A stretch of DNA of 64,000 bases from Candidatus Rokuibacteriota bacterium (GCA_003220435.1 QHSL01000070.1:5511-69510), one strand, 5' to 3'. Positions 1 to 64,000 are shown, numbered from the stretch's first letter. Notes: generated by a model not told the origin, from the letters alone. Translations and numbers: made by a program.

Positions 1-107
1 CACCCGTTTGGCCGGGACACCTTGCGCGACGAGGGCCGCCGCGAAGAGCTCGGGGCCGGCGACCACGGCCACGAGCGGATCGCGGAGGAGATCAGGCCCA
101 GGCGCCA

Positions 108-1589
108 TCACGCGTCTCGGGCGATCGCGCGCGCCGTCTCGGCGGCGCGCCGGTTGCTCGCGCACACGAGGGCGCCGAGATCACGCAGCGTCTTCTCTTG
201 CCGTCCGAGGCCTTGCGGGTCGTCGTCGGTCCCGACGACGTGCGCGACGACGCTGAGCGCCCGGCCTCCGCGCTGCGCACGCTCGCGCGCCTCCGCGAGC
301 GCCGATCCGACCGCGGCGGCGGGATCGGGGTGGGCGCAGTCGCCCAGAATCAGGTCCAGGAGCAACACCGACACGGTCGGATCGTCGCCCGCCTCGACGA
401 TCGCGGCGTTGCGGCGACTCGGATCGATGATCGGGTGCGGCCGCCCGCGCGTGAACTCCTCGGCGCCGAAGTCCACGAAGTCGTGTGGGGACCCGCCGAC
501 GATGCGGCGCGCCTCGTCGCAGAGCGTGCCGCCCGCGTAGAGGCCGCGCACCGCGCCGCGCGTGCCGCCCCTCGCGACCGGCGCCGGGCCATCGAGGTCG
601 ACGACCGCGCCGCCCGCGAGCATCACCGCGGCGGCGGCCGCTTCCTCGAGCGTCGTCACCGCGCGGACGCCGCCCGGCACCGCTCCGTCGTAACCGAGCA
701 GGCAAGCCACCACAGGCTTCTTCGTCTCGACCGCGGCCCTGAGCACGATGTCGGCGACGGCAGGCGACGCGGGCTTGGAGACGATCAGCACCGCGCGCGT
801 GGACTCGTCGGCGGCGAGCCGCTCGAGGGACTGGAGCGTGGTGGCGCCGCCGACGGCGGCCTGGAGGTCGCGGCCGCCGGTGCCGATCGCGTGGGAGACG
901 CCGGCGCCGAGGCGATGGATGAGGCACGTCACTTCCTGGATACCGGTGCCGGAGGCGCCGACGATCCCGATCGATCCGCGGCGCACGCGGTTCGCGAACC
1001 CCAGGCCCACGCCGTTGATGATCGCGGTGCCGCACTCGGGTCCCATGACCAGCAGGCCGCGCTCGTGTGCGCGGTGTTTCAGCGCGACCTCATCGTCGAG
1101 CGACACGCCGTCGCTGAAGAGGAACACGTGGAGGCCGCTCGACAGCGCCTGATGGGCGTCGAGGACCGCGTAGGCGCCGGGCACCGCGATCAGCGCCACG
1201 TTCGCCGACCCGCCACGGGCGGCGGAGGCGGTCGTGCGCGGCGGCGCCGCCACCCATCCGGCTGCCCCCGTGTCGCGGCCGGCGCTCAGCAGCTCCTCCA
1301 CGCACGCCAGCGCGCGGTGAGCCACCGCCTCGCTGCTCGCTCTCACCGCCACGAGCAGATCGGAGGACTCGCCCGCCGGCGCCTCCGCCGGCCACATCGC
1401 CGCCTGCGCCAGCATCGAGCGGCCGGTCGCCGTTCCCATCACGACGGCGACTTCGGTTACGCCCGCCAGCTGGCGGGCCTGCTCGGCGACACGCATGAGG
1501 TCGATCGAATCGAAGTACGAGTTCGGTCTGACTTTCCAGGATAGGTGCACGCTCGGTCCCCCGCTCGCCGCCGTCGTCGATCGTCGCAT
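108..1589 (-). CDS. FdrA-like protein (CoA-binding, acyl-CoA synthetase / succinyl-CoA synthetase alpha-like fold). Start uncertain: the ORF extends to 1706, and an internal Met at 1589 aligns better with FdrA N-termini.
   Basis: 532-aa ORF in the track. The motifs VAVVMGTATG, HVFLFSDGVSLDDE and LLVMGPECGTAIINGVGLGFAN resemble FdrA/YcdF-type proteins as I recall them. Stop at 108-110. Confidence 0.55.
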   Translation of the reverse strand: MRRSTTAASGGPSVHLSWKVRPNSYFDSIDLMRVAEQARQLAGVTEVAVVMGTATGRSMLAQAAMWPAEAPAGESSDLLVAVRASSEAVAHRALACVEELLSAGRDTGAAGWVAAPPRTTASAARGGSANVALIAVPGAYAVLDAHQALSSGLHVFLFSDGVSLDDEVALKHRAHERGLLVMGPECGTAIINGVGLGFANRVRRGSIGIVGASGTGIQEVTCLIHRLGAGVSHAIGTGGRDLQAAVGGATTLQSLERLAADESTRAVLIVSKPASPAVADIVLRAAVETKKPVVACLLGYDGAVPGGVRAVTTLEEAAAAAVMLAGGAVVDLDGPAPVARGGTRGAVRGLYAGGTLCDEARRIVGGSPHDFVDFGAEEFTRGRPHPIIDPSRRNAAIVEAGDDPTVSVLLLDLILGDCAHPDPAAAVGSALAEARERAQRGGRALSVVAHVVGTDDDPQGLGRQEKTLRDLGALVCASNRRAAETARAIARDA

Positions 1590-1656
1590 TATAGCCAGTC
1601 GGCGATCGATAAACGGGCGGGAGTGTTCGGCGCCCTTGCTACCATCGACGAACAGG

Positions 1657-2712
1657 ATGCCCGACGCGAGCCCGCCCCTGGTCAGCATCTGCGTTCCCAC
1701 TCGCAACGGGGCGCGCTATCTCCGGGAATGTCTCGAGAGCGCGCTCGCCCAGACCTTCGGGCAATTCGAGCTCCTGGTCGTGGACGACGCCTCGAGTGAC
1801 ACCACCGTCGCCGTCGCCACCGATTTCGCGCGCTCCGATGCGCGCGTCCGCGTCCATGAAAATCCCCAACGTCTCGGGCTCGTCGGCAACTGGAACCGGT
1901 GCGTCGAGCTGGCGCGTGGTGAATGGCTCAAGTTCTTGTTCCAGGACGATTGGCTGGATCGCCACTGTCTCACGCGCCTGCTGGATGCCCCCGTGCCCGG
2001 CGTTCTCCTCGTCGCGTGTCGTCGGGCGTCCTGGTTCGACTCGACGGTGCGCCCCCAATTGAGGGGCGACTACGAGCGGTACGTGGCGGAGCACAATCTG
2101 CCCCGGCGATTCCCGGGCCGGTCCATCATCGAGGCCGAGGCGTTCGCGGAGCACATGGTCGATTTTCCCCTCGACAACTGCATCGGTGAGCCCACCGCGA
2201 CCTTGATCCACGCCGACGCGTTCCGACGGTACGGGCTGTTTCACCCGCACCTCGTACAGCTGGGGGATTGGGAGCACGCGGCGCGCGTCGCGCTCCAGAA
2301 CGGCCTTTGCTACGTCGACGCTCCTCTGGTAACGTTCAGGCTGCATGGCGCATCGACCACGGCGGTCAGCTGGTCGGCGCGCAGCTACCGAAGAGACGTG
2401 ATCGATCCGCTCTTGATCCTTCATGAGGTCGTCTACGCGCCGACCTATCGGTCAGTCCGTGACGCTGCGGCGCGCCGCACGCCGCCGATCGAGTTGTCGC
2501 AGCGCCTGCACGAGGCGGTCGATCGCGCCCACGGCCGGGCGCGCGACGGTCGGGACCTCGCCGAATGGCGAGACGCCGTTCGAAATTATCCGCGGCTCCT
2601 GTCGGGGCCGCCCACGCACCGGCTCCGACGCTGGCTCAAACGCTCGGCTCCGACGTCGCTCCTGTCCCTGGGGCGGCGCGTACGGAAGCTCCGTCCGCGT
2701 CATCCCGACTGA
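1657..2712 (+). CDS. Glycosyltransferase family 2.
   Basis: Translation from ATG 1657 begins PLVSICVPTRNGARYLRECLESALAQTFGQFELLVVDDASSD, a typical GT2 N-terminus with a DxD region. TGA at 2710-2712. Divergent from the FdrA-like gene. Confidence 0.75.
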   Translation: MPDASPPLVSICVPTRNGARYLRECLESALAQTFGQFELLVVDDASSDTTVAVATDFARSDARVRVHENPQRLGLVGNWNRCVELARGEWLKFLFQDDWLDRHCLTRLLDAPVPGVLLVACRRASWFDSTVRPQLRGDYERYVAEHNLPRRFPGRSIIEAEAFAEHMVDFPLDNCIGEPTATLIHADAFRRYGLFHPHLVQLGDWEHAARVALQNGLCYVDAPLVTFRLHGASTTAVSWSARSYRRDVIDPLLILHEVVYAPTYRSVRDAAARRTPPIELSQRLHEAVDRAHGRARDGRDLAEWRDAVRNYPRLLSGPPTHRLRRWLKRSAPTSLLSLGRRVRKLRPRHPD

Positions 2713-2732
2713 GCGACGAGGCTGGACGGCCC

Positions 2733-4121
2733 GTGCTCTTCAATAGCCTGCGGTTCCTCTATGTCTTCCTCCCCATCACCTATGCAGGCTTCTGGCTGCT
2801 GCATCGCAAGACGCATCGCTACTTCTGGCTGGCGCTGACGGGATACCTCTTCTACGCTTCCTGGAACTACAAGTTCTGCGCCTTGATGGCGTTCTCCACC
2901 GCCGTCGCCTATCTGGCCGGCCACGGGCTGCTTCGATGGCAGGGCCCGCGTCTGCGCCTCCTGTGTCTCGTCGTGCCGGTCACGGCGGATCTGGCGCTCC
3001 TCGGGTTCTTCAAGTACTGGAATTTCGCGGTCGACAACGCCAACCACGCCACGGCGTGGCTGGGGATTCCCGCCGCGCTGCCCCTGTTCGACATCGTCTT
3101 GCCGGTCGGCATCTCCTTCTACACGTTTCACACCGTCACCTATATCGTCGACAGCTACCGGGGCCTGATCAAGCCGACCCGCAACGTCTTCGAGTTCGCC
3201 TGCTACGTCTCCCTGTTCGCTCAGCTGGTGGCCGGCCCGATCGTCCGATTCCGGCAGATCGAAGGGGACCTCGATCGCATCGACCGCGTCGATCGACGGA
3301 ACGCGCTGAACGTCGCGTGGTCGTTCTTCGCGATCGGGCTGGCCAAGAAGGTCCTGCTCGCCGACTCGATCGCCGCGATCGTCAATCCGGCGTTCCTCCG
3401 ATACGAGGACCTCGGGACCCTCGGCACGTGGGCGTGCATGCTCGGCTACACCTATCAGCTCTATTTCGATTTCTCGGGGTACAGCGACATGGCGGTCGGC
3501 CTCGGATACCTCTTCGGCCTGCGGCTGCCCCAAAACTTCAACTCGCCGTACAAGGCGCTCGACCCCGCTGACTTCTGGCGTCGCTGGCACATCTCGCTTT
3601 CGTCGTTCCTCCGGGACTACGTCTACATCCCGCTCGGCGGCAGCCGGTGCTCGCCCCTGGCCGCCAACCGCAACTTGCTCGTGACGATGCTGTTGGGTGG
3701 CCTGTGGCACGGCGCCAACTGGACGTTCGTCGTGTGGGGCGGTTATCACGGGGTCCTGCTGGTCCTCCATCGCCTCGTGCACGAGCCCTGGGACAGGCTC
3801 TCGCCCTTCGCCAGACGACTGACGACGTTCGTCCTGGTCGTCGTGGGCCTGGTCTTCTTTCGCGCCGGCGACTTCACGATGGCCGCGACGATGTTGCAGC
3901 GCATGTTCGTCTGGCACTCCGGGGCCGCGCCGGTCGGTGGCGAGACACTCGTCGTTCTCCTCGGCGTCGCGGCCGTGCTGGCCCACGTCGGCCCGAACAC
4001 GTTCGAGCTCGATCACGCGTGGTCGGCCCCCGCCGTCGCGGGGCTGGCCCTCTTGTTCGTGCTGTGTCTGGTCTCGATTGCCGGCTTCGAGGTCTCGCCG
4101 TTCCTCTACTTCCAGTTCTGA
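2733..4121 (+). CDS. MBOAT-family membrane-bound O-acyltransferase (AlgI/DltB-like polysaccharide O-acetyltransferase). A GTG start is proposed at 2733; the long ORF 2565-4121 overlaps the upstream gene.
   Basis: Multi-pass hydrophobic protein with MBOAT hallmarks (FYTFHTVTYIVDSYRG, LGGLWHGANWTFVVWG; conserved His). A GAGG lies 14 bp upstream of GTG 2733. Confidence 0.8.
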   Translation: MLFNSLRFLYVFLPITYAGFWLLHRKTHRYFWLALTGYLFYASWNYKFCALMAFSTAVAYLAGHGLLRWQGPRLRLLCLVVPVTADLALLGFFKYWNFAVDNANHATAWLGIPAALPLFDIVLPVGISFYTFHTVTYIVDSYRGLIKPTRNVFEFACYVSLFAQLVAGPIVRFRQIEGDLDRIDRVDRRNALNVAWSFFAIGLAKKVLLADSIAAIVNPAFLRYEDLGTLGTWACMLGYTYQLYFDFSGYSDMAVGLGYLFGLRLPQNFNSPYKALDPADFWRRWHISLSSFLRDYVYIPLGGSRCSPLAANRNLLVTMLLGGLWHGANWTFVVWGGYHGVLLVLHRLVHEPWDRLSPFARRLTTFVLVVVGLVFFRAGDFTMAATMLQRMFVWHSGAAPVGGETLVVLLGVAAVLAHVGPNTFELDHAWSAPAVAGLALLFVLCLVSIAGFEVSPFLYFQF

Positions 4122-4168
4122 GAGCTATTTCCCCTTCCCAGCGCACGGCCGTATGAGATAAAAGACGC

Positions 4169-5299
4169 ATGCGCTCGCGTCTCGCGGTCGGTTATCTCCT
4201 GCCGCGAATCCTCCTCGTGACCCTGATGATCGACGGCGGTCTTCGCTTTCTGCCGACGCGTCTGTTCACGTTCCGTCCCGAGATGCGATACCGGCTGCCC
4301 GGTGAGGCCTACGAAAGGAATGCGCACACCGTCAACGCCGTCGCCTACGGTGACCTGGCGGGGCTCGGCAATCTGCGCGACTTTCGGCAGTATCGCCCGG
4401 ACACGATGACCACCGATGGCTGGGGATTCCGCAATCTGCCATACCCCGGGCCGTTCTGCGCGATCCTGATCGGCGATTCGTTCGCGATCGGCGGCGTCGG
4501 TGTCGGCGACCGTGAAACGCTCTCGGCCCGGCTCCAGGAATTGTGGGACTGCGGCGTCTACAACGCCGCCGGCGCCACCGATCCGGCCCTGCAGGCGCCC
4601 CATGCGCAACGGGTCGCCTCGATGGCGCGGCGACTCGGTCTCGGCAAGGGTTTGGTGCTTGCGGAATTCGTGGAGCGGCTCCCGACGCCCACGATCCCAC
4701 CCCTCCCGCCGGCGTCCGCGGACGACGAGTCGAGCCCGCCGCCGCTCGCGCGTCGGCTCATGACGCTCGGGATGGGCTGGGCGAGCTTCTCCCCAGGGAA
4801 AATTCTGGCCCAGCGCGTGGGCAGCCGCCTCGAGAACGACACGGTGCTGCCGAACCGACACGCCAGGCGGGTGCCGCGAGCCACCCTCCGCGACGGGCAC
4901 TGGATGCTCTTCTTCGACGAAGAGATGGAGACGTACACGCCGGAGCGGCGCGTCTCGGCCGAGTATTGGATCTGGCTACGGCGGCAACTCGCGGAGGTGG
5001 ATCTGGAGCTCCTGGTCGTCCTGGTGCCGAACAAGTACACCGTCTACCACGATCTCCTCCGTGACGAGCCGCCGCAGGCGGTCGAGCCGGGAGAATCGCT
5101 CACGCGCCTGACGGCGCAATTGCGCGACGCCGGCGTCCCGGTGGTGAACGTCACCAGCGTCCTTCGCGCGGGCGCCGCGAGCGCCGTGGCCGAGGGGATC
5201 CACCTGTACTTTCAGGACGACACCCACTGGAACGCCCACGGCATCGACGTCGCCGCCCGCGCGGTGGCTCGTGCATGGCGCGAGGTTCTCGGGCCGTGA
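4169..5299 (+). CDS. AlgJ/AlgX-like SGNH-fold protein, the probable periplasmic partner of the MBOAT for polysaccharide O-acetylation.
   Basis: N-terminal TM anchor (LLPRILLVTLMIDGGL). GDSF block (ILIGDSFAIGG) and a C-terminal DTHWN motif (YFQDDTHWNAHG) typical of AlgJ/AlgX-type SGNH proteins. Directly downstream of the MBOAT gene. Confidence 0.7.
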   Translation: MRSRLAVGYLLPRILLVTLMIDGGLRFLPTRLFTFRPEMRYRLPGEAYERNAHTVNAVAYGDLAGLGNLRDFRQYRPDTMTTDGWGFRNLPYPGPFCAILIGDSFAIGGVGVGDRETLSARLQELWDCGVYNAAGATDPALQAPHAQRVASMARRLGLGKGLVLAEFVERLPTPTIPPLPPASADDESSPPPLARRLMTLGMGWASFSPGKILAQRVGSRLENDTVLPNRHARRVPRATLRDGHWMLFFDEEMETYTPERRVSAEYWIWLRRQLAEVDLELLVVLVPNKYTVYHDLLRDEPPQAVEPGESLTRLTAQLRDAGVPVVNVTSVLRAGAASAVAEGIHLYFQDDTHWNAHGIDVAARAVARAWREVLGP

Positions 5300-6291
5300 A
5301 CGCCACCCGACCCCAGGAAGTCCCGCCCAAAGTCAGCGTCGTGATGCTCACCTACCGGCACGAGAAGTTCATCACGCAGGCGATCGAGAGCGTCCTGATG
5401 CAGAAAACCGATTTCCCGTTCGAGCTGCTGATCGGTGAGGACAAGTCGCCCGACGCGACCCGTCGCATCGTCGAGGCATACGAGCGCCGTCACCCCGGCA
5501 AGATTCGACTGCTGGCGCGCGAGCAGAACCTGGGCATGATGCGCAACTTCGTCGACACGTATCTGCGCTGCCGCGGAACCTACGTCGCGCTCCTGGAAGG
5601 GGACGACTACTGGACCTGCGCGCAGAAGCTCCAGCTGCAGGCCGACGCGCTCGACGCCCACCCGGACTGGGTCATCTGCTTCCACACCGTGCGATTCGTG
5701 ACCGACGACGGCAGCCGGCCGTCGTATCTCTTCCCGAGCGGCCGGCCGGAAGTGTCTACGCTCGACGACCTCATGGAACAGAATTTCATGCAGACGTGCT
5801 CCCTCATGTTCCGCAACGGCGTCGTCCGGTCCTTTCCGGACTGGTACTTCTCACTGCCGGTCGGCGACTGGCCGCTCTCCATCATGTTGGCGCAGCACGG
5901 CCGGGTGGGCTACCTCGATCGGGTCATGGCCGACTATCGCATCCATCCCGGCGGCGTGTGGGCGGGCCGGGATCCCCGCTTCCAGCTCGAGCAGAGCTTG
6001 AGAATGCTGGGGCAAGTCCGCCAGATCCTGGATCCGGAGCGGGCCGCGCGGCTTGCCGCACGCATTGCGCGCGGCTACGTCGAGCTCGCCGGCCTCCACG
6101 CGGACGCCGGCGACCCGTCGAAGGCCCGCGCCGCGTTGTGGGGCCAGCGGCGCTTCGCGTCCGCGCTGCGCCGCGGGTTCCCGCACAAGCACGCCCTGCG
6201 GGAGGTGCTGCGGATCGAGGCCCCGATCATCCTCCGGGCACTCCAGTGGCTCCGGCGCCTCTCCCGTTCGCGCCGCGCGCGGAACCTTTGA
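5275..6291 (+). CDS. Glycosyltransferase family 2.
   Basis: KVSVVMLTYRHEKFITQAIESVLMQKTDFPFELLIGEDKSPD plus an EGDDYW (DxD-like) motif. Overlaps the AlgJ-like stop (alternative GTG start at 5296, 1 bp before that TGA). TGA at 6289-6291. Confidence 0.8.
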   Translation: MARGSRAVNATRPQEVPPKVSVVMLTYRHEKFITQAIESVLMQKTDFPFELLIGEDKSPDATRRIVEAYERRHPGKIRLLAREQNLGMMRNFVDTYLRCRGTYVALLEGDDYWTCAQKLQLQADALDAHPDWVICFHTVRFVTDDGSRPSYLFPSGRPEVSTLDDLMEQNFMQTCSLMFRNGVVRSFPDWYFSLPVGDWPLSIMLAQHGRVGYLDRVMADYRIHPGGVWAGRDPRFQLEQSLRMLGQVRQILDPERAARLAARIARGYVELAGLHADAGDPSKARAALWGQRRFASALRRGFPHKHALREVLRIEAPIILRALQWLRRLSRSRRARNL

Positions 6292-6308
6292 TCGCCGGCG
6301 GCGCCGGA

Positions 6309-7544
6309 CTACGGGTCCGGCATCGCCGCGCCCGGTCGCTCGCTCGCGCCCCTCTCGGCAAGCACCTGGCGCACGGCGGCGGCGCGGGCCAGGGCGGAGC
6401 GGATGATTCCGCAGACCGTTCCGACGATTTCCGGCGTAATGGCCTGGCCGGTGGGAAGCAGCAAGACGCGCGGCGCGACCCGTTCGGTGTGAGGCAGCAG
6501 CAACCCGGCGTTGGGCTGGAGTGACCGATAGGGCTCCATGCGGTGGCAGCCGGGCCAGAAGTACTTCCGGGCCAGCACGTTGTCCGCGTGCAACACCAAA
6601 ACCAGCTCGTCTCGACTCAGGGCCGCGACGTCCGGGTCCACCTCCACGACGACGTACTGATAGTTGTGGCGCTCGGCGTGGTCGTAGCCGATGAGGGAGA
6701 TGCCCGGCAGTCCCCACAACTCGGCCCGGTAGGCGTCGTAGTTCCGGCGGTTCACGCCGACCAGTTCGTCGATCGCGTCGAGGGACGTGAGGCCCATCGC
6801 CGCGCAGATCTCCGTCATCTTGCCGTTGGTGCCCAGGTAGATGACGCGATCGTAGCCGGCGAAGCCGAAGTTGCGCATGAGCCGCAGCTTGACCGCCAGC
6901 GCATCATCGCTGGTCACGACGGCGCCACCCTCGAAGCTGTTGAGGAACTTGGTCGCGTGGAAGCTGAACACCTCGCACGCGCCGAATCCGCCGATCATCC
7001 GGCCACGGTGAGAGCACCCCAGGGCGTGCGCCGCGTCGTACATCACGCGGAGACCCCGGCGGTCGGCGATCGCTTCGATGGCGGCGGTATCGCAGGGCCG
7101 GCCCCAGACGTGAACGCCGATCACGCCGGTCGTGCGCGGCGTGATGAGGCGCTCGATCGCGCCGGGGTCGATGGTGTGCGTGCGTGGATCGATGTCGGCG
7201 AACACCGGGGTGATCTCCTGCCGCTGCAGCGCGTGCGCCGTGGCCACGAACGTGTACGAGGGAACGATGACCTCGCCCCGCAGCTCCAGCGCCCGGATAG
7301 CGATCTCGAGGGCGACCGTCGCATTGCACATCGCGACACAGTGCTTGACGTCGGCAAGGTCGGCGATCCTCCGCTCGAGCTCCTTCACCAGCGGCCCGTC
7401 GTTCGTCAGCCATCGCCGGTCCAGCAGATCGCCGACGAGGGCGAGAAACTTCGCGCGATCTCCGATGTTCGGGCGCCCGACGTGGAGGTGCTCGGCGAAG
7501 GCTGGGACCCCGTCGAGAAGCGCAATCTGCTGATCTCGTCTCAT
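6309..7544 (-). CDS. DegT/DnrJ/EryC1/StrS-family PLP-dependent sugar aminotransferase.
   Basis: 411-aa ORF with a lysine-containing segment (SFHATKFLNSFEGGAVV) and the overall pattern of WecE/PglE-like nucleotide-sugar aminotransferases. Its start overlaps the upstream acetyltransferase stop (ATGA). Confidence 0.85.
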   Translation of the reverse strand: MRRDQQIALLDGVPAFAEHLHVGRPNIGDRAKFLALVGDLLDRRWLTNDGPLVKELERRIADLADVKHCVAMCNATVALEIAIRALELRGEVIVPSYTFVATAHALQRQEITPVFADIDPRTHTIDPGAIERLITPRTTGVIGVHVWGRPCDTAAIEAIADRRGLRVMYDAAHALGCSHRGRMIGGFGACEVFSFHATKFLNSFEGGAVVTSDDALAVKLRLMRNFGFAGYDRVIYLGTNGKMTEICAAMGLTSLDAIDELVGVNRRNYDAYRAELWGLPGISLIGYDHAERHNYQYVVVEVDPDVAALSRDELVLVLHADNVLARKYFWPGCHRMEPYRSLQPNAGLLLPHTERVAPRVLLLPTGQAITPEIVGTVCGIIRSALARAAAVRQVLAERGASERPGAAMPDP

Positions 7545-8152
7545 TCCTGGCCGACCTCGCGCAGCGCCTTGGGTATATAGCGACCCGACGCGTCGAACAG
7601 ATCACGGCGAAGCTGCGCCTCGAGCTCCAGGATCCGCTCTCGCGGCCGTTCCTTGAGCGGCCTCGCCGGCGAGCCCCCGTGGATCGTCCACGGCGCGCAG
7701 TCCCTGTTGACGAGTGAATTCGCCCCGATGGCCGCGCCCTCGCCGATCTCCACGCCGGGCAGGACCACCGAGTTCGCGCCGATGACCGCGTGTCGGCGGA
7801 TTCGCACGAACGAGCGGATCGCCACACGATAGGGCGCCGGCACCGTAGGGCCGGTGAGACACCCGCCCAGATAGTCGTCGTTGCCGGTGTAGACCCGCGC
7901 CCCGCCCGAGATCCCGACGAAGTCCTCCACGAAGAGCTCGCCGCCGCCGGCGATCGCCGCGTGGGCGGCGATGTGGACGAAGCTCCCGAGGGCAGTCAGA
8001 CGCCCACCCGAAAGAAACACGAAGTCATCGACGATCACCGAGTCACCGATCGAGATCACCTCGGGCCCGACGATCTTGGCGAGCGGCCAGATCATGACGT
8101 CCTGGCCGACGCGCGCGAAGGGCAGCGAATACGCCTGGCTGCGATCGCTCAT
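7541..8152 (-). CDS. Hexapeptide-repeat (left-handed beta-helix) sugar N-acetyltransferase (PglD/WbbJ-like).
   Basis: Repeated [LIV]G-x-x-x-x hexapeptide pattern (IGDSVIVDDFVFLSGG, IGANSVVLPGVEIGEGAAIGANSLV). Immediately upstream of the DegT gene; the classic aminotransferase plus N-acetyltransferase pair. Confidence 0.8.
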   Translation of the reverse strand: MSDRSQAYSLPFARVGQDVMIWPLAKIVGPEVISIGDSVIVDDFVFLSGGRLTALGSFVHIAAHAAIAGGGELFVEDFVGISGGARVYTGNDDYLGGCLTGPTVPAPYRVAIRSFVRIRRHAVIGANSVVLPGVEIGEGAAIGANSLVNRDCAPWTIHGGSPARPLKERPRERILELEAQLRRDLFDASGRYIPKALREVGQE

Positions 8153-8225
8153 CCGGGCCTCCGTGAGAACATCGGCTCCGGACCGTCCGGGGCCGCGTCG
8201 ACGGCGCGCGGTCGTTCCCGCGCGC

Positions 8226-9476
8226 TCAGAGAGGGGCGACGGTCCATGGCAATGGGGGCTGAACGACCCCGGGCTCCCGGCCCACCCAGGCCCGCGCGCG
8301 CGGCGCGGCGTCGACCACGGTGAATGACGCGATCGAGCCGTTCTCGTACACGACCTGGTTCTCGTTTTGAACGATCAAGAGTCGGAGGCTGTACGCTCCG
8401 CTGTTCAACAGGTTCGCCGGCAGCGAAAAGGAACCCCGATACAAGCCGGGCGGTCGCCGCTCGGGCGTACAGCCAGTGGTCAGCACGATGACCCCTTCGT
8501 CGTTCACCAGGACATAGGTGATGTGCAGGTGGAGCTCCGGCTTCAGCACCCAGAACTCGGTGGCCACCTCGATGGGACTGGTCATGGTGATCAAGCCGTC
8601 GGGGCGCCTCGCGGTGGATGCCACGCAGACCCGCCGGACCCGCAGCGCCTCGGTGCCCGGAGCCGCATCGGGCGCCGCCCAGTCGCTGGGCTGGTCGGAG
8701 CGGTACGCTTCGCGCAGGTAGTGGCTCACCACCGTCGAGGCCGGCCCTTCGGTCACGAGTCGGCCCTCCTGCAGCAGGATCGCGCGGTGGCAAAGACTCT
8801 GGACCGCCACCGTGTTGTGGCTCACGAACAGAACGGTCCGACCTCCGCGGGACACCTCGTTCATCTTACCCAGGCACTTCCGCTGAAACCGCGCATCGCC
8901 GACGGCCAGCACCTCGTCGACGACGAGGATCTCCGGCTCCAGATGGGCCGCAACGGCGAAGGCGAGACGGACGTACATGCCCGAGGAGTAACGCTTGACC
9001 GGCGTGTCGATAAACTCCTCGCACTCGGAAAACGCCACGATCTCGTCGAGCTTCCGCCGAATCTCCGACTTCGTCATCCCCAATATCGCGCCGTTGAGAA
9101 AGATGTTCTCCCGCCCGGTCAGCTCCGAGTGAAACCCGGTGCCGACCTCCAGCAGGCTCGCGACGCGCCCCCTCAGCGTGATCCGGCCGGACGTCGGCGC
9201 GGTCACCTGGGACAGGATCTTGAGCAACGTGCTCTTGCCCGCTCCGTTCCGACCGACGATGCCGAGCACCTCGCCCTCCCCGACGTCGAAGCTCACGTCG
9301 TGGAGCGCCCAGACGTGCTCGCCCATTCGGCGCGCGTGCTGCTCCTCGCCGATTCGGTAGGCCGGGTCCGGCCGTCCGCGCACCCTGGCCCACCACCGGT
9401 TGAGATCCTCGGCGAGCGTTCCGCTCCCGATCGTCCCGAGCCGGTAGGCCTTGCTGAGCCCTTCGACGGCGATCAT
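8226..9476 (-). CDS. wzt: Wzt: ABC transporter ATP-binding protein for polysaccharide export, with a C-terminal carbohydrate-binding extension.
   Basis: Walker A (GRNGAGKST), ABC signature (YSSGMYVRLAF) and Walker B (ILVVDE), followed by a ~150-aa non-ABC C-terminal domain as seen in O-antigen Wzt proteins. Confidence 0.9.
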   Translation of the reverse strand: MIAVEGLSKAYRLGTIGSGTLAEDLNRWWARVRGRPDPAYRIGEEQHARRMGEHVWALHDVSFDVGEGEVLGIVGRNGAGKSTLLKILSQVTAPTSGRITLRGRVASLLEVGTGFHSELTGRENIFLNGAILGMTKSEIRRKLDEIVAFSECEEFIDTPVKRYSSGMYVRLAFAVAAHLEPEILVVDEVLAVGDARFQRKCLGKMNEVSRGGRTVLFVSHNTVAVQSLCHRAILLQEGRLVTEGPASTVVSHYLREAYRSDQPSDWAAPDAAPGTEALRVRRVCVASTARRPDGLITMTSPIEVATEFWVLKPELHLHITYVLVNDEGVIVLTTGCTPERRPPGLYRGSFSLPANLLNSGAYSLRLLIVQNENQVVYENGSIASFTVVDAAPRARAWVGREPGVVQPPLPWTVAPL

Positions 9477-9489
9477 GCCGCGCCCGCCC

Positions 9490-10398
9490 CTAGACCGTGT
9501 CCATGAACGTGCGCTCGACGCGCGTGAACAGCATCAGGCCGACGGCGAGCAGCGCCAGCATCGCGCCGAAGCTGGCCAGGAGCTGCGTGAGGCTGGCGGA
9601 GCCGACGCCGAGAAAGCCGAGGCGGAAGCCCTCCATCACCGGCGTGAGCGGATTGAGCAGCAGCGCCCACCGGAGGCGCTCGGGCACCGCCGACAGGGGA
9701 TAGATGACCGGGGTGGCATACATCAGCAGCTGGACCCCAAACGTGATCAACTGCCCGAGGTCGCGGTAGCGGGTCGTCAGCGCGCACACGACGATGCCGC
9801 CGCCCAGGGCGTACCCCGCCAGCAACAGGAGAAACAGGGGCGTCAAGAGCGCCCATGCCGTCAGGCTCAGCGGCGCGCCGGAGACGACGTGGGCGCCGAG
9901 GAAGACGAGGAAAATGCCGAGCTGGATCGCGAAGGAGATCAGACTGGAGATGACCACGGAGATCGGAAGGACCAGACGATGAAAGTACACCTTCCCGAGC
10001 AGCCCGGCGTTCCACACGAACGTCCGGGCAGTGCTGGTCAGCGAGCCGGCGAAATAATTCCACAGCACAGTGCCCGCCAGGTAGAAAAGGAACGGCGGCG
10101 CCCCGTCGGTCGGCAGCGCCGCCAGCGTGCCGAAGACGATCGTGAACGTGAGGGTCGTGAGCAGCGGTTGAACGACGTGCCACGCGGGCCCCAGGATCGT
10201 CTGCTTGTACATCGATACGAAATCACGCCAGACGAACAGGCTGATCAGGTCCCGATAGCGCCACAGCTGGCCCAGGCGCCAATCGAACCAGCCGCGGTGA
10301 GGCGAAATGACCGTGGCGGCGCCCGCGGCGCGTTGCCCCTCACCGCGCGCACGCAGGGTCCCGCCCCTCTGGCGACTGTCCGCGACCACGTTCACCAC
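9490..10398 (-). CDS. wzm: Wzm: ABC-2-type polysaccharide export permease.
   Basis: Six-TM hydrophobic protein with a WRYRDLISLFVWRDF N-terminal motif typical of Wzm/KpsM/TagG permeases. Directly upstream of wzt. Confidence 0.85.
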   Translation of the reverse strand: MVNVVADSRQRGGTLRARGEGQRAAGAATVISPHRGWFDWRLGQLWRYRDLISLFVWRDFVSMYKQTILGPAWHVVQPLLTTLTFTIVFGTLAALPTDGAPPFLFYLAGTVLWNYFAGSLTSTARTFVWNAGLLGKVYFHRLVLPISVVISSLISFAIQLGIFLVFLGAHVVSGAPLSLTAWALLTPLFLLLLAGYALGGGIVVCALTTRYRDLGQLITFGVQLLMYATPVIYPLSAVPERLRWALLLNPLTPVMEGFRLGFLGVGSASLTQLLASFGAMLALLAVGLMLFTRVERTFMDTV

Positions 10399-10613
10399 AG
10401 ACGGATCATCACGAAGCCGCGCTGCTGGAGCTCGTCGTAGACGTCACGCCGCTCGCGCCGCGCCGGGCCGCTCGCGGCGCCGGGATCCGCGCCCGGCGGA
10501 GCGATGCGACGGTCCAGCAGCACCTTGATGTCGGGCATGCCCGCGAAGACGGTCTCGAAATAACTGAGCAGATCGGGGCGGTCACGCGCGACCACGACGA
10601 TGACCCGCAGCAT
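10392..10613 (-). CDS. Small hypothetical protein (73 aa), possibly translationally coupled to wzm; paralogue of the 10781-11047 ORF.
   Basis: ATG 10613 is preceded on the minus strand by a GGGGGAG Shine-Dalgarno 4 nt upstream. Its stop overlaps the wzm start by 7 bp. Shares the motif pattern hhhVxRxDxxLxxYhxxxFxxxxxhxVhLDRRxxxxG...RRxhxxELxxxGFVhhxL with the divergent neighbour. Confidence 0.45.
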   Translation of the reverse strand: MLRVIVVVARDRPDLLSYFETVFAGMPDIKVLLDRRIAPPGADPGAASGPARRERRDVYDELQQRGFVMIRLW

Positions 10614-10700
10614 CAGTCTCCCCCGTCAGAAAACTTTCCAATTGGACCGTGGCCCTTGCGGGATCCACGAGAAAGCACGGAGTTTCAACATCTTCTGAAA

Positions 10701-10715
10701 TGGCACCGCATATGC
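10701..10715 (+). promoter_or_regulatory. Candidate sigma-54 (-24/-12) promoter: TGGCAC-N5-ATGC.
   Basis: aaaTGGCACcgcatATGCTcg has a perfect -24 TGGCAC, exact 5-nt spacer and the GC of the -12 element. The predicted start site is ~55 nt upstream of ATG 10781. Confidence 0.3.
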
Positions 10716-10780
10716 TCGTGTCCGATTCAATGCGTCCAGCAAGCACGGAACCTCACGTTCGACGGCTGCTCGAGGGCCAC

Positions 10781-11047
10781 ATGGCTCGGCATCTGTTCCT
10801 CGTCTCGCGCCACGATGCTCGTCTCTATGAGTATCTGGTCGATCGGTTTCGGGACGATAGAAACGTCGAAGTCATCCTCGATCGCCGTCACATCGAGCGC
10901 CGGGGCCGAACGCACCCGCCCGCGTACGTAGGCGGCGATCGCCGGCGCGGCGACCGCCGGACTCGGCGCGAGCTCGACCTGGAGCTCAAGGTCCGGTCTC
11001 ACGTGATCCTGACGATCCCCGACGCCGACACCCCTCCCCATTTATAG
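10781..11047 (+). CDS. Small hypothetical protein (88 aa from ATG 10781; ORF opens at 10649/10700), paralogue of 10392-10613.
   Basis: HLFLVSRHDARLYEYLVDRFRDDRNVEVILDRRHIERRG and RRELDLELKVRSHVILTIP parallel the motif order of the divergent small ORF. A GAGGG sits 4 nt before ATG 10781. TAG at 11045-11047. Confidence 0.4.
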   Translation: MARHLFLVSRHDARLYEYLVDRFRDDRNVEVILDRRHIERRGRTHPPAYVGGDRRRGDRRTRRELDLELKVRSHVILTIPDADTPPHL

Positions 11048-11048
11048 C

Positions 11049-11220
11049 CGCGCCTCGGCCGGCGGGGCCCCAGCCCCGCGACGGCCTGCAGCGCGTACTT
11101 TTCCAGAGTCGCACCTCGGCTGGCGGGGCCCCAGCCCGCGACGGCCTGCAGCGCGTACTTTTCCAGAGTCGCACCTCGGCCGGCGGGGCCCCAGCCCCGC
11201 GACGGCCTGCAGCGCGTACT
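11049..11220. repeat. Tandem direct repeat of ~60 bp: 2 full copies plus 1 truncated copy, each carrying a GC-rich hairpin.
   Basis: Copies at 11049-11109, 11110-11169 and 11170-11220 (cgcacctcggcYggcggggccccagccc(c)gcgacggcctgcagcgcgtacttttccagagt). Each contains the inverted repeat ggccgGCGGGGCcccaGCCCCGCgacggcc. It fills the whole gap between the convergent small ORF (stop 11047) and the TPR-protein gene (stop 11227). Confidence 0.9.
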
Positions 11221-11226
11221 ACGGTC

Positions 11227-14200
11227 CTAGGACGCGCCGAGCTCGCGCAGCACACGGCGCGCCTCGACGGCATCGGTAGATTTCTCGTCCAGCTGGAGCG
11301 AGCGCCTCAGCGACACGATCGCATCCTCTTTCTTCCCGAGCTGGTAGTAGGTCATCCCCAGGTGATGGTGGACCGGCGCGATCCGCGCGCCGAGCTCGGC
11401 CGCCCGCTTGAGGATCGGCTCCGCCTTCGCGTACTCCCCGCGCTGGTAGTACACGAAGCCGACGGTGTCGAGGACCGACGCGGAATTGGGCGCGGCCTCC
11501 TGCGCGCTCAGCGCCAGCGTCAGCGCTTCCGCGAGGTTCTGGGTCCGCGACGCGTAGATCCACGCGAGGTTGTTGAGCACCGCCGCATCCTTTGGATTCA
11601 GGCTCTGCGCCTTCCGATAGGAGGCGATCGCCCGGTCGACCTCGCCCTTCCGCTCGTAGGCGTTCCCGAGCAAGAAGTGGGCGGGCGCGTGACCGGGCTG
11701 CAGGGCGACCACGGTGCTCAGCGCGTCGGTCGCCGGCTGGAGATTGCCGCGCTGGAGCTGGAGCTGGCCGATGATGTAGTGCGCCGCCGCCAGCTTGGGC
11801 TGGCGGGCGACCGCGTCCTTCGCGAGCGCCAGCGCTTCGTCGAACCGTCCGGCCTGCGCTTTCAGGCTGGCCAGCCGTAGCTTCAGGTCCACGTTGGGCG
11901 GGCTCACCCGGTGGGCCGTGTCGAGGTGCTGGATCGCCGCCTCGACGTTGCCCTTGCGCTGGTGGTAATCGCCGAGCAGCAGGTTCGCCTGGAGATTCTC
12001 AGGCTCCGAGCGCACGACCGCCTTGAGGTAGTCGGCCGCCTCCTCCGCCTTCTTGTCGTGAAGACGCAGCAGGCCCATCGCGAGGTTGGCCGGAACGAAC
12101 GTCGGCGCGACCTCGAGGATCCGCCGGTACTCGGCTTCGGCTTCCGCTCGCTGGCTCCGGGCCAGGTACGCCCGCGCCAGCGCGTTGCGGACGGCGACGT
12201 TGCTCCCATCCTTCTCGAGCGCGGTCTTGAGCTCGCCGATCTGCTCGACCAGCAGCGCATCGTCTGGCTTCTGGCCCGACAGCGCCGCCATCTCGATCCG
12301 GATCCCCTTGGTGTCGGGCGCGAGCTCGAGGGCCTTTTGGTACGATCGCCGCGCGCCGTCCAGGTCGCCCCGCGCGAGCAGCGCGCGCGCGCGGTAGTAG
12401 TGGCCCGCCGCGATGTTCGGATTGATCTGGTTCACCTGATCGAACTGCGTGATCGCCTCTGCGGTGTTGTACTTGCCGAGGTAGGCGAGGCCGAGGAGGA
12501 TCCGCGGCTGCACGGAGCCTGGATCGCCGGAGACCACGGGCGAGAGCAAGCTCACCGCGTCGTCGTATCGGGCTCGCTTGATATAGAGGTGGCTCAGCGC
12601 CAGGGTCAGCTCGCGCGCTGGGGGCGTGGCCTTGATCGCCGGCTCGAGGACCGCGATCGCCTGGTCGAACCGGACGTGCGCGGCGTGAACGCTCGCCAGT
12701 GTGAGCGCGGCGGCGACGTCGGCCGGCCGATCAGTCAGGATCCGCTGGAGCTGCGCGACCGCTTCACCCTCGCGCTTCCCGGTTAGCAGCAGCCGGGCCA
12801 GGGCGAAGCGCGCGGGCGCGAACCGCTCGTCGACTGCGATCGCGCGCTTGAGCTCCTCCTCGGCCTTCTTCTGGTCACCCTTCTTGTCGTGGAGCGCGGC
12901 CAGCGTCAGGATCAGCTCGGGGTTCTTCGGGTCGGCCTTCAGCGTGGCCTGCAGCGCGGCAAGCGCCTCGTCGGTCCGGTTCTGCTGGACGAGCGTGGCG
13001 ACCTTCGCCCGCAGCGCGGGCACGTATTTCGGGTTCGCCCGGAGCGCCGTCTCGTATTCCCGGAGCGCATCCTGGGGCTTCTTCTCGCTGTTGTAGACGT
13101 TTCCGAGCGCCAGCCGCCCGGGCGCGAAGCTCGGATCGACCTCGACCGCCCTCGCGTACATGTCCTCGGCGCGCTTGAGGTCGCCGCGGGCGACGTAGAT
13201 CGCCCCGAGCACTCCGTAGGGCTGCGCGCTCTGGGGCATGAGCCCGGTGGCGGTCTGGGCCGACTTCACCGCCCGGTCGAAATCTCCGAGCCGGAGATGC
13301 GCCCGAGCCACTTGCAGATGGTACTCGCCGACCTTCTCCATCGGCCTGGTGATCGCGTCGAACTCGCGAAGCGCCTCGCGCGCGCGACCACCGGCCAGGT
13401 AGGCGCCTCCCAGGCCGTAGCGGAAGAGGGGGTTGTCGGGGGCTCGCGCCACGATCGCCTGAAATTCGACGACCGCATCGTCGACCCGGTTGAGCCCAAC
13501 GAAGGCGTGCGCGAGCAAGTAGCGCACGACCGGCGTGTCCGGCAACGACCGGGCGAGCGGCCGCAGGGCCAGGATCGCCTTCTCGTACTCCTGGGCCCGG
13601 ACGTAGTACCCCCCCAGGACGACCACGACGCGCGGCGACCATGCCTGACGCGGCAGGGTTTCAAGATCCTTGATCGCGTCAAGGAGCCGGCCGTCCACGG
13701 CGTGGAGCTCGCTGGACGCCAGGGCGACTTTCGGGCTCTGCGGAGCCACCACCTTCGCCTGATTCACGACTTCGCGGGCGGCATCGCGCTGGCCCTGACG
13801 CAGCAGCAGCCCGGCGAGCCCGATCAGTGCGTCGGGATATTTCGGCCTCTCGACGAGTGCGTCGCGATAGGCCTTCTCGGCCTCCGCCAGGCGCCCGAGG
13901 ATCGCGAGGGAGTCGCCTAGAGCCCGCTGGACCTCAGGCGTCCCGGGACCGCGCGCGAGAGCCTTCGACAGTAGCGCCGCCGCCTGCTGGGCGTCTCCCT
14001 GGCCGTTGAGCACGGCCCCCCTCACGTAGAGCTCCGCCGCGCTCTCGGGAGCCTTCGCCCGGATCGCGTCGGCCTGCTCCAGCGCCGCGTTCCATCCCTC
14101 GAGGTCGAGGTACGACTGCGCCAGGTCGGCGCGCGCCTCGAGATTGTCGGGCTGCAACTCGACTGCCCGCTGGAACTCCCGCATGGCGTCGACGTTCCAG

Positions 14201-14427
14201 GACTTGGCGCGATACGCGCGGCCCATCGCGTGGAGAGCGGGCGCGAATTTCGGATCGATCTGGAGAGCGTTTTTCAGCTGAAGGATCGCCTCGTTGTACT
14301 TGCCTTCGGTGTGGTACTTGATCCCCCGCTCCAGATATTGCTGCTTCTTCACGTTCGGGTCCTGAGTGCAGGCCCCGAGCATCAGCGCGCACAGCAAGCA
14401 CACCTGGAGACGGCGGCGCGTCCTCAT
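11227..14427 (-). CDS. prsT: PEP-CTERM-system TPR-repeat lipoprotein (PrsT-like), ~1067 aa.
   Basis: Start trimmed to ATG 14427 (MRTRRRLQVCLLCALMLGACTQ: signal peptide plus lipobox LGAC), with a GAGAGGA Shine-Dalgarno 6 nt upstream. The entire protein is tandem TPR repeats (AxxxYxxAxxxxP pattern), as in the TIGR02917-type protein found with exosortase A loci. Confidence 0.88.
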   Translation of the reverse strand: MRTRRRLQVCLLCALMLGACTQDPNVKKQQYLERGIKYHTEGKYNEAILQLKNALQIDPKFAPALHAMGRAYRAKSWNVDAMREFQRAVELQPDNLEARADLAQSYLDLEGWNAALEQADAIRAKAPESAAELYVRGAVLNGQGDAQQAAALLSKALARGPGTPEVQRALGDSLAILGRLAEAEKAYRDALVERPKYPDALIGLAGLLLRQGQRDAAREVVNQAKVVAPQSPKVALASSELHAVDGRLLDAIKDLETLPRQAWSPRVVVVLGGYYVRAQEYEKAILALRPLARSLPDTPVVRYLLAHAFVGLNRVDDAVVEFQAIVARAPDNPLFRYGLGGAYLAGGRAREALREFDAITRPMEKVGEYHLQVARAHLRLGDFDRAVKSAQTATGLMPQSAQPYGVLGAIYVARGDLKRAEDMYARAVEVDPSFAPGRLALGNVYNSEKKPQDALREYETALRANPKYVPALRAKVATLVQQNRTDEALAALQATLKADPKNPELILTLAALHDKKGDQKKAEEELKRAIAVDERFAPARFALARLLLTGKREGEAVAQLQRILTDRPADVAAALTLASVHAAHVRFDQAIAVLEPAIKATPPARELTLALSHLYIKRARYDDAVSLLSPVVSGDPGSVQPRILLGLAYLGKYNTAEAITQFDQVNQINPNIAAGHYYRARALLARGDLDGARRSYQKALELAPDTKGIRIEMAALSGQKPDDALLVEQIGELKTALEKDGSNVAVRNALARAYLARSQRAEAEAEYRRILEVAPTFVPANLAMGLLRLHDKKAEEAADYLKAVVRSEPENLQANLLLGDYHQRKGNVEAAIQHLDTAHRVSPPNVDLKLRLASLKAQAGRFDEALALAKDAVARQPKLAAAHYIIGQLQLQRGNLQPATDALSTVVALQPGHAPAHFLLGNAYERKGEVDRAIASYRKAQSLNPKDAAVLNNLAWIYASRTQNLAEALTLALSAQEAAPNSASVLDTVGFVYYQRGEYAKAEPILKRAAELGARIAPVHHHLGMTYYQLGKKEDAIVSLRRSLQLDEKSTDAVEARRVLRELGAS

Positions 14428-14468
14428 CGACAGTCCTCTCGCGACGTACTGCGGCTTCCACTTCTTGG

Positions 14469-14484
14469 GCAATTGGGATGCCAA
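14469..14484 (-). promoter_or_regulatory. Sigma-54 promoter for prsT: TGGCAT-N5-TTGC.
   Basis: The minus strand reads gcTTGGCATcccaaTTGCcc, with exact -24/-12 spacing. The predicted start site is ~30 nt upstream of the prsT ATG. Three sigma-54 enhancer-binding proteins are encoded in the window. Confidence 0.55.
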
Positions 14485-14756
14485 GCCTAGCACCTTCCTT
14501 CTCGGTTTCCGGTCGGAACTCTTTCTTCAGGTGTTCAACATCTGATCAGCGAGGTGGACAGTGGAGGAGTGATGTCAATTATTTGATTCAGTGCACTTTT
14601 TACCACGTCGGCCCCGGCAGTGACCGAGAACCGTGGCAAAATCCCGGCCATACGCCGACGCCACGCAAATGCTGCCACGCCGCAAAATATGCAAGGGAAC
14701 CGAAGGGTTGGGAAGCGCAGTTCCCTTTGGTACTCGCCTTGCTCGATCCTCAGCTC

Positions 14757-16163
14757 GTGAACCAGAGCTCTCTCGTCTCGCTAGTCGTGGATCCCGAGCC
14801 ATCCTCCGCGCAAACGCTGGCGGAGATGCTCGGCCAGATCGGTTGTCAGGTGCTCAGGACCGCGACCGGGGCCGAGGCGCTCGAGCGGTTTCACTCGGCG
14901 CTGCCCTCGCTGATCTTGCTCGACCTCGACATCGCCGACATTCCGGGCCGCCATCTGCTCCGCCACTTCCGCAGCTATGCGGAGCAGACGCCGATCATCG
15001 CTCTGGCGCGTCGAGTCGACGTCCGGATCGCCGTCGAGGTCGTGCGCGCCGGCGCGACCGAAGTCGTCGAGAAGGGAATCAGCCGGGACAACCTTCGCCT
15101 CGTCCTCAAAAAGGTGCTGCCGGCGGCGATCGCGACTGGACGCCGGGAGGCCCCCGACCGGGCCCGGGTCCTCTTCTTCTCGCGGTACGAGGGGCTCTTC
15201 CGGCGCAGCGAGCGGATGAAAGCCGTGGAGACGCTCGTGGTGCGCGTCGCCGACACCGACGGGCCCGTCCTGATCCAGGGCGAGCCGGGCACCGGCAAGG
15301 AGCTGGTGGCGCAGGCCATCCACCACCTTTCCAGCCGATCGGGCAAGGCCTGGCAGCGAGTGAACTGCGCTTCGCTGCCGGGCGACCTGCTCGAGTCCGA
15401 GATCTTCGGCTACGAGGGTGAGGCGCCAGCGAACATGCCGGTCCGCCAGCCCGGGAAGCTCGACCTCGCCGACGGCGGCACGCTGCTGCTCGACGAGATC
15501 GGGGACCTTCCACCGGTCCTCCAGGCGCGGATCGTCCATCTGCTGCAGGACGGTCAGTTCTTCCGCGCCCGGGGACGCGAGCTGATCAGCACCGGCGTTC
15601 GCCTGCTCGCAACCACCGTCAAGGACCTCAAGGCCATGGCGATGGCCCACGCGTTCAGCGAGGATCTGTCTCGCTTGCTCGGCGTCGTCAACATCGTGGT
15701 CCCGCCCTTGCGGGAGCGACGCGAGGAGATCCCGCTCCTGGCCGACCATTTCCGCGTCCGGTTCGCCGGCGAGTTCAACCGACCGCAGCCGAAGCTCTCG
15801 AGCGAAATTCTGGAATTGCTCTCCGCCTACGACTGGCCGGGCAACGTCCGCGAGCTCGAAAGCCTCGTGAAGCGGTGGATCGTCCTCGGCGACGACTCGC
15901 ACGTGAAGGAAGATCTCCAGTCGCGGTTGCGGGCGAGAGGGGCGAACGGCAAGCCGAGGCCCCCGTCGGCCGACGACGTCGGTCTCCGAGAGGTCGGGCG
16001 CCGAGCGGCCCGAGCGGCCGAGCAGGCGGCGTTGCACGAGGCGCTGGCGCGCGTGGGCGGCAACCGCGCGGCGGCGGCCCGTCTGCTCAAGATCAGCTAC
16101 AAGACGCTGCTGCAGAAGCTGAACGCGGGAAAGCGCGCCAAACGCCTCGGCGGGCACGGGTGA
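14757..16163 (+). CDS. Sigma-54-dependent response regulator (REC + AAA+ sigma-54 activator + Fis-type HTH). Start uncertain: GTG 14757 proposed; the ORF opens at 14478.
   Basis: REC-like N-terminus (SLVVDPE...LILLDLDIADIPG), then GEPGTGKE Walker A, GAFTGA-like ESEIFGYEGEAP loop, R-finger region and C-terminal HTH (GGNRAAAARLLKISYKTL). Divergent from prsT. Confidence 0.75.
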   Translation: MNQSSLVSLVVDPEPSSAQTLAEMLGQIGCQVLRTATGAEALERFHSALPSLILLDLDIADIPGRHLLRHFRSYAEQTPIIALARRVDVRIAVEVVRAGATEVVEKGISRDNLRLVLKKVLPAAIATGRREAPDRARVLFFSRYEGLFRRSERMKAVETLVVRVADTDGPVLIQGEPGTGKELVAQAIHHLSSRSGKAWQRVNCASLPGDLLESEIFGYEGEAPANMPVRQPGKLDLADGGTLLLDEIGDLPPVLQARIVHLLQDGQFFRARGRELISTGVRLLATTVKDLKAMAMAHAFSEDLSRLLGVVNIVVPPLRERREEIPLLADHFRVRFAGEFNRPQPKLSSEILELLSAYDWPGNVRELESLVKRWIVLGDDSHVKEDLQSRLRARGANGKPRPPSADDVGLREVGRRAARAAEQAALHEALARVGGNRAAAARLLKISYKTLLQKLNAGKRAKRLGGHG

Positions 16164-16255
16164 TGGGGGCCCAGCCGGGTCGGGATGTCCGGGCGAACAG
16201 CCTCTTGATTGGAACGCGGCGCCCTGTCAATATCGTAGGGCTGCGGAGGGCAGCT

Positions 16256-17656
16256 GTGCACGTCACCATCGTCGACGAAACCATGACCGTAGGTGAAGCC
16301 GCCCATCGAGTGCTGTTCTCGATGGGCGTGAAGACGACGTTCGCGGGCTCGCTACACGAGCTGCCGCTCGTGCTCGAGGCGAGCGGCGTGCCGGACCTCG
16401 TGATCGTGAATGTGACCAACGACGTGACGGGCTGGGAGGTCGCGGCCCGGACGCAGCGCGCCGGCTATCAGGGCCGGCTGCTCGCGTTCGTCGACGGGCT
16501 CGACGATCCGCGGACGCGCTACCTGACGCAGCTGCCGAGGGTCGAGTGCGTGGTGCGGCCAAGCTCGCACGCCCTGCTCGAGGACATCGTGAGAAAGGCC
16601 GTTCCGGAGCCGGCGCTGACCCCGGCGCGATCGCTGCCTCCGCTGCCCGCGTCCGCCTATCACGGCATCATCGGCCACTCGCCCCAGATGCATGACATCT
16701 TCTCTCGCATCGACAAGGTGGCGTCCGGCGACGTGAACGTTTGCATCCACGGCGAGAGCGGCACCGGCAAGGAGCTGATCGCGCGGGCGATCCACTACGC
16801 GAGCCCCCGTCGCGACCGTCCCCTCATTACGCTCGATTGCACCACGATCCCGGACGGGCTGATGGAGAGCCACCTCTTCGGGCACGTCAAGGGCGCCTTC
16901 ACCGGGGCGACGGAGCATCGCGAAGGTGTCTTCGCGCTGGCCCACACGGGGACGCTGTTCATCGACGAGCTGGGCGAGCTGAGCCCGCGCCTGCAGGCCA
17001 AACTGCTGCGTGTCATCCAAACGCGCGAGTTCTCGAAGGTGGGCGGGTCCAAGTCCCTCCGGACCGACATCCGGCTCATCACGGCGACGAACAAGGACCT
17101 CAAGACGGCCGTTGCGCAGGGCACGTTCCGCGAGGACCTCTACTACCGCGTGGCGGTCTTCATGATCAAGGTTCCAGCGCTGCGCGAGCGGACCGAGGAC
17201 ATCTCGCTTCTTGTCGAGCATTTCCTCCAGCGGTTCGCCACGCTCTACGGGAAGCCGATCACGAAGGTGGCGCCGTCGACGCTCGAGCGCATGACGTTGC
17301 TGCCGTGGCCCGGCAACGTCCGGCAGCTGGAGAATTTCCTGGAGCAGGCCGTCGTCCTCGCCGAGGGCGACACGCTCACCGACCGGGATCTTTTCGCCGG
17401 AGACTTCGCGAGTGCCGCCGTCAGCGCCACGGCCAACCCAGCGCTGTCGGGACAGTTCGAGCCGGGCCTACCCCTCAGCGAGGTGGAGCGGCGCCACATC
17501 CTTCGCACGCTGCAGAAGGTCCACGGCAACCGCACCGAGGCAGCCCGGCTCCTCCAGATCAGCGTGCGCTGTCTGCAGTACAAGCTGAAGGCCTACGGCC
17601 GGGAGGTCAGCGCGGCGCCCGGGTCCAGCCGGAGTCTCGTCCCCAGCACCTCCTAA
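16256..17656 (+). CDS. Second sigma-54 enhancer-binding protein with a degenerate receiver-like N-terminus. GTG 16256 proposed, with GGAGGG 5 nt upstream; an alternative ATG 16163 overlaps the upstream stop.
   Basis: GESGTGKE Walker A, GAFTGA motif (HVKGAFTGA), a sigma-54 interaction domain and a C-terminal HTH (HGNRTEAARLLQISVRCLQ). The N-terminal domain has N in place of the phospho-acceptor Asp (DLVIVNVTNDVTGWE). Confidence 0.8.
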   Translation: MHVTIVDETMTVGEAAHRVLFSMGVKTTFAGSLHELPLVLEASGVPDLVIVNVTNDVTGWEVAARTQRAGYQGRLLAFVDGLDDPRTRYLTQLPRVECVVRPSSHALLEDIVRKAVPEPALTPARSLPPLPASAYHGIIGHSPQMHDIFSRIDKVASGDVNVCIHGESGTGKELIARAIHYASPRRDRPLITLDCTTIPDGLMESHLFGHVKGAFTGATEHREGVFALAHTGTLFIDELGELSPRLQAKLLRVIQTREFSKVGGSKSLRTDIRLITATNKDLKTAVAQGTFREDLYYRVAVFMIKVPALRERTEDISLLVEHFLQRFATLYGKPITKVAPSTLERMTLLPWPGNVRQLENFLEQAVVLAEGDTLTDRDLFAGDFASAAVSATANPALSGQFEPGLPLSEVERRHILRTLQKVHGNRTEAARLLQISVRCLQYKLKAYGREVSAAPGSSRSLVPSTS

Positions 17657-17730
17657 AGAGCCGCGCCTCGGCCGGGGCGCGCACAACAAGCGCGCACCCC
17701 CTGGCCGCCGCCGATGCTAGATTAGCGCGT

Positions 17731-19137
17731 ATGGTGGCGGTGCTCGTCTTGCTGCTGATCGTCGTGGGCCCGGTCGTCGCGTGGGCCCAGACGACCGGCG
17801 CAGGGTCGCCGCCCGCGGGCTCAGACTTCAATCCCCGCACGCCGCCGTCGCCGACGATCCACTCCGCTCCCGAGATCGTGTTCCCGGTGCCGCCGCCCGC
17901 GGCGGCGCGACCCGTCCAGCTCTTCGAGTTCCATCCACTGGCGGGCGTTTCGGAAGAGTACACCGACAATTTCAATCGCACGGTCCGCAACCGCACGGAA
18001 AACTTCCGAACCTCGGTGTCGCCCGGCCTGAGCGTCCAGATGGACGCCGGCACTCTCACGGGGCTGGCGACCTACACGATCTCCGGATTCCACGACAGCT
18101 CGCCGGACGAGCTCGGCTACTTCAACGTCTTCGCCGGCCGCCTGTCCTGGGAGGCGACACCGAGGCTGAAGCTGACGGCGACGGGCGGCATCAATCAGAG
18201 CGACGCGCCCGGCCAGGCGGACCGGCTCGGCCTGCGGATCGAGCGCCGGAAATTCACGAGCGGCAACGGGTCGCTGGGCGCCGACTGGGCCATCGACAAC
18301 GTCACGGTGTCACCGTACTACCGGCTGAGCGTCTTCTCTCAGGAGGACGGCGCCGACACGACCTCGCACACCTTCGGGCTGAGCACGTCGGTGTTGATCT
18401 ACCGGATCCACACCCTCACGCTCGGCTACGAGCACCTGACGAGCGAGACGTCGGCCACCGGCGGGCCCGGCACAGCGTCGGAGACGAACGGCCATCAGTT
18501 CACCGCCGCCTTCTCGCGCGATCTCAGCGAGCGTACCTCGGTCGGGATCACGGGAAGCTACGCGTTCAGGACGCAGGATCAGGAGCGGCCTGACGCCGAG
18601 ACCGATTTCAGGCGCTGGACCGCCGCCGCGTTCGCCAACTACGTGATCCCCGGGACGGTCATGCTGCGGGTCAACGTCGGCGCCAGCCAGCTCACGACCG
18701 ACACGTCGGACTTTCGGCCGGTGGTCTCGACCTCCAGCAGCCTGTCCTACTGGTTCGGGAAGGCCGTGGTCGGCGTTACGTTCGAACGCGGGTACTCCGA
18801 GAGCTTCGGCGAGGGACAGAACCAGGGCGTCGTCTTGACGACCGGGGGGAGCGTCTCGTTGGCCTATCCCTTCACCCCGTCGTTCGGCGGGTCGGTGAAT
18901 ATTGCGTACCGGGAAAACGAGTTCACAGGTATCGGGGGTACCCCTTCCGCGATCACCGCCGGCGGCAGCAGCACGCGGACCGACAAGGTGTTCACCGGGA
19001 CAGTCGGCGTGACTTATCAGATACTTCGATGGCTCGGCGCGTCTCTCGACTACTCATACGCTCTGACCAACTCCTCCGACGTCGACGGCGACATCACCGA
19101 GAATCGCGTCCGGCTCGCGCTGAACATCGCCTTCTAG
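17731..19137 (+). CDS. Outer-membrane beta-barrel protein (of the kind found alongside PEP-CTERM EPS loci).
   Basis: Signal peptide (MVAVLVLLLIVVGPVVAWAQ), alternating amphipathic beta-strand pattern rich in T/S/G/Y, and a C-terminal ...RLALNIAF ending in Phe. Confidence 0.8.
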   Translation: MVAVLVLLLIVVGPVVAWAQTTGAGSPPAGSDFNPRTPPSPTIHSAPEIVFPVPPPAAARPVQLFEFHPLAGVSEEYTDNFNRTVRNRTENFRTSVSPGLSVQMDAGTLTGLATYTISGFHDSSPDELGYFNVFAGRLSWEATPRLKLTATGGINQSDAPGQADRLGLRIERRKFTSGNGSLGADWAIDNVTVSPYYRLSVFSQEDGADTTSHTFGLSTSVLIYRIHTLTLGYEHLTSETSATGGPGTASETNGHQFTAAFSRDLSERTSVGITGSYAFRTQDQERPDAETDFRRWTAAAFANYVIPGTVMLRVNVGASQLTTDTSDFRPVVSTSSSLSYWFGKAVVGVTFERGYSESFGEGQNQGVVLTTGGSVSLAYPFTPSFGGSVNIAYRENEFTGIGGTPSAITAGGSSTRTDKVFTGTVGVTYQILRWLGASLDYSYALTNSSDVDGDITENRVRLALNIAF

Positions 19138-19176
19138 CCGCGTCTGCCTGAATCGTCAAGCCGGGCGTCCACGCGG

Positions 19177-19193
19177 CCCGCAATGTTTGCGGG
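19177..19193 (+). terminator. Possible weak intrinsic terminator hairpin after the beta-barrel gene.
   Basis: cccgcaa-tgt-ttgcggg is a perfect 7-bp stem, but the T-rich tract (gttttg) lies ~15 nt downstream, so this is not a canonical terminator. Confidence 0.25.
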
Positions 19194-19227
19194 GTCGTCC
19201 GCGCAAGTTTTGTAGCGCGTCGTCGAC

Positions 19228-19638
19228 ATGACCAGGCCTGCACCCTCCGAAGTGCTTGCAGCACGGCGAGTTATGGCGTTGGCCTGGTTCGTGCGTGTTT
19301 CGCACGCCGCATTGAAGCCCAGTCCTCAGTCCGGTAAGGCGACGGCGATTCGCGATCTCCTGGCGCACGACCCGGTGTGCCTCGAGATCGCGCTCTACCT
19401 CGCGCGCAACAGCGAGGCCGCCGACACCGCCCGGGGCATCGCGGAGTGGTGGATCGGTCGGAACCTCGCCTCCACCCAGGAGGCGCTGCTGAAGCTCCAG
19501 GCATGCGGCGTCGTGCAGGCGTTCGCCGTCCAGGACCACACGTTCGTGTACGCCTACACCAAGAACCCCAACCTGAGGCAGTCGATCGCTCGCCAGTTGC
19601 GCGGCGTTCTGGCGCTCCACCCGTCGAGGGGACTCTAG
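19228..19638 (+). CDS. Small hypothetical protein (136 aa), possibly winged-helix-like; start uncertain.
   Basis: It fills the gap between the beta-barrel gene and the sugar-transferase gene with no competing ORF. The last two-thirds show coding-like high GC at third positions. I recognise no family. Confidence 0.45.
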   Translation: MTRPAPSEVLAARRVMALAWFVRVSHAALKPSPQSGKATAIRDLLAHDPVCLEIALYLARNSEAADTARGIAEWWIGRNLASTQEALLKLQACGVVQAFAVQDHTFVYAYTKNPNLRQSIARQLRGVLALHPSRGL

Positions 19639-19642
19639 GCTC

Positions 19643-21073
19643 GTGCCGCGCGTCTTCGGACATTACGTGCCCGCGCCCGTGGTGGCGCTCGCCACGGCGG
19701 AGGCCGGAGTCGTCTTCGGCTCGGTCTTCGTCGGCCTTGCGCTGCCTCTCGTCGGCTTCCAGGCGATCCGGCCCGCGTTGGGCGACGCGTTCGCCCCCGC
19801 GGTCGCGCTGACGACGCTGGTCCTAACGATGGTCCACATCGCGGGTCTCTACGACACGCGGCAGATCTACGGTCGGTCGGAGCTGCTCCTGCGACTCACC
19901 ATTGCGTTCGTCGCCGCCTATCTGCTCATCGCGGTCCTCGGCTACCTGCTGCAGCCGTTGACGCTCGCCCGGAGGGCGTTCCTGCTCTCCCTCGTCTCGT
20001 CGTTCCTGGCGATCCTGCTCCTTCGCCTTGCGCACGCGCGCCTCACCCGCGGGCGTCGCACGCGACGCAAAGTCCTGCTGCTCGGCTCGGGCGAGGTCAG
20101 CCAGATGATCGCCGAGGCGATCCGGGCGTGGCGTCACAACTACGAGCTGGTGGGACGGCTGGACACCAACGGGAGCGTGGGCGACGGAGCCGACGGGGTG
20201 TGGACGCTGGGGACCCTGGCGGACCTGGCCCGGGTGTCGAAGGTGACGCGGCCCGACGTGATCGTCGTTGCGCTCCAGGAGCGGCGCGGCACGCTCCCGG
20301 TCGCCGAGATCGTGGAGGCGAAGCTCCGGGGGACCGAGGTCGAGGACTGGCCCAGCTTCTACGAGAAGCTGACCGGCAAGATCCCGGTCGGCAATCTGAG
20401 ACCCAGCTGGCTCGTCTTCGCCGACGGGTTCAAGCCGGCGCGGCTGACGCTTCTGACGAAGCGGACAATGGATCTCGTCCTCGCGCTCGGCGTGGTCGCG
20501 CTGAGCTCGCCGCTGATGCTGGCCATCGCCGTGGCGATCCGGCTCGACTCGCCGGGGCCGGTGTTCTTCCGGCAGGAGCGCATCGGGCAGTTCGGCCGCG
20601 TGTTCCGCATCTTCAAGTTCCGCTCGATGCGCGCCGACGCGCCGCGGATCTCGGCGGACGAGCCCGACACGCGCGTGACCCGCGTCGGTCGCGTCCTGCG
20701 CCGCACGCGGCTCGACGAGCTGCCGCAGTTGCTGAACGTCATCACCGGGGACATGAGCCTGATCGGCCCGCGGCCCGAGTGGGTCGCCCTCGTCTCGCAA
20801 TTTCGAGACACGGTGCCGCTCTACCTCCACCGCCTCGCCGTCAAGCCGGGCATCACCGGCTGGGCCCAGGTCAAGAATCCCTACGGCGCGACCGTCGAGA
20901 ACACCTGGGAGAAGCTGCAGTACGACCTGTACTACATCAAGAACATGTCGATCTTCCTCGACATGCTGATCCTGCTGCACACGGTCCACATCGTGCTGTT
21001 CACAAGGGGATCCGGGGAATGGACGCGAAAACAACAGGCTCAATCGACTACCTCCGTCTCGTACGCCGGGTAG
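19643..21073 (+). CDS. Polyprenyl-phosphate sugar phosphotransferase (EpsB/WbaP-type priming sugar transferase).
   Basis: N-terminus MPRVFGHYVP and TM segments, then a C-terminal bacterial sugar-transferase domain (FRQERIGQFGRVFRIFKFRSM...DELPQLLNVITGDMSLIGPRP). Confidence 0.9.
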   Translation: MPRVFGHYVPAPVVALATAEAGVVFGSVFVGLALPLVGFQAIRPALGDAFAPAVALTTLVLTMVHIAGLYDTRQIYGRSELLLRLTIAFVAAYLLIAVLGYLLQPLTLARRAFLLSLVSSFLAILLLRLAHARLTRGRRTRRKVLLLGSGEVSQMIAEAIRAWRHNYELVGRLDTNGSVGDGADGVWTLGTLADLARVSKVTRPDVIVVALQERRGTLPVAEIVEAKLRGTEVEDWPSFYEKLTGKIPVGNLRPSWLVFADGFKPARLTLLTKRTMDLVLALGVVALSSPLMLAIAVAIRLDSPGPVFFRQERIGQFGRVFRIFKFRSMRADAPRISADEPDTRVTRVGRVLRRTRLDELPQLLNVITGDMSLIGPRPEWVALVSQFRDTVPLYLHRLAVKPGITGWAQVKNPYGATVENTWEKLQYDLYYIKNMSIFLDMLILLHTVHIVLFTRGSGEWTRKQQAQSTTSVSYAG

Positions 21074-23259
21074 TCGTTCATCGCTGGCGGATCATCGTCG
21101 CCGGCTTCCTGGCCGTCGTGGTGCCAACGGTCGCCGTGGTGAGCCTGTCGACCGAGAATCTCTACGAGGCGTCGGCGACGCTCTTCCTCCTTCCGGAAAA
21201 GAGCGATCCACCGTTCCTCCGCGAGTTCACCTCACCGGAGGCGACCGCGGTCTACGTCGTGCTGCTGAGGAGCCGGTCGTTGGCCCAGGCGATCATCGAG
21301 GCGCTGCCCAAGGAGAGCCGCGAGGAGCTGACCAAGCGCGTCCTCTTCCGCGACTACCTGCTGACGGCGACCAACAGTCTCCGGCGGCTCACCGGGGGCG
21401 AGGTGGTCGTCTACAGCCCGACCGAGCTGGCGCTCCGCGAGCTGCAGGAAGCGCGCATGAACTTCACCATCGCGCGCGACGGCACCGTCACGATCACGGC
21501 GGTCGCCTTCAGCCCGCGCGTCGCGGTCGACCTGGCCAACACGTACGTCGACGTGCTCCTGAGCCGCAGCAGCTCGTTCGCCCGGCAGCAGGCGCGGGGC
21601 ACGCGCGAGCTGCTCGAAAGTCTCATGACCCAGGCCAAGATGAGCCAGGGCGAGGCCGAGGACGCGATGCGCCGCTTTCAGGCGAAGACGGGCGGCCGGA
21701 TCAAGCTGCCCGAGGAGTCCAAGAGCGACCTGACGGCGCTGGCCCAGCTCGAGAGCCAGCTCGGCGATCTCCAGGTGACGCGTGAAGTCGCCGAGAACAA
21801 GCTCACCTACCTCAAGGGCGAGAAGAGCCGACCGGGGAGCCCGACGGCCTCGGCCGATTCGTCCACCCAGGGGCTACAGGAGCGCCTCACGCAGCTCGAG
21901 GCAAAGCTGGCCGCGCTTGCTGAGAAGTACACCGACCAGCACCCATCGGTTCAGACGGCACGCGCCGAGATCCAGGAGACGCAGGAGCGTCTGGCCTCGG
22001 CGCTGCGACCGCGGCAGGCGCCGAAGCCGGGAGGCGCGTCGGCGTCCCTCAAGCCGATCGAGGCTGCCCAGCTCTCGAAGCAGATGGCGGCGCTCCAGGT
22101 GGAGATCGTCTCGCTGCAGGCGCGCGAGGAGGTCCTGCAGCAGCGCGCGGCGCGGCTCCGGAGGTCGCTCTCGGCCATGGGCGCGCGCGAGCAGGAGTAC
22201 TCGGGTTTCATGCGCACCGTGCTCACGCAGGCGAAGCTCACCGACATGATCTCCGATAAGCTCACCGCCGCCCGCATCAGCGAGCAGAGCCAGATCCGGT
22301 CCATCCACGTGATCGACCTGGCGAGCCTGCCGCGACAGCCGAGCCCCAAGCAGCCGCTGACGCTCCTGTTCATGGGCGTGCTCGGCGGCCTCGCCCTCGG
22401 CGTGGGGGCCGCGACTGCGCGCGAGTGGGTGCTGCAGGTCGTCGAGACCGAGCGGGAGGTGACCCGCGCGACCGGCCTCCCCGTCCTCGGGTCGATTCCG
22501 GTCGCCGACCGACCCGGATCGTCCGAGAAGGGCGCCGCGCCCGCCGACGACCTGCCCGTTCTGTTCGTGGCTGGCAACGATCTGCACTCGCTGCCGGCCG
22601 ACGCGTGCCGGGCCATCCGGACCGCGCTGGACTGTCAGGGCCTCGACCGGCCGCTCAAGACGCTCCTGGTCACGAGCCCCGGCGCGCACGAGGGCAAGTC
22701 CACCGTGCTCCTCAATCTGGGCCGCGCGTTCCTCGAGACCGACCGCCGTCTGCTGCTGATCGACGCTGATCTAAGAAGACCCTCGCTCCACCGCGCGCTG
22801 CGGACGCCGAACGAGATCGGGCTCGCCGACGTGCTGCGCGCCGGCACCGTGTGGCCCGAGGCCTTCCGTCCTCTGGCGCCGGGCATGGACTTCATGCCGT
22901 CGGGGATCAAGCCCGCGAACCCGTCGAGCCTGATCGCCTCCAAGCACATGCTGCGGGTGCTGGAGCTGGCGCGCGAGCGAGCCGACGTCGTGCTGATCGA
23001 TGCGCCGCCGGTGCTCGCGGTGGCCGACTGTCTGCCGCTGTGCCGGTACGTCGACGGGGTCATTCTCGTCGCCCGGTTCGGTGCCACCCGTCGGCGCAGC
23101 CTCATCCGGGCCAAGGAGCAGCTCGAGCGGGTCGGCGCCCACGTCGTGGGCGTGGTGATCAACGGTCTCTCGCGGCACGAGACACGCCACTACTACTCCG
23201 AATACACGCACTACGTCGGCATCCAGAAGCGCAAGAGGAAGGGGAAGCGACGCAAATGA
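21019..23259 (+). CDS. wzc: Wzc-like polysaccharide co-polymerase fused to a BY-kinase (chain-length determinant + tyrosine autokinase).
   Basis: Start trimmed to ATG 21019 (GGGGA Shine-Dalgarno). N-terminal TM plus Wzz-like coiled-coil periplasmic region, a second TM, then a P-loop ATPase (SPGAHEGKSTV, LIDADLRRP) and a C-terminal Tyr cluster (HYYSEYTHYVG) with a Lys/Arg tail. Confidence 0.85.
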   Translation: MDAKTTGSIDYLRLVRRVVVHRWRIIVAGFLAVVVPTVAVVSLSTENLYEASATLFLLPEKSDPPFLREFTSPEATAVYVVLLRSRSLAQAIIEALPKESREELTKRVLFRDYLLTATNSLRRLTGGEVVVYSPTELALRELQEARMNFTIARDGTVTITAVAFSPRVAVDLANTYVDVLLSRSSSFARQQARGTRELLESLMTQAKMSQGEAEDAMRRFQAKTGGRIKLPEESKSDLTALAQLESQLGDLQVTREVAENKLTYLKGEKSRPGSPTASADSSTQGLQERLTQLEAKLAALAEKYTDQHPSVQTARAEIQETQERLASALRPRQAPKPGGASASLKPIEAAQLSKQMAALQVEIVSLQAREEVLQQRAARLRRSLSAMGAREQEYSGFMRTVLTQAKLTDMISDKLTAARISEQSQIRSIHVIDLASLPRQPSPKQPLTLLFMGVLGGLALGVGAATAREWVLQVVETEREVTRATGLPVLGSIPVADRPGSSEKGAAPADDLPVLFVAGNDLHSLPADACRAIRTALDCQGLDRPLKTLLVTSPGAHEGKSTVLLNLGRAFLETDRRLLLIDADLRRPSLHRALRTPNEIGLADVLRAGTVWPEAFRPLAPGMDFMPSGIKPANPSSLIASKHMLRVLELARERADVVLIDAPPVLAVADCLPLCRYVDGVILVARFGATRRRSLIRAKEQLERVGAHVVGVVINGLSRHETRHYYSEYTHYVGIQKRKRKGKRRK

Positions 23260-24473
23260 ACTCCCTCACGCTCCGCATCTTCATCGCCTCGGCCGCGATC
23301 GCCGGCCTCACGGCCGCCGGCTCGGCGCACGGCCAGGCGCCCGCGCGGCCAGCGGCGGCGCCGGTCCCGGCGCGCCCGGCCGCGACCACCGTCGCCGCGC
23401 CCGTGGCACCCACACCGGCGACCACCGCGCCGGCCGCCGCCGGCCCGGGCGAGTACACGATCGGCATCGACGACGTCCTGCACGTCATCGTCTGGGACAA
23501 CAAGGAGCTGGAGCAAGACGTGATCGTCCGTCCCGACGGAAAGATCTCCTATCCGCTCGCCGGCGAGATCCACGCGCAGGGTCTGACGGTGCCGAAGCTC
23601 ACCGAAATCTTGAAGGAGCGTCTCGGCGCGTCGGTCAAGAACCCGAACGTCTCGGTGATGGTCAAGGAGATCCGGAGCTTCCGCGTCTACTTCGTCGGTA
23701 AGGTGGCGAAGGCGGGCGTCTATCCGATCAAGGCCGGCACGCCGCTGCTGCAGGCCCTCACGCTGGCCGGCGGCACCGCCGACGGCGCCGATCTTCCGTC
23801 CGCCTACATCATCCGCGGCGAGACGAAGATCCCGGTGGACCTCCGGCGTCTCATCCAGGAGGGCGACCTCAGCCGGAACCTCAAGCTCGAGACCGAGGAC
23901 ACGATCGTCGTTCCGGAGATCGTGATCGGCTCGAACCCCCAGGAGATCCTCGATCGCCGGATCTACCTGCTGGGCAAGGTCGTCAAGCCCGGCGTCTACA
24001 CGCTCAAGCAAGACACGCCGCTCCTGCACGCGCTGTTCCTGGCCGGCGGCGTCGCGGAAGGCGCGGACATGGCCGCCGCCTTCGTCATGCGCGGCGGCCA
24101 GAAGATCCCGGTCGACCTCTGGCGGCTCATCCAGAAGGGCGACGTCACCCAAAATCTCATGATCAAGCACGAGGACACGATCGTCGTGCCCTCCGGCGGC
24201 GAGCTGCAGAACGCGGTCTACGTGATGGGCGAGGTGCTGAAGCCGGGCGTCTACTCCCAGCCCGAGGCGCTCACGCTCCTGAAGCTCGTCACGCTGGCCG
24301 GCGGCTTCACCAAGTACGCCGCGCCGAGCCGTTCGACGCTGATCCGCCGCGACGGCGAGAAGAAGACGCTGCTCAAGGTGGACTTGAAGGACATCATGAA
24401 CGACCCCAAGGCGAACGAGGACATCGCGCTGCGCCCCGGCGACGTCCTCATCGTGCCCGAGCGGATCTTCTGA
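23256..24473 (+). CDS. wza: Wza-like polysaccharide export protein with repeated SLBB domains.
   Basis: ATG 23256 overlaps the wzc stop (ATGA). Signal peptide, a polysaccharide-export motif (IGIDDVLHVIVWDNKEL) and duplicated SLBB-like segments (GEVLKPGVY... / GKVVKPGVY...). Confidence 0.85.
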   Translation: MNSLTLRIFIASAAIAGLTAAGSAHGQAPARPAAAPVPARPAATTVAAPVAPTPATTAPAAAGPGEYTIGIDDVLHVIVWDNKELEQDVIVRPDGKISYPLAGEIHAQGLTVPKLTEILKERLGASVKNPNVSVMVKEIRSFRVYFVGKVAKAGVYPIKAGTPLLQALTLAGGTADGADLPSAYIIRGETKIPVDLRRLIQEGDLSRNLKLETEDTIVVPEIVIGSNPQEILDRRIYLLGKVVKPGVYTLKQDTPLLHALFLAGGVAEGADMAAAFVMRGGQKIPVDLWRLIQKGDVTQNLMIKHEDTIVVPSGGELQNAVYVMGEVLKPGVYSQPEALTLLKLVTLAGGFTKYAAPSRSTLIRRDGEKKTLLKVDLKDIMNDPKANEDIALRPGDVLIVPERIF

Positions 24474-24474
24474 G

Positions 24475-25512
24475 ATGGCAGATGCGCTCGAGCGGCTGGA
24501 CGCGGCGACGGCGACGACCGCGCCCTGCCCGCGCCCCGATCTGCGCGTCGTCGCCCTCGGCGGTGGCACCGGCCTGCCGGCCGTGCTCCGCGGCCTCCGC
24601 GGGGCGCTGTTCGGGTCGCGTCCGCGGGATCCGGATCGCGACCCCGCCCGGCTGACGGCGATCGCCACCGTCGCCGACGACGGCGGCAGCTCGGGCAAGC
24701 TCCGGGCGATGTACCACCTGCCGTCACCGGGTGACGTCCGGAACTGTCTGCTGGCGCTCGCCGAGGGCGATCCCCTGATGTCGGACATGTTCGACTTCCG
24801 CTTCGACCGCGGCGGCGAGGTGGCGGGCCACAGCCTCGGCAACCTGATCCTCACCGCGCTCACCGAGCTGGAGCAGGATTTCTCGAAGGCCATCGCGCGG
24901 GGCGGCCGCATGCTGGCGACGCGGGGCCGCGTGCTGCCCTCGACCGCCGAGAACGTGGCGCTCCACGCCGAGCTCTGCGACGGCACGGTGATCGAAGGCG
25001 AGTCGCGCCTCGCCGACGCGCGGTGCCCGATTCGTCGCATGAGGCTCGAGCCGGCCCGCGCCGCGGCGCTGCCCGAGGCGCGGGAAGCCCTCGAGACCGC
25101 CGACGTCATCGTGATCGGTCCCGGCAGCCTCTACTCGAGCCTGATCGCGGTGCTGCTCGTCGGCGAGCTCCCCGAGGCGATCGCCCGCTCGCGCGCGCGC
25201 GTCGTGATGGTGATGAACCTCATGACCGAGCCCGGCGAGACCGACGGCCACACCGGCGTCGACCACCTGATCGCGATCCGGCGCCACGCGCCGGCGATCA
25301 CGATCCACGATGTCCTGGTCAACACGGCGCCGATCGCTCCGGAGCCGCTGGCGCGGTACGCGGCGCGGGGCGCCGTGCCCGTCCGGGCGGATGTCGACCT
25401 CCTGAAGGCGCTCGGCCACTCGGTCACCGAGTGCGATCTGCTGGCCGCCGGCGCCGAGGTGCGGCACGATCCCGCAAAGCTGACGCGCGCCATCCTGGCG
25501 CGGGTGGTCTGA
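24475..25512 (+). CDS. YvcK/UPF0052 (CofD-like) family protein.
   Basis: VVALGGGTGLPAVLRGL, TVADDGGSSGKLR, GHSLGNLILTA and IGPGSLYSS match the YvcK/GlmR-type motifs as I recall them. Confidence 0.8.
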   Translation: MADALERLDAATATTAPCPRPDLRVVALGGGTGLPAVLRGLRGALFGSRPRDPDRDPARLTAIATVADDGGSSGKLRAMYHLPSPGDVRNCLLALAEGDPLMSDMFDFRFDRGGEVAGHSLGNLILTALTELEQDFSKAIARGGRMLATRGRVLPSTAENVALHAELCDGTVIEGESRLADARCPIRRMRLEPARAAALPEAREALETADVIVIGPGSLYSSLIAVLLVGELPEAIARSRARVVMVMNLMTEPGETDGHTGVDHLIAIRRHAPAITIHDVLVNTAPIAPEPLARYAARGAVPVRADVDLLKALGHSVTECDLLAAGAEVRHDPAKLTRAILARVV

Positions 25513-25522
25513 GAGCCGTCGC

Positions 25523-26698
25523 GTGCTGGCCTACGCGATCTTCTGGACGTGTCTCTCCCTCGTGAGCTACACGTATCTCCTCTATCCGTGCGTGCTCTTC
25601 GTCATCTACGCGTTCGCCCAGGCGCGCACGGACCTCCGCTTCCTCAGCACGCGGCGCGATCGCCGACGCCGCGCGCTCGCCGACGGCGAGCTGCCGCCGG
25701 TGACGCTGATCGTTCCCGCCCACAACGAGGAGGCTCACCTCAAGGACAAGGTGGCCAACGTGCAGGAGCTCGACTACCCTCGCGGCCGCCTCCAGGTAAT
25801 CCTGGTCTCGGACGGCTCGACCGATCGCACCAACGAGATCCTCGCGGCCGTCGACGATCCGGCGGTCGAGACGCTGCTGCTCTCCGAGCGCGCCGGCAAG
25901 GCCACCGCCCTCAACCGCGCGCTGGAGCGCGCTCGACACGGGATCCTCGTGTTCTCGGACGCGTCGACCCTCTTCCACCCGGACGCGATCAAGCAGCTCG
26001 TCCGTCACTTCGCCGACCCGCGCGTCGGCGTCGTGTGCGGGGCGCTCGGGCTCCGGGGCGGCGACGAGTTCTCCCGGACCGAGGGCATCTACTGGCGCTA
26101 CGAGACGTCGCTGCGGCTCATGGAGGCGCGGCTGGGCGCGACGCTCACCGCCAGCGGCGCGATCTACGCGGTGCGCCGCGAGTGCTACCGGCCCCTCACA
26201 CCCGACGACGTCATCGACGACTTCGTCATCCCGATGCGCGCCCGCGCGCTCGGCTTCCAGGTGGTGTTCGATCCGGAGGCCCAGGCCGTCGAGTTCGCCG
26301 GGGAGTCGGTGCGGGAAGAGTTCACGCGGCGGGTGCGGATTGCGGCCGGTAGCTTCCGCGCCCTGCGCGAGCTCGCTCAGGTCCCGCTGGCGCCGCTCGC
26401 GTGCCTGGCGTTCTTCTCCCACAAGATCCTGCGCTGGGTGCTTCCGTTCCTGCTCATCGGCCTCCTGGCCGCCAATCTCTTCCTCATCGAGGGCGGGCCC
26501 TTCTACCTCGGGCTGCTGGCCGCGCAGTGCGCCTTCTATCTCTGGGCCGGCGTGGGCTTCCTCTTCCGCGAGCGCGCGCGGCCCGTGCCGCTGGCGCCGC
26601 TCTGCTACTTCCTCGTCGCCATCAACGTGGCGTTCCTGGTGGGTTTTCTGCGGTTCCTCGGCGGTCACAAGGAGACGGCATGGCAGCGCGTGAGCTGA
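25523..26698 (+). CDS. Membrane-embedded GT2 glycosyltransferase.
   Basis: GTG 25523. N-terminal TM, a GT2 catalytic core (VTLIVPAHNEE, LVFSDASTLF with DxD-like, QxxRW-like region), and C-terminal TM helices. Confidence 0.8.
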   Translation: MLAYAIFWTCLSLVSYTYLLYPCVLFVIYAFAQARTDLRFLSTRRDRRRRALADGELPPVTLIVPAHNEEAHLKDKVANVQELDYPRGRLQVILVSDGSTDRTNEILAAVDDPAVETLLLSERAGKATALNRALERARHGILVFSDASTLFHPDAIKQLVRHFADPRVGVVCGALGLRGGDEFSRTEGIYWRYETSLRLMEARLGATLTASGAIYAVRRECYRPLTPDDVIDDFVIPMRARALGFQVVFDPEAQAVEFAGESVREEFTRRVRIAAGSFRALRELAQVPLAPLACLAFFSHKILRWVLPFLLIGLLAANLFLIEGGPFYLGLLAAQCAFYLWAGVGFLFRERARPVPLAPLCYFLVAINVAFLVGFLRFLGGHKETAWQRVS

Positions 26699-27486
26699 CG
26701 CTGTCCGGCGCTCCGGTTCTGATGTACCACGGGCTCGCCGCCTCCCTGCCCGCCGCCGTCGGCGCGCGCGAGGCCAAGTACTGGGTCTCGCCCGCCGCGT
26801 TCGCGCGCCACCTCGCACAGATCCGCGAGGCCGGCCAGAGGGTCCGGCGCCTCTACGACTTCTGGTCGGGCGCGGCGGACGGACCCGACAACCGGTCGGC
26901 GATCGTACTGACCATCGACGACGGGCGGGCGACGGACTACGAGGTCGCCTTTCCCCTGCTGCTCGCGGCGGGCGTCCGGGCCGAGTTCTTCGTCAACACG
27001 GCCACGATCGAGCGGCCTGGCCATCTCACCTGGAGCCAGATCGTGGAGATGCATCGCGCGGGGATGTCGTTCCAGTCGCACGCGCACGATCACGTCCTGC
27101 TGCCCGGGATGCCGGCGCGTTTGCTGCGCAACGAGCTGGAGACCTCGAAGCGCCTCATCGAGGAACGGGTTGGCCGCGGCGTGGATTTCCTCGCCGCGCC
27201 GTACGGCCTCCTCGACCGTCGGGTCATCGCCGCCGCGCGGGACGTCGGCTACCAGGCGGTGTGCAGCTCGCTGAGCTGGCCGGCGCGACCCGGCCGCACC
27301 GTCGTGAACCGCGTCGTGGTGCATCGTGACACGACGGCCGCGCGCTTCGCCGCAATCCTGGCGCGCCAGCCCTCGGCCTTTCTCCCGAGCGTGGCGCGAG
27401 CGGCGCTGACGTACCTGCCCAGGCGCGTCCTCCTCAAGGTTCGGCCGCGCCAGCTCGGGGCCCACCTCCACCTGGAGGACGCGTGA
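26680..27486 (+). CDS. Polysaccharide deacetylase (CE4 / NodB homology domain).
   Basis: ATG 26680 with AAGGAG 5 nt upstream. Motifs VLMYHGL, LTIDDGRATDY and HAHDHVLL are typical of CE4. Confidence 0.8.
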   Translation: MAARELTLSGAPVLMYHGLAASLPAAVGAREAKYWVSPAAFARHLAQIREAGQRVRRLYDFWSGAADGPDNRSAIVLTIDDGRATDYEVAFPLLLAAGVRAEFFVNTATIERPGHLTWSQIVEMHRAGMSFQSHAHDHVLLPGMPARLLRNELETSKRLIEERVGRGVDFLAAPYGLLDRRVIAAARDVGYQAVCSSLSWPARPGRTVVNRVVVHRDTTAARFAAILARQPSAFLPSVARAALTYLPRRVLLKVRPRQLGAHLHLEDA

Positions 27487-28673
27487 GCCGCGTGGACCGC
27501 CTCAACCTCCACGTGTTCGTGCTGATCGACGCCTTCGGGTGGGAGATCGCGCAGCGGCTCGGCTTCCTCTCCGACGCGCTGCCGCACCGGGCACCGCTCA
27601 GGACCGTCCTCGGCTACAGCTCGGGCGCGATCCCCACCATGCTCACCGGCAAGTCGCCGGCCCAGCACGGACACTGGAATCTCTTCTACTACGATCCGGA
27701 GGGCTCGCCCTTCCGCTGGCTCCGGCGGTTGCATTTCCTGGGGGACAAGGTCCTCGGCCATCGAGTCGCGCGCAAGGTGGTCAAGGAGGTGGGCCGGCGG
27801 GCGCTCGGGCTCGGGCCGCTGTTCGAATGCGCGGTGAGCCCGCGGCTGCTCCCGTGGTTCAACTGGGTCGAGACGCGCAACATCTATCGGCCGCACGGCA
27901 TCCGCGGCGCCGCCTCGATCTTCGACCGGCTTGCGGTGGCCGGGGTGCCGCACCGGGTGTACACGTACCACGACGGGAGCGACGCGGAGATCCTGAGCCA
28001 CGCCCGTCACGACATCGAGTCCGGGCGAGCGACGCTGTTCTTCGTCTATCTCAGCGAGATCGACGCGTTTCTCCACCGCCACGTCGAGGACGACGCTCCG
28101 CTGAAGGACAAGTTCGCCACCTACGAGACCGAGCTTCGCGAGCTGCTCGCGACGGCGCGCCGGCGCGATCCTCAGGCCGGCCTCACGCTCTTCTCCGACC
28201 ACGGGATGACCCCGGTGCGCAGCCATTACGACCTCGCGCGCGACGTCGAAGCGCTCGGGCTCCGGATGCCCGACGACTACCTGGCCGTCTACGACTCCAC
28301 GATGGCGCGCTTCTGGTTCTTCTCCGAGCGCGCCCGCGCGCTGGTCGTCGAGCGGCTCGCGTCGGTCACCTGTGGTCGCGTCCTCAGCGACGAGGAGCAG
28401 ACGGAGCTCGGCATCGGCTTCGGCGACCGACGCTACGGCGATCTGGTGTTCCTGCTCGAGCCCGGCTGGCTCGTGTCGAGCAGCGACTTCAACGCCCCGG
28501 GGTGGCTGCCGGCCGGGATGCACGGCTACCATCCGGACGACCCGTCGTCCGACGCGATCTTCCTCAGCAACCAGGCGCCGCCGCGGGCGATGCGAACGAT
28601 CGCCGACGCGTACGCGTGCATGGCGCGCGCCGCCGGCCTCCTGCCCGAGCCCGCCGAGGCGCCCCGCCGGTGA
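27483..28673 (+). CDS. Alkaline-phosphatase-superfamily enzyme (type I phosphodiesterase / nucleotide pyrophosphatase-like), soluble.
   Basis: Metal-ligand-like motifs: HVFVLIDAFGWE (Asp), YSSGAIPTMLTGKSPAQHG (Thr nucleophile context), FSDHGM, and YHPDD...H near the C-terminus. GTG 27483 overlaps the upstream stop. Confidence 0.7.
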   Translation: MSRVDRLNLHVFVLIDAFGWEIAQRLGFLSDALPHRAPLRTVLGYSSGAIPTMLTGKSPAQHGHWNLFYYDPEGSPFRWLRRLHFLGDKVLGHRVARKVVKEVGRRALGLGPLFECAVSPRLLPWFNWVETRNIYRPHGIRGAASIFDRLAVAGVPHRVYTYHDGSDAEILSHARHDIESGRATLFFVYLSEIDAFLHRHVEDDAPLKDKFATYETELRELLATARRRDPQAGLTLFSDHGMTPVRSHYDLARDVEALGLRMPDDYLAVYDSTMARFWFFSERARALVVERLASVTCGRVLSDEEQTELGIGFGDRRYGDLVFLLEPGWLVSSSDFNAPGWLPAGMHGYHPDDPSSDAIFLSNQAPPRAMRTIADAYACMARAAGLLPEPAEAPRR

Positions 28674-29839
28674 TCTCGGTCCTTTACTTCTCGAACACGC
28701 TCGTCCGCGGCGGGGCGGAGGAGCACATCCTCACGCTGCTCCGAGGGCTCGACCGGCTGCGGTTCCGGCCCTCGCTGGTCTGCACGCCCGAGGTGGCCGA
28801 GAAGATCCGGGGCGACGTGCCGCACGACGTGGAGCTGATCGGCCTCCGCCTGCGCAAGCCGTACGAGGCCGGGGCGGTCCGCGCGCTTTTCTCGATCATG
28901 CACGAGCGGCGCCCGGACATCGTGCACTCGCACCTCTTCTATTCGAGCCTCTTCGCGTCGCCGATCGCCACGTTGGCCCGGGTCCCGCTGGTCGTCGAGA
29001 CGCCGCACCTGCGCGAGTCCTGGCGCCGAGGCCTCAAGGCCCGCTTCGTCGTCGATCGGATCGCCGGACGCTTCGTGGACCAGTACATCGCGGTGTCCGA
29101 GGCCAATCGCCGGTACCTCGTCGAGGAGAAGGGGTTGCCGCGGCACAAGGTCGTCGTGATCCACAACGGCAGCGACCTCCGGCGCTTCAACCCCCACCAT
29201 CGCGCCCCTGCCGGCATGCGGGAGACCCTCGGCTTCGGCGCGAGCGACCCGGTCCTCCTGGTCGTCGGACGGCTCGAGCCCCAGAAGGGCCATCGCGTGC
29301 TGTTCGACGCACTGCCCGCCGTGCGGGCCCACTTCCCGTGCGTGCGCGTGGTGTGCGTGGGCGAAGGGGCGCTGCGTGACGAGCTCGTCGGGCGCGTCGT
29401 GGCGTCCGGGCTCGGCGACGCGGTGCGGTTCGTCGGCCAGCAGGCGAACGTCGCCGATTGGCTGGCGCTCGCCGACGTGACGGTGCTTCCGTCGTTCTTC
29501 GAGGGGTTGCCGCTCGCGGCGATCGAGTCGCTCGCGGCCGGGCGTCCCATGGTGGCGACCGCGGTGGACGGCACGCCGGAGGTCGTGGTGGACGGCGCCA
29601 CCGGTCTCACGGTGCCGCCCGGTGACGCCGCCCAGCTCGCGCGAGCACTCTGCCGGCTCCTGGGCGATGCGTGGCTGCGCGAGAAGCTGGCGCTCGCGGG
29701 GCGCGACTGGGTCCTCGAGCGATTCAACCAGGACCGCCAGATTCAGCGCACCGAAGCGCTCTACCAGCTGGCGCTGTCGCGCCTCGGCCGCTTGCCGCGA
29801 CCGGGTGGGGTGCCGGCGACCGCGTGGGGACCGCGATGA
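28670..29839 (+). CDS. GT4 (group 1) glycosyltransferase.
   Basis: GTG 28670 overlapping the upstream TGA. VSEANRRYL...VGRLEPQKG...FEGLPLAAIESLAAGRPMV is the canonical GT4 pattern. Confidence 0.8.
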   Translation: MISVLYFSNTLVRGGAEEHILTLLRGLDRLRFRPSLVCTPEVAEKIRGDVPHDVELIGLRLRKPYEAGAVRALFSIMHERRPDIVHSHLFYSSLFASPIATLARVPLVVETPHLRESWRRGLKARFVVDRIAGRFVDQYIAVSEANRRYLVEEKGLPRHKVVVIHNGSDLRRFNPHHRAPAGMRETLGFGASDPVLLVVGRLEPQKGHRVLFDALPAVRAHFPCVRVVCVGEGALRDELVGRVVASGLGDAVRFVGQQANVADWLALADVTVLPSFFEGLPLAAIESLAAGRPMVATAVDGTPEVVVDGATGLTVPPGDAAQLARALCRLLGDAWLREKLALAGRDWVLERFNQDRQIQRTEALYQLALSRLGRLPRPGGVPATAWGPR

Positions 29840-31011
29840 AGGCCGTGATCTGCGAGGAGAGCGCGCGGCTCTGCCGGCAGGTGTATCGTGAGCGCCTTCG
29901 TGCGGTCGTGCTCGCCGGCAGCCTGGCGCGGGACGAAGGGACCTTCGTGGAAACCGAGCGGGGGCGCCGGCTGCTGGGCGACGCCGAGCTCCTGCTGGTG
30001 TTCGACGATGGGATCACGCCGCCGCCCGCCGCGGATCTCGCGCTGATCCGCGATCAGATCGAGGCCCGGCTCCGCCGGCGCGGGCTCCGCGCCGAGATCG
30101 CGCTGAGCGCGGTCGGGCGCGCCTACCTGCGCCGGTTGCCGCCGAGCATCTTCGCCTACGAGCTCCGTGCGTCCGGGAAAGCCGTCGCGGGTGAGGCGTC
30201 GGTGCTCGGGCTCATCCCGAGGTTCCCGGCGGCCGACATTCCCCGTGAGGACGCCTGGCGGATGCTCGCGAACCGGCTCGTCGAGCAGCTCGCCGGCACG
30301 GACGAGCTCCTGGATGAGCGCGCCATCCTCTCGCCGGAGGCGCACTACCGGACCGTGAAGCTCTACCTGGACATGACCACTTCGCTGCTCGTCTTCGCCG
30401 GCGCCTACGCGCCGACCTACGGGGAGCGAGCCGACAACCTCGCGCGGCTGGCGAAGTGGTCGGGGACGACGACGTGGCCGTTTCCGCTCGCGCCGTTCGC
30501 CGAGCAGGTCACGGCCGTGACCTGCTGGAAGCTCTCCGGCGGCTCGCTCGTCACCGAGGCGCGACGGATGTTCTGGGAGCGGGCGATCGACTACGCGGAG
30601 GCGCTCTGGCGCTGGGAGCTCGGCCGGCTGACGGACCCGGATCGTGTCGATTCGCCGTCGGCGCTGATGTCGCTCTGGATGCGACGGCAACCGTGGAGCG
30701 GCCGCGTCCGGGGCTGGGCCCACGTGGTTCGGGCGCGCGGCTGGCATCGCAGCTGGCCGCTCTGGCCCCGCTGGCTCCGGCAGGCCTCGCACGGATCGCC
30801 GCGCCATCTGGTCTATCGGGCCGCCAGCACCCTCGTGTTCGAGCTGCGCGCCACGGCCGGCCAGCGGCGCTCCCTGTCGGACCTCCGGCGACTCGCGCGC
30901 GATTTGCCACTCGCGACGTGGCCGGGGCAGCCCGGGCGCGATTCGCTCGGCTCCCTCGCCGCCGCGATCCTCGCCAACTACCGGAGCTTCGTGATGGAGA
31001 CCCGCGCGTGA
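29836..31011 (+). CDS. Hypothetical protein (391 aa); weak nucleotidyltransferase-like N-terminal motif.
   Basis: ATG 29836 overlaps the GT4 stop (ATGA). AVVLAGSLARDEG...GDAELLLVFDD is reminiscent of a GS...DxE minimal nucleotidyltransferase signature, but the spacing is atypical. No other recognisable motifs. Confidence 0.5.
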   Translation: MKAVICEESARLCRQVYRERLRAVVLAGSLARDEGTFVETERGRRLLGDAELLLVFDDGITPPPAADLALIRDQIEARLRRRGLRAEIALSAVGRAYLRRLPPSIFAYELRASGKAVAGEASVLGLIPRFPAADIPREDAWRMLANRLVEQLAGTDELLDERAILSPEAHYRTVKLYLDMTTSLLVFAGAYAPTYGERADNLARLAKWSGTTTWPFPLAPFAEQVTAVTCWKLSGGSLVTEARRMFWERAIDYAEALWRWELGRLTDPDRVDSPSALMSLWMRRQPWSGRVRGWAHVVRARGWHRSWPLWPRWLRQASHGSPRHLVYRAASTLVFELRATAGQRRSLSDLRRLARDLPLATWPGQPGRDSLGSLAAAILANYRSFVMETRA

Positions 31012-32957
31012 GCGTCGTGACCGCGCCGACACTCGACGCGCCGCCGGCGGAGTCTTATCGGTTCGACCCGCTCACGAGCGTCGAGGCCGCACGCTGGGAT
31101 CAGCTGATCACGCCGTACGACGGGCGCACGCTCTTCCATCAGAGCATGTGGCTCGACTACCTGGCGGCCAGTCGCCGCGTCGAGACCGCGCGGTGGGCGA
31201 TCCGCACCGAGGATCGGACCGTCGGCTACCTCTGCGGCGGCTTCTTGCAGATGGGCCCCTATCGGATCCTCGGCACGCCGCTGCGGAGCTGGGGCACGAA
31301 CGTCATGGGCCCCCTGCTCGATCACGACGCCGACCAGACCGCGCTCTTCCGCGCGCTCGATCGCCTGGCGGCCGCCGACCGGCTCGCGATGATCGAGCTC
31401 GAGCACCCCAGCCTGTCGCCCCGCCTGCTCCAGTCCTTCGGCTTCGCGCCGGTGGAGGACTGGACATATCGGGTGACGCTCGACGAGCCGAACGCGATGT
31501 GGCGCCGGCTCGAGTCCACCTGCCGCAATCGCATTCGCAAGGCGCAGACGGCCGGCCTCGTGGTCGAGGACACCGACGATCCGGCGGTCGCCGACGAATA
31601 CTACGATTTCTACCTGGACCTGATGCGCCGGAAGGGCCGCCGGCCGCCCTTCTCGCGCGAGACGCCGCGGCTGCTCTTCTCGCATCTGAAGAAAGCGGAC
31701 TGCCTGTTCGCGCTGCGCGTGCGGGACGCGGCGGGCCGCCTCCTCGCCGTCGGCCTGTTCCCGCACGACGAGCACGCCATGTACTTCTGGAGCGGCGCCA
31801 GCCGGGAAGAGAGTCATCCGCTGTGCCCCAACGACCACATGCAGTGGGTCGCCATGGGGCTGGGCGCCGGCCACGGGCTTCGGCTCTACAACATGTCCGG
31901 TCACGGACGGTTCAAGCGGAAGTTCGGCGGCACCCTGACCGCGGTCGCCCGCTGGCACAAGTGCTACTGGCGGACGGCGAAGTGGGCGCGCAAGGGCTAC
32001 CAGCTCTGGGCCGAAACGTCGGCGGCGCGCATGCCCTGGCGCCCGACCACCCCGCGATCGAGCGAGCCGAAGCGGGCCGCGCCCGCGCGGCGGAGCGTCG
32101 AGATCGTCACGACGTCGCAGCGGCCGTCGTTCCGGCCCTCGGACATTTTCAAGGCGCCGCTCCACGACTTCCCGATCCGGGACGAGATCCTCTATCAGTA
32201 CCTGTCGCTCTCGCCGGACATGGACGTGCTCGAAGTCGGGCCGGGCAGCGGTGTCACCGCGTTCCGTGTCGCCCGTCGCCTCCGCTCGCTGACCCTGGTC
32301 GACATCGCCGCGGCGAACATCGCCCATCTGCGCGGCGCGCTTGGCGGCCAGCCGAACATCCGCTTCGTGCGCGCCGACGTCTGCCAGCCCGGGCTGGGAG
32401 CGCTGCTCGGACGCACCTTCGATGCCGCGTACGCGATCGAGGTGTTCGAGCTCTTGCCGGATCCTGAGCAGTGCCTGCGGAACCTCGCGGCGGTGATCCG
32501 ACCTGGCGGGCGGCTGCTGCTCCAGTTCCCCAACTATCCGCCGTCGCTTTCGCCCGGCATGACGCACTTCCGCACCAAGGCGGAGCTCGGGCGGCTCCTG
32601 CAACGCGCGGGCTTCGGGGAGTGGAGCGTGTGCTCGCTGCGGCTGCGCCGGCACGCCTGGCTCCTGTACGAGCACCTGCACGAGCGGCCGATCCGCGCCT
32701 ACCGGCGCCACCGGAGCCCCAACGGCCACGATCGCCCGCTGATCTATGACGAGTCGTGGGCGTTCCAGCACGGCCGGCGGCTGGAGCCGTTCAAGTACGC
32801 GCTGCACGCCGCGTGGGCGGCCCTGTCGGCGGCGATGCGCGCCGGCGGCCCGGCCTTCGACCACGCCGCGGTCGGCGACGACATACTCAACCGCAACCTG
32901 ATCGTGCTCGCGCGCCGCTCGCGAGGCAGAGCCAGGCCCCTTGACCGAGACGCCTAA
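31008..32957 (+). CDS. FemAB-like (GNAT-fold, PEP-CTERM-associated type) domain fused to a C-terminal class I SAM-dependent methyltransferase domain.
   Basis: GTG 31008 overlaps the upstream TGA. The N-terminal ~350 aa resemble FemAB-family proteins associated with exosortase loci. The C-terminal ~250 aa carry MTase motif I (VLEVGPGSGVTAFRVA) and a post-I acidic residue (LVDIA). Confidence 0.72.
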   Translation: MSVVTAPTLDAPPAESYRFDPLTSVEAARWDQLITPYDGRTLFHQSMWLDYLAASRRVETARWAIRTEDRTVGYLCGGFLQMGPYRILGTPLRSWGTNVMGPLLDHDADQTALFRALDRLAAADRLAMIELEHPSLSPRLLQSFGFAPVEDWTYRVTLDEPNAMWRRLESTCRNRIRKAQTAGLVVEDTDDPAVADEYYDFYLDLMRRKGRRPPFSRETPRLLFSHLKKADCLFALRVRDAAGRLLAVGLFPHDEHAMYFWSGASREESHPLCPNDHMQWVAMGLGAGHGLRLYNMSGHGRFKRKFGGTLTAVARWHKCYWRTAKWARKGYQLWAETSAARMPWRPTTPRSSEPKRAAPARRSVEIVTTSQRPSFRPSDIFKAPLHDFPIRDEILYQYLSLSPDMDVLEVGPGSGVTAFRVARRLRSLTLVDIAAANIAHLRGALGGQPNIRFVRADVCQPGLGALLGRTFDAAYAIEVFELLPDPEQCLRNLAAVIRPGGRLLLQFPNYPPSLSPGMTHFRTKAELGRLLQRAGFGEWSVCSLRLRRHAWLLYEHLHERPIRAYRRHRSPNGHDRPLIYDESWAFQHGRRLEPFKYALHAAWAALSAAMRAGGPAFDHAAVGDDILNRNLIVLARRSRGRARPLDRDA

Positions 32958-33924
32958 GTCGAGAGTCGTACTGCGGAGCGTCCGCCGGCGCAGCCTCCTG
33001 CACGCGGTCGCCGAGTGCATGGAGCGCTGCGGCTGGGAGCAGATCGTGCCCCGCGACGCCTCGGTGGTCGTCAAGCCGAACCTGTGCACCGCCGTCGCCG
33101 ACAAGGCAGCCTCGTCCAACACCGACCCGCTGCTGGCGGAGGCGGTGTGCGAGGTGCTGCGGAGCCGTACGCGGCGCATCGTGCTCGCCGAGTCGGACGG
33201 TCTCCGCCAGAAGGCGCAGGAGGCGTTCTCCGCCTCCGGCTACGTCGACCTGGCGCACCGGCTCGACGTGCCGCTCGTGAACCTGAGCGAGACCCCGTGG
33301 GTGCCGGTGTCGTGCGAGCCGGCGGGCAACGTCGAGCTGCCGCGGCTCCTGCTCGAGGCCGACGCGCTGATCACGCTCCCGGTGCTCAAGACCCACGCGC
33401 TCACGTATTTCACCGGCGCGATCAAGAACCAGTGGGGCTGCCTGCCCCAGCACAACCGAATCTTGTTACACAAGCACCTCGATCCGCTCCTGGCCACGCT
33501 GCACCGGGTGCTCCGCCCGAAGCTGGCGATCATGGACGGCATCATCGGCATGGAAGGCCGCGGGCCCGCCAACGGCAAGCCCCGGCGGATGGACGTCGTC
33601 CTGGCGAGCCGCGACGGGGTCGCGCTCGACGCCACCGCGATGCGGCTGATCGGGCTCGAGCCGGCGCGCGCGCAGCACCTCGTGCTGACTGCCCGGCAGG
33701 GTCTGGGCCGGATCGACGCGGACTCCATCGAGGTCGACGGCGACTTCGAGGGGCTCAAGACCACCTTCGAGCCGGCGATCCTCGACCGGGCGGTCGCGGC
33801 GATGAACTACCTGAGCCGCTACCGCTGGTTCGTGAAGCACATGCTCGAGCGCGACAGCGTCTTCTACCCGATTCGCACCGTCGTCCAGGCGCTCCGGCGC
33901 GTGGGGGTAGTCGAGGGTGGCTAG
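32941..33924 (+). CDS. DUF362-family protein.
   Basis: VVKPNLCTA...LITLPVLKTHALTYFTGAIKNQWGCLP...MDGIIGMEGRGP matches the DUF362 pattern as I recall it. Start codon uncertain (TTG 32941 in the ORF track). Confidence 0.65.
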   Translation: MTETPKSRVVLRSVRRRSLLHAVAECMERCGWEQIVPRDASVVVKPNLCTAVADKAASSNTDPLLAEAVCEVLRSRTRRIVLAESDGLRQKAQEAFSASGYVDLAHRLDVPLVNLSETPWVPVSCEPAGNVELPRLLLEADALITLPVLKTHALTYFTGAIKNQWGCLPQHNRILLHKHLDPLLATLHRVLRPKLAIMDGIIGMEGRGPANGKPRRMDVVLASRDGVALDATAMRLIGLEPARAQHLVLTARQGLGRIDADSIEVDGDFEGLKTTFEPAILDRAVAAMNYLSRYRWFVKHMLERDSVFYPIRTVVQALRRVGVVEGG

Positions 33925-35131
33925 ACCGCTGCGCGTCCTCTTCGCCGGGTTGACGCTGCCGTATCCGCCGACCAACGGCCATCGCCTGCGGACGTGGGCG
34001 ATGGTGCAGGCGCTCGCCGACGACGGCCACCGCGTCACGCTCGTCGCCTTCGCCGAGCGCGCCGAGCTGCTCGGAGACCTCGAGCCCCTCCGCACCGCGT
34101 GCGCCGAGATCGATCTGGTCCCCACGCCGCTGGGCCCGCGTGGACGCGGTCGCGATGCGCTGAAGCGCCTCCGGGCGCTCGCCTCGCCGTTGCCGTTCGG
34201 GGCGTGGAAGTTCCGGTCGCCCGAGCTCAGGGAAGCGCTGGAGCGGCAGCTCGCGCGGCAGGACTTCGACGTGCTGATCTGCGACGGCGTCTACAACATG
34301 CAGAACCTGCCGGCCCATCTGGCGATCCCTGTCCTGCTCAACAAGGACGACGTCGCCCACGTTCTGATTCGGCGCTACCTCGCCCTGGAGCCGAGCACCG
34401 TCCGCCGCCTCTACGGCGCGCTCGAGGCCCGCAAAGTGGAGCGCTGGGAACGCGCGGCGCTCCGGAGGGCCGCCGCGGTTCTCGCGTGCTCCGAGCTCGA
34501 CCGGTCGCTCCTGCGCGAGCTGTGCCCGGCGGCCTCGGTGGTGGTCGTCCCCAACGTGGTGGACACCGATCACTACGCTCCCCGCGACGGCGCGGAGCCC
34601 GCCACGGTGCTCTTTCAGGGGGGGATGGACTGGCAGCCGAACCGGGACGCGGTCGAGTTCTTCGTCGCCGAGATCCTTCCGGCGCTGCGGCGCCGGGCGC
34701 CGTCCGCCCGCTTCCGGGTGGCGGGACGCAGCCCGACCGAACCGTTCCGGCGCCGGTTCGCCGAGGTCCCCGGCTTCGAGTTCTCGGGCACGGTGGCGGA
34801 CATGCGCGACGAGATCGCGAAGGCGACGGTCTGCGTGGTGCCGTTGCGGATCGGCAGCGGGACCCGGCTGAAGATCCTCGAAGCCGGCGCAATGGCCAAG
34901 CCCATCCTGTCCACCGCGCTGGGCGCCGAGGGGCTGGAGCTGGTGGACGGGGAGGAGATCGTGCTCGCGGACGAGCCGCGGGCGTTCGCCGACGGCGTGG
35001 CGAAGCTCCTCCACGATGCGGCCCGCCGCCGGGAGCTCGGTCGGGCCGCCCGGCTGCGGGTCGAGAAGCAGTACGGCCTGGCGGTCTTCAAGACGTCGCT
35101 CCGCCAGGCGGTCTCGGGCAGCCTCCGATGA
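33917..35131 (+). CDS. GT4 (group 1) glycosyltransferase.
   Basis: GTG 33917. Rossmann halves with the C-terminal EX7E-like region (GSGTRLKILEAGAMAKPILST). Confidence 0.8.
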   Translation: MARPLRVLFAGLTLPYPPTNGHRLRTWAMVQALADDGHRVTLVAFAERAELLGDLEPLRTACAEIDLVPTPLGPRGRGRDALKRLRALASPLPFGAWKFRSPELREALERQLARQDFDVLICDGVYNMQNLPAHLAIPVLLNKDDVAHVLIRRYLALEPSTVRRLYGALEARKVERWERAALRRAAAVLACSELDRSLLRELCPAASVVVVPNVVDTDHYAPRDGAEPATVLFQGGMDWQPNRDAVEFFVAEILPALRRRAPSARFRVAGRSPTEPFRRRFAEVPGFEFSGTVADMRDEIAKATVCVVPLRIGSGTRLKILEAGAMAKPILSTALGAEGLELVDGEEIVLADEPRAFADGVAKLLHDAARRRELGRAARLRVEKQYGLAVFKTSLRQAVSGSLR

Positions 35132-36387
35132 TCCTCTTCTACCTGCTCGTCACCGTGATGCCGATGATCCGCCATCCGCTGTGGTCGCAATTCGTCGGCG
35201 ACCTGACGGTCATCAAGTATCTCGGCATCGCGTGCCTGATCTACGCGGTCCTCTATCTGCCGGCGCGCGCGACGTCCCTCCGGTTCTTCGCGACGTGGCA
35301 GATACGCTTCTTCGTCGCCTTCGCCGTCCTCGTCATGATCCTGTTCGTCCGGTATGGCGACACGCTGCTGCCGCTCGAAGTGAGCCCGCTCATGAGCTTC
35401 GCGTCGTTCCTCGCCTTTCTCTTCGTCACGCTGACGGTCGTGGACTCGCTCCAGCGCCTGCGCTGGGTCCTGCTGATGGCGATCGGCTCGGTAGGCTACG
35501 CGTCGCTCCACCTGATCCGCGAGTGGCAAAAGTACGGCGGCATGGCGGCCGGCTATCGGCCGGGCTGGGTGGTCGGCGACCCGAACTACTACAGCGTCTC
35601 CGCTCTGCTCTGCATCCCGATGGCGATCTACCTCCTGCGAACGAAGCAGCCGCGGTGGGAGCGTTACTTCTGCATCGGGTCCGTGGTCGTCACGGTGCTG
35701 GCGCTCACGCTGGCCGCCTCGCGCGGCGGGCTCGTGGGCATGGCGGTCGGCCTCCTGGTGATGGCCCTCCACACGCGCCGCAGGGTGAGGATGCTGGCGA
35801 TGGCACTCGTCGTGACGCTGCCGCTCATGGTGATGGCGCCCTCGTCGCCGCTGTCGAGGATCCTGAGCCCGGACCAGCATGACGTCTACGCCGCCCAGCA
35901 TCGCGCCGACCTGGCGATGGCCGGTCTTCGGATGTTCCGGGCCCACCTGCTCACCGGCATAGGGCCCGGGAACTTCAAGCCCCTGCTCGGACAGTTCATC
36001 GACCTCGAGGAGCACAACATCGCCCACAACACTTTCGTCGAGGTCATGGCCGAGACCGGCCTGCCCGGCATCGTGCTCTTTCTCGCCACGATCGTCGCGA
36101 CATACGCCAGCCTCGAGCGGATCCGCCGGGCGCGGGAGACGAATCACGAGCTGGTCACCCGAACCGCCGAAGCGCTGGAGGTCGGTCTCACCGCGTTCCT
36201 GGCCGCCGGGTTCTTCGTTTCCGCCGAGGCCCACCGGCTCTTCTGGCTCATCATCTTCCTGTCGGCGGCGCTGGTCCCCCTGGCGGTGACCGCGACGGAG
36301 TCTTCGTCGCTGCGCGCTCCGGCCGCCCACACGCCCGTCGCGCCTGCCCCGAGAGCGCCGCGGCCGGCGCCCGAAGCGCCGCGATGA
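35128..36387 (+). CDS. Wzy-like O-antigen polymerase/ligase-family membrane protein.
   Basis: ATG 35128 overlaps the upstream TGA. About 10 predicted TM helices with a larger loop containing RxxxxxHNxxxE-like residues (EEHNIAHNTFVEVMAETG), typical of the O-antigen ligase/Wzy family. Confidence 0.78.
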   Translation: MILFYLLVTVMPMIRHPLWSQFVGDLTVIKYLGIACLIYAVLYLPARATSLRFFATWQIRFFVAFAVLVMILFVRYGDTLLPLEVSPLMSFASFLAFLFVTLTVVDSLQRLRWVLLMAIGSVGYASLHLIREWQKYGGMAAGYRPGWVVGDPNYYSVSALLCIPMAIYLLRTKQPRWERYFCIGSVVVTVLALTLAASRGGLVGMAVGLLVMALHTRRRVRMLAMALVVTLPLMVMAPSSPLSRILSPDQHDVYAAQHRADLAMAGLRMFRAHLLTGIGPGNFKPLLGQFIDLEEHNIAHNTFVEVMAETGLPGIVLFLATIVATYASLERIRRARETNHELVTRTAEALEVGLTAFLAAGFFVSAEAHRLFWLIIFLSAALVPLAVTATESSSLRAPAAHTPVAPAPRAPRPAPEAPR

Positions 36388-37637
36388 GGACACTCTTCGT
36401 GATCTCCGGCGTGCCGCTGCCGCTCAACGTCGGGGGCAACCACCGCCCGTATCACATGCTGCGGGCGCTCGCCGGGATCAGCGACGTGTCGGTCGTGTGC
36501 GCCGCGAAGGCGGGCGACGATCCACGCCATCTCGCCGAGCTTCGCGCGATGTGCCACCACGTGTTCCCGTTCCCCGATGCGTCCTTCCGCTGGCACCGCG
36601 ACACCCGGCGGCGCCTGCCGGGCCTGCGCGCGGCGCTCCAGCACCTCGACCCGTTCGAGCCGGCGCTGCTGAAGTCCTACCACTCGGCGCCCGCCGCCAC
36701 GCTGCTGAGAAACCTGGCGCAGGTGCCCTTCGACCTGGTCTGGATCGAGCGCATCCGCCTCCTGCCCAATCTGCCGCCGACCCTCCCCGGCCGGGTGATC
36801 CTCGATCTCGACGACCTCGAGCACCGCAAGCTCGCCGGCAAGCTGAGGACGCGGCGCTGGAGCCGGAGCCTGCCGTTCGACCTGGCCGACTACGTCAAGC
36901 TGCGCGCGCTCGAGCGCTCGCTCGCCCGGCGGCGATGGGAGGTGGTGGTGTGCTCGGACACGGATCGGCAGGCGCTCGGCGCCCATCCGCGCGTGTCGGT
37001 GGTGCCCAACGGTGTCGACCTGCCCGCCGTGGCCGAACGGGCCGTCGATCCGGCGTCGCCGACCTTCGTCTTCGTCGGTGCGATGTTCTACGCGCCGAAC
37101 GTCGACGCAGTGCGCTTCTTCGCGCGCGAGATCCTGCCGCGGATACGCAGGCAATCGCCGCGGGCGCGCTTCGTCGTCGTCGGACGGGACCCCCATCCGG
37201 AGGTCGCGGCGCTCCACGACGGCGACGCGATCACGGTCACCGGGACGGTCGACGACGTCGCGCCGTATCTGCGCGTCGCCTCGGTCGCCGTCGTGCCCAT
37301 CCGTTTCGGTAGCGGGACCCGGATCAAGATCCTCGAAGCCTTCGCCCACCGGGTGCCCGTCGTCAGTACCACGTTCGGCGCCGAGGGCCTCGACGTCGCG
37401 CACGGACGCGAGCTCCTCCTGGCGGACGATCCCGAGGCCTTCGCCGCCGCGTGCACCGGTCTGGCCGGCGACCGGCGATTGCAAGAAGCGCTCACCGAGC
37501 GAGGCCACGACCTCGTGCGCCACCGCTACCAGTGGCACGACGTCGAACGGCAGGTCCAGGCCCTGGCCGGCCGCGCCGACGACCGGGCGACCGCCGTCCC
37601 CGGCGCCCCTGCCCACCGAGGCGCCGAATGGCGCTGA
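36384..37637 (+). CDS. GT4 (group 1) glycosyltransferase.
   Basis: ATG 36384 overlaps the upstream TGA. C-terminal GT4 signature (PIRFGSGTRIKILEAFAHRVPVVST). Confidence 0.8.
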   Translation: MRTLFVISGVPLPLNVGGNHRPYHMLRALAGISDVSVVCAAKAGDDPRHLAELRAMCHHVFPFPDASFRWHRDTRRRLPGLRAALQHLDPFEPALLKSYHSAPAATLLRNLAQVPFDLVWIERIRLLPNLPPTLPGRVILDLDDLEHRKLAGKLRTRRWSRSLPFDLADYVKLRALERSLARRRWEVVVCSDTDRQALGAHPRVSVVPNGVDLPAVAERAVDPASPTFVFVGAMFYAPNVDAVRFFAREILPRIRRQSPRARFVVVGRDPHPEVAALHDGDAITVTGTVDDVAPYLRVASVAVVPIRFGSGTRIKILEAFAHRVPVVSTTFGAEGLDVAHGRELLLADDPEAFAAACTGLAGDRRLQEALTERGHDLVRHRYQWHDVERQVQALAGRADDRATAVPGAPAHRGAEWR

Positions 37638-39358
37638 CCTTCGACCGCTACGGAGGCGCAAAGGCCCGCCCCCTGCTCGGCGGCGGGACCGCGTTTCGCA
37701 TCGTCAAGCGGGGCCAGCGGTTCCTCCTCGCAACCCCGGACGGCAACGCCTTCTGGCTCAAGGCCTGCTACGGCATTGACATCACTGACGGCGGCGAGAC
37801 GTTCGTCCGCACGCTGCACGCCAAGTACTCCGGTGACCCGACCTACCCGACCTGGGGCTACTGGTGGCCCTTCGTGGCCCAGGCCGTGCGCAACCTCCGG
37901 CAGTGGGGCTTCAACGCCATCGGGGAATACTCGTCGAACTACGCCATGCCCGTCGATACCAACAACCGCGGGCGCGGCAACAGCGAGAAGATGCCGTTCA
38001 TCCCGCTGACCAACGCCGCGCTTCAGGCGAAACGGAGCTACGGCGTCAAAGAACTCATGTACGGCGTCGACGAAGCCGTCACGCCCGGCCTCTGGCGCGT
38101 CGAGGGCTTTCCCGACGTTTTCGATCCCGCCTTCGCGCGCGCCGTCGGCGAATTGACCTGGCCCGCCCAGCTGCCATGGCTGCTCGGGACGTCGACGGAC
38201 GACCGTGACTATCTTTTCGGCTTCGGGCCCTCACGGGCGCTCGGCGGCTGGCACAACCACCTGGGATGGCAGGCGGCAGCGACGCGCCCGACGCAGACGC
38301 GGAATCCGCGGCTCTGGGTGGGCGCGAAGCAAGGCGTCACGTACACCGACACCACGGTCTACACCAAACTGGCGCTGCGCGACCACCTGCGAACGAAGTA
38401 CCGCGCGCTGGATCAGCTGAACTCGGCATGGGGATCGCGCTACACCACCTGGGACAGCGACGACACGCCCTGGCCCACGGGCCGCGGCTTCCTCGACGAG
38501 AGCGGTCGGAGCCCCTGGCTCGGCCGTGACTTCTACTCGTTGAGCGACTCGGCGCCGGCGGTGCGGGCCGACCTCGACGAGTTCGTCGGCGTCATCGCCG
38601 AGCGTTACTTCTCGGTGACCGTCGGGGCGCTTCGGTCGAAGCGTCCGGGGCACCTGGTCTTCGGTCCGGCGACCATCAGCCCGGCGGCGCATCCCGAAAT
38701 CCTCCGGGCCGCCGGCCGCTGGTGCGACGCCGTCCAGTTCTCCAACGAAGGCGTGAAGGCGCTTCGCCGAGGCCACAGCCTGGTCGGCAAGCCGTTCTTC
38801 GTCTGGACGACCTTCATGGCCCAGGCGGATTCACCGCAGGCGAGCACGAAGGGATGGGCGGGCTTCGACTTTCCCACCCAGGCGGAGCGCGGGCGCGCCT
38901 ATGCCCGGTCCCTCAACGAGCTCACCGGCTTCCGCGCCGACGACGACACGTTCCCGTGCATCGGGATCGACTGGTGGGCCTACTGCGACAAGGTCACCGG
39001 CGGCGAATCGCACAACTTCGGCCTCGTCACCGTTCACGACAATCCGTACGACGGCGTCGCGGCGCGCGTGAGCAAGACGCGCGACACCTCGGGCCAGCCG
39101 GTCGGCGGCGAGACACGCGACTATGGCGACTTCGTGAGCCACGTCAAGCAGGCGAACGACGCCGTCTTCGAGCAGATGCGCGACCTGGCCGCGCGCGACG
39201 CGAGCAGACTCTCGAGCCGCTCGGGCCTGGCCCTGCTGCTGCCGCTGGCCGTCTGGCTCGCCCATCGGACGGACGCCCCGGCGCTCACCCGCCGCGAGCT
39301 GCTGTGCCTGCCAGGCGGCGCCGCGCCGATCGCGAGCGCCCGGAAGGTACCAAGATGA
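37628..39358 (+). CDS. Hypothetical protein, possibly a glycoside-hydrolase-like (TIM-barrel) enzyme.
   Basis: 576 aa from ATG 37628. Segments such as NLRQWGFNAIGEYSS and the Trp/acidic-rich composition resemble GH-type barrels, but I cannot assign a family by eye. Confidence 0.55.
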   Translation: MALTFDRYGGAKARPLLGGGTAFRIVKRGQRFLLATPDGNAFWLKACYGIDITDGGETFVRTLHAKYSGDPTYPTWGYWWPFVAQAVRNLRQWGFNAIGEYSSNYAMPVDTNNRGRGNSEKMPFIPLTNAALQAKRSYGVKELMYGVDEAVTPGLWRVEGFPDVFDPAFARAVGELTWPAQLPWLLGTSTDDRDYLFGFGPSRALGGWHNHLGWQAAATRPTQTRNPRLWVGAKQGVTYTDTTVYTKLALRDHLRTKYRALDQLNSAWGSRYTTWDSDDTPWPTGRGFLDESGRSPWLGRDFYSLSDSAPAVRADLDEFVGVIAERYFSVTVGALRSKRPGHLVFGPATISPAAHPEILRAAGRWCDAVQFSNEGVKALRRGHSLVGKPFFVWTTFMAQADSPQASTKGWAGFDFPTQAERGRAYARSLNELTGFRADDDTFPCIGIDWWAYCDKVTGGESHNFGLVTVHDNPYDGVAARVSKTRDTSGQPVGGETRDYGDFVSHVKQANDAVFEQMRDLAARDASRLSSRSGLALLLPLAVWLAHRTDAPALTRRELLCLPGGAAPIASARKVPR

Positions 39359-40578
39359 CGCGCGGGAACCCACCGACGCCCGCCGCCCCCACGAGCGCCA
39401 CTGCGACGCTCGGCGCCGTCCGGCCCGCGGCGCCGACGACACCCTTCGACGGCGTCGTCATCCTCTCGCCCTTCGCGTGGGACGGCGCCTGGCAGACGCC
39501 TCACTACGTCGCGCGACAGCTCGGTCGCCACGTCCCGGTGGTCTTCGCGGAGAAGCCCGCCACGTGGAGCCCGGGCGACGCCGACTTCGCTCTCGCGAGG
39601 CTACGGCGTCGCAGTCGTGTCCGCGTCGAGTCGACCTCCATTTCGGTCGTATCGCCGAAGGGCCTCCCGCTGAGCCGCCTTCGCACGGTCCGCGGCTGGG
39701 CGATTCGAAGCTTCGGTGCCACGCTCGCCGGCGAGCTCAAGCGGCAGCAGATCAGGAATCCTCTGGGCTGGATCTCCTATTTCGCCGGCTGCACCGAATA
39801 TCTCGAGACGATCGCCAACGGCGCCTACGTGTATCACTGCCTCGATGCCTTCGACTCGGCCGAGGAATCCGAGCTGGCTCGCCGGGCGGCGGCCGTGTTC
39901 GCCGTCAGCCGTCGCCTCTACGAACGGCACGCGGCGAGCAACCCCAACACCTTCCACGTGCCCAACGGCATCGACGCGCAGACCCTCGCGGCCCGGCCGC
40001 CAAGCGCCTGGTCGGCTCGAACGGGTCGCGTGATCGGCTTCGTCGGCATCCTGAACCGTCACATCGACTTCACGCTGCTGGAGAAGATCGCCCGGGCGTT
40101 CACGAACGATCACCTCGTCCTCGGCGGGCCAGTCCTGCGCGGCGCGTCGGCCCCGAGCGGTGAGCAGAGAGCGGCGATGGCCCGGCTGCGCCGTCTGCCG
40201 AATGTCCGCTTCGCCGGCTTCGTGGAGCCGGCGCTCGTCCCACGCCTGGTCGAATCATTTTCGGTCGGCATCATCCCCTTCCTGGCGGACGCGTTCAACG
40301 CCGGTCGCGACCCGATCAAGTTCTATCAGTACTTCGCCCAGGGTAAGGCGGTGGTGACGACGTCCGTCGCGGTCGCCGAGGAGAACGCGACTCTCTGCCA
40401 ACTCGGTGATTCTCACGCCGACTTCCTGGCCGGGATCGACCGGGCGTTGTCGTCGACTGACGATGGCGCCCCTCGCGCGCGCATCGAGCTCGCGCGGCGC
40501 CATACCTGGGAAGCGCTCGCACGAAGAGCCATCCGCTCGCTGGAAGCCGTCGGTATCCACCTCCGGAGGACACCGTGA
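39355..40578 (+). CDS. Glycosyltransferase-like protein (GT4-like fold).
   Basis: ATG 39355 overlaps the upstream TGA. C-terminal IIPFLADAFNAGRDPIKFYQYFAQGKAVVTT resembles the GT-B donor-binding region. Confidence 0.6.
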   Translation: MTRGNPPTPAAPTSATATLGAVRPAAPTTPFDGVVILSPFAWDGAWQTPHYVARQLGRHVPVVFAEKPATWSPGDADFALARLRRRSRVRVESTSISVVSPKGLPLSRLRTVRGWAIRSFGATLAGELKRQQIRNPLGWISYFAGCTEYLETIANGAYVYHCLDAFDSAEESELARRAAAVFAVSRRLYERHAASNPNTFHVPNGIDAQTLAARPPSAWSARTGRVIGFVGILNRHIDFTLLEKIARAFTNDHLVLGGPVLRGASAPSGEQRAAMARLRRLPNVRFAGFVEPALVPRLVESFSVGIIPFLADAFNAGRDPIKFYQYFAQGKAVVTTSVAVAEENATLCQLGDSHADFLAGIDRALSSTDDGAPRARIELARRHTWEALARRAIRSLEAVGIHLRRTP

Positions 40579-41579
40579 ACAGCTGCGCGTCGCCTCTTGA
40601 AAGGATCGGCCCGAGCGCGATGACGCTCTCGGTGGTGATCGCCACCAGGGACCGTCCTCGAGAGCTCCACGGCACGGTGTTCAGTCTTCTCGGGCAAACG
40701 CGTGCGGCGAACGAACTGATCGTCATCGACCAGAGTATCGAGTCCGGCGGTCGGCGGGCCGTCGAACGGGCGGTCGCCGCCCGATCACGGGATCACGGCA
40801 CCGCCCCCATGCTCCGTTACATCCACGACCCCAGCATCCGGGGCGCCGCCCCCGCTCGCAACGTCGGAATCGACCTGGCGGGCGGCGACATCGTGGTCTT
40901 CCTGGACGATGACGTCATTCTGGAGCCGGACTTCTTGCTCGAGATCGCTGCGGTGTACGCGCAGGATCCGACGGTCACCGGCGTCTCCGGCATCATCACC
41001 AACTACGAGCGGCCGCCGGTGTGGCAGCGCGCCTTGCTGCGCGTCTTCTGGCGGGGCCCCTTCCACGACCAGCGCCAGCCGATCTACTGGAATGCCGATG
41101 GGCTGCGGGGAGCGCCACCGCTGAACGTGGACCGGTTCGGAACCACCGGCATGAGCCTCCGTCGCCGCGCCCTCGGTCCCCTCCGCTTCGACCCTCGGCT
41201 GCGAGACGCCTGGCCCGGCGAGGACGTGGACCTGTGCTGCCGGCTGGGAAGCGATCGCAAGCTGGTGATCGCAACCGAGGCGAGATTCGCGCACATGCGC
41301 GTGCCGACGAACCGGCCGCGGGAGCATTGGATCAAGCGAGACGTCCAGGCCATGTACTACCTCTACCGGCGGCACTGGGATCGCGGACCCAAGAATCGTG
41401 TCCGCTTCGGCTGGCTCAATCTCGGCTACGTGTTGCTGGCCACGCTCGGGGGTCTGCGGCGGCGCACGCTCGAGCCATGGCGCATGTTCCTCGAAGCCCG
41501 GCGGGAAGCGCGCGCGTACCGGGAGCCGTTGCGTGTGGAGCACGCCGCGGACCTGGAGCGAAGACTCACGGAGCGATGA
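40575..41579 (+). CDS. Glycosyltransferase family 2.
   Basis: GTG 40575 with GGAGGA 4 nt upstream. LSVVIATRDRPRELHGTVFSLLGQT...DIVVFLDDDV has the GT2 DxD motif. Confidence 0.75.
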   Translation: MNSCASPLERIGPSAMTLSVVIATRDRPRELHGTVFSLLGQTRAANELIVIDQSIESGGRRAVERAVAARSRDHGTAPMLRYIHDPSIRGAAPARNVGIDLAGGDIVVFLDDDVILEPDFLLEIAAVYAQDPTVTGVSGIITNYERPPVWQRALLRVFWRGPFHDQRQPIYWNADGLRGAPPLNVDRFGTTGMSLRRRALGPLRFDPRLRDAWPGEDVDLCCRLGSDRKLVIATEARFAHMRVPTNRPREHWIKRDVQAMYYLYRRHWDRGPKNRVRFGWLNLGYVLLATLGGLRRRTLEPWRMFLEARREARAYREPLRVEHAADLERRLTER

Positions 41580-42214
41580 GCGTGAAAACGACCCTGATCG
41601 GTCTGGCGGGCGGCACCGGCGCGGGCAAGAGCACGATCGTGCGCGCGCTGGTGGACCGCTTCGGCGGGTGCGCGATCGACCTCGACTCGTACTACCTCGA
41701 CCGCAGCGCGCTGCCGCCGGAGGAGCGTAGCCGGGTCAACTACGACCAGCCCGCCGCCTTCGACGACGCGCTGCTGGTCGAGCACCTGGAGCGGCTCATC
41801 GCCGGCGCGGCGGTGCCGAAGCCGCTGTACTCGTTCGAGACTCACACGCGAATCGGCGTCGAGACGCTGGCGCCGGCCCGGCTCGTGATCGTCGAGGGGC
41901 TGTTCACGCTCTGGTGGGAGTCCCTCCGATCGCTGCTGGCGGTGAAGGTGTTCGTCGACGCGCCGCCCGACGTCCGCCTCGTCCGGCGCATCAGGCGCGA
42001 CGTCGCCGAACGGCACCGCACAACCGAACAGGTCCTGCAGCAGTACGTGAGCTCCGTGCGCCCGATGCACGAGCGCTACGTGGAGCCGACGCGCGCCCAC
42101 GCGGACCTGATCATCACCAACGACGGCCCGATCGAGGACACCGTAGAGCGCGCGATCAGCGCGCTCCGAGGGAGGATGGCCGATGGCTCTGCAATCGCTA
42201 CAGCGGGTCGATAA
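41576..42214 (+). CDS. Uridine kinase / phosphoribulokinase-family P-loop kinase.
   Basis: LIGLAGGTGAGKST Walker A, DLDSYYLD and the overall Udk-like pattern. ATG 41576 overlaps the upstream TGA. Confidence 0.75.
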   Translation: MSVKTTLIGLAGGTGAGKSTIVRALVDRFGGCAIDLDSYYLDRSALPPEERSRVNYDQPAAFDDALLVEHLERLIAGAAVPKPLYSFETHTRIGVETLAPARLVIVEGLFTLWWESLRSLLAVKVFVDAPPDVRLVRRIRRDVAERHRTTEQVLQQYVSSVRPMHERYVEPTRAHADLIITNDGPIEDTVERAISALRGRMADGSAIATAGR

Positions 42215-42554
42215 GCCGTGGGGGTACGAGCTGATCTGGGCTCGAACGGACGGGTACGCCGCGAAGATCCTGCACATCAAGGGCGGCCACAAGCTCTCGC
42301 TCCAGTACCACCGGCAGAAGGAGGAGACCATCTATCTGCAGTCCGGGCGGATGATCCTCGTCATCGAGAACGACCACGGCGAGCTCTGTGACGTGGAGCT
42401 CTCGGTCGGCCAGGCGCACCACGTCGCGGTGGGCCGCAGGCACCGGATGATCGCGATCGAGGACTGCGACGTGTTCGAGGTGTCGACCAACCATCTGGAC
42501 GACGTGGTCCGGCTCGAGGACAGCTACGGCCGGGCGGGGACGGCGGCGCCCTGA
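42183..42554 (+). CDS. Cupin-domain protein, mannose-6-phosphate isomerase type II-like.
   Basis: PWGYELIW...KILHIKGGHKLSLQYHRQKEETIYLQSG resembles the PMI-type cupin of ManC-like proteins. Overlaps the kinase gene by 32 nt, so the real start may be later. Confidence 0.55.
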   Translation: MALQSLQRVDKPWGYELIWARTDGYAAKILHIKGGHKLSLQYHRQKEETIYLQSGRMILVIENDHGELCDVELSVGQAHHVAVGRRHRMIAIEDCDVFEVSTNHLDDVVRLEDSYGRAGTAAP

Positions 42555-43414
42555 TGCACCTGGCGTCGCTCGGGCGGGGGCTCCGGCTGGGCGCGGCCGT
42601 CGCGCTGGCGGCGCTCTATGCGCCGGCGATGGCCGCGCTCGTCCACGTCTGGCGCACCGACACGTACGCCGGCCACGGGATGTTCGTGCCGCTCTTCAGC
42701 GCGGTCATCGCCTGGACGGAGCGTGACCGGCTGGGCCGGGCGGCCGGGCGCGGCCATCCGGCCGGCGCCGCGATCGTCCTGGGCGGCCTCGGTCTGCTGG
42801 CGCTCGGCACCGTGGCGGACAGCGTGCTGCTCCAGGGGGTCTCGGTGGCCGTCGCGATCGCCGGCCTCGTCGCGTGGAGCTTCGGCCTACGCTGCCTGCG
42901 CGCGGCAGCGTTCCCCATCGCGTTCCTGCTGCTGATGTCGCCGCTGCCGCGCACGGTCGTCGCGGCGGTCACGCTCCAGGTCCAGCTCTTCGCGGCCGCC
43001 TTTGCGGTCGGCGTGCTGCGGCTGCTCGACCTGCCCGTTTACCAGAGCGGCGTCACGATCGAGCTGCCCTCGATGACGCTGCAGGTCGCCGAAGCGTGCA
43101 ACGGCCTGCGCTTCCTCGTGGCGCTGCTGGTGCTGACGGCGGCGTTCGCGCAGATCACGCAGCGGACCGTCGCCGACAAGGCGGCGCTGGTGGTCGCGGC
43201 GATCCCGATCGCGGTCCTCGCCAACGCGATGCGCGTGGCCGCCATCGTGCTTGGGGTCCAGTACGTGGGCCCGGAGGCGGCCAGCGGCACGATTCACAAC
43301 TGGATCGGCAAGGGCATGTGGGGGCTCACGCTCGTTCCGCTGGTCGGGCTCGGCTTCCTGCTCGCGCGGCGCTCCTCGCCGAAGGTCGGGCCGCTCGAGG
43401 AGGGTATCGCGTGA
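42554..43414 (+). CDS. xrtA: Exosortase (XrtA/EpsH-type transpeptidase), stand-alone without an EpsI domain.
   Basis: 286-aa polytopic membrane protein with hallmark exosortase motifs: conserved Cys (VAEACNGLRF), Arg (ANAMRVAA) and HNWIGK near the C-terminus. ATG 42554 overlaps the upstream TGA. Confidence 0.85.
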   Translation: MHLASLGRGLRLGAAVALAALYAPAMAALVHVWRTDTYAGHGMFVPLFSAVIAWTERDRLGRAAGRGHPAGAAIVLGGLGLLALGTVADSVLLQGVSVAVAIAGLVAWSFGLRCLRAAAFPIAFLLLMSPLPRTVVAAVTLQVQLFAAAFAVGVLRLLDLPVYQSGVTIELPSMTLQVAEACNGLRFLVALLVLTAAFAQITQRTVADKAALVVAAIPIAVLANAMRVAAIVLGVQYVGPEAASGTIHNWIGKGMWGLTLVPLVGLGFLLARRSSPKVGPLEEGIA

Positions 43415-45489
43415 GCGCGACCCTGCTCGCCTTCGTCCTGGCGGCGGCTACGAGCCTCGGGCTCGCCGGGCTGGCGGTGGCCCGGCGACCGCGCGGCGCG
43501 CTCCGCTGGAGCTTCGCGGGAGGCATGGCGGGGTTCGCGGTCGAGTCGATCGCCGCCCTCGTTCTGGTGACGCAGACCGACGCGCCCGATGAGCGGTTGC
43601 TGTGGCTCAAGGTCACCGAGGTCGCGGGGCTCCTGCTCCTGGCGCCGTGGTCCGTCTTCGTCGCGTCGCTGGCGCGTCCCGACGGCCCGGAGCTCTCGCG
43701 GGGCTTCCGCGCCGGTCTCGGGGCGCTCGCGTGCATCGTGACGGCGAGCGCGGCGGCCGTCGCGTATCTGCCCGCGTTCCAGATCGCGGACGTGGTCGGG
43801 CCGTTCCACGCGGCGCGGCTGGACATCCCGGCGCGGGTGTCGGTGCTCGTGCAGCTGGTGGGCACCGTGGTCCTCCTGGCCGGGCTCGAGGCCGCGCTGC
43901 GCACCTCACGGCGCGACGCGCGCTGGCGCATCAAGTACCTGGTGCTGGGTCTGGGCGGCGTGCTGCTCGCCCGCTTCTACTTCATGAGCCAGGTGGCCCT
44001 CTTCAACGTCGAGATGGCGAGCTTTCTCATCACCGGCGCCGCCATCCTGGTCATCGGCAACGTCGCGATCGCGACCTCGATGACGCGGGACCGGCTCGGC
44101 GTCGCCCTGTCGGTGTCGCGCCAGGTGCTGTACCGCTCGGTCGTCGTCGGCGCGCTCGGCGTGTACCTGTTCGCCGTCGGCGTGCTCGGCTGGCTGCTCA
44201 ATTGGCTGGGCATCGGCGAGGAGCTGTTCTTGGGCTCCGTGATCGTCTTCGTCTCGGCGCTCGGGCTGGCCGCCGTGCTGCTCTCCGAGGCGGTGCGCTG
44301 GCGCGTGAAGCGCTTCGTCGCCCGGAACTTCTACCGGAGCAAGTACGACTACCGGGCGCAGTGGGTCAACTTCACCAAGCGGCTGGGCTCGCTGGTGACG
44401 CTCGACGAGCTGGCGCCGCAGCTCCTGTCCACCGTCGTCGAGACGGTCGGCGCCGCCGCGGGCCTTCTGTATCTGCGAGAGGCCGGCAAGGCGTGCCACC
44501 ACGCGACCGCCGCGGTTGGCGCGCGGCGGCCCGTCGCGACGCTCGCCGACGCCCACCCACTGATCGCGTCGCTCGGGGCGCGCCGGGCGCCGCACGTGCT
44601 CGAGAACGGCTGGGCCGGCGCCCTGCTCGAGTCGCCGACTGCGGCCGCGTTTCCGGAGGGATCGGTGCTGGTCCCGCTGCGCTGGCGCGACGAGCTGGCG
44701 GGCTTCCTCCTGATCGGAGGGGAGCAGACTGGCGTGCCGTACACCAGCGAAGACCTCGAGTTCATGGAGACCGTGGCCGAGCAGGCGGTCGGCGCCATCG
44801 TCACCACGCGGCTCTCCGAGAGCCTGGCCCGATCGCGCGAGTTCGAGGCGATCCATCGACTGACGTCGTTCGTGATCCACGACCTCAAGAACTCGATCTC
44901 GGCGCTCTCGATGCTGAGCGAGAACGCGCTCAAGAACTTCGACGACCCCGAGTTCCAGCGCGACGCGCTCCGGACGGTCGTCAAGACCGTGGACCGCATG
45001 ACGGCGCTCCTCGGGCGCCTCAGCGGGGCGCCGGAGGCGGCCCGGCTTCGCCTCGAGGTCGTCGACCTGGCGGCCCTGGTGCTGGACGCGGCGCGACCGA
45101 CCGTCCGGAGCGACCGGATCGCGCTCGTCAAGGAGCTGGCGCCGCTGCCGATCTCCGCCGATCCCGAGGCCCTCTCGAAGGTGATCCAGAACCTCGTCAC
45201 CAACGCCGTGCAGTCGATCGAGGGCCAGGGCACCGTGACCCTGCGCACCTTCGTCGACGGCGGCTGGGCCGTCTTCGCGATCACCGACACCGGCTGCGGC
45301 ATGTCCGTGGAATTCGTGCGCCGGTCGCTGTGGGCGCCGTTCCACTCCACGAAGAAGGGCGGCTGGGGCATCGGCCTCTACCAGGCCAAGGGCATCGTCG
45401 AGGCTCACGGCGGCACCATCGACGTGGCGAGCCGGGAAGGGGCGGGCACCACGTTCTCGATCAAGCTTCCGATCGGAGAGGGAACATGA
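43411..45489 (+). CDS. prsK: PEP-CTERM-system sensor histidine kinase (PrsK-like).
   Basis: GTG 43411 (GAGGAGGG Shine-Dalgarno) overlaps the xrtA stop. ~8 N-terminal TM helices, a GAF-like middle region, an H-box (IHDLKNSISALS) and HATPase motifs (NLVTNAVQS, DTGCGM, GWGIGL). Confidence 0.85.
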   Translation: MSATLLAFVLAAATSLGLAGLAVARRPRGALRWSFAGGMAGFAVESIAALVLVTQTDAPDERLLWLKVTEVAGLLLLAPWSVFVASLARPDGPELSRGFRAGLGALACIVTASAAAVAYLPAFQIADVVGPFHAARLDIPARVSVLVQLVGTVVLLAGLEAALRTSRRDARWRIKYLVLGLGGVLLARFYFMSQVALFNVEMASFLITGAAILVIGNVAIATSMTRDRLGVALSVSRQVLYRSVVVGALGVYLFAVGVLGWLLNWLGIGEELFLGSVIVFVSALGLAAVLLSEAVRWRVKRFVARNFYRSKYDYRAQWVNFTKRLGSLVTLDELAPQLLSTVVETVGAAAGLLYLREAGKACHHATAAVGARRPVATLADAHPLIASLGARRAPHVLENGWAGALLESPTAAAFPEGSVLVPLRWRDELAGFLLIGGEQTGVPYTSEDLEFMETVAEQAVGAIVTTRLSESLARSREFEAIHRLTSFVIHDLKNSISALSMLSENALKNFDDPEFQRDALRTVVKTVDRMTALLGRLSGAPEAARLRLEVVDLAALVLDAARPTVRSDRIALVKELAPLPISADPEALSKVIQNLVTNAVQSIEGQGTVTLRTFVDGGWAVFAITDTGCGMSVEFVRRSLWAPFHSTKKGGWGIGLYQAKGIVEAHGGTIDVASREGAGTTFSIKLPIGEGT

Positions 45490-46847
45490 ACAAGCCAAAG
45501 TTGCTGGTCGTCGACGACGACGAAGCCATCCGCACGCAGCTGAAGTACGCGCTGCGAGACGATTTCACGCTGCTCTTCGCCGAGGACCGCGGCGAGGCCA
45601 TGACGGCGGTCAAGGGCGAGCGCCCGCCCATCGTCAGCCTGGATCTCGGGCTGCCGCCGCGACCCGAGAGCGCCGAGGAGGGGCTCCACGCGCTGGACGA
45701 GATCATGAAGCTGGCGCCCGACACCAAGGTGGTCGTCCTCACCGGCAACGGCGACCGCGACAACGCGCTCCGCGCGGTCCGGCTCGGCGCGTTCGACTAC
45801 CACCAGAAGCCCATCCAGCTGACGGATCTGAAGGTCGTCCTCCAGCGGGCGGCGTATCTCCAGACGCTCGAGGCCGATGCCGAGCAGCAGCAGCGTGCCA
45901 CCGAGACCACCACCCGCTTCGAGGACATCCTGGGCAATACGCCCGCCATGCGGGAGATCTTCGGGGTGGTGGCCCGGGTCGCGCGGACCGATGTGACGGT
46001 GCTCGTCCAGGGCGAGAGCGGCACCGGCAAGGAGCTCCTCGCGCGCGCGATCCACGCGAACAGCCCGCGGCGCAAGGGGCCGTTCGTGGCGATCAACTGC
46101 GGGGCGATCCCGGAAACCCTGCTGGAGTCCGAGCTGTTTGGCCATGAAAAAGGCGCCTACACCGGCGCTCACATCCAGCGGAAGGGGAAGCTGGAGCTGG
46201 CCGAGGGCGGCGCCCTGTTCCTCGACGAGATCGGCGAGATGAGTGTGCCGCTCCAGGTGAAGCTTCTCCGGTTCCTGCAGGAGCGGGAGATCGAGCGCGT
46301 GGGCGGCCGCGAGGTACTCCGGGTAGACGCGCGCGTCATCGCCGCCACCAACAAGGATCTGAAATCCGAGCTGCAGGCCGGACGCTTCCGCGAGGACCTC
46401 TATTACCGGCTCTCGGTCGTGAATCTGAAATTGCCGCCCCTGCGCGAGCGAGGCGAGGACGTCGTGCTCATCGCCAACGCCTTCCTGAGAAAGAGCTGCA
46501 AACAGCACCGGCGCAAGCTCCGGTTCGCGAGCGCGGCGCTGGAGGCGATCGCCCGCTACGCCTGGCCGGGGAACATCCGCGAGCTCGAGAACGCGGTCGA
46601 GCGGGCCGTCATCATGGCCCGCACCAAGCTCATCGAGGCGCGCGATCTCGGTATCGAGATCGCCGACGGCGTCGATCTCGCGTCGCTCCGGCAGGCCCGT
46701 GACCGGGCCGAGCGCGAAGCGCTCATCGAGGCGCTCGTGAAGACTCGGGGGAACATCAGCCAGGCCGCGAAGCTCCTGGGGGTGAGCCGGCCGACCTTCC
46801 ACGGGCTGATCGCCAAGTGCGAAGTGAACGCGCGAGACTTTCGTTGA
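45486..46847 (+). CDS. prsR: PEP-CTERM-box response regulator transcription factor (PrsR-like): REC + sigma-54 activator + HTH.
   Basis: ATG 45486 (GGAGAGGGAA Shine-Dalgarno). [11 protein letters not shown]...LDLGLPP receiver, then [14 protein letters not shown], and C-terminal [21 protein letters not shown]. Confidence 0.9.
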
Positions 46848-46890
46848 GCGGCGCGCGCGACGCCTCGGGGGATCGGCCACGATCTCGCTC

Positions 46891-47769
46891 GTGATCTGTA
46901 CCCGCAACCGGGTCCACCGGCTCCGGTCGTGTCTCCGCTACCTGAGGGGAGCGCAGGTCCCGCGGGGCGGCTGGGAGCTCGTGCTGGTAGACAACGGCTC
47001 GACCGACGCCACACCGGCGGTCATCGAAGAATTCCGCCGATCGGCGCTGTGCGAGGTGATCGTCGTGAGCCAGCCGATCGAAGGCCTCGCCCGCAGCCGC
47101 AACGCGGGACTGCGGCGCGCGCGAGGGGACATCATCGCCTTCACCGACGACGACTGCTACATCGACCCAGGCTTCCTCGTGCAGATCGAGACGGTCTTCG
47201 CGTCGCGGAAGATCGACTTCCTTGGCGGTCGCATCCTGCTCTACGACCCAGCCGACGATGCGATCACGACCCAGACGCGGCCACACGCGGTCGTCCTGGA
47301 GCCTGGCAGCTTCGTCACTCCCGGCTTCATCCACGGCGCGAACATGGCGGTCCGACGCGACGTGGTCGTCGCGATCGGCGGATTCGATCCCGGGTTGGGC
47401 GCGGGCACCGCCCTGTACGCGGCGGAGGACACCGAGTTCCTGGCGCGGGCCAGCGCCTACGGTTGGCGGGGCGCCTATGATCCCGGGCCCGTCGTCTACC
47501 ATCACCACGGCCGGAAACCGGGGCGCGATGTGTGGCGGCTTATGAAAAGATACGACTACGGCCGCGGCGCATACTACGCGAGCTGCCTCCTGATGCCGAC
47601 TGTACGCGTGTCGTGCCTGCGTCACATCTATCGGGAGCTCAAAGCGAGCCTCCGGCGGACCGATTTCGGATCGATCGCCCGCGAGCTCAGCGGCATGATC
47701 CAATTTCTGTTCTACCGGGCGACGCACGTCGACTCGGTGCCCTCCCTGCGTGAGAAGCCGGCGAGATAG
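46891..47769 (+). CDS. Glycosyltransferase family 2.
   Basis: ISLVICTRNRV...LVLVDNGSTD...IAFTDDDC has the DxD motif. GTG start as given in the ORF track. Confidence 0.72.
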   Translation: MICTRNRVHRLRSCLRYLRGAQVPRGGWELVLVDNGSTDATPAVIEEFRRSALCEVIVVSQPIEGLARSRNAGLRRARGDIIAFTDDDCYIDPGFLVQIETVFASRKIDFLGGRILLYDPADDAITTQTRPHAVVLEPGSFVTPGFIHGANMAVRRDVVVAIGGFDPGLGAGTALYAAEDTEFLARASAYGWRGAYDPGPVVYHHHGRKPGRDVWRLMKRYDYGRGAYYASCLLMPTVRVSCLRHIYRELKASLRRTDFGSIARELSGMIQFLFYRATHVDSVPSLREKPAR

Positions 47770-48787
47770 ACCCTTGCCTCGGGTCAGCGTCGTCGTCACC
47801 ACCCACAACCAGCGCGCCTACGTGGCCGCCGCGATCGAGTCGGCGCTGGGCCAGACCTTCGCCGATCGCGAGGTGGTCGTCGTCGACGACGGCTCGACCG
47901 ACGGCACCGACGCGATCGTCGCGTCGCTCGGCGATCGTGTCCGGCTCATCCGGCAGGAGAACCAGGGCGTCGCCGGGTCGCGCAACACCGGGGTGCTCAA
48001 CGCGGGCGGCGAGCTGGTGGCGTTCCTGGACGGCGACGACCTCTGGGAGCCGAACAAGCTCGCGGTCCAGGTGGAGGCGGCCGAGCGCTATCCGCAGGCT
48101 GGTCTGGTCGCGGTCGACGGCGTGCTCTTCGACGACGCCGGAGCGATCCTGGGGCCGACGCTGTTCGCCGATCGGATCCGCGAAATGCTCGGCCCGGACG
48201 TCGCGCTCGTTCCCCACCGCCGGTGCTACGGACAGCTCCTCCACGAAAACGCCATCTCGACCATGTCGCAGGTGATGGTGCGGCGAAAGGTGCTGGACGA
48301 GGTGGGCCCGTCGGATCGCCGCTTCAGCCTGTCGAGCGACTGCGACCTGTATCTGCGGATCGCCGCGTGGCACGACTTCGCGTTCGTCCCCCGTCGGCTC
48401 GTGCGATGGCGCTATCACGCGCGGAGCGCCTCCGGCCCGATCCATCGCCGCCGGCTGGCGTGGGCGACCGACGACATCGCGATCTTGAAGAAGCAGCTGG
48501 ACCAGGCGCCGGCCGATCTGGTCGGCGAGGTCCGCCGCGCGCTGCGGGACCGGGTCGGCCGGGCGGCGCGAGACGCCTACGCGTACGGCCGAACGCACGA
48601 ACGAGCGTTCGCGGCGCGCTATCTCCTCGATCTCGCCCGCCGCGACTGGACCCGTCACGGCGCGGTGGTCACCCGCCTGCTGGCGCTCGGCGTTCCAGAA
48701 GCGCTGGCCGCGCGGCTCGGGTCCGTCTCCCGCGCCGTGGCCGGCTACAAACAACGCGCGCAGATGCGGTATCATGCCCGCCAGTAA
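47750..48787 (+). CDS. Glycosyltransferase family 2; the likely true start is TTG 47774, just after the upstream TAG.
   Basis: RVSVVVTTHNQRAYVAAAIESALGQTF...VVVDDGSTDGT...AFLDGDDLW are the canonical GT2 motifs. Confidence 0.75.
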   Translation: MRSRRDRPLPRVSVVVTTHNQRAYVAAAIESALGQTFADREVVVVDDGSTDGTDAIVASLGDRVRLIRQENQGVAGSRNTGVLNAGGELVAFLDGDDLWEPNKLAVQVEAAERYPQAGLVAVDGVLFDDAGAILGPTLFADRIREMLGPDVALVPHRRCYGQLLHENAISTMSQVMVRRKVLDEVGPSDRRFSLSSDCDLYLRIAAWHDFAFVPRRLVRWRYHARSASGPIHRRRLAWATDDIAILKKQLDQAPADLVGEVRRALRDRVGRAARDAYAYGRTHERAFAARYLLDLARRDWTRHGAVVTRLLALGVPEALAARLGSVSRAVAGYKQRAQMRYHARQ

Positions 48788-48809
48788 CCCGATCCAGGGA
48801 GGATCTGCC

Positions 48810-49796
48810 GTGAAAACTGTCGTCTGTGCTTGCGTTGTGGCGTTCGTGGTGCTGCTCGTCGGCGTGGGCGCTGACTGCGCCGCCCAGGACATGGGGTTGA
48901 TCACCGGCAGCGACAAGGGCACCTACTACCAGTTCGGCCTCGATCTGCAGAAGCTGGTGAAGTCCCAGGGTATCAATCTCAGCGTGCACACGTCCAAGGG
49001 GTCGGTCGAGAACATCTTCGCGGTGTACCAGCGGCCGGGCGTGCAGATGGGCATCGTGCAGTCCGACGTGCTCGCGTTCGTCGCGCGCTTGCAGTCGGAT
49101 CCGGTGCTGACCAGGATCGCCAAAAAGACGAAGATGGTGTTCCCGCTCTACAACGAGGAGATCCACTTGCTCGGCCGCAAGGGCATCACCGACTTCGACG
49201 ACCTTGCCGGGCGGAAAGTGGCGGTCGGCCGCGAGGGCAGCGGCACGTACCTGACCGCGCGACTGCTCTTCAAGCTGTCGGAGGTGGCGCCGGCGGAGAT
49301 GCTCTTCATCGACACCACCGAGGCGCTCGGCGAGCTCAAGGCCGGACGGATCGACGCGATGTTCTACGTGGCCGGCTACCCGGTGAAGCTGCTCAAGGAC
49401 GACGTCACCGACAAGGATCAGCTCGTGCTGGTGCCGATCACCAACAAGAGCATCCTCGAGTTCTATCCGCAGGCCGAGGTTCCGGCGGGCGTCTATGCCT
49501 GGCAGCCGACGCCGGTCGTCACGGCGGCGGTGAAAGCCGTGCTGGTCTCGTTCGACTTCCGCCGGAAGGACTGCGACAACGTGGGCCGCTTCTCGCAAAT
49601 CTTGTCAACGCACCTCGACGGGCTACAGAAGGGCGGACACCCGAAGTGGAAGGTCGTCGACCTCAACTACCCGCTTCGTGGATGGGAGCAGTACGACTGC
49701 GTCCGGAAGCACCTCGGCAAGGCGTCCGCCCCGGCCGCGCCGAGGCCTGGTCAGAACCCGGTGCTCGACGCGATCAAGGGCGTCCTCGACCAGTAG
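48810..49796 (+). CDS. TAXI-family TRAP-type solute-binding protein; no cognate TRAP permease is adjacent.
   Basis: GTG 48810 with GGGAGG 7 nt upstream. Signal peptide, then LITGSDKGTYYQFGLDLQKLV...VAVGREGSGTYLTA, characteristic of TAXI/Imp-like receptors. Confidence 0.68.
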   Translation: MKTVVCACVVAFVVLLVGVGADCAAQDMGLITGSDKGTYYQFGLDLQKLVKSQGINLSVHTSKGSVENIFAVYQRPGVQMGIVQSDVLAFVARLQSDPVLTRIAKKTKMVFPLYNEEIHLLGRKGITDFDDLAGRKVAVGREGSGTYLTARLLFKLSEVAPAEMLFIDTTEALGELKAGRIDAMFYVAGYPVKLLKDDVTDKDQLVLVPITNKSILEFYPQAEVPAGVYAWQPTPVVTAAVKAVLVSFDFRRKDCDNVGRFSQILSTHLDGLQKGGHPKWKVVDLNYPLRGWEQYDCVRKHLGKASAPAAPRPGQNPVLDAIKGVLDQ

Positions 49797-49810
49797 TCGA
49801 GGGGTCACCG

Positions 49811-50515
49811 TTGGCGGAGGTCGAAGGGACCCGCGGTCGAACGCGATGGCTGATCGTCGTCATCGCGATCGTCGCGGTCGTGGTCCTCGGACGCAGCCAG
49901 GTCGGCTCGCGGCTCCTCTCGTTCGACCGAAGTCAGGATGAGCCGCAGGCCGGTCAGCTCGAGGGACGGATCTGGCGGATCGACGGGAACACCCGCACAA
50001 TTCAAATCACCGCACGCGCATTCGGCATCGGCGCGACCTCGGTCGCGGTCACCGACGACACGCTCGTGATCGTCGGGAGCAAGGAGGGCGGATTCGGCGA
50101 TCTGCGTGAGGGTCTCCGGGTGCGCGCGGCCTGGGAGAAACGCAAGGACGTGCGTCAGGCGCGCTTCGTCCAGGTGCTCGACCGCGCGACACCCGAGGGC
50201 GCGCCGGCCAGCGCTCCGGCGTCGAGCCGTCCCGACCGACCGGCCACGCCGGCCACCAACGCCGAGCCGGCGCGCGTCCCGACCCGGGTGCCGCCGGCGG
50301 CGGCACCCCCCACTCTCTCCGCTCCGCCGACGGAGCCGCGCCGAGCGGCGCCGAAGCCGACGGTCAAAGCCGCGCCGGAGCCGCCTCGCGCGACGCCGCA
50401 GCCCGCTCCGTCGCCGGCGACGCAGGCGACCCCTCCCCTCACGGCGCCGAGCCGCGAGCCCGACTCCAGTGACCCGGCCGCGGTCATCGACTGGCTGCTG
50501 AACCGGAAGGACTGA
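49811..50515 (+). CDS. Hypothetical membrane-anchored protein with a Pro/Ala-rich low-complexity C-terminal tail.
   Basis: TTG 49811 with GAGGGG 6 nt upstream. One N-terminal TM (WLIVVIAIVAVVVLG), a ~110-aa domain, then a PAxPA-rich tail. Start and reality of the gene are uncertain. Confidence 0.4.
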   Translation: MAEVEGTRGRTRWLIVVIAIVAVVVLGRSQVGSRLLSFDRSQDEPQAGQLEGRIWRIDGNTRTIQITARAFGIGATSVAVTDDTLVIVGSKEGGFGDLREGLRVRAAWEKRKDVRQARFVQVLDRATPEGAPASAPASSRPDRPATPATNAEPARVPTRVPPAAAPPTLSAPPTEPRRAAPKPTVKAAPEPPRATPQPAPSPATQATPPLTAPSREPDSSDPAAVIDWLLNRKD

Positions 50516-50518
50516 CGC

Positions 50519-51511
50519 TCAGACCCCGAGGAGTCGGAAGAGGGCCCAGGCGCCGGCGGCAACGATCGCCGAGGCCGGGATGGTCAGGATCCACGCCCAG
50601 AGGATGCGGCCCGCCACTCCCCAGCGGACGGCGGAGAAGCGCTGGATGGCGCCGACGCCCATGATCGAGCCGCTGATCGTCTGGGTCGTGCTGACGGGAA
50701 TGCCGCCGATCGCGGTGCCGAGCAGCGTGATGGCGCCGGCGGTCTCGGCGCAGAATCCGCCCACCGGACGCAGCTTGGTGATCCGCATCCCCATCGTCTT
50801 CACGATGCGCCAGCCGCCGGTCATCGTCCCCAGGGCGAGCGCGGCGTGCGCGGCCAGCACGACCCAGAACGGCACGTAGAACTCGGGCCCGAGGTGGCCT
50901 GTGGTGAAGAGCAGCACCGCGATGATCCCCATCGTCTTCTGCGCGTCGTTGGTGCCGTGACCCAGGCTGTACGCGGCCGCCGACAGGAGCTGGCCGCGCC
51001 GGAAGATCTTGTCCACGCGCCCGGGCGTCGCGTGCCGGAAGACGTTGAGGGTCAGGACCATCATCGCGAAGCCGACCACCAGCCCCACCAGCGGCGCCAG
51101 GATCATGAACGCGCCGATCTTGACGAGACCGCCCGCGATGAGCGAGCCGAAGCCCGCCTTGGCCACCGCCGCGCCCGCGAAGCCGCCGATAAGCGCGTGG
51201 GAGGAGCTGGTGGGAATCCCCCACGCCCACGTGATCAGGTCCCAGACGATCGCGCCGATGAGCCCGGCCAGGATCACCCACTGATCGACCACGTTCGTCT
51301 CGACGACCCCCTTGCCGACCGTCTTTGCCACGCCCACGCCGAAGCCGAACGCGGCCACGAAGTTGAAGAAGGCCGCCCACACGACCGCCTGGAGCGGCGT
51401 GAGGACCCGGGTCGAGACCACGGTGGCGATGGAGTTCGCGGCGTCGTGAAAGCCGTTGATGAAGTCGAAGACGAGCGCGATGAAGACGATGAAGACGACG
51501 GTCGTGAGCAA
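50519..51511 (-). CDS. pitA: Inorganic phosphate transporter, PiT family.
   Basis: FDFINGFHDAANSIATVVST and GHGTNDAQKTMGI are the duplicated PiT signature motifs. Confidence 0.9.
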   Translation of the reverse strand: MLTTVVFIVFIALVFDFINGFHDAANSIATVVSTRVLTPLQAVVWAAFFNFVAAFGFGVGVAKTVGKGVVETNVVDQWVILAGLIGAIVWDLITWAWGIPTSSSHALIGGFAGAAVAKAGFGSLIAGGLVKIGAFMILAPLVGLVVGFAMMVLTLNVFRHATPGRVDKIFRRGQLLSAAAYSLGHGTNDAQKTMGIIAVLLFTTGHLGPEFYVPFWVVLAAHAALALGTMTGGWRIVKTMGMRITKLRPVGGFCAETAGAITLLGTAIGGIPVSTTQTISGSIMGVGAIQRFSAVRWGVAGRILWAWILTIPASAIVAAGAWALFRLLGV

Positions 51512-51528
51512 TGCTCAGGCCGGGACGG

Positions 51529-52146
51529 TCAGGCCATCTTGAGGATGATCCCCTCGATCACGTTCGCGACGTCCTCGCAGCGGTCGGTGACGATCTCCAT
51601 CGTCTCGTAGATCTCTTTCCACTTGATGACCTCGATGGGGTCGCTCGACTCGTCGAACATCGCGGCCAGGCTGTCGCGCAGCAGGACGTCGGCGGTGTTC
51701 TCCAGGCGGTTCACTTCGACGGTGTGCTCGTGAAACGCCGGGTCCATCGTGCGCAGGCACTTGATGGTCCGATCCATCGCGTGCGTGGTCTGGACGATGA
51801 CCTCGGCCATCGCCCGGCACGCCGAGGTGGGCTCCTTGATGCGGTAGACGACCAGCCGCTCGGCGGCCGCTTCGATGTAATCGAGCACGTCGTCGAGGCG
51901 CGACGCCAGGTCGTGGATGTCCTCGCGGTCGATCGGCGTGATGAACGTCGTGTTGAGCTTCTTGATGATCTCGTGCGTCACGTGATCGCCCTGGTGCTCG
52001 ACTTCCTTGATCGCGTGGGCCTTGGCCCGCGCGTCGGCGAAGTTGTGGATCATCTCGTGGAGCAGGGCGCCGGCGTGGATGATGTGCTGGGACTGCTCCT
52101 CGAAGTAATCGAAGAACCGGACTTCCTTCGGAATCAGGTTGAACAT
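51529..52146 (-). CDS. DUF47 (PhoU-like) protein paired with PiT.
   Basis: 205-aa helical protein immediately upstream of pitA on the same strand, matching the usual DUF47-PiT gene pair. Confidence 0.85.
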   Translation of the reverse strand: MFNLIPKEVRFFDYFEEQSQHIIHAGALLHEMIHNFADARAKAHAIKEVEHQGDHVTHEIIKKLNTTFITPIDREDIHDLASRLDDVLDYIEAAAERLVVYRIKEPTSACRAMAEVIVQTTHAMDRTIKCLRTMDPAFHEHTVEVNRLENTADVLLRDSLAAMFDESSDPIEVIKWKEIYETMEIVTDRCEDVANVIEGIILKMA

Positions 52147-52188
52147 GAGGCTCCGGGGTCTCAGTGTAATGGAAACGTAACGATTCCG

Positions 52189-53049
52189 CTACGGCTTGCG
52201 CAGGGCGAGCGGCGGGAGCCCAAGGAGCGCCGCGCGCGCCGCCGCCCAGACCAGGTCGACGGTCTGCGCGAGCGCCGGCGCGCCGGCGGCCAGACAGCGG
52301 ACGAGGGCGCCGCCGCGCGCGAGATCGGCCACGCCGACCTGCGCGCCGGCGCACTCTGCCGCGCGACGCGCCACGTCGGCGGCGAACCGCTCCCCGTCGA
52401 ACTTACCGAGGACGGCGACGGAGGCCAAGTAGGCGTGGGACTCGGCGAGCCCCAGCCCGTCCCACTTCGGCTGGTCCGGAGCGCCCGGGGGACGCAGGAC
52501 GAACCGGTCGCGCAGGCGCCAGCCCCGCCGGTCGCGAACGGAGAGAGTGGTTTCTAAGAGAGAGAACCGCCACGCCTCGCCGCGCGCGATCCGGCCCGCG
52601 GAGAACGCGTCCACGAGGACGAGCCCCGCGGTCTCGTCCATCTCGACGTCGATCGCCTGCCGGAAGGCCGAGCCAGCGAACGGGATCGCCTGATCCGGCA
52701 CCCACTCGACGACCGCGTGGGGCCCGACACGGAGGCGCACGGTCTGCGTGGCGGGGTCCCCGTCGGTGCGGTAGACCCGGGTCGCCGAGGGGGTCGTGAG
52801 CACCGCGTGGGCGCCCGCGCCCGCGTCGACGTCGATCGAGAGCCGGTCGCCGCCGACCAGGCCGCCCGTCGGGTTCAGGATCGAGACGACCACCGCCGGG
52901 TCGTCGAGGGCCAGCGGCGCCAGGACTTGGAGAGGCAGCGTGTACCGGCACCGGGTGACGACCGTCGCTCCGCCTCGTCGCTCGACCGCGAGCCGCAGCG
53001 CGCCGTCGTGTCCGACCCGCGCGGCGTCGAGCGCGGCCGGGGCGGTCAC
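52189..53049 (-). CDS. ureD: Urease accessory protein UreD/UreH.
   Basis: GTG 53049 overlaps the ureG stop (GTGA). Last gene of the urease cluster. The sequence has the UreD-like pattern (LAPLALDDP...[14 protein letters not shown]). Confidence 0.78.
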
Positions 53050-53672
53050 GCCTTCGCGGCGTCGAGCAGGAGCTCTTGCCGAATCCACGTGAGGATCGCC
53101 TCCACCCCCTCGCCCGTCCGGAGGTTCGTGAAGACGAACGGCCGCTCGCCGCGCATCCGGCGCGCGTCGCGCTCCATCACCGAGAGGTCCGCCCCCACGT
53201 GCGGCGCCAGATCGATCTTGTTGATCACGAGGAGGTCCGAGCGCGTGATGCCGGGCCCACCCTTGCGCGGGATCTTCTCGCCCTCGGCGACGTCGATCAC
53301 GTAGACGGCCGCGTCCACCAGCTCGGGGCTGAACGTCGCCGCGAGGTTGTCGCCGCCGCTCTCGATCAGCAGGAGCTCGAGCCCGGGAAACCTTTTCTGG
53401 AGGTCGTGGACCGCCTCGAGGTTCGCGGAGGCGTCTTCCCTGATCGCCGTGTGGGGGCAGCCGCCCGTCTCCACCCCGACGACCCGCTCCGCCGGCAGGG
53501 CACCGCGGCGGACGAGGAACTCCGCGTCCTCCTTGGTGTAGATGTCGTTGGTGATCACGGCCATGTCGACCTCGGCGCGCAGGCGCCGACAGAGCGTCTC
53601 GGCGAGCGCGGTCTTGCCCGAGCCGACGGGGCCGCCGATGCCGATCTTCAGCGGCCGCGGAATCGCGTTCAC
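53046..53672 (-). CDS. ureG: Urease accessory GTPase UreG.
   Basis: [18 protein letters not shown]-loop, ESGGDNL and the NKIDL motif. GTG 53672 overlaps the ureF stop; the ORF extends to 53744. Confidence 0.9.
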
Positions 53673-54361
53673 GACTTGAAGAGCCTCGTCTCGAGCGTCG
53701 AGTGGCGGAGGGATGCGATCTCGAGCGCCGGATTGAAGCTCCACAGGTCGTCGACTGTCGCCCTCGCCGCGGCCGCGGCCAGCCGCTGGATGCGGGGCCG
53801 CGTCGCGGCCAGCACCCGTTGTCCCTCGAGCTGGCCGAGTGAGATCAGCCGCAGTCCGGCGCCGACCAGCAGGGCCGCAGTCGAGTACAGGTACGCGGCC
53901 GCGGCGCGCTCGGGCTCCACGCCGCCACGCCCGAGGGCCGCGCCGACGACCGCCGCGTGATGGCCGACGGCCAGCTCCTCGTCGACCGCGCGCCTGAGCT
54001 GCGCGAGGAACGGGTCGTCGCCCAATGCCGCCGCGATCCGGAGAGTCTGGCGGCCCATCTGCCGGCTCGCCGTCCTGAGCTCCGGCACGCTCTTCATCGC
54101 GTCGAGCCGCTCGTCGAGCGCGATCCAGCCGGCGGCGTCGCCGTAGAACGCCAGGCGCACCGCGACCGCGGCGGCGGCGGCATCGGCGGGGCCGGCCGAG
54201 CCCTCGAGGTGGGCCGCGATGAAAGCCTCGAGCCCCTCGCGATCACGCACGCGCCCGTCCTGGACGTAGGTCTCGAGGCCGAGCGAGTGGGCGAATCCGC
54301 CAGCTGGGAAGAGCCCGTCGGCGAATTGTAAAAGTGTCAGGAACGCGTGATCAGGGCTCAT
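53669..54361 (-). CDS. ureF: Urease accessory protein UreF.
   Basis: Trimmed to ATG 54361 ([30 protein letters not shown]). The upstream part of the ORF is an out-of-frame artefact. Confidence 0.8.
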
Positions 54362-54791
54362 GACGGTGCCCCACTCCCACCGGCACGAACACGGCCCGCT
54401 CGCGCGTGAACGGGGCGTCGGCCCGCGAGAGGAGCCGCTCCATCGCCGGATCGTCCGGCACCAGGAGCCGGTCGCCGTCCAGCGCGAAGGAGAAGTGCCG
54501 GTTGCCGACTTCGAACGCCAGGCGCAGCGCCTCCTCTCGCGAGCGCGGCGTGACCGCCAGCACCGGCTCCGGCGCGGCCTCGACCATGACGTACCAATTC
54601 GGGCCGACGTGCAGGATCTGACCCGGGACGAGCAAGCTTCCGGTCGGCAGCGCCAGCGCGAGCACGCGCCCACCGCTCGTGGTCACTCGCCTCCGCCCCC
54701 ACCGCCGCTCCGCCGCCGTCAGCACGAGCGTGTCCCGCTGGTGGCCCAACAGCTCGTCTTCGCGCACTCGCCCGTGGATCTGCGTCACCAC
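54351..54791 (-). CDS. ureE: Urease accessory protein UreE.
   Basis: The C-terminal 146 aa of ORF 54351-56168 match UreE (RDTLVLTAAERRWGRRRV, His-rich tail GVGHRHEP). GTG start near 54791 or 54788. Confidence 0.7.
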   Translation of the reverse strand: MVTQIHGRVREDELLGHQRDTLVLTAAERRWGRRRVTTSGGRVLALALPTGSLLVPGQILHVGPNWYVMVEAAPEPVLAVTPRSREEALRLAFEVGNRHFSFALDGDRLLVPDDPAMERLLSRADAPFTRERAVFVPVGVGHRHEP

Positions 54792-54970
54792 GACCGCAGC
54801 AGAACCACTGGCAGGAGCCCTAGAATCCTCGGAAGCTCCATCTCCGGCGGAAACGGATTGTCCGCCGGTGCGATCGAGCCCCCGGCTCGATCGATTCGCG
54901 GATGGGGGAGTATGGGGGGCCATCTCGGGGCCCCCCATGTCATTCAACCGGGCCATGTCGGGGGCCCCCA

Positions 54971-56689
54971 TTAGAACAAGAAATAACGCTGAGCCATGGG
55001 CAACACCTGTGCCGGCTCGCACGTCAGGACTTCGTCGTTCGCGCGCACCTGATACGTCTCGGGATCGACCTCGATGCGAGGCAGCGCGTCGTTGTGGATC
55101 ATGTCCCGCTTGCCGAGCCCGCGACAGCGGGCCACCGCGACCGCTCGCCGCGCGAGGCCCAGGCGCTGCGGCACGCCGCCGGCGAGCGCCGCCGCCGAGA
55201 CGAACGTGAGCGACGTGGCGCCGACCGCGCGGCCGAACGCGCCGAACATCGGTCGATAGAGCACGGGCTGAGGCGTCGGGATCGACGCGTTCGGATCGCC
55301 CATCGCCGCCCAGGCGATGACGCCGCCCTTGACGACCAGCTCGGGCTTGACGCCGAAGAACGCGGGCTTCCACAGCACGAGATCCGCGAGCTTGCCCCGC
55401 TCCACCGACCCGACGTGGTCGGCCAGGCCGTGGGCAATCGCTGGGTTGATGGTGTACTTCGCGACGTAGCGCTTCACGCGCAGGTTGTCGTCGCCCGGCG
55501 TCTCGCCGGGGAGCGGGCCACGCTGGCGCTTCATCTTGTCCGCGGTCTGCCAGGTGCGGATGACGACCTCGCCGATCCGGCCCATCGCCTGCGAGTCGGA
55601 GGACATCATGCTGATCGCGCCCAGATCGTGCAGCACGTCCTCGGCGGCGATCGTCTCGGCGCGGATCCGCGACTCGGCGAAGGCCAGGTCCTCCGGGATC
55701 CGGGCGCTCAGATGGTGGCAGACCATCAGCATGTCGAGGTGCTCGTCCATGGTGTTCACCGTGAACGGCATCGTGGGGTTCGTCGACGACGGCAGGCAGT
55801 TTGGCTCGCCGCAGACGCGGATGATGTCGGGCGCGTGGCCGCCCCCGGCGCCCTCGGTGTGATAGGTGTGGATCGTCCGCCCCTTGAAGGCGCGGATCGA
55901 GTCCTCGACGAAGCCGCTCTCGTTCAGCGTGTCGGTGTGGATCGCCACCTGCACGTCGAGCTCGTCGGCGACCCCGAGCGCACAGTCGATCGCCGCCGGC
56001 GTCGTGCCCCAGTCCTCGTGGAGCTTGAGCCCGATGGCGCCCGCGAAGATCTGCTCGCGCAGCGGCTCGGGCGCCGAGGCGTTGCCCTTGCCGAGAAAGC
56101 CGAGGTTGATCGGAAATGCCTCGGCGGCCTCGAGCATCCGGTGCACGTTCCACACGCCGGGCGTGCACGTCGTGGCGTTGGTTCCGGTCGCCGGGCCGGT
56201 GCCGCCGCCGACCAGCGTCGTGAGACCGGCGCTGATCGCCTCGAACACGAGCTGCGGGCAGATCAGATGGACGTGCGCGTCGAGCCCACCCGCGGTCACG
56301 ATCCGCCCCTCGCCGGCGATCACCTCGGTGGCCGCGCCGACGACCATACCCTCGCTGACGCCCGCCATCAGATCCGGGTTCCCCGCCTTTCCGACGCCGA
56401 CGATCCGCCCATCGCGAATCCCGATGTCGGCCTTCACGATGCCCCAGTGGTCCACGATGACCGCGTTGGTGATGACGACGTCGAGAGCGCCCTCGGCGCG
56501 CGTGGCGCGGACGGACTGACCCATGCCATCGCGGATCACCTTGCCGCCGCCGAACTTCGCCTCTTCGCCCGGCGTCGTCAGGTCCCGCTCGATCCGGATG
56601 AACAGCTCGGTGTCGGCCAGGCGCACGCGGTCGCCGGTGGTCGGGCCGTAGAGATCCGCGTACTGCCGGCGGGTCATCCTGAGGGTCAT
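54971..56689 (-). CDS. ureC: Urease alpha subunit UreC.
   Basis: [30 protein letters not shown] and the HxH, carbamylated-Lys region and MVCHHL motifs. ATG 56689 overlaps the ureB stop (ATGA); the ORF extends to 56704. Confidence 0.95.
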
Positions 56690-57036
56690 GACGTCCGCTC
56701 CCACGCCGCGAGCTTCGCGAGCGCCTGGTCGCGGCCTCCGCCGTCAGTCAACGCGTTCAGCCCGAAGACACGCCGCGCGCCGGCCAGCTCGACGAGCGTC
56801 ACGCGCTTCTCGTCGCCGGGCTCGAAGCGGACGGCGGTGCCGGCGGGCACGTTCAACCGCATGCCGAACGCCTGAGCGCGATCGAACCGCAGGGCGCGGT
56901 TGACTTCGAAGAAGTGGAAATGCGAGCCGATCTGGATCGGCCGGTCGCCGGTGTTGGTCACGGTCAGCGCGACCGTGCGGCGGCCCTCGTTGGCGATGAT
57001 GTCCCCCTCGCCCAGCACGTACTCACCCGGAATCAC
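56686..57036 (-). CDS. ureB: Urease beta subunit UreB.
   Basis: [46 protein letters not shown] is the canonical UreB sequence. Confidence 0.92.
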
Positions 57037-57064
57037 CGTTGCCCTCCTTCGGCCGAGGCGGAGC

Positions 57065-57367
57065 CTAGCGGATCGGGTGGTGGATGGTAACGAGCTTGGT
57101 GCCGTCGGGAAAGGTGCCCTCGATCTGCACCTCGTCGATCATCTCCGGCACGCCTTCCATCACGTCGTTCCGCCCGAGAATGCCGAGCCCCGTCGCCATC
57201 AGCTCGGAGACGGTGCGTCCGTCGCGGATGCCCTCGAGGATCTCGGCGGTGATGATCGCGAGCGCCTCGGGATGGTTGAGCTTGAGGCCGCGGGCTCGCC
57301 GCCGGCGGGCGACTTCGGCCGCGGTGAAGATGAGCAGCTTCTCCTGCTCACGGGGGGTGAGGTGCAT
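57065..57367 (-). CDS. ureA: Urease gamma subunit UreA.
   Basis: [39 protein letters not shown] is the canonical UreA sequence. Confidence 0.92.
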
Positions 57368-57390
57368 CGTCGAGCCTCCTGACGCACGGG

Positions 57391-58066
<676 letters not shown>

Positions 58067-58080
<14 letters not shown>

Positions 58081-58849
58081 CGCGCGCCTCGCGCTGGCGT
58101 CCGAGGTAGACCTCGAGGACGCGCGGATCGTTCTGCACTTGCTCGACCGGCCCCTCGCAGAGGACGGCGCCCTGGTGGAGGACAGTGACCTTGCGCGCGA
58201 TCTGCCGCACGAACTCCATGTCGTGCTCGATCACGAGGACCGAGCGGTCCGCCGCGATCGTCTCGAGCAGCTCGCCGGTGCGCGCGGTCTCCTCATCGGT
58301 CATGCCGGCGACCGGCTCGTCCACGAGCAGGAGCTCCGGGTCCTGCGCGATCACCATCCCGATCTCGAGCCACTGCTTCTCACCGTGCGAGAGGGCGCCC
58401 GCCTTCCCGTCGGCCTTGTCGGCGAGCTGCACCGTCTCCAGCGTGCGCGCGATCCGCTCGCGCTCCTCGTGGGCGTCCGGCTGACGGAGCGCGGCAAAGA
58501 CGCCCTTCGAGGCCCGCCGCAGCGACAGCTCGACGTTGTCCCACACCGTGAGGTTCACGAACACCGACGGCGTCTGGAACTTGCGGCCGATTCCCAGCTG
58601 GGCGATCTCGTTCTCGCGCAGCGGCAACAGGTCGGTGTTGTCGCCGAAGATCACGCGTCCGCTCTCGGGCTTCACGCGACCGGAGACGACGTCGATCAGC
58701 GTCGTCTTACCGGCGCCGTTCGGGCCGATGACCACCCGCAGCTCCCGGCGGTCCATGAAGAAGTTGAGGCGGCTGAGCGCCTTGAACCCGTCGAAGTTCA
58801 CGGTCACGTCTTCGAGGTAGACGATGCTGCCAGTCCCGCGGTTTCTCAT
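58067..58849 (-). CDS. urtD: Urea ABC transporter ATP-binding protein UrtD.
   Basis: LYLEDVTVNFDGFKAL N-terminus typical of UrtD, with GPNGAGKTT, LSHGEKQWLEIGMV and LLVDEP. Confidence 0.88.
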
Positions 58850-60078
58850 TGCTCTGAGCTCGGCGGTCGCATCACACCGAGGGTGGCCTGAGAGAGTTGC
58901 GGGCCGGCTCCGCTCGCCCGGTCGAGGACGCCAGGCCTCCGAGCCCGGCTGGAGTCGAGAGCGACCCGCGGCCTATCACCTGGCGAGCCCGGCTCGCCGG
59001 TCCTGGTCAGGAGGCGTCGCGCGCGCGCTGTCAGGCGGCCGAGGGCGCCGACGACTCCGTCGGGGAAGAACAGCACCGCACCCATGAAGAGTCCGCCCAG
59101 GAAGAGGAGCCAGAAGTCGGGGTAGCTCGTGGTGAGCCAGCTCTGGATCCAGTTCACGCCGAACGCGCCGAGCACCGCACCGTAGAGCGTCCCCCGCCCA
59201 CCAGCGGCGACCCACACCACCATCTCGATCGACGGCAAGACGCCGATCTTCGCCGGCGTGATGATGCCGACCTGCGGCGCGTAGAGGGCGCCGGCGACGC
59301 CGGCGAGCACCGCCGACACCACGAACACGAAGAGCTTGTAGGCGGCCGGCGAGTATCCGGAGAAGAGCACGCGTGTCTCGCTGTCGCGTATCGCGACGAG
59401 GACCTTGCCGGCGCGCGTCAACGTGATCCAGCGACAGAGCAGGTACGCCGCGACCAGCGTGACGGCCGTGACCACGTACAGCGCCCGCTGGGTCCCGACG
59501 TGGTTCAGCGGAAAGCCGAAGGCCGTCTTGAAGTCAGCGAGCCCGTTGGTGCCACCGAGGTTCATCTCGTTGCGGTTGAACACGAGCCAGGCGCTGAGCG
59601 CCAGCGCCTGGGTGATGATCGAGAAGTACACGCCGCGAATTCGACTCCGGAACGCGAGGTAACCGAAGGCGAGGCCGAACAGCCCGGGCACCAGCACGAT
59701 CGCGAGCAGCGTGAACGCGCCGCTGTGGAACGGTTTCCAGAAGAGCGGTAGCGCCGTGACCTGGTTCCACACCATGAAGTCGGGCAGGGCGCTCTGGTAG
59801 ACGCTCTTCGACCCGATCTCGAGCATCAGGTGCATTCCCATCGCGTAGGCGCCGAGGCCGAAGAACACGCCGTGCCCGAGCGAGAGCACGCCGGCGTAGC
59901 CCCACAGGAGATCGAGTCCCAGGGCCAGGATCGCGTACGTGAGGAACTTGCCGAAGAGGTTGAGCGTGAAGTTCGAGACCGCGAGAGGCGAGGACGCCGG
60001 CAACAGGTTGCAGACGGGCAGCACGACGGTGAGCGCGACCGCGGCGATCCCGAGCGCCACCGCTTCACGCTTCGGCAT
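58846..60078 (-). CDS. urtC: Urea ABC transporter permease UrtC, with an unusual Arg/Pro-rich C-terminal tail.
   Basis: Branched-chain-type permease core. The ORF runs to a TGA overlapping the urtD ATG (ATGA). The last ~60 aa are low complexity. Confidence 0.82.
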   Translation of the reverse strand: MPKREAVALGIAAVALTVVLPVCNLLPASSPLAVSNFTLNLFGKFLTYAILALGLDLLWGYAGVLSLGHGVFFGLGAYAMGMHLMLEIGSKSVYQSALPDFMVWNQVTALPLFWKPFHSGAFTLLAIVLVPGLFGLAFGYLAFRSRIRGVYFSIITQALALSAWLVFNRNEMNLGGTNGLADFKTAFGFPLNHVGTQRALYVVTAVTLVAAYLLCRWITLTRAGKVLVAIRDSETRVLFSGYSPAAYKLFVFVVSAVLAGVAGALYAPQVGIITPAKIGVLPSIEMVVWVAAGGRGTLYGAVLGAFGVNWIQSWLTTSYPDFWLLFLGGLFMGAVLFFPDGVVGALGRLTARARRLLTRTGEPGSPGDRPRVALDSSRARRPGVLDRASGAGPQLSQATLGVMRPPSSEQ

Positions 60079-61726
60079 TGCGCCCGCGCGTCGCGAAGAG
60101 GCCCGCCGGCCTGCGCTGGAGGAACAAGATGACGGCCACGAGGATCGCGACCTTGCCGAAGACCGCGCCGAGCGCCGGCTCGACGCCCTTGGTGAGGCCG
60201 CCGAGCCCCGCCGACGCGAGAATCGTCCCGGCGAGCTTGCCGACGCCGCCGGTCACGACGACCATGAACGAGTCCACGATGTAGTTCTGGCCGAGCGACG
60301 GTCCGACGTTGCCGATCTGCGTGAGCGCGCAGCCCGCGAGCCCGGCGAGCCCGGCGCCGAAGGCGAACGTCGTCGCGTCCACCACCCCCGCCCGCACCCC
60401 GAGACACGAGCTCATCGCGCGGTTCTGGGTCACCGCGCGGATGCGGAGGCCCGCGCTCGTCCGGAACAGGAGCCAGTACATCGCGGCGACCGACACCGTC
60501 GCGAGCCCGATGATGAACACGCGATTGTACGGCAGCGTGAGCCCCACCATGACCGGCACGCCGCCCGAGAGCCACGAGGGCGAGCTCACGTCGACGTTCG
60601 CCGCCCCGAACCAGAGCCGCAGCCCCTGCTGGATGATCAGCGACGCGCCCCACGTCAGGAGCAGCGTCTCCAGCGGCCGCCCGTAGAGGAACCGGATGAC
60701 GCCCCGCTCGAGGACGAGCCCCACCGCCGCCGCCACCACGAACGAGACGGGCAGGGCCACCAAGAAGTAGGAGTCGAAGTGCGCCGGCCACGCGGCGCGG
60801 AACCAGTTCTGCACGACGTACGTCGCGTAGGCGCCCAGCGCCATCAGCTCACCGTGCGCCATGTTGATCACGCCCATGAGCCCGAAGACGACCGCGAGAC
60901 CGAGGGCCATCAAGAGCAGGATCGAGGCGAGCGAGGCGCCCTGGAACAGGGTCTCCACGGTCCGCGTCAGGAGACCCCATCGCTGGATGCCACGGATCGC
61001 GTGCACCGCGGCCTCACGCTCCGTCGCCGAGGCGGCGGTGTCCGCCGCCAACCGCTGGAGCGCCGGCAACGCGCTCTCCGAGTGGAGCTCGCCGAGCGCC
61101 TGGGCCGCCGCCGCCCGCTGCGCTCCGTCGCCGTTGGCCAGGCGGATCAGCGCCAGCGCCTCGGCGAGCGCGTGGCGGACCCAGCGATCGCCTTCCTTCT
61201 TGAGCGCTTCTTCCACGACCGGCGCCGCGCCGGCGGCCGCCTGGTTGCCGAGCTTGACGGCAGCGCCGCGCCGCACGCCGGGATCGGGGTCGGCGAACTG
61301 CCCCTTCGTCTCGTCGGCGTCGAGGAACGGCTTGATGACGAGGCGCAGGCGACGATCGGCTGGAACCTCCTTCAGCTCGGCCAGCGGCACCGTACCGAGT
61401 GGCTCACGATCGTAGGCGCCGGCAATGTCGATGACGTCCTGGTCGCCGCGGGTGGCCTTGCTGCCGCCGACCACGAGCTCGGTGACGCCGGCGCGCGTGC
61501 GCGCGTAGACGCTGCCGTCGCGGAGCCCGCTGAGGAACTGGATCCACTTCGGGTCACGCGTCTGGCCGATGACGGTCACGGCGGCCTCGCGCTTGTCGGC
61601 GTCGTCGGTCGTGAGGTCCGCCAGCGCGCGGGCGACCTCGGAGGACGGCGGGGCGCCGGCCGCATGGCCCGCCGCTCCCGCGGCGAGCCATACGGTCAGC
61701 GAAAGGAGGACGGTGAGACGGATCAC
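60065..61726 (-). CDS. urtB: Urea ABC transporter permease UrtB, with the N-terminal periplasmic extension typical of UrtB.
   Basis: GTG 61726 (AGAAGAAGG upstream) gives a signal-like N-terminus (IRLTVLLSLTVWLAAGAAG), a ~270-aa soluble region, then the LivH-like permease core. Confidence 0.82.
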   Translation of the reverse strand: MIRLTVLLSLTVWLAAGAAGHAAGAPPSSEVARALADLTTDDADKREAAVTVIGQTRDPKWIQFLSGLRDGSVYARTRAGVTELVVGGSKATRGDQDVIDIAGAYDREPLGTVPLAELKEVPADRRLRLVIKPFLDADETKGQFADPDPGVRRGAAVKLGNQAAAGAAPVVEEALKKEGDRWVRHALAEALALIRLANGDGAQRAAAAQALGELHSESALPALQRLAADTAASATEREAAVHAIRGIQRWGLLTRTVETLFQGASLASILLLMALGLAVVFGLMGVINMAHGELMALGAYATYVVQNWFRAAWPAHFDSYFLVALPVSFVVAAAVGLVLERGVIRFLYGRPLETLLLTWGASLIIQQGLRLWFGAANVDVSSPSWLSGGVPVMVGLTLPYNRVFIIGLATVSVAAMYWLLFRTSAGLRIRAVTQNRAMSSCLGVRAGVVDATTFAFGAGLAGLAGCALTQIGNVGPSLGQNYIVDSFMVVVTGGVGKLAGTILASAGLGGLTKGVEPALGAVFGKVAILVAVILFLQRRPAGLFATRGRNAEA

Positions 61727-63015
61727 GCCTTCTTCTGGTACGTGCCCTGGTACTTGACCCAGTCGCAACCCTTGTCGGGGCTCGTGTACTTGCTCCACGG
61801 CTCCGGCTCGACCAGGCCCTTGGTGCGCGAGATGATCTTGAACTGGCCGTCCTTGAGGATCTCGCCGATGAGCACCGGACGGTAGGTGTGGTGGTTGACC
61901 TCGTGCATCTTGATGGTGCCGCTCGGCGCCGCGAACGTCTGGCCGTAGACGGCCTTGCGGACCGGATCGACGTCGAAGGACTTGGCCTTCTCGACGGCCT
62001 GCTTCCAGATGTACACACCGAAGTAGGCGGCCTCCATCGGGTCGTCGGTGACGCGCTTGTCGCCGCCGGGCAGGTTGGCCTTCTTGGCGTACGCCTTGAA
62101 CGCCTGGACGAACTTCTTGTTGTTCGCGGTCTCCACCGACTGGAAGTAGTTCCAGGCGGCGAGATGGCCGACGAGGGCCGAGGTGTCCATGCCGCGCAGC
62201 TCGTCCTCGGCGACGCTGTAGGCCATGATGGGCGCGTTCTCCGAGCGCAGCCCCTGGTTGGTGAACTCCTTGTAGAAAGGAACGTTGGAGTCGCCGTTGA
62301 TCGTCGACAGCACGCAGGCAGTGCCGCCGGAGGAGAAGCGTTTGATCTTGCCGACGATCGTCTGGTAGTCCTGATGGTTGAACGGCGTGTATTCCTCGGC
62401 GATGTTGTCCGCCGGCACGCCCTTGGCGAGCAGGAACGCGCGCAAGATCTTGTTGGCGGTGCGCGGGAACACGTAGTCCGTCCCGAGAAGATAGAATTTC
62501 TTGTAAGCGCCGCCCTCTTTGGACATCAGATATTCAGCGCCAGGAATCAACTGTTGGTTGGGAGTCGCGCCCGTGTAGAAGACGTTCTTCGAGCACTCCT
62601 CGCCTTCATACTGCACCGGGTAGAAGAGCAGGCCGTTGTTGTTCTCGAACACGGGCAGGACCGACTTGCGGCTGACCGAGGTCCAGCAGCCGAAGACGGC
62701 CGCGACCTTGTCCTGGAGCAGGAGCTGCTTGGCCTTCTCCGCGAACAGATCCCAGTTCGAGGCCGGATCGACGACGACGGGGGTGACCTTCTTGCCCATC
62801 ACGCCGCCCTTGGCGTTGATCTCTTCCACCGCCATCAGCACGACGTCCCGCAGCGAGACTTCGCTGATGGCCATCGTACCGGAGAGCGAGTGGAGGACGC
62901 CGATCTTGACCGTATCCTGCGCCCTCAGGACGCTGGGGAAGCCCACGCCTGCGCCGAGCGCGGCTCCTGCCACGAGCGAGCCTTTCACGAAGTCGCGACG
63001 CGAGAACGCTGCCAT
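61723..63015 (-). CDS. urtA: Urea ABC transporter substrate-binding protein UrtA with a Tat-type signal.
   Basis: Trimmed to ATG 63015 (AAAGGAG 5 nt upstream). MAAFSRRDFVKGSLVAGAALGAG twin-arginine signal, then a Leu/Ile/Val-binding-protein-family fold (IGVLHSLSGTMAISE...). Confidence 0.85.
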   Translation of the reverse strand: MAAFSRRDFVKGSLVAGAALGAGVGFPSVLRAQDTVKIGVLHSLSGTMAISEVSLRDVVLMAVEEINAKGGVMGKKVTPVVVDPASNWDLFAEKAKQLLLQDKVAAVFGCWTSVSRKSVLPVFENNNGLLFYPVQYEGEECSKNVFYTGATPNQQLIPGAEYLMSKEGGAYKKFYLLGTDYVFPRTANKILRAFLLAKGVPADNIAEEYTPFNHQDYQTIVGKIKRFSSGGTACVLSTINGDSNVPFYKEFTNQGLRSENAPIMAYSVAEDELRGMDTSALVGHLAAWNYFQSVETANNKKFVQAFKAYAKKANLPGGDKRVTDDPMEAAYFGVYIWKQAVEKAKSFDVDPVRKAVYGQTFAAPSGTIKMHEVNHHTYRPVLIGEILKDGQFKIISRTKGLVEPEPWSKYTSPDKGCDWVKYQGTYQKKA

Positions 63016-63185
63016 ACCGTCTCCTTTCACCTCAAGGTGGTTGTGGGTCTCTGATCGCGACGTCGCTGGCGCGTGTCCGCGAGCGTCCCTGGCCGCGGAC
63101 CATCGCCACACGAGCAAGGGTTGTACCGATCCCGAGGGCGCTGATTTGTTCGTGAGTTACGGGCGAGTGCGTCCGAACTTGCTGC

Positions 63186-63767
63186 TCAACGCGTAGGCAC
63201 ATCCGAAGCGACTGACTCCGAGACGAGCAGCGCCTTTGCGATCTCCACCATCGGGCGCCGGCTGTCCATCGCGGCTCGTCGAAGGCGATGGAACGCCTCG
63301 TCCTCGGTGAGCTGGTAGCGCGCCATCAGCCGCCCCTTCGCGCGCTCGATGACTTTTCGATCCTCGAGGGTGCGGCGGAGCTCGCGGGTCTCGCGGAAGC
63401 GCGCGACGGCGAGGTCGAGCACCGGGGCCAGCTCGGCGGCGCGGAGGGGCTTCAGGAGGAAGGACATCACGCCGGTCGCGCGCGCGCGATCGACCAGCTC
63501 CTGGCGCGTGTGGCTCGTGAAGAGAACGACCGGGCACCCGGCCTCGGTCAGCTGCCGCGCTGCTTCGACGCCGTCGCCATCCGGCAGCCCCACGGCCGCG
63601 ATGACGACGTCGGGCGTGACGCGCTGCATGAGCGCGATCGCGTCGGCGCAGCGTAACGCCTCGCCGACCACCTCGCCCCCGGCCGCCCAGATCGCGGCCC
63701 GGAGCGACGCGCGCGAGCGCTCGTGATCGTCCAGAATTGCGACGCGCCAGCGTGGTCCAGTCTCCAT
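63186..63767 (-). CDS. ANTAR-domain response regulator (REC + ANTAR RNA-binding antiterminator; AmiR/NasT-like).
   Basis: REC domain (VAILDDHERSR...VVIAAVGLPDGDG), then a C-terminal ANTAR motif (LEDRKVIERAKGRLMARYQLTEDEAFHRLRRAAMDSRRPMVEIA). Confidence 0.8.
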   Translation of the reverse strand: METGPRWRVAILDDHERSRASLRAAIWAAGGEVVGEALRCADAIALMQRVTPDVVIAAVGLPDGDGVEAARQLTEAGCPVVLFTSHTRQELVDRARATGVMSFLLKPLRAAELAPVLDLAVARFRETRELRRTLEDRKVIERAKGRLMARYQLTEDEAFHRLRRAAMDSRRPMVEIAKALLVSESVASDVPTR

Positions 63768-63891
63768 GGCGCCAGCCCTCGCCTATCGCAAGCGAAGTGC
63801 CACGACCCGCGTTCAGGAAATCAGCTAGTTACCGAAAAACACGCTGCGCTCCCCTGCCCATCGCTCTGGCAGCGCTAAGCGTTCTGCCCAT

Positions 63892-63929
63892 CAAAACAGC
63901 ACGGCCCCCGCGAAGATTTCGCCGGGGCC
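63892..63929 (-). terminator. Probable intrinsic terminator for a minus-strand gene that lies beyond the window end.
   Basis: On the minus strand, ggccccggcgaa-atctt-cgcgggggcc (12-bp stem with 1 mismatch) is followed by gtgctgtttt. Confidence 0.4.
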
Positions 63930-64000
63930 GTCGAACGATTGGGGGGTCTGGGGGGCCCTTCGAGGGGTAATAACATACTTGACGCATCACAGGCAGCAGC

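Follow-up and report, generated by a model that had tools for sequence, protein, structure and literature searches.

The gene at positions 31008..32957 (+) of the window (the whole 64,000-nucleotide stretch of DNA that was analysed) encodes a single polypeptide of 649 amino acids, in which a FemABX-like domain is followed by a complete class I SAM-dependent methyltransferase. Both domains look intact: a FemABX-fold tandem GNAT and a class I SAM methyltransferase are connected by a flexible linker. The gene resides in a genuine XrtA/PEP-CTERM-type polysaccharide locus of an uncultured soil bacterium. We propose that its product might tailor a glycan in the cytoplasm, as a bifunctional enzyme of the exopolysaccharide (EPS) pathway associated with the exosortase, a reading for and against which we see the scales evenly balanced and for which we infer the donor, the acceptor and the methylated atom. 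Full-text literature searches found no paper on a Fem-like/methyltransferase fusion, in line with the preliminary description, which named none. The protein is an uncharacterised combination of known enzyme types and not a new kind of system.

A single open reading frame encodes both domains

Translation of the gene from its GTG start yields 649 amino acids plus a stop, in one uninterrupted ORF containing the motifs VLEVGPGSGV, LVDIA and VIRPGGRLLL. Between ~31020 and ~32950 a single frame keeps a third-position GC of 0.84-0.98, with the linker (0.94-0.96) being no exception, and on both flanks of the gene the signal moves to other frames. Moreover, the independent gene call on the ENA contig gives an identical 649-aa fusion product. 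The absence of stops, the continuous coding signal and the Pfam domains described below all agree with the earlier claim of one in-frame FemAB-like and methyltransferase polypeptide. The GTG at 31008 overlaps the stop codon of the upstream gene (GTGA), and a GGAG Shine-Dalgarno-like motif (30996..30999, +), read from the sequence, lies 8 nt upstream of the GTG within the end of that gene. Start/stop overlap and GGAG motif suggest that translation of the fusion gene may be coupled to that of its upstream neighbour.

The N-terminal domain is a FemABX-like tandem GNAT

The N-terminal domain (aa ~17-340, 31056..32027, +) was delimited by Pfam, a weak TIGR03019 match, an AF2 model, Foldseek and profile searches against the PDB. 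Acetyltransf_6 (PF13480) matches aa 170-298 with 41.9 bits (cut-off 22), whereas Pfam FemAB (PF02388) reaches 14.3 bits, below its gathering score of 24; PF02388 matches are precomputed for many homologues. The preliminary description had linked the domain to the FemAB-related proteins recognised as exosortase accessories, TIGR03019 (pepcterm_femAB). Membership of this family did not hold: the score of 58.8 bits (E 4.6e-16) against an equivalog cut-off of 260.35 rules the domain out as an equivalog and sets it apart as a separate Acetyltransf_6/FemABX-fold subfamily. Homology nevertheless covers almost the entire domain (aa 28-306 align with positions 1-274 of the 330 in the profile) and the locus type, exosortase/PEP-CTERM EPS, is the same; TIGR03019, however, is modelled as a ~330-aa protein, while the one studied here has 649 residues with a C-terminal methyltransferase.

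In the AF2 model the domain has a pLDDT mostly above 85, and model and Foldseek together support a tandem GNAT fold. The top Foldseek matches are Sbb17/Sba18 (E 8e-16, TM 0.77 on target), then S. aureus FemX, followed by FemA and W. viridescens FemX. The TM on target is 0.63-0.78 for Sbb17/Sba18 and FemX and 0.51 for FemA (1lrz); the AcCoA-binding tandem GNAT 2wpw is a poorer match (TM 0.54). Profile searches against the PDB agree (9wqy, 3e-13; 6snr, 4e-10). FemA has a coiled-coil insertion; none is predicted in our domain from the secondary structure of the AF2 model. The best match in both structure and profile, the Orf11-type, Gly-tRNA-dependent streptothrisamine glycyltransferases Sba18/Sbb17 of the BD-12/glycinothricin pathways (PDB 9wqw, 9wqx, 9wqy), were crystallised with the amino sugar streptothrisamine, whose C2 amine a Fem-like enzyme of this kind glycylates from Gly-tRNA (PMC10156733). 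They differ in being stand-alone proteins of ~310 aa with ~18% identity to our domain, and in modifying a small molecule during antibiotic synthesis in an actinomycete.

A basic helix (CRNRIRKA, aa 172-179) and a GAS..CPN motif (aa 263-275), which aligns with S. aureus FemX in the profile comparison, can be recognised in the domain. None of the residues F302-K303 (in GRFKRKFGG), R173, R175 and R177 varies among 35 sequences of the fusion and 18 of stand-alone proteins. DhpH-C carries an adjacent Phe-Lys pair (F328, K329) that includes the catalytic Lys, and the corresponding residue of FemX is Lys305 (reviewed in PMC12945691); F302-K303 is likened to these by motif resemblance, as the HMM alignments end just before it. 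Tandem GNAT fold and basic helix are shared with FemX, FemA and FemB, and the F-K pair resembles theirs as a motif; the domain differs from these proteins in its sub-threshold Pfam FemAB score and in its likely acceptor, an EPS precursor rather than a peptidoglycan precursor. The R/QxxGxG/A loop that binds the CoA pyrophosphate was not seen when the domain sequence was inspected informally by eye.

A flexible linker leads to a class I methyltransferase

The linker, rich in Pro, Arg, Ser and Thr (aa ~341-370, 32028..32117, +), falls in gapped, variable alignment columns and differs in length among homologues. Residues 341-362 have a pLDDT below 50 and are predicted to be disordered, and with a pTM of 0.55 the relative orientation of the two domains in the model is uncertain.

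The methyltransferase module (aa ~371-637, 32118..32918, +) is defined by Pfam, invariant columns, Foldseek and stand-alone homologues, which span profile positions 371-644. It starts with a conserved leader, RPSFRxSDIxxAPLHDFPIRDEIL, and ends with a conserved, helical/beta, family-specific extension (aa ~548-637). On aa ~392-536, Methyltransf_11 (55.7 vs 21.2 bits), Methyltransf_23 (54.2 vs 27), Methyltransf_12 (50 vs 30) and Methyltransf_25 (49.8 vs 27) all pass their cut-offs, so that with Acetyltransf_6 the domain annotation proposed in the preliminary description is confirmed for both halves. The SAM motif residues E409, G413, G415, D432, D457 and G500 are invariant across 35 sequences; motif I is LEVGPGSG (aa 408-415), D432 marks the acidic end of beta2 and D457 is the motif II Asp. 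The AF2 model has a Rossmann-like core of alternating beta and alpha elements (aa 406-546), and Foldseek retrieves the class I enzymes RebM, AtmM, TleD, MitM, PMT2 and CmoM-like proteins. In sequence, the enzymes that match best differ in their chemistry (phosphoethanolamine N-methyltransferases of plants, CmoM, UbiG and the sugar O-methyltransferases RebM/AtmM), so that the module may methylate either N or O. NodS models score below cut-off (PF05401, 20.3 vs 24; NF041650, 18.7 vs 300), and NodS in the PDB (3ofj) matches weakly (E 1.6e-6).

The fusion is conserved and has split and partial relatives

Both domains are present at full length in 45 of 79 homologue clusters (83-100% coverage). These ~45 fusion clusters come from Rokuibacteriota and NC10, were found in independent assemblies (ENA, JGI, NCBI, Logan) and reach down to 47% identity, which therefore excludes a chance or assembly fusion; at 50% identity the clade is narrow, comprising about 2-3 clusters. 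Related loci carry other forms. In L011/L012 the methyltransferase and the Fem-like protein are encoded by separate adjacent genes in the opposite order, other loci combine the methyltransferase with a tandem Fem-Fem protein, and in seven loci there is no Fem-like gene within +/-10 kb of the methyltransferase. What stays constant in the cassette is therefore the methyltransferase, whereas the Fem-like part is optional, and the seven loci without the latter indicate that neither activity is strictly bound to the other. That the halves are fused here and adjacent in L011/L012 is counted in favour of a functional link between them.

Relatives of this Fem-like domain are also fused to a GT4 glycosyltransferase, to a Wzx/MurJ-type flippase, to ATP-grasp domains and, in P0320, to a classical Acetyltransf_1 GNAT. 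P0329 is a Fem-like protein with an unrelated methyltransferase at its N-terminus; the combination has arisen at least twice. Homologues are annotated by JGI as 'CelD/BcsL family acetyltransferase'.

The gene belongs to a conserved cassette in an exosortase locus

The fusion gene is embedded in a cassette with the order GT2, CE4 deacetylase, alkaline-phosphatase (AP)-superfamily protein, GT4, NTase-fold protein, methyltransferase with or without a Fem-like part, an optional DUF362 protein, GT4 and Wzy_C, which is conserved across Rokuibacteriota, NC10, Acidobacteriota and Nitrospiria. In the window, all on the + strand, it starts with a GT2 glycosyltransferase (25523..26698) with weak PgaC/NodC-like matches, a CE4 polysaccharide deacetylase (26680..27486; PF01522, 81 bits) with weak PgaB/NodB-type matches, an AP-superfamily protein (27513..28673; PF01663 Phosphodiest) and a GT4 glycosyltransferase (28670..29839) that is TIGR03088-like but below cut-off. 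The immediate upstream partner (29824..31011) is a 395-aa protein without a Pfam or NCBIfam match, whose AF2 model (pLDDT 90.7) reveals an NTase fold with Foldseek matches to AAD(9), AadA and HalB (ANT/AadA-like). Its homologues form more than 445 clusters, all 'hypothetical'. Directly downstream, overlapping the fusion stop codon, is the DUF362 gene (32941..33924), which occurs in some related cassettes only. A TIGR03087-like GT4 (33950-35131; an alternative call starts at GTG 33917 and gives 404 aa) and a Wzy_C/O-antigen-ligase-like membrane protein (35128-36387) form the downstream end.

The NTase-fold gene lies directly 5' of the methyltransferase module in 15/15 related loci that reach the upstream side (L009 and L016 end short of it). 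Given this invariable neighbour, the target of the methyltransferase could be a phospho- or nucleotidyl-substituent and not an amine. The CE4 deacetylase is kept in all nine related loci whose flank extends that far (L001, L002, L004, L006, L011, L012, L014, L015 and L017) and is a candidate source of a free sugar amine.

Further downstream are an exosortase (42554-43414, +), which passes the generic TIGR02602 model, and PrsK (43411-45489, +) and PrsR (45501-46847, +). Curated cut-offs are exceeded in the window by PrsK, PrsR and PrsT as well as by a priming glycosyltransferase (TIGR03013) and an exporter (TIGR03027), and the fusion gene thus sits within a PEP-CTERM/exosortase gene chain, as originally described. 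The only aminotransferase among the 39 ORFs scanned is DesI-like and belongs to a separate ABC-transporter glycan cluster.

A possible role in tailoring an exopolysaccharide precursor

We suggest that the CE4 deacetylase would free the amine of an N-acetyl-hexosamine in a repeat-unit precursor carried by a nucleotide or a lipid, that the Fem-like domain would place an aminoacyl group on this amine, and that the methyltransferase domain would methylate the same intermediate. The donor would most likely be aminoacyl-tRNA, as for FemX, Orf11/Sba18 and probably VimA. A glycan precursor is the probable substrate because relatives are fused to GT4, flippase and ATP-grasp domains and because the cassette contains CE4. 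The tandem Fem-Fem variant suits stepwise addition of amino acids better than acetylation. The fusion would unite two tailoring steps that are carried by separate adjacent genes in other lineages. In Nod factor synthesis the deacetylase NodB, the SAM-dependent N-methyltransferase NodS and the N-acyltransferase NodA act in turn on one glucosamine nitrogen, and by the same logic our preferred guess is that the freed amine would be N-methylated before acylation, which fits cassettes that have a deacetylase and a methyltransferase but no Fem-like gene. This is an analogy only: NodS matches of the methyltransferase and NodB/NodC matches in the cassette are weak, Nod-family scores lie far below cut-offs, and the NodA fold is unrelated to the Fem-like domain. 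Against the proposal as a whole count the TIGR03019 and PF02388 scores below threshold, the mixed chemistry of the methyltransferase matches, the loci in which the methyltransferase has no Fem-like gene nearby, its NTase-fold neighbour and the uncertain orientation of the domains in the model.

Other explanations have to be weighed against this proposal. We find it scarcely credible that an error of assembly or sequencing created the fusion, or that two separate genes were taken for one. Although the related long-read MAG loci L005 and L006 are frameshifted in this region, the same full-length architecture recurs in the 45 clusters, the coding signal is continuous, the independent gene call is identical, and in the split forms the genes stand in reverse order, so that loss of a stop codon could not have produced the fusion. 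More serious, if in our view doubtful, is the possibility that the Fem-like domain takes acyl-CoA as its donor and, as an N- (or O-) acyl- or acetyltransferase, re-acylates the deacetylated sugar with a group other than an aminoacyl, the methyl group being added elsewhere. The Pfam model that passes its threshold is Acetyltransf_6, CelD/BcsL- and HfsK-type annotations assume acyl transfer, 2wpw is among the Foldseek matches, and P0320 joins a relative to a classical GNAT; GNAT donors are versatile, and the authors of the HfsK study predicted no donor (PMC5362036). However, all the enzymes that match best in structure and profile depend on aminoacyl-tRNA, the invariant F302-K303 resembles the Fem-type pair as a motif, the GAS...PN segment aligns with FemX, the tandem Fem-Fem and ATP-grasp fusions hint at peptide-type chemistry, and the CoA loop was not seen by eye.

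A third view, which we regard as unlikely, is that the aminoacyl-sugar serves as the exosortase 'linking sugar' for PEP-CTERM proteins and that the methyltransferase tunes or caps this handle. In the Wbp/Vim linking-sugar pathway of Porphyromonas gingivalis and Tannerella forsythia, the CE4 protein VimE and VimA, which matches TIGR03019, make 2-N-seryl/glycyl sugars, with VimA setting the amino-acid specificity, and Veith et al. speculate on such a role for VimA-related proteins encoded beside a deacetylase, glycosyltransferases and an exosortase (PMC7468200). Our locus shares with VimA/VimE the pairing of a CE4 deacetylase with a Fem-like protein, the surface glycan and a sortase-type system, and contains an exosortase and PrsK/R/T; the VimE/VimA sugar is used by the T9SS sortase PorU, much as the Fem-built Gly5 bridge is used by sortase A. 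VimA, however, stands alone without a methyltransferase and serves the T9SS instead of an exosortase, and the N-terminal domain, no TIGR03019 equivalog itself, is linked to it only through the shared TIGR03019 match. Moreover, many cassettes that are the same in all else do without the Fem-like part, alpha-amine N-methylation would impede transpeptidation, a crude scan of the 64-kb window found no ORF in which a basic C-terminal tail comes after a PEP motif, and WbpA/B/E/D and a WbpS-type (asparagine-synthase-like) amidotransferase were not found when the 39 window ORFs were compared with NCBIfam, although the CE4 partner is present. That an N-aminoacyl, possibly N-methylated, amino sugar, built from aminoacyl-tRNA on the EPS precursor, is the exosortase's acceptor for PEP-CTERM proteins, with the fused methyltransferase controlling the number of reactive handles, we consider a long shot; it would be to exosortases what the Wbp/Vim linking sugar is to the T9SS and what the bridge made by Fem enzymes is to sortase A. 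Finally, the preliminary description had the protein act either on the polysaccharide or on sorted proteins. The former is the more probable, given the glycan-type fusions of relatives and the CE4 deacetylase; for the latter little speaks. Many GNATs and class I methyltransferases do modify proteins, and there are weak matches to PCMT and HemK-type models, but these score far under cut-offs, its partners in the cassette comprise glycosyltransferases, a deacetylase and a Wzy_C protein, relatives are fused to GT4 and flippase domains, and the structurally closest enzymes have sugars or peptidoglycan precursors as substrates. Aminoacylation or acylation plus methylation of PEP-CTERM cargo or pathway enzymes is thus highly improbable.

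Relation to known systems

A glycan-tailoring role, the reading we favour, has parallels. For the FemX-like HfsK of Caulobacter crescentus, acylation of the amines that the deacetylase HfsH unmasks has been proposed (PMC5362036). By description it shares with our protein a FemX-like tandem GNAT tied genetically to an EPS (holdfast) pathway and a deacetylase, and differs in being stand-alone with a c-di-GMP-binding C-terminal tail. The protein bears on the role of FemAB-like proteins in exosortase loci and on what exosortases attach their substrates to, and the cassette, a defined set of genes that is widespread among dominant uncultured phyla of soil (Rokuibacteriota, NC10, Acidobacteriota, Nitrospiria), is wholly uncharacterised. 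Taken with its split, tandem and methyltransferase-only relatives, the fusion offers Rosetta-stone-type evidence that ties a Fem-like protein and a specific methyltransferase to one EPS tailoring step-set. In a single compact protein one may ask whether aminoacyl-tRNA-dependent aminoacylation reaches exopolysaccharides beyond peptidoglycan and antibiotics; with an acyl-CoA donor and ordinary O-methylation it would be a routine tailoring enzyme. WbdD of E. coli O9a, a methyltransferase-kinase fusion that caps O-antigen chains in an ABC-transporter pathway, shares the two-domain organisation for glycan tailoring and the class I methyltransferase but has a kinase, not a GNAT, as the partner domain.

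The fusion gene is one continuous ORF

The window has a G+C content of ~70%, at which long spurious ORFs are common, and we therefore examined the frame-specific third-position GC around the 649-aa ORF at 31008-32957 (+). It encodes a Fem-like N-terminal domain (a FemABX-like tandem-GNAT transferase domain), a linker and a class I SAM methyltransferase domain. The third-position GC in its frame is 0.84-0.98 from ~31020 to ~32950, inter-domain region included, and directly upstream and downstream the signal moves to other frames. The gene starts with a GTG (31008) that overlaps the stop codon of the upstream gene (GTGA) and has a GGAG 8 nt upstream. An 833-aa ORF in the same frame, starting at 30456, is spurious, since the coding signal upstream of 31010 is that of the preceding gene. 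Moreover, an identical ENA contig carries an independent gene call with this same product of 649 aa. The continuous coding signal, this gene call and the full-length homologue clusters rule out that the fusion is an artefact. The methyltransferase genes of two related loci, L005 (5795-6747) and L006 (10022-10826), are frameshift-split in their MAG contigs. These frameshifts are probably assembly errors, and they call for caution with architecture counts from such assemblies.

Domain families and predicted structure

Acetyltransf_6 (aa 170-298) and four class I methyltransferase models (aa ~392-536) match the fusion protein above the Pfam gathering scores, and the Pfam FemAB model is sub-threshold. 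The best NCBIfam match of the N-terminal half (aa 28-306) is TIGR03019 (pepcterm_femAB), with 58.8 bits versus a cut-off of 260.35, a score that rules out membership. NodS membership of the methyltransferase domain was also ruled out on score. Thus, the preliminary description was right about the two domains and about their union in an uninterrupted ORF whose coding signal lies in one frame throughout. Its view of the protein as a FemAB-like exosortase accessory holds as regards the exosortase locus and the best NCBIfam match, but not as regards the TIGR03019 cut-off, which is missed by far.

The AlphaFold2 model of the protein (mean pLDDT 81.9) has two confident domains and a disordered linker (aa 341-362, pLDDT <50), which coincides with length-variable, Pro/Arg/Ser-rich alignment columns; at a pTM of 0.55 the mutual orientation of the two domains is undefined in the model. 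For the N-terminal domain, the best Foldseek matches in the PDB are Sbb17/Sba18 (E 8e-16, TM 0.77), labelled 'aminoacyl-tRNA-dependent peptide synthases' and crystallised with the amino sugar streptothrisamine. FemX of S. aureus, FemA, and FemX of W. viridescens come next, the AcCoA-binding tandem GNAT 2wpw matches less well, and profile-versus-PDB searches give the same ranking. Invariant residues of this domain in the alignment include R173/R175/R177 of a basic helix and F302-K303 within GRFKRKFGG. A Phe before the catalytic Lys is documented in FemX (K305) and DhpH-C (F328/K329) (PMC12945691), and only motif resemblance equates F302-K303 with this pair, since the HMM alignments end just short of it. 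In the C-terminal domain the SAM motifs LEVGPGSG, D432 and D457 are invariant. Its structural neighbours are chemically mixed, including phosphoethanolamine N-methyltransferases, CmoM, UbiG and the sugar O-methyltransferases RebM and AtmM, with NodS as a weak match, so that neither N- versus O-methylation nor the methylated atom can be deduced from them.

The fusion gene lies in an exosortase-associated EPS locus

The fusion gene is part of a long co-directional gene chain, in which the TIGR03013 priming glycosyltransferase, the TIGR03027 exporter, PrsK, PrsR and PrsT all score above curated cut-offs, identifying a bona fide XrtA/PEP-CTERM-type EPS locus. The exosortase passes only the generic model. 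Further members of the chain are a Wzc-like co-polymerase/kinase, several stp1/stp2-like GT4 enzymes and a Wzy_C protein. A crude regex scan of the 64-kb window revealed no convincing gene for a PEP-CTERM substrate.

Some neighbouring genes were of note. A YvcK/CofD-related gene (UDP-GlcNAc-binding family; 24583-25512 (+)) lies within the EPS chain, between the exporter and the GT2 gene, and is conserved in L001 and L002. Directly upstream of the exosortase are genes for a uridine kinase and a small cupin resembling the C-terminal part of mannose-6-phosphate isomerase (41582-42554 (+)); in L014 and L015, uridine kinase homologues are also encoded within the cassette. PrsR is encoded at 45501-46847, and two more sigma-54-type enhancer-binding regulators (14787-16163 and 16310-17656 (+)), the latter without a receiver-domain match, are encoded upstream of the EPS chain. 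Finally, a separate glycan gene set adjoins PrsT (2733-10389, both strands). It encodes a DltB/MBOAT-like protein, a GT2, a DesI-like sugar 4-aminotransferase, a hexapeptide acetyltransferase and a Wzm/Wzt ABC exporter, and looks like a set for a polysaccharide that depends on an ABC transporter and contains an acetamido-dideoxy sugar.

The Fem-like domain is a facultative part of a conserved cassette

Synteny analysis by tblastn with related genome loci (L001-L017) defines a cassette (25523-36387 in the window) in the order GT2, CE4 deacetylase (26680-27486), PF01663 alkaline phosphatase (AP)-superfamily protein, GT4, a 395-aa protein, the module comprising the methyltransferase, optionally DUF362, GT4 and Wzy_C. 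The module is a Fem-methyltransferase fusion in the window and in L001-L004, a methyltransferase gene ahead of a separate Fem-like gene in L011, L012 and L006 (the last with the assembly frameshift), a methyltransferase ahead of a tandem Fem-Fem protein in L005, and a methyltransferase alone in L007, L008, L010, L013-L015 and L017. Apart from a marginal GNAT match in L006, an hmmsearch of all six-frame ORFs, both of the methyltransferase-only loci and of the rest of the window, detected no hidden or remote Fem-like gene. Thus, the methyltransferase is the constant cassette member and always follows directly on the 395-aa gene; the Fem-like part is facultative. The same applies to the DUF362 gene (32941-33924 (+); weak Npun_F2552-like match), which overlaps the fusion gene's stop codon and is present in L004, L007 and L010 but missing in the closest relative, L001.

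The 395-aa protein (29824-31011 (+)) has no Pfam or NCBIfam match, and its family comprises >445 clusters, every one annotated as 'hypothetical'. Its predicted fold is that of an ANT/AadA-like nucleotidyltransferase (pLDDT 90.7) with an intact GS...DxE signature. Wherever a related locus extends far enough upstream, the gene of this protein lies directly 5' of the methyltransferase, and the protein may be the true functional partner of the latter.

The tandem Fem-Fem proteins (~700 aa; L005 6762-8855, P0026, P0038 and others) consist of two copies of the same Fem-like domain and are reminiscent of stepwise FemA/FemB-type additions; in L005 the gene sits right behind the stand-alone methyltransferase of the same cassette. 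Cassettes from different phyla (L001, L004, L013, L017) also share a conserved 576-aa protein (37628-39358 (+)) without significant family match.

Distribution and origin of the fusion

A word-indexed search recovered 79 related clusters. Fem-like and methyltransferase domains are combined in 45 of them (mostly ~630-650 aa, 47-100% identity; from ENA, JGI, NCBI and Logan), nine are tandem Fem-like proteins (~700 aa), 19 are Fem-like only (typically about 360 aa) and six are methyltransferase only, two of these being generic methyltransferases. In an exhaustive profile search the full-length fusion, clustered at 50% identity, comes down to about 2-3 clusters. Stand-alone Fem-like proteins are numerous, and so are methyltransferases that stand alone but have the leader and C-terminal extension of the fusion (profile positions 371-644). 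The fusion is therefore real but narrow, and one form of a variable module. Judged by genome contigs, family hosts are Candidatus Rokuibacteriota (84% identity in L001), NC10, Acidobacteriota/Acidiferrales/Terriglobia MAGs and Nitrospiria MAGs.

Neighbour-joining trees of both domains place the fusion proteins in essentially one clade, in which a short protein (P0061) and the methyltransferase-only genes of L007 and L008 are nested. This suggests largely one fusion clade with occasional loss, although the trees are rough, lack bootstrap support and are indicative only. Simple loss of a stop codon is ruled out as the origin of the fusion, since in the split forms the methyltransferase precedes the Fem-like gene. 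P0329, a methyltransferase-Fem protein of reversed order, is an independent fusion, since its methyltransferase is unrelated (BLASTP E 0.46).

Discussion

Literature searches on FemAB/Fem-like, PEP-CTERM, polysaccharide, methyltransferase and aminoacyl terms found no description of a Fem-like-methyltransferase fusion, in line with the preliminary description. The terms FemAB, PEP-CTERM and methyltransferase co-occur in PMC3684757 (Rubrivivax EmbRS), and some family members already carry both domain labels in automated annotations. The fusion is of value mainly as a handle on what Fem-like proteins do in exosortase/EPS systems.

Elsewhere, the Fem-like subfamily is fused to GT4, ATP-grasp, a Wzx/MurJ-like flippase, a classical GNAT, RACo_C ASKHA or, in P0329, an unrelated N-terminal methyltransferase (other such proteins are P0293, P0305/P0328, P0341 and P0334), and is a promiscuous glycan-tailoring module. 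The GT4 and flippase fusions suggest as the substrate a glycan precursor that is lipid-linked and faces the cytoplasm; the ATP-grasp and tandem-Fem forms suggest chemistry with amino acids or peptides.

NodB, NodS and NodA catalyse deacetylation, N-methylation and N-acylation, all on one nitrogen. The cassette in the window also combines a deacetylase, a Fem-like domain and a methyltransferase, but the latter two fall outside TIGR03019 and NodS. No Wbp genes were found among the window ORFs scanned. Precedents for aminoacylated amino sugars exist: the CE4 deacetylase VimE and VimA, which matches TIGR03019, make 2-N-seryl/2-N-glycyl sugars that join T9SS cargo to A-LPS, with the amino acid set by VimA, and VimA-like proteins beside deacetylases and exosortases were speculated to make an analogous acceptor (Veith et al., PMC7468200). 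Moreover, the C2 amine of streptothrisamine is glycylated by a Fem-like enzyme with Gly-tRNA as donor (PMC10156733), and for holdfast synthesis the FemX-like HfsK was proposed to acylate amines that HfsH uncovers (PMC5362036).

Architecture, conservation, fold and intact motifs of the fusion protein are established, as is the variability of cassette and module. Its most likely role is to tailor an amino sugar in the polysaccharide associated with the exosortase. The CE4 enzyme of the cassette would deacetylate the sugar, the N-terminal domain would transfer an aminoacyl group, probably aa-tRNA-dependently, and the C-terminal domain would methylate. We favour, tentatively, a version with both modifications on the same nitrogen. 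Donor, acceptor and methylation site in this scheme are those we infer, as would be any tie to exosortase sorting. The PF01663 (Phosphodiest) AP-superfamily protein at 27513-28673 (+) is conserved in the cassette; it and the NTase-fold gene are a hint that the glycan may carry a phospho-substituent.
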